From Eledone cirrhosa (Eukaryota), in assembly GCA_964016885.1 (NCBI GenBank), contig OZ024765.1, positions 10,726,001 to 10,790,000 on the forward strand: 64,000 nt of DNA, in the 5' to 3' direction. Shown one piece after another: positions 1 through 64,000 of the stretch. The stretch's first letter is position 1. The number at the start of each line of letters is the position of its first letter. Both the position numbers and the translations under genes were made by a program. A model generated the notes under the pieces. That model was given only the letters and a program-made list of their open reading frames with translations. It did not search any database and was not told the origin of the DNA.

Positions 1-78
1 GAGAGATGCTGTGCTGAATAAGACCCGTCCCACCCTTTCAAGCAGGGAAGAGCGGATGTAAAATGATGATGATGATGA
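1..78 (+). mobile_element. 3' end of an RTE-type LINE with (GAT)n tail
   Basis: acccgtcccaccc...gcagggaagagcggatgtaaaatgatgatg. The same tail follows RTE-like coding fragments elsewhere in the window (2807-3055, 58555-58915). Confidence 0.6.
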
Positions 79-114
79 TATATATACACATAATTTCAGT
101 TTGTCTAGTTCAAT

Positions 115-542
115 ACATTTATATACATATATCAATGTGTATGTGTGTGTATATATCTATGTGTATGTGTGTGTATATCTATGTGTATGTGTGTGTATAT
201 ATATCTATGTATATGTGTGTATATATATCCATATGTGTGTGTGTGTAAATATGCTTATTTATATGTATGTATATATGTGTGTGTGTGAGTGTATATATAT
301 GTGTGTGAGTGTATATATATATGTGTGAGTGTATATATATGTGTGTGAGTGTATATATATGTGTGTATGTGAGTGTATATATATGTGTGTGTGAGTGTAT
401 ATATATATTCGTGTGTGTGTATTGATATATATATGTGTACATGTGTGTATTGATGTGTGTGTGTGTGTATTGATCTTGCAGTTTTTAAAAGTGGTATGAT
501 AACCTGTTTATTGTATCACATCAACAACATAGCTAAGTATAG

Positions 543-584
<42 letters not shown>

Positions 585-622
585 CTCTCTCTCTCTCTCT
601 CTCTCATTCTCTCTCTCTCTCT

Positions 623-698
<76 letters not shown>

Positions 699-1062
699 CT
701 CTCTCTCTCTCTCTCATTCTCTCTCTCTCTCTCTCTCTCTCTTACTCTCTCTTTCACACTCTCTCATACTCTCTCTCTCTCATACTCTCTCTCTCTCATA
801 CTCTCTCTCTCTCATACTCCCTCTCTCACACACTCTCACTCACACACTCTCATACTCTCTCTCACACTCTCTATCTCATATACTCTCTCTCTCATTCTCC
901 ACCCTCTCTCTCATTCTCTCTCTCATACTCTCTCTCTCTCATACTCTCTCTCTCTCTCATATTCTCTCTCTCCCATACACTCTCTCTCTCATACACACAT
1001 TCACACTCTCTCTCTCACACACACACTCACACTCTCTCTCTCACACACACACTATCTGTTTC

Positions 1063-1116
<54 letters not shown>

Positions 1117-2396
1117 TCTCTCTCACTATCTCTCTCTGAATTTCTATTTCACCATTTCATTTTTCTGTCTCCCCACCCCCACGTCTTTGTATTATTAGAG
1201 TCGGACGCCATGCTTTGCAGCATAGAGTTACGCCCCTTTACGGTCTAAGTTCAAATCCCGCCGAGGTTAACTTTACTTTTCATCCTTACGGGGTCGATAA
1301 AATAAAGTGCCAGTACGTGTGTGTGTGTGTGATACAGAGACGTGTGTGTGTGATACAGAGACGTGTGTGTGTGTGTGATACAGAGATGTGTGTGTGTGTG
1401 ATACAGATGCGTGTGTGTGTGGGGTGACATCGTGTGTATTATATTGTGAGTGTAAGTGTGATATTTTGTGTGTGTGATTGTGATATCATGTGTGTCTATG
1501 TGATATTGTGAGTGTATGTGGGATATGATATCATCTGTGTATGTGTGATATCATGTATGTGTGATACCTTATATGTGTGATATCTTATATGTGTGATATC
1601 ATATATGTGTGATATTATGTATGTATGTGATATTGTATTATCATGTGTGTATGGTTGATATCATGTGTGATACCATGTGTGTATGTGATATTGTGATATC
1701 GTGTGTGTGTGTGTGTGTGTGTTGGCACCTCCAGTGCAGTTGCATGACCAGTCACATGACTCATCACATGACTGCTGTTATGACACCAACATCTTCTGCA
1801 GTTATTTCAGCAAACCAAAACACTACCACCACCACCACGTACACCACTATCATTATCACCATACACCACCACTACCTCCACTGTCGCTACCACCACCACC
1901 ACCACGTACACCACTATCATTATCACCATCACCATAACTACCACTACAGACACCACCACTACCACTACTGTCAGCACCACCACCATCATCACTATACCAC
2001 CACCACCACCATCACTATCACCACCACTGTTGCTACCACCACCACCACCACCACCACCACCACGTACACCACTATCATTATCACCATCACCATAATCATA
2101 ACTACCACTACATACGCCACCACTACCACCACCACCACCACCACCACTGTCACCACCATCGCCACCACCATCACCACCACTGTCACCACCATCGCCACCG
2201 CCACCACCACCACTGTCACCATCATCACCACTACCAGCACCTACACGATCACTACCACCACTACTGTCACCACCACCACCACCACCACCATCACATACAC
2301 CACCACCTTACTATCACTAGTGTCTCTAATGGTAACCACTCATACACACGCTCACAGGTGTATCTACATTTATATATGTGTGTGTGTATATGTGTA

Positions 2397-2427
<31 letters not shown>

Positions 2428-2613
2428 ATATATACACATATATACACTGCATACTGAAGTATTGGTAACTAACCAACACTCAAATTTGTATATATGTGTA
2501 TATATATATATGTGTGTGTGTGTATATATATATATACTTGTATATATATATATGTATAAGTATAAACATACACACAGACATATATATATGTGTGCATATA
2601 CACACACATATAT

Positions 2614-2640
<27 letters not shown>
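115..2640. repeat. Compound microsatellite/low-complexity tract: (TA/TG)n, (CT)n, (CAC)n
   Basis: Simple repeats are directly visible. A SINE fragment lies at ~1195-1315. Confidence 0.95.
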
Positions 2641-2644
<4 letters not shown>

Positions 2645-2743
2645 CCGTTTTACGTCCGTTCTTCCACGCTAGCATGGGTTAGACGGGTTGTCCTGTTGTG
2701 GGCAGTGTCTGGTCGGCTGACCATGCCTTGCTCATACAGGAAC

Positions 2744-2777
<34 letters not shown>

Positions 2778-2806
2778 CATACTTATGTATATATATATAT
2801 ATATAT

Positions 2807-3055
2807 ACTGCATTGGTATGGCCATGTGATGCACATGGAAGATGACCGCTGGGTGAAGAAGTACTAGGTTATCGCAGTGGAAGGAAAAAGCAGTAGAGGA
2901 AGACCGCAGAAGTCATGGGTGGAGGTGGTAAGAACTGACCTCAGGACACTGAAGCTCACAGAGGAGATAATGGAGGACTGTGAAACAAATGGAGAGATTC
3001 TGTGCTGAAGAGGACCTGTTCCACCCTTGTAAGCAGGGAAAGGCGGACATAAAAA
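2807..3055 (+). mobile_element. RTE-clade LINE 3' fragment (degraded)
   Basis: Translates as LHWYGHVMHMEDDRWVKKY*VIAVEGKSSRGRPQKSWVEVV, the RTE C-terminal WxGHVxRM...RGRPxxxW motif. Confidence 0.8.
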
Positions 3056-3238
3056 AATAATTGTTTCTACTTTAGGCACAAGGCCAGCAATAACCCAGTG
3101 CATTACTGGTACTTTATTTTATCGACCCCTTAAGGATGAAAGGCAAAGTCAACCTCGGTGGGATTTGAACTCAGATCGTAAAGGGACGTAACTATGCTTC
3201 AAAGCATGGTGTCCGACCCTCCACCGATACTGCCAATT
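3056..3238 (-). mobile_element. tRNA-derived SINE family 1 copy
   Basis: Reverse complement of the family consensus tggcagtatcggtagag...gagttcaaatccc...gaggttgactttgcctttcatcctt..ggggtcgataaaataaagtaccagtaatgcactggg...agtagaaacaatt. Confidence 0.85.
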
Positions 3239-4285
3239 CAGTAAAAAAATAATGATGATTGTTGTGAAAATTTACTTGTGGACGGATCATTGGGAAAATA
3301 TATGGAGTGAAACTATTTTGGGCCTAATGGTCAACAAGGCTTGTTTATGTGGTGTACGCTGATATGTGGTCTAGTGAATTAAACCAGTAGAGGGAAAACT
3401 GTGGAAGCCCATCCTATATAGTGCAGCTTCTGAAAGACTGAATGATATAAAACAAAAATAACTTTTACAAACACGTTTTTTATTTTGTTTATTATTTTAT
3501 TTGGAAATCTAAACTATAATAAAGTAAGGAGTGGGGGACTGCATCCAGAATATATTTTTTTATAAAAGAGGAAAAAGATTTCGACGTGTTGGGCTTTAGC
3601 CTTTCTTCAGGAATACAAAAATAGAGCCAGGATTACAAAGGATAGATAGAGAGAATCATAAATATAATAAAGGGAGGAGTGGGGGGACTGCGTCCAGAAT
3701 ATATTTTTTTATCCAGTTTGTAAAATAAGTTGGATTACTTTGAATAAATAATGAATGAATATTACATAATTTATCTACTAAATTTCGTGGCTGTTCATTA
3801 AATATATTTTATTACTTATTTAAAGATTCACTTCGTTAAAATTTTCAAATGTCAACACTTCCGGTTAGCGATCGCTTAAATAAACATTCATATATTTCCG
3901 TCACTAGTTTTCTCCTAATGCAGTTTATATATAATATCATCTATTTTTAATGTATCATGGATTACGTTACTGATTACATAAGACAGTGTAACACAGTCTT
4001 CGTTCACTTTCTGTGTATATTGTCAATTATGATTTTATTTGATGTATCATATCTACATGCATATATACCTGCATATAATATCAATATACACACTACACAT
4101 GCTAGCAGAAAACCACACGAAGGGTGGTTTTACTGCTAGTATAAGCAATGGATTTTTTTCAGTATTATGTGTCAAAAACAAGGGATGCTCTATAACCTAC
4201 AAAAAATAAAATAAAAAAGATTGAAAACTAACAAGTTTTTTAATGGCCACCCTGTATTTTAGTGTGTGTGTGTGTGTGGCTGTAT

Positions 4286-5537
4286 AATAATAATAATAAT
4301 AATGAAATTATTGTGTACAGTGCTCAGGTGCACTACAACTCATCAAAGGTGCATGTATAGTACATAGAATAATGTACAAATGTCAGGAAAATAAACAGTG
4401 TATGAGTCATGATATAATAACAATAACGAAATATTGTGCACAGTGCCCAGGTGCACCACAACTCATCAAAAAAGTGCATGTACAGTACATAGGGCAATGC
4501 ACAAACATCAGTAAAATGAACAGTGCACGAGTCATGATACACACGTGTGCATGTGTATGGAAGGGGTACATCAGGTGTAGTTTTGGCGTATTTTGGGAAG
4601 CATGAGTGTCTTAAAGGATGCAGTGTCTCGGCAGCTAACAATTGACGCAGGCAGTTTGTTCCATGCTTCAGCAACTCTGAGCGTGAAAAAATGTCTGCGA
4701 AAGTCATGGGAGCTGTGCTGTTTTCTTATCTTGTAGGCATGTCCACGTGTGTTAGACACATGGAGATCAAAGAGACGCTCAGGGTTGCAGTTGGCGAGAT
4801 GGTTAAAAACTTTGTGGGTATTCACCAAGTCCATTGCCAGACGTCGGAGCTTCAATGAATCCATGCCCAGGGAAGCAAGGCGTTCAGAGTATGGTAGGTG
4901 TCTGATGGAGGGTATGCGCTTGGTTGCACGTCTCTGAACAGTTTCCAGGAGGTCAATGTTCCGAGCAAGATAGGGGTTCCAGACTGATGATGCGAATTCC
5001 AAGTGTGGTCGCACCATAGCTGTATACAGTTTTAAATAGATGGCTGGAGAGCGGCTAACAAAGGTCTTGCTGAGTGATGCCAAGACACCCTCGGCCTTCT
5101 TGACAATCTTAGAGACATGCTTTGTCCAACGCAAATCGTTGCTGACAGTAATGCCCAGGTCACGTTCACAAGAGGACTTTTTGATGTCAGTATTGTGGAG
5201 GGAGTATGTGGACGCTGGATTTTTCCTTCCAAAATGCATGGTGGTACACTTGTCCACAGCCAGCTTCAGTTGCCAGTCTGTGATCCATTGCTGCATTGTG
5301 TCCAGGTCTGATTGTAGGAAAGAGTTGTAAATTTCAGGATCAGTCCTTTTGATTTCAAGGTACAGCTTGATGTCATCTGCATATTTTAGTACCGTGGCAT
5401 TCTGTAAGTTGGCATCTATGTCATTAATATATGCCACAAACAAAAGAGGACCAAGAACAGATCCCTGTGGTACACCAGATGACATCTCATATGGTGAAGA
5501 ATGCTCATATGGTGAAGAATGCTCATATGGTGAAGAA
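4286..5537 (-). mobile_element. 5'-truncated CR1-clade LINE: RT C-terminus, 3' UTR and (TTA)n tail
   Basis: Uninterrupted frame from ~5490 to the stop at 4571 with GVPQGSVLGPLLF...YADD...RPHLEF...VQRRAT...TRGH...FFTLRV..WN.LP. TGTAT flanks both sides (4281-4285, 5538-5542), and an empty-site-like sequence exists at ~6753-6790. Confidence 0.92.
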
Positions 5538-6063
5538 TGTATCTGTGTTGGCATATGTGCCTGTGAGTTTGTATATGTGTGTGTGTATGTGGGTGGTGTG
5601 GGTATTTTACTATGCTTGTGTGTTGGTGTTATATATTTGTATTTGTGTAAGCCTATATGTATGTTTATATTAATATATATATATATATACACACACATAC
5701 ATATAGGAACACATACAGTAACACAAATGTTTATATACACACACATACATATAGGAAACATACAGTAACACAAATGTTTATATACACACACATACATATA
5801 GGAACACATACAGTAACACAAATGTTTATATACACACACATACATATAGGAAACATACAGTAACACAAATGTTTATATACACACACACATATATATATAT
5901 GAGAATAAACGTGCTGCGGAGTTGCAAATGGGTTACATATGAATAAAGTGGTCCTTCATCAGTGATCTTCCATAATGATACATGACATACCCTAATGGTT
6001 AAATCTTGATTAAATCCTTGATTAAATCTTAACCATTTAACATGTCAGGGTATGTCATGTATC

Positions 6064-6126
6064 ATTATATTTTGTCTGATGAGGATGTACTGTTGTACAT
6101 CCGAAATATGTATAATAAAATGTAAT
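6064..6126 (+). ncRNA. Minimal type-I hammerhead ribozyme motif (Penelope-like-element type)
   Basis: Stem I attatattttgt/ataaaatgtaat; core CTGATGA (6076-6082); perfect stem II GGATGTAC-tgtt-GTACATCC; GAAA; tiny stem III T-atgt-A; cleavage triplet ATA. Confidence 0.75.
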
Positions 6127-6160
6127 TGATCAAAAGAACATCTATTTTATTAATACTTAT

Positions 6161-6663
6161 ATGCGTATGAAGGCTGACAGCTGCATAAAAAGGTGCAGAG
6201 CACTAGAAGTCGATGGAAACCGCGGAGTGGGGAGACCCAAGATGACCTGGGATGAGGTGATAAAAGCCGACCTTACCCAATTACACCTCTCAAAGGCAAT
6301 GACACACGACTGTGACCTCTGGCGTCACGCAGTAATACAGAGTACCCGACCTCCCATGGGTACAAGCCAAAGCTGAAGCATATAGACAATATGCCCCCAC
6401 ACCCTCCCACTGCAAGGTGGTCGTGCAGGTGCCACGGCAAAAAAGCACCCAGCCCACACTGTAAAGTGGACGTGTAGGCGCCACGAAAAAGCACCCAGCA
6501 CTCACTGTAAATGAGGTTGGTGTTAGGAAGGGCATCCAGCTGTAGAAATCGAGCCAAATCAGTTCCTGTATGAGCAAGGCATGGTCAGCCGACCAGACAC
6601 TGCCCACAACAGGACAACCCGTCTTCTAACCCATGGTAGCGTGGAAGAACGGACGTAAAACGG

Positions 6664-6690
<27 letters not shown>
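6161..6690 (+). mobile_element. RTE-clade LINE 3' fragment with 3' UTR and (GAT)n tail
   Basis: MRMKADSCIKRCRALEVDGNRGVGRPKMTWDEVIKADL...DLWRHAV, then a UTR containing gttaggaagggcatccagctgtag and a gatgat tail. A near-identical copy lies at 44321-44758. Confidence 0.82.
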
Positions 6691-6694
<4 letters not shown>

Positions 6695-6700
6695 ATAATA

Positions 6701-6750
<50 letters not shown>

Positions 6751-6834
6751 TATGTGTGGCTGTATCTGTGTTGGCATATGTGGCCGTGAGTTCATATATA
6801 TATGTGTGTATAGTGTTTACATAAATATATATAT

Positions 6835-6871
<37 letters not shown>

Positions 6872-6901
6872 GGAACACATGCAGAGACACAAATGGTTAT
6901 A

Positions 6902-6933
<32 letters not shown>

Positions 6934-7109
6934 GTGTGTGTGTGTGTGTAAGCTGTTATCTTATAAGGAAATACTGCTGCAGTTACCACAATCAATGCTG
7001 TCTGATTATAAGTTTGTGTGTACTAGGTACGGCCTTCCTCCACCAGCCACTCCACTCCCACCAGAACCACCAGTTATTAATTGTCTGTCAGATTGTTATT
7101 TGGGATACA

Positions 7110-7690
7110 TACCCCCTTCAGTCTCTCTCTCCCTCTCTTTCCCCCACAATCTCTCCCTCTCTTTCCCCTCTATCTTTCCCCCTCTATCTCTCACCATCCC
7201 CCTCTCTTTTTCCCCCTCTCCCTCTTTTTCCCCCTCTATCTCTCCCTCTCTTTCCCCTCTCCCTCTCTTTCCCCTCTCTCTCTTTCCCCCCCTATCTCTC
7301 CCCATCCCCTCTCCCCCACTATCTCTCCCCCTCTCCCTCTCGTTCCCCCACTGTCTCCCCCCTCTCCCCCTAGTTCCCCCACTGTCTCTCCCCCTCTCCC
7401 TCTCGTCCCCCCACTGTCTCTCCCCCTCTCCCTCTCGTTCCCCCACTGTCTCCCCCCTCTCCCCCTCGTTCCCCCACTGTCTCCCCCCTCTCCCCCTCGT
7501 TCCCTCACTGTCTCTCCCCCTCTCCCTCTCGTCCCCCCTCTATCTCTCACCCTCTCCCTCTCGTTCCCCCTCTATCTCTCACCCCCTCTATCTCTCACCC
7601 CCTCTCCCTCTCTTTCCCCCTCTATCTCTCACCTCCTCTCCCTCTCTTTCCCACACCATCTCGCCCTCTCTTCCCCCCTCTATTTCCATT
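7110..7690. repeat. Polypyrimidine (C/T-rich) low-complexity tract
   Basis: Degenerate ccctctccctctcgttcccccactgtct repeats. Confidence 0.9.
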
Positions 7691-7796
7691 CTTCAATGGT
7701 CACCCAGGAGAGATCATGTGACAAGTCAAGTCTTTGTTAGTTTAGGTGGTCACGAGACGTGGTGGTATCTCATCGGAAGCTTCTCGGGTGTTTTCA

Positions 7797-10700
7797 CCCT
7801 TTAGCATTAAAACCCGGCCGTATCCAACCATAATTCTCTTACCTCTCTCTGTTCAAACCGGCTGTAACTGGCCACTCATACTGATGTTAGGGTATTGTTC
7901 TCAAAATAAATAATATCAAAATCTCAGATTCGACAATACGTGAGATATTATGTGAGGTAAAGCCTTTACCATGAAACTACAATACAATAGTATATATAGA
8001 GTAATGTAGATGTTATGTGAGATATTATGTGAGGTAAAGCCTTTACTGTGAAAATACAATAGTATATATAGAGTAATGTAGATGTTATGTGAGGTATTAT
8101 GTGAGGTAAAGCCTTTACTGTGAAAATACAATAGTATATATAGAGTAATGTAGATGTTATGTGAGGTATTATGTGAGGTAAAGCCTTTACTGTGAAAATA
8201 CAATAGTATATATAGAGTAATGTAAATGTTATGTGAGATATTATGTGAGGTAAAGCCTTTACTGTGAAAATACAATAGTATATATAGAGTAATGTAGATG
8301 TTATGTGAGGTATTATGGGAGGTAAAGCCTTTACTGTGAAAATACAATAGTATATATAGAGTAATGTAAATGTTATGTGAGATATTATGTGAGGTAAAGC
8401 CTTTACTGTGAAAATACAATAGTATATATAGAGTAATGTAAATGTTATGTGAGATATTATGTGAGGTAAAGCCTTTACTGTGAAAATACAATAGTATATA
8501 TAGAGTAATGTAAATGTTATGTGAGATATTATGTGAGGTAAAGCCTTTACTGTGAAAATACAATAGTATATATAGAGTAATGTAGATGTTATGTGAGATA
8601 TTATGTGAGGTAAAGCCTTTACTGTGAAAATACAATAGTATATATAGAGTAATGTAAATGTTATGTGAGATATTATGTGAGGTAAAGCCTTTACTGTGAA
8701 AATACAATAGTATATATAGAGTAATGTAAATGTTATGTGAGATATTATGTGAGGTAAAGCCTTTACTGTGAAAATACAATAGTATATATAGAGTAATGTA
8801 AATGTTATGTGAGATATTATGTGAGGTAAAGCCTTTACTGTGAATATACTATAGTATATATAGAGTAATGTAAATGTTATGTGAGATATTATGTGAGGTA
8901 AAGCCTTTACCATGAAACTACAATACAATAGTATATATAGAGTAATGTAAATGTTATGTGAGATATTATGTGAGTTAAAGCCTTTACCATGAAACTACAA
9001 TATAATAGTATATATAGAGTAATGTAAATGTTATGTGAGATATTATGTGAGGTAAAGCCTTTACCATGAAACTACAATATAATAGTATATATAGAGTAAT
9101 GTAAATGTTATGTGAGATATTATGTGAGGTAAAGCCTTTACCATGAAACTACAATACAATAGTATATATAGAGTAATGTAAATGTTATGTGAGATATTAT
9201 GTGAGGTAAAGCCTTTACCATGAAACTACAATATAATAGTATATATAGAGTAATGTAAATGTTATGTGAGATATTATGTGAGGTAAAGCCTTTACCATGA
9301 AACTACAATATAATAGTATATATAGAGTAATGTAAATGTTATGAGATATTATGTGAGGTAAAGCCTTTACCATGAAAATATAATAGTACATATAGAGTAA
9401 TGTAAATGTTATGAGGTATTATGTGAGGTAAAGCCTTTACCATGAAACTACAATATAATAGTATATATAGAGTAATGTAAATGTTACGTGAGATATTATG
9501 TGAGGTAAAGCCTTTACCATGAAACTACAATACAATAGTATATATAGAGTAATGTAAATGTTATGTGAGATATTATGTGAGGTAAAGCCTTTACCATGAA
9601 ACTACAATACAATAGTATATATAGAGTAATGTAAATGTTATGTGAGATATTATGTGAGGTAAAGCCTTTACCATGAAACTACAATACAATAGTATATATA
9701 GAGTAATGTAAATGTTATGTGAGATATTATGTGAGGTAAAGCCTTTACCATGAAACTACAATACAATAGTATATATAGAGTAATGTAAATGTTATGTGAG
9801 ATATTATGTGAGGTAAAGCCTTTACCATGAAACTACAATACAATAGTATATATAGAGTAATGTAAATGTTATGTGAGATATTATGTGAGGTAAAGCCTTT
9901 ACCATGAAACTACAATACAATAGTATATATAGAGTAATATAAATGTTATGTGAGATATTATGTGAGGTAAAGCCTTTACCATGAAACTACAATACAATAG
10001 TATATATAGAGTAATGTAAATGTTATGTGAGATATTATGTGAGGTAAAGCCTTTACCATGAAACTACAATACAATAGTATATATAGAGTAATGTAAATGT
10101 TATGAGATATTATGTGAGGTAAAGCCTTTACCATGAAACTACAATACAATAGTATATATAGAGTAATGTAGATGTTATGTGAGATATTATGTGAGGTAAA
10201 GCCTTTACCATGAAACTACAATACAATAGTATATATAGAGTAATGTAGATGTTATGTGAGATATTATGTGAGGTAAAGCCTTTACCATGAAACTACAATA
10301 CAATAGTATATATAGAGTAATGTAAATGTTATGTGACATATTATGTGAGGTAAAGCCTTTACCATGAAACTACAATACAATAGTATATATAGAGTAATGT
10401 AGATGTTATGTGAGATATTATGTGAGGTAAAGCCTTTACCATGAAACTACAATACAATAGTATATATAGAGTAATGTAAATGTTATGTGAGATATTATGT
10501 GAGGTAAAGCCTTTACCATGAAACTACAATACAATAGTATATATAGAGTAATGTAGATGTTATGTGAGATATTATGTGAGGTAAAGCCTTTACCATGAAA
10601 CTACAATACAATAGTATATATAGAGTAATGTAAATGTTATGTGAGATATTATGTGAGGTAAAGCCTTTACCATGAAACTACAATACAATAGTATATATAG

Positions 10701-13700
10701 AGTAATGTAGATGTTATGTGAGATATTATGTGAGGTAAAGCCTTTACCATGAAACTACAATACAATAGTATATATAGAGTAATGTAAATGTTGTGAGATA
10801 TTATGTGAGGTAAAGCCTTTACCATGAAACTACAATACAATAGTATATATAGAGTAATGTAAATGTTATGTGAGATATTATGTGAGGTAAAGCCTTTACC
10901 ATGAAACTACAATACAATAGTATATATAGAGTAATGTAGATGTTATGTGAGATATTATGTGAGGTAAAGCCTTTACTGTGAAAATACAATAGTATATATA
11001 GAGTAATGTAGATGTTATGTGAGGTATTATGTGAGGTAAAGCCTTTACTGTGAAAATACAATAGTATATATAGAGTAATGTAAATGTTATGTGAGATATT
11101 ATGTGAGGTAAAGCCTTTACTGTGAAAATACAATAGTATATATAGAGTAATGTAGATGTTATGTGAGGTATTATGGGAGGTAAAGCCTTTACTGTGAAAA
11201 TACAATAGTATATATAGAGTAATGTAAATGTTATGTGAGATATTATGTGAGGTAAAGCCTTTACTGTGAAAATACAATAGTATATATAGAGTAATGTAAA
11301 TGTTATGTGAGATATTATGTGAGGTAAAGCCTTTACTGTGAAAATACAATAGTATATATAGAGTAATGTAAATGTTATGTGAGATATTATGTGAGGTAAA
11401 GCCTTTACTGTGAAAATACAATAGTATATATAGAGTAATGTAGATGTTATGTGAGATATTATGTGAGGTAAAGCCTTTACTGTGAAAATACAATAGTATA
11501 TATAGAGTAATGTAAATGTTATGTGAGATATTATGTGAGGTAAAGCCTTTACTGTGAAAATACAATAGTATATATAGAGTAATGTAAATGTTATGTGAGA
11601 TATTATGTGAGGTAAAGCCTTTACTGTGAAAATACAATAGTATATATAGAGTAATGTAAATGTTATGTGAGATATTATGTGAGGTAAAGCCTTTACTGTG
11701 AATATACTATAGTATATATAGAGTAATGTAAATGTTATGTGAGATATTATGTGAGGTAAAGCCTTTACCATGAAACTACAATACAATAGTATATATAGAG
11801 TAATGTAAATGTTATGTGAGATATTATGTGAGTTAAAGCCTTTACCATGAAACTACAATATAATAGTATATATAGAGTAATGTAAATGTTATGTGAGATA
11901 TTATGTGAGGTAAAGCCTTTACCATGAAACTACAATATAATAGTATATATAGAGTAATGTAAATGTTATGTGAGATATTATGTGAGGTAAAGCCTTTACC
12001 ATGAAACTACAATACAATAGTATATATAGAGTAATGTAAATGTTATGTGAGATATTATGTGAGGTAAAGCCTTTACCATGAAACTACAATATAATAGTAT
12101 ATATAGAGTAATGTAAATGTTATGTGAGATATTATGTGAGGTAAAGCCTTTACCATGAAACTACAATATAATAGTATATATAGAGTAATGTAAATGTTAT
12201 GAGATATTATGTGAGGTAAAGCCTTTACCATGAAAATATAATAGTACATATAGAGTAATGTAAATGTTATGAGGTATTATGTGAGGTAAAGCCTTTACCA
12301 TGAAACTACAATATAATAGTATATATAGAGTAATGTAAATGTTACGTGAGATATTATGTGAGGTAAAGCCTTTACCATGAAACTACAATACAATAGTATA
12401 TATAGAGTAATGTAAATGTTATGTGAGATATTATGTGAGGTAAAGCCTTTACCATGAAACTACAATACAATAGTATATATAGAGTAATGTAAATGTTATG
12501 TGAGATATTATGTGAGGTAAAGCCTTTACCATGAAACTACAATACAATAGTATATATAGAGTAATGTAAATGTTATGTGAGATATTATGTGAGGTAAAGC
12601 CTTTACCATGAAACTACAATACAATAGTATATATAGAGTAATGTAAATGTTATGTGAGATATTATGTGAGGTAAAGCCTTTACCATGAAACTACAATACA
12701 ATAGTATATATAGAGTAATGTAAATGTTATGTGAGATATTATGTGAGGTAAAGCCTTTACCATGAAACTACAATACAATAGTATATATAGAGTAATATAA
12801 ATGTTATGTGAGATATTATGTGAGGTAAAGCCTTTACCATGAAACTACAATACAATAGTATATATAGAGTAATGTAAATGTTATGTGAGATATTATGTGA
12901 GGTAAAGCCTTTACCATGAAACTACAATACAATAGTATATATAGAGTAATGTAAATGTTATGAGATATTATGTGAGGTAAAGCCTTTACCATGAAACTAC
13001 AATACAATAGTATATATAGAGTAATGTAGATGTTATGTGAGATATTATGTGAGGTAAAGCCTTTACCATGAAACTACAATACAATAGTATATATAGAGTA
13101 ATGTAGATGTTATGTGAGATATTATGTGAGGTAAAGCCTTTACCATGAAACTACAATACAATAGTATATATAGAGTAATGTAAATGTTATGTGACATATT
13201 ATGTGAGGTAAAGCCTTTACCATGAAACTACAATACAATAGTATATATAGAGTAATGTAGATGTTATGTGAGATATTATGTGAGGTAAAGCCTTTACCAT
13301 GAAACTACAATACAATAGTATATATAGAGTAATGTAAATGTTATGTGAGATATTATGTGAGGTAAAGCCTTTACCATGAAACTACAATACAATAGTATAT
13401 ATAGAGTAATGTAGATGTTATGTGAGATATTATGTGAGGTAAAGCCTTTACCATGAAACTACAATACAATAGTATATATAGAGTAATGTAAATGTTATGT
13501 GAGATATTATGTGAGGTAAAGCCTTTACCATGAAACTACAATACAATAGTATATATAGAGTAATGTAGATGTTATGTGAGATATTATGTGAGGTAAAGCC
13601 TTTACCATGAAACTACAATACAATAGTATATATAGAGTAATGTAAATGTTGTGAGATATTATGTGAGGTAAAGCCTTTACCATGAAACTACAATACAATA

Positions 13701-16700
13701 GTATATATAGAGTAATGTAAATGTTATGTGAGATATTATGTGAGGTAAAGCCTTTACCATGAAACTACAATACAATAGTATATATAGAGTAATGTAAATG
13801 TTATGTGAGATATTATGTGAGGTAAAGCCTTTACCATGAAACTACAATACAATAGTATATATAGAGTAATGTAAATGTTATGTGAGATATTATGTGAGGT
13901 AAAGCCTTTACCATGAAACTACAATACAATAGTATATATAGAGTAATGTAAATGTTATGTGAGATATTATGTGAGGTAAAGCCTTTACCATGAAACTACA
14001 ATACAATAGTATATATAGAGTAATGTAAATGTTATGTGAGATATTATGTGAGGTAAAGCCTTTACCATGAAACTACAATACAATAGTATATATAGAGTAA
14101 TGTAAATGTTACGTGAGATATTATGTGAGGTAAAGCCTTTACCATGAAACTACAATACAATAGTATATATAGAGTAATGTAAATGTTATGAGATATTATG
14201 TGAGGTAAAGCCTTTACCATGAAACTACAATACAATAGTATATATAGAGTAATGTAAATGTTATGAGATATTATGTGAGGTAAAGCCTTTACCATGAAAC
14301 TACAATACAATAGTATATATAGAGTAATGTAAATGTTATGTGAGATATTATGTGAGGTAAAGCCTTTACCATGAAACTACAATACAATAGTATATATAGA
14401 GTAATGTAAATGTTATGAGATATTATGTGAGGTAAAGCCTTTACCATGAAACTACAATATAATAGTATATATAGAGTAATGTAAATGTTGTGAGATATTA
14501 TGTGAGGTAAAGTCTTTACTGTGAAAATACAATAGTATATATAGAGTACTGTAAATGTTGTGTGAGATATTATGTGAGGTAAAGCCTTTACCATGAAACT
14601 ACAATACAATAGTATATATAGAGTAATGTAAATGTTATGAGATATTATGTGAGGTAAAGCCTTTACCATGAAACTACAATACAATAGTATATATAGAGTA
14701 ATGTAAATGTTATGAGATATTATGTGAGGTAAAGCCTTTACCATGAAACTACAATACAATAGTATATATAGAGTAATGTAAATGTTATGAGATATTATGT
14801 GAGGTAAAGCCTTTACCATGAAACTACAATACAATAGTATATATAGAGTAATGTAAATGTTGTGAGATATTATGTGAGGTAAAGCCTTTACCATGAAACT
14901 ACAATACAATAGTATATATAGAGTAATGTAAATGTTATGTGAGATATTATGTGAGGTAAAGCCTTTACCATGAAACTACAATACAATAGTATATATAGAG
15001 TAATGTAAATGTTATGTGAGATATTATGTGAGGTAAAGCCTTTACCATGAAACTACAATACAATAGTATATATAGAGTAATGTAAATGTTATGTGAGATA
15101 TTATGTGAGGTAAAGCCTTTACCATGAAACTACAATACAATAGTATATATAGAGTAATGTAAATGTTATGTGAGATATTATGTGAGGTAAAGCCTTTACC
15201 ATGAAACTACAATACAATAGTATATATAGAGTAATGTAAATGTTATGTGAGATATTATGTGAGGTAAAGCCTTTACCATGAAACTACAATACAATAGTAT
15301 ATATAGAGTAATGTAAATGTTATGAGATATTATGTGAGGTAAAGCCTTTACCATGAAACTACAATATAATAGTATATATAGAGTAATGTAAATGTTGTGA
15401 GATATTATGTGAGGTAAAGTCTTTACTGTGAAAATACAATAGTATATATAGAGTACTGTAAATGTTATGTGAGATATTATGTGAGGTAAAGCCTTTACCA
15501 TGAAACTACAATAGTATATATAGAGTAATGTAAATGTTACGCGAGATATTATGTGAGGTAAAGCCTTTACTGTGAAAATACAATAGTATATATAGAGTAA
15601 TGTAAATGTTATGTGAGATATTATGTGAGGTAAAGCCTTTACCATGAAACTACAATACAATAGTATATATAGAGTAATGTAAATGTTATGTGAGATATTA
15701 TGTGAGGTAAAGCCTTTACCATGAAACTACAATATAATAGTATATATAGAGTGATGTAAATGTTATGTGAGATATTATGTGAGGTAAAGCCTTTTACCAT
15801 GAAACTACAATACAATAGTATATATAGAGTAATGTAAATGTTATGTGAGATATTATGTGAGGTAAAGCCTTTACCATGAAACTACAATATAATAGTATAT
15901 ATAGAGTAATGTAAATGTTATGTGAGATATTATGTGAGGTAAAGCCTTTACCATGAAAATACAATACAATAGTATATATAGAGTAATGTAAATGTTACGC
16001 GAGATATTATGTGAGGTAAAGCCTTTACCATGAAACTACAATACAATAGTATATATAGAGTAATGTAAATGTTATGTGAGATATTATGTGAGGTAAAGCC
16101 TTTGCCATGAAAATACAATACAATAGTATATATAGAGTAATGTAAATGACATGTGAGATATTATGTGAGGTAAAGCCTTTGCCATGAAACTACAATACAA
16201 TAGTATATATAGAGTAATGTAAATGTTATGTGAGATATTATGTGAGGTAAAGCCTTTACCATGAAACTACAATACAATAGTATATATAGAGTAATGTAAA
16301 TGTTACGTGAGGTAAAGCCTTTACCATGAAACTACAATACAATAGTATATATAGAGTAATGTAAATGTTATGAGATATTATGTGAGGTAAAGCCTTTACC
16401 ATGAAACTACAATACAATAGTATATATAGAGTAATGTAAATGTTATGAGATATTATGTGAGGTAAAGCCTTTACCATGAAACTACAATACAATAGTATAT
16501 ATAGAGTAATGTAAATGTTATGTGAGATATTATGTGAGGTAAAGCCTTTACCATGAAACTACAATACAATAGTATATATAGAGTAATGTAAATGTTATGA
16601 GATATTATGTGAGGTAAAGCCTTTACCATGAAACTACAATATAATAGTATATATAGAGTAATGTAAATGTTGTGAGATATTATGTGAGGTAAAGTCTTTA

Positions 16701-19700
16701 CTGTGAAAATACAATAGTATATATAGAGTACTGTAAATGTTATGTGAGATATTATGTGAGGTAAAGCCTTTACCATGAAACTACAATAGTATATATAGAG
16801 TAATGTAAATGTTACGCGAGATATTATGTGAGGTAAAGCCTTTACTGTGAAAATACAATAGTATATATAGAGTAATGTAAATGTTATGTGAGATATTATG
16901 TGAGGTAAAGCCTTTACCATGAAACTACAATACAATAGTATATATAGAGTAATGTAAATGTTATGTGAGATATTATGTGAGGTAAAGCCTTTACCATGAA
17001 ACTACAATATAATAGTATATATAGAGTAATGTAAATGTTATGTGAGATATTATGTGAGGTAAAGCCTTTACCATGAAACTACAATATAATAGTATATATA
17101 GAGTAATGTAAATGTTATGTGAGATATTATGTGAGGTAAAGCCTTTACCATGAAACTACAATATAATAGTATATATAGAGTGATGTAAATGTTATGTGAG
17201 ATATTATGTGAGGTAAAGCCTTTACCATGAAACTACAATACAATAGTATATATAGAGTAATGTAAATGTTATGTGAGATATTATGTGAGGTAAAGCCTTT
17301 ACCATGAAACTACAATACAATAGTATATATAGAGTAATGTAAATGTTATGTGAGATATTATGTGAGGTAAAGCCTTTACCATGAAACTACAATACAATAG
17401 TATATATAGAGTAATGTAAATGTTATGAGATATTATGTGAGGTAAAGCCTTTACCATGAAACTACAATACAATAGTATATATAGAGTAATGTAAATGTTA
17501 TGAGATATTATGTGAGGTAAAGCCTTTACCATGAAACTACAATACAATAGTATATATAGAGTAATGTAAATGTTATGAGATATTATGTGAGGTAAAGCCT
17601 TTACCATGAAACTACAATACAATAGTATATATAGAGTAATGTAAATGTTGTGAGATATTATGTGAGGTAAAGCCTTTACCATGAAACTACAATACAATAG
17701 TATATATAGAGTAATGTAAATGTTATGTGAGATATTATGTGAGGTAAAGCCTTTACCATGAAAATACAATACAATAGTATATATAGAGTAATGTAAATGT
17801 TATGTGAGATATTATGTGAGGTAAAGCCTTTACCATGAAACTACAATACAATAGTATATATAGAGTAATGTAAATGTTATGTGAGATATTATGTGAGGTA
17901 AAGCCTTTACCATGAAACTACAATACAATAGTATATATAGAGTAATGTAAATGTTATGTGAGATATTATGTGAGGTAAAGCCTTTACCATGAAACTACAA
18001 TACAATAGTATATATAGAGTAATGTAAATGTTACGTGAGATATTATGTGAGGTAAAGCCTTTACCATGAAACTACAATACAATAGTATATATAGAGTAAT
18101 GTAAATGTTATGAGATATTATGTGAGGTAAAGCCTTTACCATAAAACTACAATACAATAGTATATATAGAGTAATGTAAATGTTATGAGATATTATGTGA
18201 GGTAAAGCCTTTACCATGAAACTACAATACAATAGTATATATAGAGTAATGTAAATGTTATGTGAGATATTATGTGAGGTAAAGCCTTTACCATGAAACT
18301 ACAATACAATAGTATATATAGAGTAATGTAAATGTTATGAGATATTATGTGAGGTAAAGCCTTTACCATGAAACTACAATATAATAGTATATATAGAGTA
18401 ATGTAAATGTTGTGAGATATTATGTGAGGTAAAGTCTTTACTGTGAAAATACAATAGTATATATAGAGTACTGTAAATGTTATGTGAGATATTATGTGAG
18501 GTAAAGCCTTTACCATCAAAAAACAATAGTATATATAGAGTAATGTAAATGTTACGCGAGATATTATGTGAGGTAAAGCCTTTACTGTGAAAATACAATA
18601 GTATATATAGAGTAATGTAAATGTTATGTGAGATATTATGTGAGGTAAAGCCTTTACCATGAAACTACAATACAATAGTATATATAGAGTAATGTAAATG
18701 TTATGTGAGATATTATGTGAGGTAAAGCCTTTACCATGAAACTACAATATAATAGTATATATAGAGTAATGTAAATGTTATGTGAGATATTATGTGAGGT
18801 AAAGCCTTTACCATGAAACTACAATATAATAGTATATATAGAGTAATGTAAATGTTATGTGAGATATTATGTGAGGTAAAGCCTTTACCATGAAACTACA
18901 ATATAATAGTATATATAGAGTGATGTAAATGTTATGTGAGATATTATGTGAGGTAAAGCCTTTACCATGAAACTACAATACAATAGTATATATAGAGTAA
19001 TGTAAATGTTATGTGAGATATTATATGAGGTAAAGCCTTTACCATGAAACTACAATATAATAGTATATATAGAGTAATGTAAATGTTATGTGAGATATTA
19101 TGTGAGGTAAAGCCTTTACCATGAAAATACAATACAATAGTATATATAGAGTAATGTAAATGTTACGTGAGATATTATGTGAGGTAAAGCCTTTACCATG
19201 AAACTACAATACAATAGTATATATAGAGTAATGTAAATGTTATGAGATATTATGTGAGGTAAAGCCTTTACCATGAAACTACAATACAATAGTATATATA
19301 GAGTAATGTAAATGTTATGTGAGATATTATGTGAGGTAAAGCCTTTACCATGAAACTACAATACAATAGTATATATAGAGTAATGTAAATGTTATGAGAT
19401 ATTATGTGAGGTAAAGCCTTTACCATGAAACTACAATATAATAGTATATATAGAGTAATGTAAATGTTGTGAGATATTATGTGAGGTAAAGTCTTTACTG
19501 TGAAAATACAATAGTATATATAGAGTACTGTAAATGTTATGTGAGATATTATGTGAGGTAAAGCCTTTACCATGAAACTACAATAGTATATATAGAGTAA
19601 TGTAAATGTTACGCGAGATATTATGTGAGGTAAAGCCTTTACTGTGAAAATACAATAGTATATATAGAGTAATGTAAATGTTATGTGAGATATTATGTGA

Positions 19701-20537
19701 GGTAAAGCCTTTACCATGAAACTACAATACAATAGTATATATAGAGTAATGTAAATGTTATGTGAGATATTATGTGAGGTAAAGCCTTTACCATGAAACT
19801 ACAATATAATAGTATATATAGAGTAATGTAAATGTTATGTGAGATATTATGTGAGGTAAAGCCTTTACCATGAAACTACAATATAATGGTATATATAGAG
19901 TAATGTAAATGTTATGTGAGATATTATGTGAGGTAAAGCCTTTACCATGAAACTACAATATAATAGTATATATAGAGTGATGTAAATGTTATGTGAGATA
20001 TTATGTGAGGTAAAGCCTTTACCATGAAACTACAATATATATATAGATATATAGAGTAATGTAAATGTTATGTGAGATATTATGTGAGGTAAAGCCTTTA
20101 CCATGAAACTACAATATAATAGTATATATAGAGTAATGTAAATGTTATGTGAGATATTATGTGAGGTAAAGCCTTTACCATGAAAATACAATACAATAGT
20201 ATATATAGAGTAATGTAAATGTTACGCGAGATATTATGTGAGGTAAAGCCTTTACCATGAAACTACAATACAATAGTATATATAGAGTAATGTAAATGTT
20301 ATGTGAGATATTATGTGAGGTAAAGCCTTTGCCATGAAAATACAATACAATAGTATATATAGAGTAATGTAAATGACATGTGAGATATTATGTGAGGTAA
20401 AGCCTTTGCCATGAAACTACAATACAATAGTATATATAGAGTAATGTAAATGTTATGTGAGATATTATGTGAGGTAAAGCCTTTACCATGAAACTACAAT
20501 ACAATAGTATATATAGAGTAATGTAAATGCTAAAGGG
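7797..20537 (-). mobile_element. piggyBac-type MITE carrying a giant internal tandem array
   Basis: ttca|CCCTTTAGCATT at the left and AATGCTAAAGGG|ttaa at the right. The non-array parts are the reverse complement of the ~210-bp MITE at 21149-21356 and 51439-51657. Confidence 0.85.
7940..20529. repeat. Satellite array of 72/75/77-bp units, roughly 165 copies
   Basis: Unit gtgaggtaaagcctttaccatgaaactacaatacaatagtatatatagagtaatgtaaatgttatgtgagatattat (77 bp) and a 72-bp ctgtgaaaat variant. Copy number is estimated from length. Confidence 0.97.
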
Positions 20538-20540
20538 TTA

Positions 20541-21144
20541 ATGATAGGGACTCCAGTCCTACCTTGTTATTATTACTGCTCCCATGTGCACTTATGTAGG
20601 CTTAGCTGGTCTCCTACAAGGTTGTATCTCAGAAAGTTTCTTGTTATTGTTAAAGCTCACACATCCCTATGTAGGGTCTCTATGAGGTATTTCTTAGGAG
20701 GCTTCTCAGGAATTTTAATGATAGGGACCACCAGTCCTATCATGTTATTGTTACAGCTTACACACCCCTAAGTAGGGTTAGCTGGTCTCTGAGGTGTTTT
20801 TTAAGGTTTCTCTGGTGTTTTAATAATAGGGGCCCCAGTCCTATCATGTTATTGTTACAGCTTACACACCCCTAAGTAGGGTTAGCTGGTCTCCATGAGG
20901 TGTTTTTTAAGGTTTCTCTGGTGTTTTAATAATAGGGGCCCCAGTCCTATCATGTTATTGTTACAGCTTACACACCCCTAAGTAGGGTTAGCTGGTCTCT
21001 ATGAGGTATTTTTTAAGGTTTCTCTGGTGTTTTAATAATAGGGGCCCCAGTCCTATCATGTTATCATTACAGCTCTCACATGCATACTCTTATGTAGGCA
21101 TAGCTGGTCCCTATGAGGTATTTGTTAGGGGGTATCTCAGGTGT
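20541..21144 (+). repeat. ~106-bp tandem repeat, same family as 46110-49330
   Basis: ggccccagtcctatcatgtt recurs at 20831, 20937 and 21043. Confidence 0.88.
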
Positions 21145-21148
21145 TGAA

Positions 21149-21356
21149 CCCTCTAGCATTTACATTACTCTATATTTACCATTATATTTTTGCAGAAAAG
21201 GCTTTACCTCACATAATATTGAATCTATGAGATTTTGATATTATTTATTTTGAGAACAATACCTTAACATCAGTATGAGTGGCTAGTTACGGCTGGTTTG
21301 AACGGAAAGAGGTGAGAGAGTTCTGGCCAGATACAGCCAGTTTAAATGCTAAAGGG
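21149..21356 (+). mobile_element. piggyBac-type MITE, 208 bp
   Basis: tgaa|CCCTCTAGCATTT ... AAATGCTAAAGGG|ttaa. Confidence 0.85.
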
Positions 21357-21875
21357 TTAATGTTAGGGGTCTCCTCCCTACCTCATTCCTGACATGAAAG
21401 GTAACTTAAAATGAAGCATCTTTCTAAATAACACAACACGCAACTCAATCCAGGAATTGAATCCACGATGTTGTAATCGTAAGCCCAACACCCTTACCAC
21501 TAAGCCACATGCCTTCTATATGGCTGTAAGACATGGCCAGTGAAAGCAACTGATTTATGCAAGTTGGAATATTTTTTTTTTTCTCACTTTGGTCTTCACT
21601 AAATCTGCTGGCATATTGCCCCCTGAAAGAAATCAATCAATTTACAATTTAAGTATTTCAGCTCTACCTTTACTGCCCCAGACCAAGGTCGTCGTCGTCA
21701 TCATCATCATCATCATCATCATCGTGTAGTTCAGAGGTTCTCAGCCCCCTCCTCTTCACCCCCTCATGGCCAAGTAATGCCCTCAGCGCCCCCCCAATCC
21801 TATTTTTAGAGAGACCTGCCTACAGACAAATTGTAAATATGATATAATAAATAAAACCGTTAATTTGTATATATA

Positions 21876-22162
21876 CTAGCAGAATGGCCCGGCGTTACTC
21901 GGGATTTGCTCTAGGGTTCTTATATATTTGATATATATTTATCCTTATCGAGCCTCGTGAAATAAATACGTTTGTTTATATTTTGTTATTGTGTATGCAA
22001 AAATATCTGTACACGAATATATAATTATATATATATGTATATTAAAATAACAGATTAAAGTTTAAGCAAAGAGTTGCTGCTTTCACCCTTAACGGGATCT
22101 TCTGAAACTAAAAAAATCAATCTGTGAACGCAGAAATAAATATTTCGAAAAATGTTACACAC

Positions 22163-22258
<96 letters not shown>

Positions 22259-22517
22259 TAGCGTCATAATGTTGTAATGCAGACAGCCAGACATACAGAC
22301 ATATTATAAGGGCGCAACATTATATCTATGTATCTATCTAAAAAGACAGATTAAGAATTATAGGGCATTGAAAATTTGAAATATTTTTTGCTCAAAACAC
22401 TCACAGGACCATAAGTATTACATGTGTGAAGTTTGAAAACAATCGGTTGGGTGGTTCTCGAGTTTTAGGGAGTCAGTCAGACAGACAGACAGACATTCTC
22501 TGTTTTAGATATATAGA
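21876..22517 (-). mobile_element. Non-autonomous Helitron
   Basis: On the minus strand: A|TCTATATATC ... CCCGagtaacgcCGGG hairpin ... CTAG|T. This gives 5'-TC, 3'-CTAG, a subterminal hairpin and A/T insertion. Internal (CAGA)n. Confidence 0.8.
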
Positions 22518-22640
22518 TAATATAATTTATACTATGTATAAATAAATATATATATATATATAACGAAGGAAATGTGGTAAGGAACCAGGTGGACCATAAC
22601 GCACCAAAGTACTCAATACTTAGGGTAGTAGAGTGGGTAA

Positions 22641-22750
22641 TAGGAACCAGTGAGACCCCGACAGCTGAGCTCTAGCCGTTTCGACAGCTAATTCTGGAAT
22701 TAGCCGTCGAAACGGCTTGAGCTCAGCTGTCGGGGTCTTACTGGTTCCTA
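22641..22750. repeat. 110-bp near-perfect palindrome (54-bp arms, 2-nt centre, 3 mismatches)
   Basis: taggaaccagtgagaccccgacagctgagctctagccgtttcgacagctaattc-tg-gaattagccgtcgaaacggcttgagctcagctgtcggggtcttactggttccta. Confidence 0.92.
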
Positions 22751-23164
22751 TATATAAATATATATATGTATATATATATAATATGTATCATTTGATATTT
22801 AATATACTATTATATATCTCTGCTGTCTTCTTAGGCCCCAGTGCCCCCTGGAGCTGCTCAATGCCCTCTGAAGGGGGTTAGCACTCACTTTGAGAACTTG
22901 TGGTCTAGTTTAATGTTTTCTTTGCTTGTCACAAGTATTGGACGTTTTGGTAGCCTCCTTCAAAGCATCTCTCCAGAGTGTTCATTCCAGGAATAAGTTT
23001 TTGTTCAGGTTCCAGGCATTCAGATCATCTTTCCAGGTCTTAAGGTCTACATATGTATATGTATTTTTTTTTTATAGACCTAGGTAAAGATGGGATCAGG
23101 TGTGGAATTGACAGTCATTGGAATGTTGGTTCCTTTCATCTATATAAGGTCGATAAAACAAGTT

Positions 23165-23732
23165 CCAGTCTAGTACTGGGGCCGATTCTTCCTCCATATT
23201 TCTTTCTTACTTCCCCTCTCTCGTTCTCCTGTTGAGGTTAACTTTGCCTTTCATCCTAAAACGAACCAGTCTAGTACTGGGGCCGATTCTTCCTCCATAT
23301 TTCTTTCTTACTTCCCCTCTCTCGCTCTCCTGTTGAGGTTAACTTTGCCTTACATCCTAAAACGAACCAGTCTAGTACTGGGGCCGATTCTCCCTCCATA
23401 TTTCTTTCTTACTTCCCCTCTCTCACTCTCCTGTTGAGGTTAACTTTGCCTTACATCCTAAAACGAACCAGTCTAGTACTGGGGCCGATTCTCCCTCCAT
23501 ATTTCTTTCTTACTTCCCCTCTCTCACTCTCCTGTTGAGGTTAACTTTGCCTTTCATCCTAAAACGAACCAGTCTAGTACTGGGGCCGATTCTTCCTCCA
23601 TATTTCTTTCTTACTTCCCCTCTCTCACTCTCCTGTTGAGGTTAACTTTGCCTTTCATCCTAAAACAAGTTCCAGTCTAGTACTGGGGCCGATTCTCCCT
23701 CCATATTTCTTTCTTACTTCCCCTCTCTCTCA
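23165..23732 (+). repeat. 101-bp tandem repeat (~5.5 copies) containing SINE family 1 sequence
   Basis: ccagtctagtactggggccgattc recurs at 23165, 23266 and 23367 onward. The unit includes gaggttaactttgcctttcatcct. Confidence 0.9.
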
Positions 23733-23855
23733 CTTTCTATCCTTCTCTGGAATAAAATCAGCGATGGATTTATACAAACTGGAACATTTTTAACCCTTTA
23801 GCATTTACATTACTCTCTCTATATATACTATTGTATATATGGAGTACAGGCCACA

Positions 23856-26220
23856 ACACAGTAAAGTGGTAGTGTAGGTATTACAACAAAAAGCACCCAG
23901 TCCACACTGTAAAGTGGTGGTGTAGGTATTACAACAAAAAGCACCCAGTCCACACTGTAAAGTGGTGGTGTAGGTATTACAACAAAAAGCACCCAGTCCA
24001 CACTGTAAAGTGGTGGTGTAGGTATTACAACAAAAAGCACCCAGTCCACACTGTAAAGTGGTGGTGTAGGAATTGTGACAAAAAGCACCCAGTCCACACT
24101 GTAAAGTGGTGGTGTAGGTATTACAACAAAAAGCACCCAGTCCACACTGTAAAGTGGTCATGTAGGTGTCGCGACAAAAAGCACCCAGTCCACACTGTAA
24201 AGTGGTCATGTAGGTGTCACAACAAAAAGCACCCAGTCCACACTGTAAAGTGGTCATGTTGGTGTCACGACAAAAAGCACCCAGTCCACACTGTAAAGTG
24301 GTCATGTAGGTGTCACGACAAAAAGCACCCAGTCCACACTGTAAAGTGGTCATGTAGGTGTCACAACAAAAAGCACCCAGTCCACACTGTAAAGTGGTCA
24401 TGTAGGTGTCACGACAAAAAGCACCCAGTCCACACTGTAAAGTGGTCATGTAGGTGTCACGACAAAAAGCACCCAGTCCACACTGTAAAGTGGTCATGTA
24501 GGTGTCACGACAAAAAGCACCCAGTCCACACTGTAAAGTGGTCATGTAGGTGTCACAACAAAAAGCACCCAGTCCACACTGTAAAGTGGTGGTGTAGGTA
24601 TTACAACAAAAAGCACCCAGTCCACACTGTAAAGTGGTGGTGTAGGAATTGTGACAAAAAGCACCCAGTCCACACTGTAAAGTGGTGGTGTAGGTATTAC
24701 AACAAAAAGCACCCAGTCCACACTGTAAAGTGGTCATGTAGGTGTCGCGACAAAAAGCACCCAGTCCACACTGTAAAGTGGTCATGTAGGTGTCACAACA
24801 AAAAGCACCCAGTCCACACTGTAAAGTGGTCATGTTGGTGTCACGACAAAAAGCACCCAGTCCACACTGTAAAGTGGTCATGTAGGTGTCACGACAAAAA
24901 GCACCCAGTCCACACTGTAAAGTGGTCATGTAGGTGTCACAACAAAAAGCACCCAGTCCACACTGTAAAGTGGTCATGTAGGTGTCACGACAAAAAGCAC
25001 CCAGTCCACACTGTAAAGTGGTCATGTAGGTGTCACAACAAAAAGCACCCAGTCCACACTGTAAAGTGGTCATGTAGGTGTCACGACAAAAAGCACCCAG
25101 TCCACACTGTAAAGTGGTCATGTAGGTGTCACAACAAAAAGCACCCAGTCCACACTGTAAAGTGGTCATGTAGGTGTCACGACAAAAAGCATCCAGTCCA
25201 CACTGTAAAGTGGTCATGTAGGTATTACGACAAAAACACCCAGTCCACACTGTAAAGTGGTCATGTAGGTGTCACGACAAAAAGCACCCAGTCCACACTG
25301 TAAAGTGGTCATGTAGGTGTCACAACAAAACGCACCCAGTCCACACTGTAAAGTGGTCATGTAGGTGTCATGACAAAAAACACCCAGTCCACACTGTAAA
25401 GTGGTCATGTAGGTGTCACGACAAAAAGCACCCAGTCCACACTGTAAAGTGGTCATGTAGGTGTCACGACAAAAAGCACCCAGTCCACACTGTAAAGTGG
25501 TCATGTAGGTGTCACGACAAAAAGCACCCAGTCCACACTGTAAAGTGGTCATGTAGGTGTCACGACAAAAAGCACCCAGTCCACACTGTAAAGTGGTCAT
25601 GTAGGTGTCACGACAAAAAGCACCCAGTCCACACTGTAAAGTGGTCATGTAGGTGTCACGACAAAAAGCATCCAGTCCACACTGTAAAGTGGTCATGTAG
25701 GTATTACGACAAAAACACCCAGTCCACACTGTAAAGTGGTCATGTAGGTGTCACGACAAAAAGCACCCAGTCCACACTGTAAAGTGGTCATGTAGGTGTC
25801 ACAACAAAACGCACCCAGTCCACACTGTAAAGTGGTCATGTAGGTGTCACGACAAAAAACACCCAGTCCACACTGTAAAGTGGTCATGTAGGTGTCACGA
25901 CAAAAAGCACCCAGTCCACACTGTAAAGTGGTCATGTAGGTGTCACGACAAAAAGCACCCAGTCCACACTGTAAAGTGGTCATGTAGGTGTCACGACAAA
26001 AAGCACCCAGTCCACACTGTAAAGTGGTCATGTAGGTGTCACGACAAAAAGCACCCAGTCCACACTGTAAAGTGGTCATGTAGGTGTCACGACAAAAAGC
26101 ACCCAGTCCACACTGTAAAGTGGTCATGTAGGTGTCACGACAAAAAGCACCCAGTCCACACTGTAAAGTGGTCATGTAGGTGTCACAACAAAAAGCACCC
26201 AGTCCACACTGTAAAGTGGT
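23856..26220 (+). repeat. 48-bp tandem array (~49 copies) derived from the RTE/SINE 3' UTR
   Basis: Unit aaaaagcacccagtccacactgtaaagtggtcatgtaggtgtcacgac. It runs straight into gttaggaagggcatccagctg...gatgatgat (26225-26375). Confidence 0.95.
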
Positions 26221-26459
26221 TGCCGTTAGGAAGGGCATCCAGCTGTAGAAATCAAGCCAAAATCATTTCTGTGTGAGCAAGACATTGTCACCTGACCTGG
26301 CATTGCCCACCACAGGACAACTCGTCTAACCCATGCTAGCATGGAAAGATGGATGTAAATCAGTGATGATGATGATAATAGTAAAGGCTTTATCTCACAT
26401 AATATTGAATCTACAAGATTTTAAAGTTATTTATTTTGAGAACAATATCTTAATGTCAG

Positions 26460-27215
26460 TATCATTACCAACCCCATCACCATCACTACCGCCATCACCA
26501 CCAACACCACCACCATCACGACAGCTACCACCACCACTATCATCATCATTATCACCCTCATTACCAACACCACCACCATCACCTCCATCATTACCAACAC
26601 CGCCACCACCTCCATCACCACCACCACCACCATCACCACCATCACCACCTCCATCACCACCACCAACACCCTCACCACCAACATCACCCCCATCACCTCC
26701 AACACCCCCCCTCCATCACCTCCATCACCCCCCCCCCCCCCCATCACCGCCACCATCACCCTCACCACCAACATCACCACCATCACCTCCATCACCCCCC
26801 CATCACCGCCACCATCACCCTCACCACCAACATCACCACCTCCATCCCCCCCACTCTCACCACCACCACCACCACCAGTCCAGGAGTAGTAGTAGTAGTA
26901 GTAGTAGTCTGTTGTTACATATACAAACACAAGACAGTCTATATTTAGACAATGTTCATAAATTATTTCCAATGTAACTTCCTCCCCCTTCCATCTTTCC
27001 CTCTTCCTCCCCCCATTTCCCCTCCCCCCCTCCCCCTTCCTCCCATTCCCCTTCCCCCATTCCCTCATCCTCATCCTCCCCCTTTCCTCCTCTTCATCCT
27101 CCCTCCTCCCCCTCTTTACCCTCTTCATACTCCCCCCTCCACCTTTCCCTTCTACCCCCCCTCCTCTTCATCATCTCTCATTTATCTCTCTTCCTCTCTC
27201 ATCTCTTTATTTACC
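26460..27215. repeat. (CAC/CAT)n and C/T-rich low-complexity sequence
   Basis: Simple repeats are directly visible. Confidence 0.9.
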
Positions 27216-27252
27216 CTTTGATGCTCAGTTTCTAGGAAACAAAACCGCCTGC

Positions 27253-27870
27253 TTTTACAGGGTTCCTATTTGACTCTTTTAATATCAACTTGTTCAAAAC
27301 TCCCTATTTTTACAGGGTTCCTATTTGACTCTTTTAATACCAACTTGTTCAAAACTCCCTATTTTTACAGGGTTCCTATTTGACTCTTTTAATACCAACT
27401 TGTTCAAAACTCCCTATTTTTACAGGGTTCCTATTTGACTCTTTTAATACCAACTTGTTCAAAACTCCCTATTTTTACAGGGTTCCTATTTGACTCTTTT
27501 AATATCAACTTGTTCAAAACTCCCTATTTTTACAAGGTTCCTATTTGACCCTTTTAATACCAACTTGTTCAAAACTCCCTATTTTTACAGGGTTCCTATT
27601 TGACCCTTTTAATACCAACTTGTTCAAAACTCCCTATTTTTACAGGGTTCCTTTATGACCCTTTTGATACCAACCCTGCCAAAACCACCTATTTTTACAG
27701 GGTTCCTATTTAACCCTTATGACACCAACCTGGTCAAATCTGCCCCTGGTTTTATGAAACAAAACCTCTTGTTTTAAAGGGTTCCTATTTAATTCTTATG
27801 ATATGAACCCAGCCAAAATTGCCTCCAATTCTCCAGAATAAAACCCCTCATTTCAAAGGGTTCCTATTTA
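27253..27870 (+). repeat. 55-bp tandem repeat (~8 clean copies, then degenerate)
   Basis: gggttcctatttgac recurs at 27260, 27315 and 27370 onward. Confidence 0.9.
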
Positions 27871-27989
27871 CTGTATATACTCGAATATAAGCCGACCTCC
27901 TATTTTATGTCTGAGAAAAGGCAAAAATCCAAACCTGTTTATAAGTTGAGGTAACTAATCAACATATTGTTTAGGAGTAATTTTGAAAT

Positions 27990-28172
27990 TTTCATGAATA
28001 AAGGCTTTGTCTTCTATAATTATCTTACATAACATTGAATCTATGAGATTTTGATATTATTTATTTTCAGAACAATACTTTAACATCAGTATGAGTGTTT
28101 AGTTAGGGCTGGTTTGAACAGAAAGAGGTGAGAGAATTCTGGCCGGTTACAGCCGGTTTGAATGCTAAAGGG
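27990..28172 (+). mobile_element. piggyBac-type MITE, left end degraded
   Basis: Body matches the 21149 family and ends AATGCTAAAGGG|ttaa. Confidence 0.75.
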
Positions 28173-28510
28173 TTAAGTGTTGTTTAGAATATAGTTTTTG
28201 TTTCACAACTCCATTACGTAATGAGTATCCATTGTTAAACTTTAACAAGTTTCTTGAATTTTTGTTTATTTCTGGCTAGGAGTAGATGAAAGCAAGATAT
28301 TGAATAAGGGAACTTTGTATAGGGATTCATAGAGTAGAAGAGGGAGGGAGGGACAGCAAGTGAGAGAGGGGAGAGGCAGAATGAGAGACAGAAAGGACAC
28401 GAGCGATAAGGGAAAGAGAGCAAGTGAGAGTGAGGAGAGACAGCAAGAAAAAGAGAGGGCAGGAGCTATGAGGGAGAGAGAGCAAAGGCAATAAAATTAA
28501 ATCCGAAGTA

Positions 28511-28683
28511 CCGTATTTCCCAGTGGCGAAGACGCTACTTTTTTCCTAAAATAAGTCTCAAAAATCTACCATGCGTCCTGGAGGCCAAAGGTTGTTTATT
28601 ATTTTTTTTATTTTAAAATTTTTGGTTGTCAAAATTAGGGTGTGTCCTCGAGAAGGAAGCGTCTTCAGTGCTGGGAAATACAG
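28511..28683. mobile_element. Tc1/mariner-type MITE with TA target duplication
   Basis: ta|CCGTATTTCCCAG ... CTGGGAAATACAG|ta. A second copy lies at 38768-38933. Confidence 0.82.
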
Positions 28684-29217
28684 TAAGATTGAAAGAAAAA
28701 ATATTGTCTGTGAAAAATATGTATGTATGAATGTGTGTGTGAATGTGTGTTTGAATGTACGTGTGTGTCTATACGTCTGAATGTGTGTGCATGGGATACT
28801 TTTATATATTATAAAGTTCAAATCATAAAAATTTGTTGGAAATATTTTCAAATAAATGCATAAATAACGTCTATGATGATGTAGTGAATATACAAATTTT
28901 AAAAGAAAGAGGTGAGAGAATTCTGGCCAGATATAGCTGGTTTAAATGCTAAAATTAAAATTTAATGAACTTTAAAATTAATCCATTTTCTGATTCTTTC
29001 TTTCTCATCATGTCCACAAGAGTGTCAGTTACAAAGCTTGGCTAGGTGTGGTTCATCCACAGCTGAACATTTTGCTGTCCTTTCTCATTAAACTCTGCCA
29101 AGTCCAATGCTGTGCTGGAGTGTTCCAGTAAAGCCACTATATATATACAACATTATATAATATACCACACTATATACACCACACTAACCAACAGACATAT
29201 AAGACACCACTATATAT

Positions 29218-29557
29218 CATCATCATCATCATTTCATTTTACGTCCACTTTTCCCTGCTTGCAAGGGTGGGACGGGAACTGATGCTGGCTTGATTGCTAC
29301 AGCTGGATGCCCTTCCTAACACCAACCTCATTTACAGTGAGTGCTGGGTGCTTTTTTGCCGTGGCACCTCCACGACCACTTTGCAGTGGAATGATAGGGA
29401 CCCCAGTCCCTATCATCTCATTTCTACAGCTGAGTAAACTGGAGCAATGTGAAATAAAGTATCTTGCTCAAGGAAACAACACATCACCCAGTCTGAGAAT
29501 TGAACTCACAACCTTTCGATTGCAAGGCCAATGCTCGAACCACTAAGCCATGTGCCT

Positions 29558-29560
<3 letters not shown>
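29218..29560 (-). mobile_element. tRNA-derived SINE family 2 (CORE-like domain, RTE-like tail)
   Basis: Minus strand reads tggaggcacaTGGCTTAGTGG (A box)...GAGTTCAATTC (B box)...ccttgagcaaga.actttatttcacattgctccagtttactcagctgtagaaatg (CORE-like)...(GAT)n. Confidence 0.85.
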
Positions 29561-29592
<32 letters not shown>

Positions 29593-29728
29593 ACATTATA
29601 TATACACTATATATATACAAGAATAAATGAGTTGTGTCCACAAGAGTGTCAGTTACAAAGTTTGAGCTAGATGAGGTTTCACACGACAATTATTATTGTT
29701 TCCTTAAACTTTTGTTTTCTAATTTCAG

Positions 29729-29804
29729 CGTTTCACACAATACTTGGCTTCGAACAACTGCTCATTCAACCTGAACAGTTTCTTGGATAAAAGTGGGGTG
29801 CAAG
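29729..29804 (+). CDS. PICALM: PICALM/AP180 ANTH-domain exon (RFTQYLASNNCSFNLNSFLDKSGVQ-G), 76 nt, phase 0 to 1
   Basis: Acceptor tttgttttctaatttcag and donor CAAG|gtaaat. Translation matches the PICALM/AP180 motif RFxQYLASxNxxFNLxxFLDKSGxQG. Confidence 0.95.
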
Positions 29805-29844
29805 GTAAATATATTATTATTATTGTATTATTGGCAGTATTGGC

Positions 29845-30912
29845 AGGGCGGTGGATAGGCAGTATCGGTAGAGCATCAGACACCATGCTTTGCAGCATGG
29901 AGTTATGGCCTTTTAATAAGTTCTGAGTTCAAATCCCACCGAGGTTAACTTTGGCTTTCAATCTTACGGGGGTTGATAAAATAAAATACCAGTAATGTTC
30001 TGGGGTAATTTCTGGCCTTGTGCCAAAAGTAGAAACAATTATATTATGGGGTTGATAAAATAAAGTAGCAGTAATACACTGGGGTAATTGTTAGCCTTGT
30101 GCCAAAAGTAGAAACAATTATATTATGGGGTTGATAAAATAAAGTACCAGTAATGCTCTGGGGTAATTGCTGGCCTTGTGCCAAAAGTAGAAACAATTAT
30201 ATTATGGGGTTGATAAAATAAAGTAGCAGTAATACACTGGGGTAATTGTTGGCCTTGTGCCCAAAGTAGAAACAATTATATTAAGGGGTTGATAAAATAA
30301 AGTAGCAGTAATACACTGGGGTAATTGTTGGCCTTGTGCCCAAAGTAGAAACAATTATATTAAGGGGTTGATAAAATAAAGTAGCAGTAATACACTGGGG
30401 TAATTGCTGGCCTTGTGCCAAAAGTAGAAACAATTATATTAAGGGGTTGATAAAATAAAGTAGCAGTAATACACTGGGGTAATTGTTGACCTTGTGCCAA
30501 AAGTAGAAACAATTATATTATGGGGTTGATAAAATAAAGTAGCAGTAATACACTGGGGTAATTGTTAGCCTTGTGCCAAAAGTAGAAACAATTATATTAT
30601 GGGGTTGATAAAATAAAGTACCAGTAATGCTCTGGGGTAATTGCTGGCCTTGTGCCAAAAGTAGAAACAATTATATTATGGGGTTGATAAAATAAAGTAG
30701 CAGTAATACACTGGGGTAATTGCTGACCTTGTGCCAAAAGTAGAAACAATTATATTATGGGGTTGATAAAATAAAGTACCAGTAATGCTCTGGGGGTAAT
30801 TTCTGGGTTTGTGCCAAAAGTAGAAACAATTATATTATGGGGTAGATAAAATAAAATACCAGTAATGCACTGGGGTAATTGCTGACCTTGTGCCAAAAGT
30901 AGAAACAATTAT
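29845..30912 (+). repeat. SINE family 1 copy whose 3' 79 bp is tandemly amplified (~12 copies)
   Basis: ggggttgataaaataaagtagcagtaatacactggggtaattg..ggccttgtgccaaaagtagaaacaattatattat has a 79-bp period (30048, 30127...). Confidence 0.9.
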
Positions 30913-31720
30913 TGGTGTGTTATTTTGTTTAGCTCAGTTCTGTTTCTTTATTGCCCGGACGCTAAGGTTCAGGTCGGATGATTTGGGCATTAATCCTAAT
31001 GCTCCTTTTTCCACAGGGATAGTGTTTGTTTTCATCCTCCATATGCCCTTGATCTCTATTTCCAGGTCTTTGTACTTTGACAGTTTTTCCATTGTTTTTA
31101 CAGATGTATTATTATTATTATTATGGTGGATTGGCAGTATCGGTAGAGAGTCGGACGCCATGCTTTCCGGCGTAGTTACGTCCCTTTACGGTCTGAGTTC
31201 AAATCCCGCCGAGGTTGACTTTACCTTTCATCCTTACGGGGTCGATAAAATAAAGTACCAGTAATGCACTGGGTAATTGCTGGCCTCGTGCCAAAAGTAG
31301 AAACAATTATTATTATTATTTCCATTATTATTTTTATTGCACATCATTACTGCTTTACTGAGCACAGCTCTGTGCACCTTGGGACCTTGGGTATGAGCAG
31401 TGCAGTTTTTGCTGATGTTCTTTCTATTGTAGTGATAGTACTTTTCGTAATATGTGTGCAGTGCCTAGTAGTGCTATTTTTTTTATATGCTTTATATATT
31501 TGTATGTTCTGAGCTTTTGGCTATGTATTTGTCTGTGTGTTTTTTTTTTATTGTTCCTAGAATACCTATTATTAGAGGTATTGTTTCAGTTTTTATTTTC
31601 CACATTCGACTTATATTCCATCTCTAGATCTTTATATTTGGAGAGTTTCGTCATTTCTTTGGAAGGTATATCGTCATCTGTGGGGATTAATACATTTATT
31701 ACAAGGCATTTGTTTCCTTT
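30913..31720 (-). mobile_element. Several short fragments of RLE-type (R4/Dong-like) non-LTR elements interleaved with a SINE and (ATT)n
   Basis: EKLSKYKDLEIEIKGIWRMKTNTIPVEKGALGLM on the minus strand at ~30990-31095. A similar KYKDL segment occurs near 31610-31700. Confidence 0.7.
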
Positions 31721-31789
31721 TTTTCTCTATCATCATTATTATTATTATATTATTGTTCTTTGTGTCACAGTCATTGATGTTATTTAACT

Positions 31790-32288
31790 GGAAAGTTTGT
31801 TGAATGAATATCAAGCCGCTACCTGCAGCCTCAGATATTCCGGATGTATCGGAGGGTTCTTGCTGTTCCCAGCAAGCATGCCTTTTGAAGTGTTCCAAAA
31901 AGCGGGGCTGGACTAATCTTCTTTAACCATCCTTGGAAACTCTTTGAGATAGTACCTAGTGCTCCTATGACAATCGGGACGACCTTGATTTCATGGCAGT
32001 TCCAAATCCTTTTTAACTCCCACTTTAAGTCCTGGTATCGGTTAATTTTCTCCCTCTCCTTTTCTTGCAATCTCGTGTCAAAGGGGCAGGCTACATCTAC
32101 AATCAGGCATGATCTTTTTTCCTTGTCCAAAACCACCAGGTCAGGCCTATTGTGTTCTAATTTCTTGTCTGTCTGTATCCTGAAATCCCATAGCACCTTC
32201 ACCTGATCGTTTTCTATCCCTGACTCTGGCTTATGCTCATACCACTTCTCAGAATGTGGTAAATTGCTTACTTTGCATAGGTGCCAGT
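31790..32288 (-). mobile_element. RLE-type (R4/Dong-like) non-LTR retrotransposon 3' fragment, restriction-like endonuclease domain
   Basis: VLWDFRIQTDKKLEHNRPDLVVLDK...IVDVACPFD...EKINRYQDL...VPIVIGALG...LQKACLLGTARTLR: the PD..D nuclease and K..Y..L motifs. Confidence 0.88.
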
Positions 32289-32705
32289 ATTGGCAGTATC
32301 GGTAGAGGGTCGGACGCCATGCTTTCCAGCAAAGAGTTACGTCCCTTTACGATCTGAGTTCAAATCCCGCCGAGGTTAACTTTGCCTTTCATCCTTACGG
32401 GGTCGATAAAATAAAGTACCAGTAATGCACTGGGTAATTGCTGGCCTTGTGCCTAAAGTAGAAACAATTATTATTATTAAAAGGGCAGTGGATTGGCAGT
32501 AGCGGTAGAATGCCAGACAACATGCATTGTGGCATATAGTTACGGTTCTTTAAATTCTGAGTTCAAATCCCTACAAGGTTAGCTTTGCTTTTCATCCTTA
32601 CAGGGTTGATAAAATAAAGTACCAGTAATACACCAGGGTCGGTTTAATCGACTTTCTCCTCTCTCAAAATTGTCGGCCTTGTACCTATAGTAGAAACCAT
32701 TATCA
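32289..32705 (+). mobile_element. Two tandem SINE family 1 copies
   Basis: A/B-box-like head, gcctttcatccttacggggtcgataaaataaagtaccag body and (ATT)n tail, present twice. Confidence 0.85.
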
Positions 32706-33164
32706 TTATCTCATTAGCTAGAATAAGAACAAGGTACGGAATTTCATGTTGATTCTACCTGTGTATGCAAAGGGTAGATTGTATGATGCTGGCGTGCAAA
32801 GTGCAATATTGCATTGTAATGAGATATGGACAGTGAATGCAGATGATATGCGATGGCTGAAGAGAAATGAAGTGAACATGTCTTTAAGTTCATTTCCTGT
32901 TGCTCCTGTTTACTTAGCTGGAAAAAAAAAAACAGCAATAAAAAATGAGCATCATCATCATCAGCATATGGGGAGTTAATACTCCAATGTACTGGCATCC
33001 TATCCAGGGGAAGAGAAGTCTTGTACTTTCAGTCACTTACTGGCACATGAAACTGGGAGAAGCTCCAGTCTGATAGCCTGTAGACTTAAGAAAGTCTTTA
33101 ACTCTTAATATCTTGTATTGATTTAGCAGAGAATATTAAAAAAATAGGTTTGTTAATTCAAACG

Positions 33165-33760
33165 TTTATAGTATCTTTACTAGTGGACAGATTGTTGTGA
33201 AAATTTACAGTATTAGAGTAAAGGCTTTAATATTTAATGTGATGTAGTCATAGTGTTGTTTTATACTAAATATTTATAGTATCTTTACTAGTGGACAGAT
33301 TGTTGTGAAAATTTACAGTATTAGAGTAAAGACTTTAATATTTAATGTGATGTAGTCATAGTGTTGTTTTATACTAAATATTTATAGTACCTTTACTATT
33401 GGACAGATTGTGAAAATTTATTGTATTACAGTAAAGACTTTGATTATTAATGTGATGCTGTCATAGTGTTGTTTTATACTAAATATTTATAAATCTTTAC
33501 TGGTGGACAGATTATTGTGAAAATTTGCAATATTAAATAAAAACTCTAATATTCAATGTGATGCAGTCATAGTGTTGTTTTGTACTTTCTAAGAATGTCT
33601 TGTTAATGTGGTTTTACATAGTACATGATGATAATAGTGGACAGATCGTTGTGAACATTTTCAATATTACATTAGGGTCTTTAATTTTGAATGTAATTCA
33701 GACATAGTGCTGTTTTGTACTTTTCACGAATGTCTTCTTGCTAATGCGGTTTCATGTGGT
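33165..33760 (+). repeat. Degenerate ~108-bp tandem repeat
   Basis: tagtggacagattgttgtgaaaattt recurs at 33181 and 33289, with further decaying copies. Confidence 0.82.
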
Positions 33761-33879
33761 ACAGGATGCTAGGAGTTAAAGCTGAACAAATTTCAAGAGG
33801 ACATTTAATAGGAGTGAGGGAAAGGTTTTTTTTTTTCTTTTTTCAGTTTCTTTTCACAGCAATTCATTTTAAATTTCAG

Positions 33880-33933
33880 CTTTACAGCAAAATCTAACCG
33901 GCAACCCCGATTTTTATGCCCTCATCAGACAAG
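33880..33933 (+). CDS. PICALM: Candidate alternative cassette exon A of PICALM/AP180 (A-LQQNLTGNPDFYALIRQ-G), 54 nt, phase 1-1
   Basis: Long polypyrimidine tract then aaatttcag|; donor CAAG|gtaacc. Length is divisible by 3 and has no stop in the frame set by the phase-1 intron. Protein-level homology to 49482-49532. Confidence 0.7.
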
Positions 33934-34136
33934 GTAACCCTTGCAGTGCACTGCTTAGAGCAATGTTTATAGCATTGCAGAACTGTCCTAGTTTGTAGAT
34001 CTTTGGATGCAAACCAGCATTTGCACTTTTATATTGCAGCCCTCAATCACAAAATCCTTAGGGGGTGGGAAAAGTATCAAGAAAGGTTTTTTTTAAAAAA
34101 CTGTATTGGTAGAGTTTGTGAAGGCACATGGCTTAA

Positions 34137-34334
34137 CCCTTAAGCATTTCCACTACTCTATATTTACTATTATATTTTTGTGGTAAAGGCTTTACCTCAC
34201 ATAATATCGAATCTATGAGATTTTGATGTTATTTATTTTGAGTACAATACCTTAACATCAGTATGATTGGCCAGTTTGAAGAGAAAGACGTGAGAGAATT
34301 CTGGCCGGATACGGCCAGTTTAAATGCTAATGGT
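34137..34334 (+). mobile_element. piggyBac-type MITE inserted into the head of a SINE family 2 copy
   Basis: aaggcacatggc-TTAA|CCCTTAAGCATTT ... AAATGCTAATGGT|TTAA-tggctaaag. Removing the insert restores a SINE A-box-like sequence. Confidence 0.8.
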
Positions 34335-34459
34335 TTAATGGCTAAAGTCTAAAGTGCCTGATTCTCGGGTACATGTTGTGCCCTTGAGCAAGACATTTTA
34401 TTTCACGTTTCCCCAGTTGACTCAGCTAGCAAAAATAGGATCATTAGCAAATGTTGGAA

Positions 34460-35275
34460 TGGTTATCTTTGCCTTTCTTCCTTATGGAGTCGATAAAATA
34501 AAGTACCAGTAACACACTGGGGTTGATTTAATCAACTCCCCCCCCCTCTCTCTTAAAATAGATGGCCTTCTACCTAAATCAGAAAGCATTACTATTTGCT
34601 GCAATAGTTATGTCCCTTTACATTCTGAGCTCAAATCCCACCAAGGTTAGCTTTGCCTTCCTTCCTTAAGGGGTCGATAAAATAGAGTACCAGTAACACA
34701 CTGGGGTTGATTTAATTGACTTTCCCCTCCCACAAAATTGCTGGCCTTGTGCCTAAATCAGAAACCATTATTATTTGCATAGAGTTGCATCCCTTTACAT
34801 TCTGAGCTCATCCTGCCGAAGTTAGCTTTGCTTTTCACCTTATAGGGTCGATAAAATAAAGTACCAGTAATGCATTGGGGTTGATTTAATTGACTTTCTC
34901 CTCCACTAAAATTGTTGGCCTGGTGCCTAACTCAGACACCGTTATTATTAGCATAGAGTTGCGGCCCTGAGCTCATCCTGCCGAGGTTAGCTTTGCTTTT
35001 CTACCTTACGGGGTCGATAAAATAAAGTACCAGTAATGCATTGGGGTTGATTTAATTGACTTTCTCCTCCACTAAAATTGTTGGCCTGGTGCCTAACTCA
35101 GACACCGTTATTACTAGCATAGAGTTGCGGCCCTGAGCTCATCCTGCCGAGGTTAGCTTTGCTTTTCTTCCTTACGGGGTCGATAAAATAAAGTACCAGT
35201 AATACACTGGCGTCGATTTAGTCGACTTTCTCCCAAAATTGTTGGCCTTGTGTCTAAATCAGAAACCATTATCAT
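34460..35275 (+). repeat. Tandem run of SINE family 1 bodies (~170-180-bp period)
   Basis: gtcgataaaata.agtaccagtaa occurs five times. Confidence 0.85.
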
Positions 35276-35552
35276 CAGCAAGAATCCCCCTCCCTACTCA
35301 AAGGATGAAGGAATCCAGGAGAGAGTGGCCCTTGTCTATGGTACCCTTGGTAAACCGTGGGGGTGGGGGATAATTATCTGAGTGGTGTTCATCCCTATTA
35401 ATTTCAGGAGTAGACTGTCTCCCTGTCCCCCCATTGTATTGACCTACCACCACCGTCACCCATTAGTATCCTGTCCCCTACCATTGACATCTCTCACCCC
35501 CTACCATCATATTAGGTTACTTAAATGTTTTAATTGATTTTCTAGGGAAGAT

Positions 35553-36510
35553 ACTCTCTCTTTCCTCTCTCCCCTTCTCTTCCCCCTCCCTCATATCTTC
35601 CTCTCTATCTCTCACTCTGTCTCTCTCACTCTGTCTTTCCCCCTCTCCTCCCCCTCTTTCTTTCCCCCTCTCCTCCCCCTCTTTCATATCTTCCTCTCTA
35701 TCTCTCCCTCTCCCTCTCTCTTCCAATCTTCCTCCTCTCTCACTCTGTCTCTCCCTCTCTCTCTTCCAATCTTCCCCCTCTCTCACTCTCCCTCCCTCTC
35801 TCCCCTCTCTCTCACTCTCCCTCCCTCCCTCTCTCTCTCTCTTCCAATCTTCCTCTCTATCTCTCACTCTGCCTATCCCCCTCTCTTCCCCCTCTCTTTT
35901 CCCCTCTCTTTCCCCCTCTCCCTCTCTCTTTCCCCCTCTCCCTCTCTCTTTCCCCCTCTCTTCCCCCTCTCTCATATCTTCCTCTCTATCTCTCACTCTG
36001 TCTCCCCCTCCTCTCTTTCTCCTCTCTCATATCTTTCTCTCTGTTCCTCTCTCTCTGTCTGTCTCTCTCTCTCTCATAAATTGTTCATACTAATCACTAA
36101 CACTAATGAGCAATATACACAGTGCACATACATGTATACACACTGTAATACACATGCAATACACAGATACAACACACCACCATTCAATCAACACCACCCC
36201 CACCACCACACAAAACTAACACCACATCACCACCACCACCTCCACCACCACCTCCACCAGTAACACCAGACCACCACCACCACCACCTCCACCACCAGTA
36301 ACACAAAACTAACACCAAACTAACACCACACCATCTCCACCACATCACCACCTCCACCACCAGTAACATAAAACTAACACCAGACCACCGCAGCACCACC
36401 AGTAACACAACCCCCCCCCACCACCACCACCAGCAACACAAAACTACCCCCCCCCCCCCACCACCACCACCAGTAACACAAAACCATCACCACCACCTTC
36501 ACCACCTCAC
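35553..36510. repeat. (CT)-rich and (CAC)n low-complexity tracts
   Basis: Simple repeats are directly visible. Confidence 0.9.
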
Positions 36511-36758
36511 ATATCACATGTTTTTGAGGGCAGTTTCCTTCATGTCTTTTTCTTATCATCTTGACACTGTTCCTCATCTTACACCACCCACCCCCCACTA
36601 CTTTATGACGTTAATATTTCATTAGATAAAAGAGAATTAATTACATATATAGAAACACACACACACCTGTCTGTCTGTCTATCTTTATACTATATATATA
36701 TATATATAAATAAAAATAACAGGAGGCTGGACTGGTGTAAATCCTTGAAAGGTTTATT

Positions 36759-36816
36759 ATACTATGATCATTTCAATGACCGGGTTCCATATGAATCCGG
36801 TGATATCATCAGGTAT
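36759..36816 (-). ncRNA. Degenerate minimal hammerhead ribozyme motif
   Basis: Minus strand reads atac-CTGATGA-tatcACCGG..CCGGTcatt-GAAA-T-gatc-A-TA-gtat. The base of stem II is mismatched and stem I is only 4 bp. Confidence 0.4.
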
Positions 36817-37314
36817 TCGAAATATAACAAAGGAATATGTAAAAACCATGGGTCCGAAAAATCAGAGACAGAGAGGACGACTGACCAACTAGCTGCCTTC
36901 ACCTCGGCCAGTCGCCGGTCAAGATTGACCATACGGAATGACCAATTCTATCCAGTGGTGAACCAACAAACCAAAAAAAAAAAAAAAAAAAAGATATATA
37001 TATATGTATATTCCTCCTGTTTGACCTGTGCGAAATTCCTTCCTTGCTCACATTTCAACCAGGTTTGATGGTCTTTATTCTCTCTCGTTCACGATTTCAC
37101 CGAACTTATATTCATGGAAATTTGGGACTTGACTCGTTCTTCCTCACTTTTCGTTGCTTTACCATCTTTGTTTGTTTACACTCTCGCTGTTCCCTTTATT
37201 TACATGTCCCAACGACTTTCTTTAGCCGTTGCTCGCACCAGCCAGAGGTATATGGTCTTTAAAGCGAAGAAATACCGATGATGGCTGGAAGATCACTGAT
37301 GAAGGACCACTTTA

Positions 37315-37355
<41 letters not shown>

Positions 37356-38088
37356 CATTAACAGAGAAAGCTTTAAGCAATACTCCGACCGACTCCCATC
37401 TCACTCAACAAACATTGGGATATACCTGAGTATAATCCCAATTATATGTTTGGGGTGCTAACTATATTGTATTTTGTGGATAGCCGGTTGTATTATTTTA
37501 TACGAGACATAATTAAATAAATCTCTCTTTCCATACGATCGTTTCGTTATAAGTTTCCTACAAATTGGGAAAATAATGTCCAGGTTATGTAGAAGCTTGC
37601 ATGTAGTCCATAGGTATACATACAAGTGGGCCCTTATAATTCATCAGTGGCTGCCCAGGCAATATCAATATAAAAAACCACATTGATATTAATATTCAGC
37701 GATGGTCCCCGTCAGTGCTAGAATGACTGCCAAAATTTGAAAGTCCTGTAGTCCTTCAAAAAGAAATTTCACACTGTACCCAAACGCGAAGGGCAGGTCA
37801 TCGTAAAACATAAAATAATATATACGTAGGTCATTGAGCCCTATTATGAATTCTACCCACGCGTGAAGAACTCAATTGGATATTTAAAAAAATAAATATA
37901 TGTATGTACTATATATATATATATATATATATGAATTTCGATGTTAAAATTGTATTCATACCCATTCAGGGTTCCTAATTAAACCCTTTACTTCCCTCTG
38001 AGCCTCCGAGGAGCCCAACTTGGGCATAACATGTGTAAGAGCTCCTTATAAATATATTTTTACGGTCTGCTTCTCTTTTTTCAATTTC

Positions 38089-38129
<41 letters not shown>

Positions 38130-38210
38130 TTGTGTATAATGGTAGCTATGGTGCTTCCATAGGTGGTATGCCAAAATTAGCACTCAATATTCATACAGAG
38201 CAGAGTGTGG

Positions 38211-38434
38211 ATAGTAGAAAAAAATGAAAGATCAGTGATGCATCTGGACTCAGTTTATTGCGTGTTACAATTGTTTCGAGTGAGAACTGCCCGTGTCCGA
38301 AGGAACCTGTTGCCGTAGACTCAGCCAGATCCATACAGTGATCATGTCTCGAGCTAACTGCCGGCGAAACAATTGTAACACACACAATAAACTGAGTCCA
38401 GATGCATCAGCGATTTTTCGTTTTTTTATACTAT
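38211..38434. mobile_element. MITE-like element with ~70-bp terminal inverted repeats
   Basis: tgatgcatctggactcagtttattg.gtgttacaattgtttcg versus cgaaacaattgtaacac..caataaactgagtccagatgcatca. Confidence 0.75.
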
Positions 38435-38767
38435 ATCATCATCATCGTTTAACGTCCATCTTCCACGCTAGCATGGTTCTGGACGGGAATTGTCCCACTT
38501 GAGGCAAGATTGGTTGTCTTGCTCGTATAGGACTCTCTGGCGGGTTTTCTACGGCTGGATGCCCTTCCTAACACCAACCACGTTTACAGTGTGGATATAT
38601 ATATATATATATAGTTCAAGGAAGCAACAAACAGAATTACAAAAAGTCTTATTTGTTTCATGTTTTTATTTTGAAAAAGGGAAAGAAATTTTGGCGTGCC
38701 CTTCTTCGAGCATACAAAAAAATAGAGACAGGATCAAAGGATAGATACATATATATATATATATATA

Positions 38768-38933
38768 CTGTATTTCCCAGCATCGAAGACACTACTATTT
38801 CCCTAAAATAGTTAAAAAAATCTACCATGCATCCTGGAGGCCGAAGGTTGTTCATTATTTTTTTTCAAATTTTTGGTTGTCAAAATTAAGGTGCGTCCTG
38901 GAGGACGAAGCATCTTTGGCACCGGGAAATATG
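38768..38933. mobile_element. Tc1/mariner-type MITE, second copy, within (TA)n
   Basis: ta|CTGTATTTCCCAG...CCGGGAAATATGC|ta. The body is similar to 28511-28683. Confidence 0.8.
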
Positions 38934-38991
<58 letters not shown>

Positions 38992-39137
38992 TTAGGAAGG
39001 GCATCCAGCCGTAGAAAACCTGCCAGACAGTCCTATACAAGCGAGACTTGGTCACTTGACCAATCTTGCCTCAAGTAGGACAATTCCCGCCTAAACCCAT
39101 GCTAGCGTGGAAGATAGACGTTAAACGATGATGATGA

Positions 39138-39217
<80 letters not shown>

Positions 39218-39623
39218 AGTCACATAGCTTAGTGGTTAGAGCATTGGCCTTGCAATCGAAAGGTTGAGAGTTCAATTCTCAGACCGGGTGATGTGTTGTT
39301 TCCTTGAGCAAGACACTTTATTTCACATTGCTCCAGTTTACTCAGCTGTAGAAATGAAATGAAATAATTATCTTATGTTGTTTATTACATAACTATATAT
39401 ATTCATTTGATTTATTGATTTATTGATTTTTTATCTGAGTGTCCCGAATCTTCCAGATCGCAACTTTTCGATCGTACGGTTGATTATAGACTTGTTCTAT
39501 GTGTGACGGTATTTTAACGATAGTTATAGCTCTGATTTATCTAAATTATGGAGCACTCTGCCGCTCATATCGAATTTTGTTTATCGTGAACTCGTGCGCC
39601 GATTTTTCGATACTCGATTATTC

Positions 39624-39684
<61 letters not shown>

Positions 39685-40041
39685 AATAAGAGGAAAGCAC
39701 AAATGGTGGATAGTTTCCCTTCATCAGTTGTCTGCTATGCATAATGCATAGAAATGTCCATGATCTCCAGAAGACAACTGATGAAGGGAAGCTACCCCTC
39801 CCCCCCCCCCCCCCCGTCTGTGCTTTTCTCTTATTTATAAATACATTTTATTCAGCAACAACACAGCCCCTGTTCCTTCACAAATATATATATATGTATA
39901 TATAAGTTTATCCCGGGTTCAATCGGGGGTAACCACAGTAAGTAAGGTACTCAATACATAGCAGAGTAGAAATATTTCATATACAAATGGCTTCTACAGG
40001 ACTAGAACTGTTTCATTCGAGAGAAATGATCACACACATAT

Positions 40042-40072
<31 letters not shown>

Positions 40073-40084
40073 CATACACATGCA

Positions 40085-40163
<79 letters not shown>

Positions 40164-40490
40164 ATGTATCTAGACAAAACATATACACCTATTTAATTAG
40201 TTCAAAGACCAACCTGCTTTGTGTCTGTATAATCTTTGTTAATGTCAACTCTTATCTACATAAGTTGAATTATTTTAAATTAATTAGCTAATTATTTTAT
40301 ATTCGACCATTAGATAGAGCAACTGAAGTCTGAATGTGTGTGTGTGTGTGTGTGTGTGTGTATAGAATCATGGATGCAAGAAGCACCATGTGCTAATGGA
40401 ATTTCGTGAATTTTATTTATATATATATATATATATACATACATACAACAGACATATATATATATGTATACACACATACAAATGAAACAG

Positions 40491-40523
<33 letters not shown>

Positions 40524-40614
40524 GTTAACTTTGCCTTTCATCCTTACGGGGTCGATAAAATAAAGTACCAGTAATGCACTGGATAATTGCTGGCCTTGTG
40601 CCAAATGTAGAAAC

Positions 40615-40670
<56 letters not shown>

Positions 40671-40705
40671 CATCATTATTTTACGCCTGCTTTTCCCTGC
40701 TTGTA

Positions 40706-40764
<59 letters not shown>

Positions 40765-40974
40765 ATAATTATTTAAATCTACCTCGCGTCTAAAAATAAC
40801 AATTTTTTTTTTCAGCCCACCACTTCAACTTCATTTGCATATTCATCAAAATAATTCGAAATATTTGATTTTTCCTTTCTTCCCCTTTTCCCTCTTTCCT
40901 TCCACTATCCAGACAGAACTTGAGCCTTTAAGGTCTGATTCCTGGGTATGGCACTATTTATAAAACAAACTTTG

Positions 40975-41035
40975 TATTTTATCTGATGAGAGGGTACCAA
41001 AGTTTTGGTACTCTTGAAATATATATAATAGAATA
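40975..41035 (+). ncRNA. Minimal type-I hammerhead ribozyme motif
   Basis: Stem I tattttat/atagaata; CTGATGA (40983-40989); stem II gagggtaccaaa/tttggtactctt with G-U pairs; GAAA; T-atat-A; ATA cleavage triplet. Confidence 0.65.
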
Positions 41036-41147
41036 AGTATGGTTTTATAAATATAGTTTCTATTCATTGGTATCATTGATATATATATATATATACACCC
41101 ATACATGCACATACTCACACATACGAATGAAACTTCTATATATATAT

Positions 41148-41840
41148 ATCATCATCATCATCATCATCAGGTTTAGCGTCCGTGTTCCACGCTTGCATGG
41201 GTTTGGACGGGGGTTTTCCCACTTGAGGCAAGAGTGGTTGTCTTGCTCGCATAGGACTGTCTGGCGGGTTTTCTACAGTTGGATGCCCTTCCTAACACCA
41301 ACCACATTTACAGTGTGGGGCTGGGAGGTTTTTACCGTGTTGCCTACACGTCCACATTACAGCGTGGACTGTCTGGCGGGTTTTCTACAGCTGGATGCCC
41401 TTCCTAACACCAACCACATTTACAGTGTGGGGCTGGGAGGTTTTTACCATGTTGCCTACACGGCCACATTTACAGCGTGGACTGTGTGTTTTTTTGTCGT
41501 GACACCTACACGATCTCATTTGTTTCGGCCTGGATGTTGTGGGGCCAACATAACTTTACATTGAAAGGGGCGGTGTGGATGAGGTGGAGGTGGTGGGACG
41601 GGGGGGGGGGTGTTTTGATAGAGATGCCTACTGACTGTAGTAGGTTTTTACTTTGTATTTAGGTAAGGCGGGTCTTCTCTATTACTGAGTACCGCCAAAG
41701 GTCTCGGTCCAGTGACATTGTCTTGGAGAGGTGTAAGCGTGTGAGGTCGGAATTTATCAGCTCGTCCCATGTTTTTCTGGGTCTGCCTACTCCGTGGCTA
41801 CCGTCTATCTTTATTGCCCTGCACTTTGTTATACAGCTGT
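41148..41840 (-). mobile_element. RTE-clade LINE 3' fragment with partly duplicated UTR
   Basis: (CAT)n at the left, two ggatgcccttcctaacaccaacc segments, and minus-strand coding similar to GRPRKTWDEL at ~41760-41790. Confidence 0.75.
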
Positions 41841-42059
41841 CGTATATATATACAAAAAGTTATGAAACGAAAGGAGCTGTGTGGTTACTAAAAACAAGGT
41901 TTAAGATGGTGGTCAGGACGGAGCAGGAGGAGAAAGGAAGAAAGGAGTTTCCATCGTCAGCTGTAAATGTTTCCCGGACCGATGTTTCGGCGCGTAATTA
42001 CAGGACATCGTGTAGTTCGGGTGCACCCGAGGCCTTTTATTAATCAATATATATATATA

Positions 42060-42399
42060 TGGAGGCACATGGCTTAGTGGTTAGAGCATTGGCCTTGCAA
42101 TCGAAAGGTTGTGAGTTCAATTCTCAGACTGGGTGATGTGTTGTTTCCTTGAGAAAGACACTTTATTTCACATTGCTCCAGTTTACTCAGCTGTAGAAAT
42201 GAGATGATAGGGACTGGGGTCCCTATCATTCCACTGCAAAGTGGTCGTGGAGGTGCCACGGCAAAAAAGCACCCAGCACTCACTGTAAATGAGGTTGGTG
42301 TTAGGAAGGGCATCCAGCTGTAGAAATCAAGCCAGCATCAGTTCCCGTCCCACCCTTGCAAGCAGGGAAAAAGCGGACGTAAAATGAAATGATGATGAT
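42060..42399 (+). mobile_element. Full-length SINE family 2 (tRNA head, CORE-like domain, RTE-like tail)
   Basis: Near-identical reverse complement of 29218-29560. Confidence 0.87.
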
Positions 42400-43241
42400 G
42401 GAACAACTCAATATATATATATATGGAACAACTCATCTAATGCATGGTAGCTTGCAAAAATGGACGGTAAACAGTGATGATGATGATATATATATATATA
42501 TGTGTGTGTCTGTGTGTGAGTTGTTATCTTGAAGCATCCTGTTGTTATGGCAAGCCGAGAACAACAAAAGCACAAACTCTGAGCCAGTTTCTTATTATGA
42601 TCTTCTGACAAAGGGTGTTTAGACTCTAAATATTAAGACATGTAAATATAATAATAGGTGGCATAACAAAGGTTCTGACATAAAATTATGTTGGAAGGTT
42701 TTTAAATAAATATAAACACTTTAACCTTTTCATTACCATATTTCTCATGAAAGACATTGCATTTTAAAGTTGATGTTTAGAACATAACTTAACATAAAAT
42801 TATGTTGGAAGGTTTTTAAATAAATATAAACAATTTAACTATTTCATTACCATATTTCTCATGAAAGATATTGCATTTTAAAGTTGATATTTAGAACATA
42901 ACTTAACATAAAATTATGTTGGAAGGTTTTAAAATAAATATAAACAATTTATCCTTTTTGTTACCACATTTTTAATGAAAACATTGCATTATTAAGCAGG
43001 GCAGTTGATTGGCAGAATTGGTAGAGAGTCGGACACCATGCTTTGTAGTATAGAGTTACGGCCCTTTATGATCTGAGTTCAAATCCCACCAAGGTTAACT
43101 TTACCTTTCATCCTTACGGGGTCGATAAAATAAAGCACCAGTAATGCACTGGGATAATTGCTGGCCGTGTGCCAAAAGTAGAAACAATTATTAAGCTGGT
43201 ATTTGGATCATAACTTAACAAAGGTTCTTACATAAAATTAT

Positions 43242-43545
43242 AACTGTTGCTTGTGATACAAACTATGCAGTGTGGAAATGCCTAAACAAACTAAGATCTG
43301 GTGTTGGAGATGTGAAAGTCACTCTTGCAAAATAGGGACATTTAAAGAATGGGGACGCTGTGTGTGACTGTGGTATCGAACCACAGACTACACAGCACCT
43401 CTTGATATACCCCCTGCTGGAACACCCCTGTACAGCATTAGACTTAGCAGAGTTTAAGGAAAAAGGACAGCAATGCGTTCAGCTGTGGCAGAACCACATC
43501 TAGTCAAGCTTTGTAACTGACATTCTTGTGGACACGACAAGAAGA
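43242..43545 (+). mobile_element. Ingi/Vingi-like (I-group) LINE 3' fragment with target-site duplication
   Basis: WKCLNKLRSGVGDVKVTLAK*GHLKNGDAVCDCGIEPQTTQHLLIYP (zinc-knuckle-like CxCG..QTxxHL), aagaag tail, flanked by acataaaattat / acatagaattat. Clade is assigned from recalled motifs. Confidence 0.7.
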
Positions 43546-44320
43546 ACATAGAATTATGTTGGAAGATTTTTAGGCATAAACACTTTAACCTTTTCATTAA
43601 CACATTTCTAATGAAGAACACTGTATTATTATTATTAAGCTAGTGTTCGGAACATAACTCAACAAAGGTTCTTAAATAAAATTATGTTGGAAGATTTTTA
43701 GATATAAACACTTTAACCTTTTCATTACCACATTTCTAATGAAAGAAATTGCATTTTGGATCATAACTTAACAAAGGTTCTGAGAAAAACTTATGTTGGA
43801 AAATCTTTAGATAAATATAAACAATTTAACCTTTTCGTTACCACATTTCTAATGAAAGACACTGTATTATTGAACTGGTGTTTGGAACATAACTTAACAA
43901 AGGTTCTTAAATAAAATTATGTTAGAAGATTTTTAGATATATATAAACAAATTTAACCTTTTCGTTACCACATTTCTAATGAAAGACACTGTGTTATTGA
44001 GCTGATATTTGGAACATAACTTAAAGGTTTTTAGTTAAAATTATGTTGCAAAATTTTTAGATAAATATAAACAATTTAACCTTTTCGCAACCACAATTCT
44101 AATGAAAGATACTATAGTATTAAGCTGGTGTTTGGATCATAACTTAACAAAGGTTTTTAGATAAAATTATGTTGTAAGATATTTAGATAAATATAAACAA
44201 TTTAACCTTTTCGCTACATTTCTAATGAAAGACACTGTAGTATTAAGCTGGTGTTTGGAACATAACTTAACAAAGGTTTTAGATAAAATTATGTTGGAAG
44301 ATATTTAGATAATTAGTATT

Positions 44321-44758
44321 AGAGACCCAAGATGACTTGGGATGAGGTGATAAAAGCCGACCTTACCCAACTACACCTCTCAAAGTCAATGACACACGAC
44401 CGTGACTTCTGGCGTCACGCAGTAATACAGGGTACCCGACCTCCCATGGGTACATGCTGAAGCATATAAACAATAGGCCCCCCCCCCCCCCCCCCCACCG
44501 CAAGGTGGTCGTGGAGGTGCCACGGCAAAAAAGCACCCAGCCCACACTGTAAAGTGGACGTGTAGGCGCCACGAAAAAGCACCCAGCACTCACTGTAAAT
44601 GAGGTTGGTGTTAGGAAGGGCATCCAGCTGTAGAAATCAAGCCAGATCAGTTCCTGTATGAGCAAGGCATGGTCAGCCGACCAGACACTGCCCACAACAG
44701 GACAACCCGTCTAACCCATGCTAGCGTGGAAGAACGGACGTAAAACGGTGATGATGAT
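44321..44758 (+). mobile_element. RTE-clade LINE 3' fragment
   Basis: Near-identical to 6233-6690. Confidence 0.82.
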
Positions 44759-46109
44759 AAATATAAACAATTTAACCTTTTCGCTACATTTCTAATGAAA
44801 GACACTGTAGTATTAAGCTGGTGTTTGGAATATAACTTAACAAAGGTTTTTAGATAAAATTATGTTGAAAGATATTTAGATAAATATAAACAATTTAACC
44901 TTTTCGCAACCACAATTCTAATGAAAGATACTATAGTATTAAGCTGGTGTTTGGATCATAACTTAACAAAGGTTTTTAGATAAAATTATGTTGCAAGATA
45001 TTTAGATAAATATAAACAATTTAACCTTTTCGCAACCACAATTCTAATGAAAGATACTGTAGTATTAAGCTGGTGTTTGGATCATAACTTAACAAAGGTT
45101 TTTAGATAAAATTATGTTGCAAGATATTTAGATAAATATAAACAATTTAACCTTTTCGCTACCACAATTCTAATGAAAGACACTGTAGTATTAAGCTGGT
45201 GTTTGGAACATAACTTAAGAAAGGTTTTTAGATAAAATTATGTTGCAAGATATTTAGATAAATATAAACAATTTAACCTTTTCGCTACCACAATTCTAAT
45301 GAAAGACACTGTAGTATTAAGCTGGTGTTTGGAACATAACTTAACAAAGGTTTTTAGATAAATATATGCACTTGAACACAAAGCGCTTAGTATGAGAAAT
45401 AAGGATTGTTTACTGTAACATGGTATCATAGAAACAGGAGAGGTTTCAGGTGATTTTATATGGAAAGTGTTAATTAAAAGTGTAATATTGTCAGAATATT
45501 TCAATATTAATGAAGACATATGCAGCATTTTTAGTGTTTTTTGCTGCTGTTGTTGTTGCAGCCGCAGATGCTGCTGTTGATGTTGATGATGTTGCTGTTG
45601 TACTTGTTAGTCTCTGTTGGTCACTGACCTTTGTGACGGTTGTATATGTATGTGCATATGCATCTGTCACAAATGTGTGTATGCTTGTATGTGTATGTGC
45701 ATATACACATACGTGCATACACACATTTATACATATATACAAGCTCTCTCTCTCTCACACACACATACAGCTCATACACACACATCCACACACACACATA
45801 CCAGCTCATGCACACACACACGCATCCACACACACACACACACACACATACACAAAGCAGCGTTAGAATCTCTTCACATCTTTCTAGAGTTTCTCTTATA
45901 TCTGTGACTACATCAGATGTCAGCCATCAACACCTCAAACATTGCACCTTTTGTTCTCTCTGTATCTTAACTTTCTTAACTGACATTGTCTTTCATATGC
46001 AGTGAATTGACTAAGCTGGCAGAGCATCCAATTAAATACTTGTTTGTTCTGTTTGTCTTAGGTCTGATGGATGGGTTGGCAGGAGTGAAAGGAAATTTAC
46101 AGATCACAC

Positions 46110-49100
46110 CTACAAGGTTGTATCTCATAAGAGATATCTTGGGGGTTTTAATGATAGGGGCCACACCTATGTCATAGCTCACACCTATGTAGGTATAGCT
46201 GGTCTCCTACAAGGTTGTATCTGATTAGTTTCTAGGGAGTTTTAATGATAGGGGCCACATCCATGTTGTGTTGTTGTGGATATAGCTTGCCTCTATGTAG
46301 GTTTAGCAGATCTCTACAAGGTTGTATTTCATAGGAGTTTTCTAGGGAGTTTTAATGATAGGGGCCACATCCATGTTGTGTTGTTGTGGATACAGCTCAC
46401 CTCTACATAGGTTTAGCAGGGCAACTACAAGATTACATCTGATAGGAGGTTTTTAGGGTGTTTCAATGATAGGGGACATAGTCCTATCTTGTGGATACAG
46501 CTCACCTCTACATAGGTTTAGCAGGGCAACTACAAGGTTATATCTGATAGGAGGTTTTTAGGGTGTTTCAATGATAGGGGACATAGTCCTATCTTGTGGA
46601 TACAGCTCACCTCTACATAGGTTTAGCTGGGCAACTACAAGGTTACATCTGATAGGAGGTTTTTAGGGTGTTTCAATGATAGGGGACATAGTCCTATCTT
46701 GTGGATACAGCTCACCTCTACATAGGTTTAGCTGGGCAACTACAAGGTTACATCTGATAGGAGGTTTTTAGGGTGTTTCAATGATAGGGGACATAGTCCT
46801 ATCTTGTGGATACAGCTCACCTCTACATAGGTTTAGCTGGGCAACTACAAGGTTATATCTGATAGGAGGTTTTTAGGGTGTTTCAATGATAGGGGACATA
46901 GTCCTATCTTGTGGATACACCTCACCTCTACATAGGTTTAGCTGGGCAACTACAAGGTTATATCTGATAGGAGGTTTTTAGGGTGTTTCAATGATAGGGG
47001 ACATAGTCCTATCTTGTGGATACAGCTCACCTCTACATAGGTTTAGCTGGGCAACTACAAGGTTATATCTGATAGGAGGTTTTTAGGGTGTTTCAATGAT
47101 AGGGGACATAGTCCTATCTTGTGGATACAGCTCACCTCTACATAGGTTTAGCAGGGCAACTACAAGGTTACATCTGATAGGAGGTTTTTAGGGTGTTTCA
47201 ATGATAGGGGACATAGTCCTATCTTGTGGATACAGCTCACCTCTACATAGGTTTAGCTGGGCAACTACAAGGTTATATCTGATAGGTTTTTAGGGTGTTT
47301 CAATGATGGGGGACATAGTCCTATCTTGTGGATACAGCTCACCTCTACATAGGTTTAGCTGGGCAACTACAAGGTTACATCTGATAGGAGGTTTTTAGGG
47401 TGTTTCAATGATAGGGGACATAGTCCTATCTTGTGGATACAGCTCACCTCTACATAGGTTTAGCTGGGCAACTACAAGGTTACATCTGATAGGAGGTTTT
47501 TAGGGTGTTTCAATGATAGGGGACATAGTCCTATCTTGTGGATACAGCTCACCTCTACATAGGTTTAGCTGGGCAACTACAAGGTTATATCTGATAGGTT
47601 TTTAGGGTGTTTCAATGATAGGGGACATAGTCCTATCTTGTGGATACAGCTCACCTCTACATAGGTTTAGCTGGGCAACTACAAGGTTACATCTGATAGG
47701 AGGTTTTTAGGGTGTTTCAATGATAGGGGACATAGTCCTATCTTGTGGATACAGCTCACCTCTACATAGGTTTAGCTGGGCAACTACAAGGTTATATCTG
47801 ATAGGAGGTTTTTAGGGTGTTTCAATGATAGGGGACATAGTCCTATCTTGTGGATACACCTCACCTCTACATAGGTTTAGCTGGGCAACTACAAGGTTAT
47901 ATCTGATAGGAGGTTTTTAGGGTGTTTCAATGATAGGGGACATAGTCCTATCTTGTGGATACACCTCACCTCTACATAGGTTTAGCTGGGCAACTACAAG
48001 GTTATATCTGATAGGTTTTTAGGGTGTTTCAATGATAGGGGACATAGTCCTATCTTGTGGATACAGCTCACCTCTACATAGGTTTAGCTGGGCAACTACA
48101 AGGTTACATCTGATAGGAGGTTTTTAGGGTGTTTCAATGATAGGGGACATAGTCCTATCTTGTGGATACAGCTCACCTCTACATAGGTTTAGCTGGGCAA
48201 CTACAAGGTTATATCTGATAGGAGGTTTTTAGGGTGTTTCAATGATAGGGGACATAGTCCTATCTTGTGGATACAGCTCACCTCTACATAGGTTTAGCAG
48301 GGCAACTACAAGGTTATATCTGATAGGAGGTTTTTAGGGTGTTTCAATGATAGGGGACATAGTCCTATCTTGTGGATACAGCTCACCTCTACATAGGTTT
48401 AGCTGGGCAACTACAAGGTTACATCTGATAGGAGGTTTTTAGGGTGTTTCAATGATAGGGGACATAGTCCTATCTTGTGGATACAGCTCACCTCTACATA
48501 GGTTTAGCTGGGCAACTACAAGGTTATATCTGATAGGAGGTTTTTAGGGTGTTTCAATGATAGGGGACATAGTCCTATCTTGTGGATACAGCTCACCTCT
48601 ACATAGGTTTAGCTGGGCAACTACAAGGTTATATCTGATAGGAGGTTTTTAGGGTGTTTCAATGATAGGGGACATAGTCCTATCTTGTGGATACAGCTCA
48701 CCTCTACATAGGTTTAGCTGGACAACTACAAGGTTACATCTGATAGGAGGTTTTTAGGGTGTTTCAATGATAGGGGACATAGTCCTATCTTGTGGATACA
48801 GCTCACCTCTACATAGGTTTAGCAGGGCAACTACAAGGTTATATCTGATAGGAGGTTTTTAGGGTGTTTCAATGATAGGGGACATAGTCCTATCTTGTGG
48901 ATACAGCTCACCTCTACATAGGTTTAGCAGGGCAACTACAAGGTTATATCTGATAGGAGGTTTTTAGGGTGTTTCAATGATAGGGGACATAGTCCTATCT
49001 TGTGGATACAGCTCACCTCTACATAGGTTTAGCAGGGCAACTACAAGGTTATATCTGATAGGAGGTTTTTAGGGTGTTTCAATGATAGGGGACATAGTCC

Positions 49101-49330
49101 TATCTTGTGGATACAGCTCACCTCTACATAGGTTTAGCAGGGCAACTACAAGGTTATATCTGATAGGAGGTTTTTAGGGTGTTTCAATGATAGGGGACAT
49201 AGTCCTATCTTGTGGATACAGCTCACCTCTACATACGTTTAGCTGGACAACTACAAGGTTATATCTGATAGGAGGTTTTTAGGGTGTTTCAATGATATGG
49301 GTCCCAGTGTTGTTGTTACAGCTCACACCT
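46110..49330 (+). repeat. 105-bp tandem array (~28 homogeneous copies plus degenerate flanks)
   Basis: gtggatacagctcacctctacatagg recurs at 46491, 46596 and 46701 onward. Confidence 0.95.
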
Positions 49331-49481
49331 ATGTATCTTTAGCTGTCCTCCTATGCATCTTTGCTGAAAAAGCAAACACACTGTATATGTTATTTTCCCC
49401 CCTTTTCTTCTGTTTTATAATTCTTAACATTTTCAACAATTTTTCATTCTCATGTCTATCTTTGTTTCTTTTCTGTTTCAG

Positions 49482-49532
49482 CTCCGCAACAGCCTATCCC
49501 AGGCTCTCCAGACTTTCATGCAATCAAGCAAG
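49482..49532 (+). CDS. PICALM: Candidate alternative cassette exon B of PICALM/AP180 (A-PQQPIPGSPDFHAIKQ-G), 51 nt, phase 1-1
   Basis: Acceptor tctttgtttcttttctgtttcag| and donor CAAG|gttagt. In frame with no stop. Homologous to exon A (11 identical residues including the junction A and G). Confidence 0.72.
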
Positions 49533-49579
49533 GTTAGTATGCTGTTACTGTTACTGTTGTTATTATTATTGTGTAATTG

Positions 49580-51780
49580 CGGGCGGTGGTTTGGCAGTAT
49601 CGGTAGAGCGTCAGACACCATGCTTTGCAGCATAGAGTTATGAGCCTTTACGTTCTGTGTTCAAATCCTGCTGAGGTTGTTAGCTTTGCCTTTCATCCTT
49701 ACGGGGTCGATAAAATAAAGAACCAGTAATGTACTGGGGTCGATTTAATCGATTTTCCCCTACCCCCAAATTACTGGCCTTGCCCCTATACAAGAAATCA
49801 TTATTATTGTGGGTTAGCAGTATCGGTAGAGGGTCGGACACCATGCTTTCCAGCATTGTTACGTCCCTTTACGATCTGAGTTCAAATCCCGCCGAGGTTG
49901 ACTTTGCCTTTCATCCTTACGGGGTCGATAAAATAAAGTACCAGTAATGCACTGGGGTAATTGCTGGCCTTGTGCCTAAAGTAGAAACAATTATTATTGT
50001 GTATTTGGGTGGTGGATTGGCAGTATCAGTAGAGGGTCAGACACCACGGACCTTTATGGTGTGAGTTCAAATCCCGCCGAGGTTAACTTTGCCTATTATC
50101 CTTACGGGGGTCGATAAAATAAAGTACCAGTAATACACTGGGGTAATTGCTGGCCTTGTGCCAAAAGTAGAAACAATTATTATCGTGTATTTGGGGGCAT
50201 TGGTTTGGCAGTATTGGTAGAGTGCCAGAAACCCTGCTCCACGTCAGAGAGCTCTGCTGAGGTTAGCTTTGCCTTTCATCCTTACGGGGGTCAATAAAAT
50301 AAAGTACCAGTAATACACTGGGGTAATTGCTGGCCTTGTGCCAAAAGTAGAAACAATTATTATCGTGTATTTGGGGGCATTGGTTTGGCAGTATTGGTAG
50401 AGTGCCAGAAACCCTGCTCCACGTCAGAGAGCTCTGCTGAGGTTAGCTTTGCCTTTCATCCTTACGGGGGTCAATAAAATAAAGTACCAGTAATACACTG
50501 GGGTAATTGCTGGCCTTGTGCCAAAAGTAGAAACAATTATTATCGTGTATTTGGGGGCATTGGTTTGGCAGTATTGGTAGAGTGCCAGAAACCCTGCTCC
50601 ACGTCAGAGAGCTCTGCTGAGGTTAGCTTTGCCTTTCATCCTTACGGGGGTCAATAAAATAAAGTACCAGTAATACACTGGGGTAATTGCTGGCCTTGTG
50701 CCAAAAGTAGAAACAATTATTATCGTGTATTTGGGGGCATTGGTTTGGCAGTATTGGTAGAGTGCCAGAAACCCTGCTCCACGTCAGAGAGCTCTGCTGA
50801 GGTTAGCTTTGCCTTTCATCCTTACGGGGGTCAATAAAATAAAGTACCAGTAATACACTGGGGTAATTGCTGGCCTTGTGCCAAAAGTAGAAACAATTAT
50901 TATCGTGTATTTGGGGGCATTGGTTTGGCAGTATTGGTAGAGTGCCAGAAACCCTGCTCCACGTCAGAGAGCTCTGCTGAGGTTAGCTTTGCCTTTCATC
51001 CTTACGGGGGTCAATAAAATAAAGTACCAGTAATGTACTGGGGTTGATTTAAAAAAAAATTGCTGGCTTTGTGCCTAAACCATTATTATTATTAGAGTAT
51101 CAGTAGAGGGTCGGACGCCATCCTTTGACACATAGAGTTACGGCCCTTGCCATTCTGAGTTCAAATCCCGCCGAGGTTAACTTTGCCTTTCATATCCTTA
51201 CGGGGTCGATAAAATAAAGTACCAGTAATGCACTGGTTATTGCTGGCCTTGTGCCCATAGTAGAAACAATTATTAGAGTAGTGGATTGTCAGAATCGGTA
51301 AGGTGTCAGACAAGGTTTTGTGGTATAGAGTTACGACCCTTTACATCCTGAGTTCAAATCCCACTGTCGTTAGCTTTGCCCTTCATCCTTATGGGATTGA
51401 TAAAATAAAATACCAGTAATACACTGGTTTCCTTTTAACCCTTTAGCATTTACATTATTCTATATTTACTATTGTATTTTCATGGTAAACACTTTATCTC
51501 ATAGTTATCTCACATAATATCGAATCTATGAGATTTTGATATTATTTATTTTGAGAACAATACCTTAACACAAGTATGAGTGGCTGGTTACAACCGGTTT
51601 GAACAGAAAGAGATGAGAGAATTCTGGCCGGATATGGCCGGTTTAAATACTAAAGGGTTAATCAACTTTCCCCTCCCATAAAATTGTTGTCTCGTGACTA
51701 AATCAGAAACAATTATTATAGCAATGGATTGGCGTCGGACAACATGCTTTGTAATATATAGTTAGGGTCCCTTTATATTC
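49580..51780 (+). repeat. Cluster of SINE family 1 copies including five near-identical 180-bp tandem units (~50110-51030)
   Basis: Identical sequence lines start at 50161, 50341, 50521, 50701 and 50881. Confidence 0.92.
51439..51657 (+). mobile_element. piggyBac-type MITE, 219 bp, inserted at TTAA inside a SINE
   Basis: TTAA|CCCTTTAGCATTTA ... TAAATACTAAAGGG|TTAA. The SINE resumes as tcaactttcccctccc after the right TTAA. Confidence 0.9.
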
Positions 51781-52471
51781 CCTCCAAACTGGTGGGCTTT
51801 GAACTTAGATAATAGAAAGTTGAAGCAAATACCACAAATCATTAATTCTAACCAATGTTCTAATAATTCTACTGATTCTCCACCAAAGTTAATCTATTTT
51901 TTTGCTAAAAAACAGGAAATTCATTCAGTCAATTTCCTTTTGAATAATAAAACAAGAAATGCAAAGTGAATAAAAATAAAATAAAACTATAAAAAATAGG
52001 AATATAAAATGAAATAAAACAAAAGAAATATGGAAGAAGAAAGAAAGCAAAATATAATTGGTCTGTTTTGATGCGTGATATCTTAAAAGTTAAGCAAAAA
52101 TATATTCTGGTAAGTTCAAGCATGGCCGTGTGGTTAATGTGGAGGTGTGTGGTTTAGTGGTAAGGGTGTTGGACTTACGATTCTAATGTTGTGGGTTTGA
52201 TTCTTGGGTTGGATTGTGTTGTGTTCTTGAACAAGACTCTTTATTTCACATTGCTCCAGTACACTCAGCCTGTGGGGGGGGGGGGGGGATAACTCTGCGA
52301 TAGACTGATGTCCTGTCCAGGGCAGAGTCTTATACTCTCAGTTGCTCCATGCCATGGAAGCTGGAATAAGCACTGGTTTGATGAACTTCCCGGCTTGAAA
52401 CAGACTTTAACTCTGTGATGGATTCGTGTCCTATCCAGGCAGGGGGTTAGGTCTTGTACTCTGTCACTTAA

Positions 52472-53110
52472 CCCTTTACCATTCACATTACTCTATATAT
52501 ACTATTGTATTTTCACAGTAAAGGCTTTACCTCACATAATATCTCACATAACATTTACATTATCCTATATATACTATTATATTTTCATGGTAAAGGCTTT
52601 ACCTCACATAATATCTCACATAACATTTACATTACTCTATATATACTATTGTATTTTCACAGTAAAGGCTTTACCTCACATAATATCTCGCATAACATTT
52701 ACATTACTCTATATATACTATTGTATTTTCACAGTAAAGGCTTTACCTCACATAATATCTCACATAACATTTACATTACTCTATATATACTATTGTATTT
52801 TCACAGTAAAGGCTTTACCTCACATAATATTTACATTACTCTATATATACTATTGTATTTTCATGGTAAAGGCTTTACCTCACATAATATCTCACATAAC
52901 ATTTACATTACTCTATATATACTATTGTATTTTCACAGTAAAGGCTTTACCTCACATAATATTTACATTACTCTATATATACTATTGTATTTTCATGGTA
53001 AAGGCTATATTTCATGGTTAGAATGTCTTAGGAGAGAATCGCTGGACAGTTGATATTATCTATTTTGAGGACAATACCTTAATGTAGGTATGAGTGGCCA
53101 ATTGCAGCCA
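52472..53110 (+). mobile_element. piggyBac-type MITE with a small internal array (~7 units of 72/60 bp); right end lost
   Basis: TTAA|CCCTTTACCATT start. The units are the reverse complement of the 72-bp satellite unit at 7940-20529. Confidence 0.85.
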
Positions 53111-53232
53111 ATTACGGGGGTTGATAAAATAAAGTACCAGTAATGCACCCTAACCTTAACCCATCCCCCAAATTGCTGGCCTTGTGCCGAAATTAGAACC
53201 CTTATTAATCTCCATTTCTGTTATATTTTCAG

Positions 53233-53335
53233 GCTATGACATGTCAACATTCATAAGAAGATATGCCAAATATTTGAATGAAAAGGCTATTTCTTACAGA
53301 TTAATGGCATTTGACTTCTGTAAAATAAAGAGAGG
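53233..53335 (+). CDS. PICALM: PICALM/AP180 exon ([35 protein letters not shown]), 103 nt, phase 1 to 2
   Basis: ttatattttcag| ... AGAGG|gtatgt. Contains the hallmark ANTH sequence [18 protein letters not shown]. Confidence 0.96.
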
Positions 53336-54150
53336 GTATGTAATATATGTGTATATATATATATGTGTGTGTGTATAAGAGGGAGAGTGTGTTTTTATAT
53401 ATATATTGATGGCATTTGACTTCTGTAAAATAAAGAGAGGGTATGTAATATATGTGTATATATATATATATATATGTGTGTGTGTATAAGAGGGAGAGTG
53501 TGTTTTTATATATATATTGATGGTGTTTGACTTCTGTAAAATAAAGAGAGGGTATGTAATATATGTGTATATATATATATATGTGTGTGTATAAGAGGGA
53601 GAGTGTGTTTTTACATATATATTGATGGTGTTTGACTTCTGTAAAATAAAGAGAGGGTATGTAATATATGTGTATATATATATATATGTGTGTGTGTATA
53701 AGAGGGAGAGTGTGTTTTTATATATATATTGATGGTGTTTGACTTCTGTATAAAGAGAGGGTATGTAATATATGTGTATATATATATATATATGTGTGTG
53801 TGTATAAGAGGGAGAGTGTGTGTTTATATATATTGATGGTGTTTGACTTCTGTAAAATAAAGAGAGGGTATGTAATATATGTGTATATATATATATGTGT
53901 GTGTGTATAAGAGGGAGAGTGTGTTTTTATATATATATTGATGGTGTTTGACTTCTGTAGAATAAAGAGAGGGTATGTAATATATGTGTATATATATATA
54001 TATGTGTGTGTGTATAAGAGGGAGAGTGTGTGTTTATATATATTGATGGCATTTGACTTCTGTAGAATAAAGAGAGGGTATGTAATATATGTGTATATAT
54101 ATATATATGTGTGTATAAGAGGGAGAGTGTGTGTTTATATATATATATAA
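53303..54150 (+). repeat. ~105-110-bp tandem repeat made of the exon 3' end, its splice donor and following intron (original plus 7 copies)
   Basis: atgg(ca/tg)tttgacttctgta.aataaagagagg|gtatgtaatatatgtg recurs at ~53304, 53409, 53520, 53625, 53732, 53836, 53941 and 54046. Confidence 0.93.
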
Positions 54151-54294
54151 AGGGCATCCAGCTGTAGAAATCAAGCCAGATCAGTTCCTGTATGAGCAAG
54201 GCATGGTCAGCCGACCAGACACTGCCCACAACAGGACAACCCGTCTAACCCATGCTAGCGTGGAAGAACGGACGTAAAACGGTGATGATGATGA

Positions 54295-54347
<53 letters not shown>

Positions 54348-54351
<4 letters not shown>

Positions 54352-54632
54352 GGAGCATCCCAAAAGTCAGCTCAAAAGTGACACAGAGAAGACTGAGGTT
54401 GGCTGGACATGCTCACCGACATCCAGAGTTGACATTGCACTCAGTGCTCCTTTGGGAGCCCCTACATGGACACACTAGAAGAGGAAGACCAAGGTTAACA
54501 TATGTTGATGCCCTAAGGACAGACACTGGTCTGTTGGAGATGCAGGATATGGCAGCGATAATGAGGGACAGAGACCGCTGGAGAGAACTCGTCCATGGAT
54601 CTCGGGAATTTTACCTGCCTTAGATAGATAGA
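54348..54632 (+). mobile_element. RTE/RTEX-like LINE 3' fragment
   Basis: KVTQRRLRLAGHAHRHPEL...WEPLHGHTRRGRPRLTYVDAL...RDRWR followed by (TAGA)n. Confidence 0.8.
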
Positions 54633-54749
54633 TATATTGATGGTGTTTGACTTCTGTGAAATAAAGAGTCTGTAATATATGTATGTGTGTGTGAAAGAGA
54701 GATACAGTGTCGAAATGGCTGGAGCTTGGCTGTTGGGGTCCTGACTTTT

Positions 54750-54787
<38 letters not shown>

Positions 54788-54788
<1 letters not shown>

Positions 54789-55113
54789 GGAGGCACATGG
54801 CTTAGTGCTTGCAATCGAAAGGTTGTGAGTTCAATTCTCAGACCGTGCGATGTGTTGTTTTCTTGAGCAAGACACTTTATTTCACATTGCTCCAGTTTAC
54901 TCAGCTGTAGAAATGAGATGATAGGGACTGGGGTCCCTATCATTCCACTGCAGAGTGGTCGTGGAGGTGCCACGGCAAAAAAGCACCCAGCACTCACTGT
55001 AAATGAGGTTGGTGTTAGGAAGGGCATCCAGCTGTAGAAATCAAGCCAGAATCAGTTCCCATCCCACCCTTGCAAGCAGGGAAAAGCGGACGTAAAATGA
55101 ATTGATGATGATG
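54788..55113 (+). mobile_element. SINE family 2 copy
   Basis: Matches 42060-42399 with a small deletion in the head. Confidence 0.85.
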
Positions 55114-55609
55114 ATATATATATCATCATCATCATCATCATCATCAACGTTTAACGTCCGTGTTCCACACTTGCATGGGTTTGGACGGGGGTTTTCCCAC
55201 TTGAGGCAAGAGTGATTGTCTTGCTCGCATAGGACTGTCTGGCAGGTTTTCTACAGTTGGATGCCCTTCCTAACACCAACCACATTTACAGTGTGGGTCT
55301 GGGAGGTTTTTACCGTGTTGCCTACATGGCCACATTATAGCGTGGACTGTGTGTTTTTTTGTCGTGACACCTACACGATCTCATTTGTTTCGGCCTGGAT
55401 GGTGTGGCACCAACATAACTTTACATAGAAGGGGGCGGTGTGGATGGGGTGGGGGTGGTGGGACGGGGGTGTATTTTGTTAGAGATGCCTACTGACTGTA
55501 GTAGGTTTTACTTTGTATTTATATATACACATATATATATATATAGGAAAATGTATGACCCCGACGCCAGAGCTCAAGCCGTTTCGACGGCTATTTCTGG
55601 TCTCCTTCG

Positions 55610-55643
<34 letters not shown>

Positions 55644-55754
55644 GGTTTTTAACTTCTGGAAAATAAAGAGAGGGTATTATTTGAAAATGTCTGACACCTA
55701 GAAAGAACACCTCAATGGCCCACATGAATATTATATTATATCTTATATATAAGC

Positions 55755-58400
55755 AATTGAATTTGATTTCCGTGTGTCTAACACACGTGGACATGCCCAC
55801 AAAGTAAGAAAACAGCACAGTTCCCATGACTTTCGGAAACATTTTTTCACGCTCAGAGTTGCTGAAGCATGGAACAAACTACCTGCATCAGTTGTTAGCT
55901 GTCGAGACACTGCATCCTTCAAAACCTCCATGGAACAAACTACCTGCATCAGTTGTTAGCTGTCGAGACACTGCATCCTTCAAAACCTCCATGGAACAAA
56001 CTACCTGCATCAGTTGTTAGCTGTCGAGACACTGCATCCTTTAAAACCTCCATGGAACAAACTACCTGCATCAGTTGTTAGCTGTCGAGACACTGCATCC
56101 TTTAAAACCTCCATGGAACAAACTACCTGCATCAGTTGTTAGCTGTCGAGACACTGCATCCTTTAAAACCTCCATGGAACAAACTACCTGCATCAGTTGT
56201 TAGCTGTCGAGACACTGCATCCTTTAAAACCTCCATGGAACAAACTACCTGCATCGGTTGTTAGCTGTCGAGACACTGCATCCTTTAAAACCTCCATGGA
56301 ACAAACTACCTGCATCGGTTGTTAGCTGTCGAGACACTGCATCCTTTAAAACCTCCATGGAACAAACTACCTGCATCGGTTGTTAGCTGTCGAGACACTG
56401 CATCCTTTAAAACCTCCATGGAACAAACTCCCTGCATCAGTTGTTAGCTGTTGAGACACTGCATCCTTTAAAACCTCCATGGAACAAACTCCCTGCATCA
56501 GTTGTTAGCTGTTGAGACACTGCATCCTTTAAAACCTCCATGGAACAAACTCCCTGCATCAGTTGTTAGCTGTTGAGACACTGCATCCTTTAAAACCTCC
56601 ATGGAACAAGCTGCCTGCATCGGTTGTTAGCTGTCGAGACACTGCATCCTTTAAAACCTCCATGGAACAAACTACCTGCATCGGTTGTTAGCTGTCGAGA
56701 CACTGCATCCTTTAAAACCTCCATGGAACAAACTACCTGCATCAGTTGTTAGCTGTCGAGACACTGCATCCTTTAAAACCTCCATGGAACAAACTACCTG
56801 CATCGGTTGTTAGCTGTCGAGACACTGCATCCTTTAAAACCTCCATGGAACAAACTACCTGCATCAGTTGTTAGCTGTCGAGACACTGCATCCTTTAAAA
56901 CCTCCATGGAACAAACTACCTGCATCGGTTGTTAGCTGTCGAGACACTGCATCCTTTAAAACCTCCATGGAACAAGCTGCCTGCATCGGTTGTTAGCTGT
57001 CGAGACACTGCATCCTTTAAAACCTCCATGGAACAAACTACCTGCATCAGTTGTTAGCTGTCGAGACACTGCATCCTTTAAAACCTCCATGGAACAAACT
57101 ACCTGCATCGGTTGTTAGCTGTCGAGACACTGCATCCTTTAAAACCTCCATGGAACAAACTACCTGCATCGGTTGTTAGCTGTCGAGACACTGCATCCTT
57201 TAAAACCTCCATGGAACAAACTACCTGCATCGGTTGTTAGCTGTCGAGACACTGCATCCTTTAAAACCTCCATGGAACAAACTACCTGCATCGGTTGTTA
57301 GCTGTCGAGACACTGCATCCTTTAAAACCTCCATGGAACAAACTACCTGCATCGGTTGTTAGCTGTCGAGACACTGCATCCTTTAAAACCTCCATGGAAC
57401 AAACTACCTGCATCGGTTGTTAGCTGTCGAGACACTGCATCCTTTAAAACCTCCATGGAACAAACTACCTGCATCGGTTGTTAGCTGTTGAGACACTGCA
57501 TCCTTTAAAACCTCCATGGAACAAACTCCCTGCATCAGTTGTTAGCTGTTGAGACACTGCATCCTTTAAAACCTCCATGGAACAAACTCCCTGCATCAGT
57601 TGTTAGCTGTTGAGACACTGCATCCTTTAAAACCTCCATGGAACAAACTCCCTGCATCAGTTGTTAGCTGTCGAGACACTGCATCCTTTAAAACCTCCAT
57701 AGGACAAACTCCCTGCATCGGTTGTTAGCTGTCGAGACACTGCATCCTTTAAAACCTCCATGGAACAAACTCCCTGCATCAGTTGTTAGCTGTTGAGACA
57801 CTGCATCCTTTAAAACCTCCATGGAACAAACTCCCTGCATCAGTTGTTAGCTGTTGAGACACTGCATCCTTTAAAACCTCCATGGAACAAACTCCCTGCA
57901 TCAGTTGTTAGCTGTTGAGACACTGCATCCTTTAAAACCTCCATGGAACAAACTCCCTGCATCAGTTGTTAGCTGTTGAGACACTGCATCCTTTAAAACC
58001 TCCATGGAACAAACTCCCTGCATCAGTTGTTAGCTGTTGAGACACTGCATCCTTTAAAACCTCCATGGAACAAACTCCCTGCATTAGTTGTTAGCTGTTG
58101 AGACACTGCATCCTTTAAAACCTCCATGGAACAAACTCCCTGCATCAGTTGTTAGCTGTCGAGATACTGCATCCTTTAAAACCTCCATGGAACAAACTCC
58201 CTGCATCAGTTGTTAGCTGTCGGGACACTGCATCCTTTAAAACCTCCATGCTTCCCGAGATCCGCCAACACTACAGCTAACACATACACACATGTACTTC
58301 CCTGACATTTGTGTATTATTCTATGTACTATACATACACCTTTGACGAGTTGTAGAGCACCTGAGCACTTTACACAATAATTTCATTATTATTATTATTA
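55755..58400 (+). mobile_element. CR1-clade LINE 3' fragment with internal tandem expansion
   Basis: SNTRGHAHKVRKQHSSHDFRKHFFTLRVAEAWNKLPASVVSCRDTASFKTSM before the array; LPEIRQHYS*, 3' UTR and (ATT)n after it. Same family as 4286-5537. Confidence 0.9.
55868..58250 (+). repeat. 61-bp tandem array, 39 units
   Basis: CATG at 55868, 55929, 55990 ... 58247; (58247-55868)/61 = 39. Confidence 0.95.
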
Positions 58401-58554
58401 AAATGTCTAAGGCCCACAGACGACACCTCAATGGTCCCAATATAAACATTTGAAACTGTTTGGGGCCCACAGAGAACATCTCTGTGGCCCACATGTATAT
58501 TGTATCTTGTATATAAACATTTGAAACTAAGGCCCACATGTATATTGTATCATC

Positions 58555-58915
58555 AACATCATCATTTTACAGCCGCTTTCCCCTGCTTACAAGGGTGGTA
58601 TGGGTACTATTCAGCACAGCATCTCTCCACTTGTCACAGTCCTTCGTCATCTCCTTGAGCTTCAGTGATCTGAAGTCAGCTCTCACCACCTCCGCCCATG
58701 TTTTTCATGGTCTTCCTTCCACTGCGATTTCTTGACACTTCTTTACCCAGCGGTCATCCTCCATGCACATCGCATGTCCATACCATCTCAGTCTTCTCTG
58801 CCGCACACAACAACTTATCCCTCTTATACACAGTTTCTCTCCCAACTCATCCATGCTTGGTCATTCACGTACATTGACATTGCACATCCAACGGAGCATG
58901 GTTGCTTCATTTCTC
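58555..58915 (-). mobile_element. RTE-clade LINE 3' fragment
   Basis: Minus strand encodes RRLRWYGHAMCMEDDRWVK-like sequence followed by the family tail. Confidence 0.78.
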
Positions 58916-59056
58916 TTGTATATAAATATTTGAATCTAAGACCCACATGTATATTATATCATAAATATAAACATTTGAGAAGGTCAGTGGCCCACATGTT
59001 GTCAACCCCTCTACTAAAACCTGTTTAATTTTCTTGTCTTGTCTTTGTTTTTACAG

Positions 59057-59096
59057 AAAAGATGATGGTACGTTAAGGACCATGAATGCAGAAAAG
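59057..59096 (+). CDS. PICALM: PICALM/AP180 exon (G-KDDGTLRTMNAEK), 40 nt, phase 2 to 0
   Basis: tttgtttttacag| ... AAG|gtagag. Continues the frame and matches GxxGxxRxMNxEK. Confidence 0.93.
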
Positions 59097-59114
59097 GTAG
59101 AGTTTAGTTTATTA

Positions 59115-59548
59115 CTTCTCTACCTCCTCTATCCTCTCTCTCCCCTCCTCTCTCCCCTCCTCTCTCCCCTCCTCTCTCCTCTCTCTCCCCTCCTCTCTCC
59201 TCTCTCTCCCCTCCTCTCTCCTCTCTCTCCCCTCCTCTCTCCTCTCTCTCCCCTGCTCTCTCTTCTCTCTCCCCTGCTCTCTCTTCTCTCTCCCCTGCTC
59301 TCTCTTCTCTCTCCCCTGCTCTCTCTTCTCTCTCCCCTGCTCTCTCTTCTCTCTCCCCTGCTCTCTCCTCTCTCTCTCTCCCTTGCATTCTCTTCTCTCT
59401 CTCCCTTGCTTTCTCTTCTCTCTCCCTCGTTTTCTCTCCTATCTTTCACTTTCTCTCTCTCACTTTCTGCTCTCTCTGTCTCTCACTTTCTCTTCTCTCT
59501 CTCTGTCTCTCACTTTCTCTCTCTTTCTCTTCTCTCTCTCTCTCTTTC

Positions 59549-59585
<37 letters not shown>

Positions 59586-59616
59586 CTTTCTCCTCTCACT
59601 CTCCCTCATTTTCTCT

Positions 59617-59657
<41 letters not shown>

Positions 59658-59888
59658 TTCTCCTCTCACTCTCCCTCGTTTTCTCCTCTCTCTCTCTCAC
59701 TTTCTCTCCTCTATCTCTCTCTCACTTTCTCTCCTCTATCTCTCTCTCACTTTCTCTCCTCTATCTCTCTCTCACTTTCTGCTCTCTCTCTTACTTTCTC
59801 CTCTCTCTCTCTTTCACTTTCTCCTCTCTCTCTCTTTCACTTTCTCCTCTCTCTCTCTTTCACTTTCTCCTCTCTCTCTCTTTCACTT

Positions 59889-59926
<38 letters not shown>

Positions 59927-59928
59927 CT
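59115..59928. repeat. (CT)-rich microsatellite tract filling most of an intron
   Basis: Simple repeats are directly visible. Confidence 0.95.
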
Positions 59929-59969
59929 AGTTTACCTCTAAACCTTTATTTTATTTTTGTGTTTTCCAG

Positions 59970-60026
59970 CTTTTGAAAACTTTGCCTGTATTACAGAAAC
60001 AGATGGATGCCCTTCTTGATTTTTAT
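59970..60026 (+). CDS. PICALM: PICALM/AP180 exon (LLKTLPVLQKQMDALLDFY), 57 nt, phase 0-0
   Basis: gtgttttccag| ... TAT|gtaagt. Matches LLKTxPxxQxQMDALLDF. Confidence 0.95.
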
Positions 60027-60071
60027 GTAAGTCACAACATATAAAAAGTATTTAATTACCGACCAATGTAT

Positions 60072-60567
60072 CATCATCATCATCATCGGGTTTAGCGTCC
60101 GTGTTCCACGCTTGCATGGGTTTGGACGGGGGTTTTCCCACTTGAGGCAAGAGTGGTTGTCTTGCTCGCATAGGACTGTCTGCCGGGTTTTCTACAGCTG
60201 GATGCCCTTCCTAACACCAACCACATTTACAGTGTGGGGCTGGGAGGTTTTTACCGTGTTGCCTACACGGCCACATTACAGCGTGGACTGTCTGGCAGGT
60301 TTTCTACAGCTGGATGCCCTTCCTAACACCAACCTCATTTACAGTGAGTGCTGGGTGCTTTTTTGCCGTGGCACCTCCACGACCACTTTGCAGTGGAATG
60401 ATAGGGATCCCAGTCCCTATCATCTCATTTCTACAGCTGAGTAAACTGGAGCAATGTGAAATAAAGTGTCTTGCTCAAGGAAACAACACATCACACGGTC
60501 TGAGAATTGAATTCACAACCTTTCGATTGCAAGCCCAATGCTCTAACCACTAAGCCATGTGCCTCCA
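60072..60567 (-). mobile_element. SINE family 2 copy with an extended/chimeric RTE-like tail
   Basis: Head and CORE-like part match 42060 onward. The tail matches the 41148-41430 type, with ggatgcccttcctaacacc present twice. Confidence 0.8.
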
Positions 60568-60611
<44 letters not shown>

Positions 60612-60830
60612 AATATTATATATAAGAATATTTATGTTTAATCAAGAGCTAAGATATTTAGTAGATAAATTACATAAAATTCATTCATGATTTATTTAAA
60701 GTAATCCAACTTATTTTAATAATGTGTTCAGAAAAAATAAAAAGTACACAGTGTCGCAGTTCTCCAATCATTGTATGTTAGATATAGTTTAATATTTATA
60801 AATATTTCTCCTCTTCTCACCTATTTTCAG

Positions 60831-60942
60831 TGCACACCAAATGAATTGACTAATGGAGTTATAAACGCTTGCTTCCTGCTTTTGTTTAAAGATTTGATCC
60901 GGTTATTTGCTTGTTATAATGATGGCATAATCAATTTATTAG
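60831..60942 (+). CDS. PICALM: PICALM/AP180 exon ([38 protein letters not shown]), 112 nt, phase 0 to 1
   Basis: cctattttcag| ... TTAG|gtaagt. Conserved NELTNGVIN...[15 protein letters not shown]. Confidence 0.96.
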
Positions 60943-61118
60943 GTAAGTTAACTAGTTAATTAGCAATCTACTTATATATAATAGCCTTGTGTATTTGTCC
61001 GTCACAAGAGATGACCGAGGAAGGAAGGGGTGATTACGTCTACAGAGGAAGGAGGAGGGGATGAGAAAGTCCAGCATTCTAAGATTTGTCACAGCTGTGT
61101 GTGTGTATGTGTAGAGAT

Positions 61119-61318
61119 TTGGCTGTATCCGGTCAGAATTCTGTCACCTTTTTCTGTTCAAACCAGCTGTAATTAGCCATTCATACTTACGTTAAGGTAT
61201 TGTTCTCAAAATAAATATCAAAATCTTGTAGAATTGATATTATATGAGCTAATTTTGTGAGGTAAAGCCTTTACCTCAAAAATAAAATAGTAAATAGAGT
61301 AATGTAAATGGTAAAGGG
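61119..61318 (-). mobile_element. piggyBac-type MITE, one end degraded
   Basis: Reverse-oriented family body ending AATGGTAAAGGG|TTAA. Confidence 0.78.
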
Positions 61319-61324
61319 TTAAGT

Positions 61325-62200
61325 CAGGGTCTGATTTTCTCACTGGGGTGTGACTGTAAGTCACTAGGGTGTGATTTTATCAGTACAAATAAGACTGTAA
61401 GTCAGGTGGGATTTGAAGTCAACCAGGTGTGACTGTACATCTGTCAAGCATGGTTGTAAATCAGTCAGGCGTGACTGAAAATCAGTCAGGCATGACTGAA
61501 ACTCAATGAAGTGTGACTGTGAGTCAGGTGTGACAAGAAATCAGGTGTGACTGTAAGTCAGGTGTGAGTTTAAGTCAATCAGCTGTGCCTAAAACAGTCA
61601 AGTGTGACAGTAAGTCAGTCAAGTGTGACAGTAAGTCAGTCAAATGTAACTAAGTCAAGTGTTACTGTAAGTCAGTCAAGTGTGACAGTCAGTCAAATGT
61701 AACTAAGTCAAGTGTTACTGTAAGTCAGTCAAGTGTGACAGTAAGTCAGTCAAATGTAACTAAGTCTAGTGTTACTGTAAGTCAGTCAAGTGTGACAGTA
61801 AGTCAGTCAAATGTAACTAAGTCTAGTGTTACTGTAAGTCAGTCAAGTGTGACAGTAAGTCAGTCAAATGTAACTAAGTCTAGTGTTACTGTAAGTCAGT
61901 CAAGTGTGACAGTAAGTCAGTCAAATGTAACTAAGTCTAGTGTTACTGTAAGTCAGTCAAGTGTGACAGTAAGTCAGTCAAATGTAACTAAGTCTAGTGT
62001 TACTGTAAGTCAGTCAAGTGTGACAGTAAGTCAGTCAAATGTAACTAAGTCTAGTGTTACTGTAAGTCAGTCAAGTGTGACAGTAAGTCAGTCAAATGTA
62101 ACTAAGTCTAGTGTTACTGTAAGTCAATCAGGGGTGACTGAAGTCAATCAGGTGTCACTGTAAATCAGTCAATTGTGGCAGTAAATCAGTCAGGTGTGAC
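61325..62200 (+). repeat. Minisatellite of ~21-bp subunits with a homogeneous 57-bp higher-order core (~61620-62125)
   Basis: gtaagtcagtcaaatgtaactaagtctagtgttactgtaagtcagtcaagtgtgaca repeated. Confidence 0.9.
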
Positions 62201-62259
62201 ATGAGAAAAATTCTGATGATTTATGTTCTTATTTTTATTTTATTTTCTTTCCCCCCCAG

Positions 62260-62366
62260 AAAAATATTTTGATATGAATAAGAAGCAATGTAAAGAAGCT
62301 TTGGATATTTACAAGAAATTTCTTGTCAGAATGGATAAAGTATCAGAATTTTTGAAAGTAGCAGAG
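62260..62366 (+). CDS. PICALM: PICALM/AP180 exon ([36 protein letters not shown]), 107 nt, phase 1 to 0
   Basis: ttttctttcccccccag| ... GAG|gtaaat. Conserved EKYFDM...EFLKVAE. Confidence 0.96.
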
Positions 62367-62409
62367 GTAAATATTGCTATAATGTCTTCCCTATCTATAG
62401 TTTTAAAGT

Positions 62410-62713
62410 TGTATATGTATATATATGTATATATATGTAAGTATATGTATATATATGTGTGTATGTATATATATGTAAGTATATGTATATATATGTATTT
62501 ATATATGTATATATATGTGTATATATATATGTATATATATGTGTATATATATGTGTGTGTGTATATATATATATATGTATGTATATTTATGTATATGTAG
62601 ATATATGTATGTACATATTTGTGTATATGTGTGTGTATATGTGTATATATGTATATATATATATATATATGTGTATATGTGTATATATATATATGTGTGT
62701 ATATATGAGTGTG

Positions 62714-62750
<37 letters not shown>

Positions 62751-63190
62751 GTATGTATATATGTGTATATATGTATGTATATATGTGTATATATGTGTGT
62801 ATATGTGTATATATGTGTGTATATATGTGTATATATATGTATGTATATATGTGTGTATATGTGTATATATATGTATGTATATATGTGTATATGCATGTAT
62901 ATATATGTATGTATATACATAAATATGTATGTATATATGTGTATATGTATGTATATATATGTATGTATATACATAAATATATATATATATATGTATGTAT
63001 ATACATATATATATATATATGTATGTATATACATAAATATATATATATATATATGTATGTATATACATAAATATATATATATATATGTATATACATAAAT
63101 ATATATATATATATATGTATATACATAAATATATATATATATGTATGTATATACATAAATATATATATTTATGTATATATATATATATAG
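62410..63190. repeat. (TA/TG)n compound microsatellite
   Basis: Simple repeats are directly visible. Confidence 0.95.
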
Positions 63191-63262
63191 AAAGAGAGAG
63201 AGGGATCTGATCTATAAGTCTCCCTATTTTAAAATCAATTTCTCCATGTTATTTCTCCACAG

Positions 63263-63304
63263 AATGTTGGAATTGACAAAGGTGATATCCCAGATTTAGC
63301 TAAG
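63263..63304 (+). CDS. PICALM: PICALM/AP180 exon (NVGIDKGDIPDLAK), 42 nt, phase 0-0
   Basis: atttctccacag| ... AAG|gtaagt. Conserved VGIDxGDIPDL at the end of the ANTH domain. Confidence 0.95.
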
Positions 63305-64000
63305 GTAAGTTTCATTTCTGATCTCCCGTCTGCCTGTCTGTCATTTGTTGCCAGGTAACAGGTGTCTTATCTGACATTTGTTCTATTGGCACCACTTGTT
63401 GCAACAACCATGTAGATAAGTCTATTTATATATCTCTTCTTCTGGTGTCATCTTTCCCACAACATGTCTCCACCATCTCCTGTCCCATTTCCAGTCCAAA
63501 GACAGTCATTTGTTGCCCCACGCCCGCCCATGTCTCTAAGCTGGTCTGTTGTCTTCTTCTGCGCATTTTTTCCAGAGGCTTGCCCTAAGCCAGAGGTTGT
63601 CAAACTTTTTGGGCCAGTGCCCCCTCACGGCCATGTAAAACCCATGTAATACCGAGGGGACTGTTGAAAAATAAAACTCATTTGGTCAATCCATGAGAAT
63701 ATCTTGGTCAGCCTATGAAATTTTCAGCCGACTGTTATATATATCTATATATAAGCAAAAGGGATATTCAATTTGTTGGTAATTCAACAAATATAAATGT
63801 TTATAACTGATTCAGAGCACTCAACAGGTTTTCTGGAGTATAATATTCAATGATATTAAATAAACGGAAACTATATTTATAAAACCATATTTATTCTATT
63901 ATATATATTTCAAGGGTACATACAACTCAACCTCATTTGCATACTCATCTTAATAATTTAAAATATCTGACTTTTCTTCTCTTATCCCTTCACTATCCAA

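Follow-up and report, generated by a model that had tools for sequence, protein, structure and literature searches.

Exons A and B, two short exons within one intron of a PICALM/AP180 gene in a 64,000-nt window of the Eledone cirrhosa genome (the whole stretch of DNA that was analyzed), are by their sequences a homologous, same-phase pair from a tandem exon duplication, alike beyond chance. We consider it probable that A and B are joined in series, with B in nearly all transcripts and A as an optional cassette that extends a loop of the ANTH domain, and the pair is thus probably additive and not exclusive. It is already part of automatic annotation: both peptides, which the initial annotation had described as hidden, stand in public protein records, including Octopus models and squid AP180.

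Host gene and architecture of the exon pair

An exon-by-exon match to isoform X1 of Octopus sinensis, together with a Pfam ANTH score above cut-off on exon D, identifies the host gene as PICALM/AP180 at the level of sequence comparison. The relevant features of the window are the following:

29729..29804, + strand: exon U, upstream PICALM/AP180 coding exon, 76 nt, phase-1 end, terminating in CAAG/GT
33826..33879, + strand: 3' splice region of exon A, with a pyrimidine tract distant from the acceptor and extra AGs at -35 and -22
33880..33933, + strand: exon A, 54 nt, phase 1-1, AG/GT, with TTTCAG before and GT after
33934..49481, + strand: intron between A and B, 15,548 nt, rich in repeats
49482..49532, + strand: exon B, 51 nt, phase 1-1, AG/GT, with TTTCAG before and GT after
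53233..53335, + strand: exon D, downstream coding exon, 103 nt, ANTH profile positions 99-133, with TTTCAG preceding 53233
59058..62368, + strand: four more ANTH-coding exons, with starts near 59058, 59970, 60831 and 62260, matching O. sinensis X1

Exon U aligns by tblastn with residues 91-117 of O. sinensis X1, and the matched exons agree with the O. sinensis PICALM/LAP protein except for splice-edge residues of the tblastn hits and one further residue. The residue that differs adjoins an apparent frameshift outside the window. The solved structures that best match the O. sinensis protein are 1hx8 and 1hf8. A search of the 3.0-Gb genome for the ANTH family gave nine matches: four at this locus, three at a C25 locus and single ones on C18 and C2, of which the C18 match presumably represents an epsin-type ENTH domain.

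The positions, splice ends, phase 1-1 and translations first proposed for A and B were all confirmed on the sequence, and both exons are symmetric multiples of three that keep the frame in every combination. Their acceptors differ in quality. The 60 nt upstream of B hold no competing AG, versus the two candidate AGs ahead of A, of which, as we read the sequence, the one at -35 would bring in an in-frame TAA (33870-33872) and the one at -22 would shift the frame. A splice-site scan of the intron returned 1,443 open phase-1 AG..GT candidates, among which exon B (plus a shorter form with the same donor) had the top score while exon A fell below the filter, which is crude and was set without calibration on the flanking exons U and D. 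The clean upstream region and top score of B, set against the extra AGs and filter failure of A, suggest a constitutive B and an optional A. Other cassette candidates in the intron (31561-31665, 32253-32258 and 34562-34645) passed the same filter and were discarded, being found in none of the retrieved proteins. Blastn gave no other match in the window for the stretches around A (33772-34128) and B (49354-49561), and a local scan for repeats and hairpins around the two exons found short matches and one dispersed repeat only.

Counted inside the exons, the peptides of A and B are identical in 10 of 18 alignment columns. The initial annotation had counted 11 shared residues, of which the eleventh falls away as it is the split junction codon, which reads Gly only on joining to 53233. 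None of 100,000 protein shuffles and none of 20,000 DNA shuffles reached the similarity score of the pair, whose DNA is identical at 31 of 54 nt. Five of the ten common residues use different codons, as had been claimed, and identity at codon positions 1, 2 and 3 amounts to 10, 12 and 6 of 16, a pattern that on this small sample is the one expected for protein-level selection after an old duplication; the earlier proposal of an old duplication with conservation of the protein is supported. Within 200 nt on either side, the flanks of A and B have in common only the pyrimidine tract and a short piece that looks like a dispersed repeat. This weak flank likeness fits an old event and adds no support to tandem duplication as such. 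A pattern built from both exons found no third copy in the 3.0-Gb genome (control, 0); its two matches are A and B themselves, by construction. A degenerate B pattern had no match in metagenome contigs, and a search of the protein atlas for the loop gave no usable match.

B is the more widely spread of the two, which argues that it came first and that A is derived. In the history that we propose, B would have become fixed in the coleoid ancestor and a tandem duplication would then have given rise to A, though the divergence at third positions would also fit an older duplication with A lost or silent in squid.

Isoforms in cephalopod proteins

The splicing model was drawn from a set of 447 proteins assembled through a downstream-exon search (best 120 of 7,986 matches) and through region, 50%-representative and cluster retrieval. 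The core motif shared by A and B occurs in 46 of these 447, which form the cephalopod set:

O. sinensis (18 proteins): 17 with A+B, 1 with B only
O. bimaculoides (3 proteins): 3 with A+B
O. vulgaris (7 proteins): 7 with B only
Argonauta (1 protein): B only
Doryteuthis AAF14287.1: B, with three extra residues in front
Logan proteins (16 proteins): 16 with B only

B is present in all 46 gene models and translated assemblies covering the site, 20 of which carry A and B in tandem and 26 B without A, while none has A alone and none lacks both. The public proteins thus fall into two classes, U-A-B-D and U-B-D, as seen in gene models and translated assemblies and not in junction reads. A search of sequencing runs with exon D, from four sampled words, turned up two runs of one study and no RNA run among those listed; none of their contigs could be placed on 49400-49545, which says nothing either way about expression or skipping of B. 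RefSeq gene models are as a rule based on RNA-seq introns; RefSeq isoform lists are combinatorial, such that 17 of 18 does not amount to 17 observations and is silent on the level of inclusion. The A+B class comes from two species, O. sinensis and O. bimaculoides, and the models of the latter open with intron sequence upstream of A, so their 5' end is imperfect. The absence of A from squid and argonaut is a statement at the protein level. Tails were compared for 10 proteins from Logan, Argonauta and O. vulgaris; the eight from Logan proved 83-94% identical to squid versus 74-78% to octopus.

The 802-aa isoform X1 of O. sinensis (A+B) is longer than its 784-aa isoform X6 (B only) by 18 residues, the length of A, and the two thus present A as a cassette with both forms in one species and the frame kept. 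Taken together, A is likely an optional duplicate that is present only alongside B, and B is likely constitutive across coleoids. The B peptide of octopus and that of a squid-like protein are identical in 16 of 17 residues, which argues for a function.

It is very unlikely, on the other hand, that both exons are constitutive here, with rare skipping of A as splicing noise and a duplication that merely lengthened the loop. The prevalence of A+B in O. sinensis (17/18) and O. bimaculoides (3/3) and an A peptide that is unchanged across this genome and both species would fit such a scenario, but A is absent from X6 and from all seven O. vulgaris proteins, so in a close relative the form with B alone is frequent enough to have been the one modelled.

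The initial annotation had instead proposed a switch between skipping, A and B with possibly mutually exclusive use of the two exons, of which neither part is borne out: none of the 46 cephalopod proteins skips both exons or has A only, and mutual exclusivity is not supported given the 20 gene models that join the two. Joint inclusion of A and B, set beforehand as the observation to count against exclusivity, was found at the gene-model level, and the A-B junction is in frame in public models. Under the criteria of Hatje et al. (PMC5740500), a read that joins the two exons in frame disqualifies a candidate pair. Exclusive exons should also each bridge the other; among the proteins that cover the site, including 18 O. 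sinensis isoforms, U-B is seen in 26 of 46 and A-D in none. In this DNA we found no device for exclusion by steric hindrance, frameshift decay, splice-site class or competing pairing: joint inclusion causes no frameshift, both exons are of the GT-AG class, the 15,548 nt between A and B make the intron too long for steric exclusion, and a search by exact matches found no common 10-nt complementary partner in the intron for the flanks of A and B. The same paper further places cassette exons preferentially in surface loops and 87% of its structure-mapped exclusive exons in secondary structure (PMC5740500); the models of the present insert show a loop. That A and B are nevertheless exclusive in most transcripts, with the A+B models of two species as a minor leak, strikes us as highly improbable, even though B-only forms exist and homologous exons in tandem that are alike in length and phase are the usual signature of such pairs (PMC9013439).

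More weight, though still an unlikely reading, goes to the possibility that A and B are independent cassettes with skip, B and A+B forms (and perhaps A), for example with skipping outside the nervous system and inclusion in neurons. The symmetric exons make any combination safe for the frame, and elsewhere the insert-free state is the common one: in an alignment survey in which 347 of 393 proteins span both anchors of the insert site, 220 of the 347 have no insert, and other protostomes have forms with and without one. The numbering of the O. sinensis isoforms also leaves room, as our tally covers 18 of at least 22 numbered isoforms and leaves out X2, X9, X11 and X12 (one cluster has 15 of its 28 members among those listed). 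A form without A and B would be 767 aa long and fall where X11 and X12 must sit, and a minor skip form may thus exist in O. sinensis; an A-only form on the X1 backbone would measure 785 aa, for which no number is free between X5 (786) and X6 (784). However, B is missing from none of the 46 cephalopod proteins, 16 of them derived from Logan, and its acceptor is clean and its donor strong. Of the 347 proteins that span the site, those at least 90% identical to octopus number 43 and all carry B, and the nearest insert-free ones are chiton isoforms at 89% identity.

We therefore retain as our preferred reading a B that is nearly always included and an optional A. Mechanistically, the weaker 3' splice region of A would make A the regulated exon, and its inclusion would lengthen the loop from +17 to +35 residues with the fold unchanged, adding a second, diverged copy of the B-like peptide to a loop that is predicted to be flexible.

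The ANTH loop and its possible function

The insert site corresponds to residue 116 of mammalian CALM, where the alignment breaks exactly. In an AlphaFold2 model of the A+B form, the insert lies between helices 91-99 and 155-176 and has a pLDDT of 47-57 versus ca. 87-94 in the neighboring helices, and the insert of the B-only model reaches 54-56; these low values may stem from few aligned rows instead of disorder. The ANTH fold is kept, with an rmsd of 1.6 Å between the A+B model and CALM (3zyk). The lipid site of CALM is formed by helices 1-2 (PMC4194041) and its SNARE/ubiquitin site by approximately residues 219-276 (bioRxiv 2021.07.27.454047). By sequence position, the insert is apart from both. 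Tentatively, we would see its most likely role in a slight adjustment of a surface loop, such as a partner or phosphorylation patch; the lipid or SNARE site itself would probably stay as it is.

B contains a PGSP motif that is not found in A and that fits a kinase consensus; the protein has nine PxSP motifs in all. The suggestion that YALI and NPDF in exon A could alter partner binding is weak: five of the 14 tyrosines in O. sinensis X1, that of YALI included, match YxxPhi, and NPDF differs from the NPF motif, genuine copies of which are found at 412 and 452 of X1.

Optional inserts at this loop are not a cephalopod peculiarity. Short inserts unrelated to A and B occur in crayfish, mosquito, beetle, abalone, mussel and ark clam (5-8 residues) and in LAP (11 residues), with some long inserts that resemble intron read-through left out of the survey. 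The earlier statement that Drosophila LAP has an insert here and vertebrate PICALM none holds for LAP and for mammalian CALM. Within single clusters, forms with and without an insert are found in crayfish (P0390 versus P0392), mussel (P0179 versus P0185) and an ark-clam-like pair from Logan (P0437 versus P0435). Three inserts of 5, 7 and 15 residues that are related to one another (P0194, P0196 and P0240) suggest that inserts stack additively elsewhere as well. From their position in the protein, these other protostome inserts may be separate exons in the same intron. The idea of a lineage-specific insertion therefore stands for the cephalopod peptide but not for optional inserts at this loop, which other protostomes share.

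A bolder and, in our view, rather doubtful interpretation is that a coleoid-specific 17-residue module in the ANTH domain of a single AP180/CALM gene is doubled in octopuses by a neuron-regulated exon as a dose switch. If true, splicing would control the dose of a module that serves synaptic-vesicle recycling through a partner or a kinase site, and would do part of the job for which vertebrates have two genes, in a loop where optional exons recur among protostomes; a neuron-regulated A would be a small handle on cephalopod synapse evolution. Neural microexons typically measure at most 27 nt and carry a UGC element directly upstream of the 3' splice site. A (54 nt) and B (51 nt) are longer, and the nearest upstream TGC lies at -113 and -120, respectively.

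We found no description of the A/B pair and its splicing in the literature covered, with older papers on squid, fly and worm AP180 outside its scope. Likewise, the openly readable literature yielded no description of optional, unrelated inserts at one ANTH loop across protostomes, which may be in print.

Comparison with known systems

The closest known counterparts are the Octopus RefSeq PICALM/LAP records, which are automatic annotation and leave the duplicate relation of A and B unmarked. The peptides and flanking exons of XP_029652660.1 (O. sinensis X1, A+B) and XP_029652666.1 (X6, B only) match the window, as do the flanking exons of XP_014781553.2 from O. bimaculoides, in which both peptides are identical to ours.

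AP180 of the squid Doryteuthis pealeii (AAF14287.1, P0080) has B at the same site with 16 of 17 residues identical, but differs in having no A and three extra residues ahead of B, for which no 9-nt exon was found in the intron of the window. This protein is a classic reagent for work on synaptic endocytosis, and the paper on its cloning is said to be that of Morgan from 1999.

The ANTH domain of Drosophila LAP (PDB 1HX8) carries its 11-residue insert at the same loop. Neither this insert nor those of other protostomes have any sequence likeness to A or B, and those of cephalopods, at 17 and 35 residues, exceed them in length. The mammalian CALM ANTH structures (PDB 1HF8, 3ZYK, 3ZYM and 7JXV) have the same fold with no insert in these constructs.

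Finally, A and B resemble mutually exclusive tandem exons, as characterized by Hatje et al. 2017 (PMC5740500), in tandem order, homology, length and phase, but differ from them in that they are joined in frame in models, show no A-to-D form among the 46 proteins and no exclusion mechanism of the kinds looked for, and sit at a predicted loop. Homologous tandem exons thus need not be exclusive, and A and B appear to stack.

Repeats at the exon D donor and upstream of exon U

Two tandem repeats lie within the gene, one of them at a splice site:

53310-54146: tandem array of a 105-bp unit in 7.9 copies, taking in the 3' end of exon D and its donor
7940-20529: 12.6-kb satellite (77-bp unit, 167 copies, 96% match) within the intron preceding exon U

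The array repeats the exon D donor itself, with eight copies from 53336 to 54078 in the window sequence, and additional copies, now decayed, lie near 54637 and 55642. These donor copies may act as decoy 5' splice sites.

Variation around the loop insert in abalone and squid

In Haliotis (proteins P0030-P0053 and P0156-P0169) the insert in the same ANTH loop begins with a two-residue difference between isoforms, the pattern expected from a tandem acceptor. Squid AP180 (AAF14287.1, P0080) carries three additional residues directly before the exon B peptide that are present in none of the 16 cephalopod Logan (translated-assembly) proteins and could stem from a 9-nt microexon or an alternative acceptor in squid.

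Coding exons on either side

L002 5226-5369 (stretch of G000:C26 just 5' of the window): ANTH exon preceding those of the window
59058-59096, + strand: 39-nt coding exon
59970-60026, + strand: 57-nt coding exon

Compared with O. sinensis, the upstream exon contains an apparent one-base frameshift near L002 5256-5258, which is likely an assembly error. The stretch encoded by the two short exons presumably occupies a single exon in human PICALM, and relative to that assumed structure an intron may have been gained between them.
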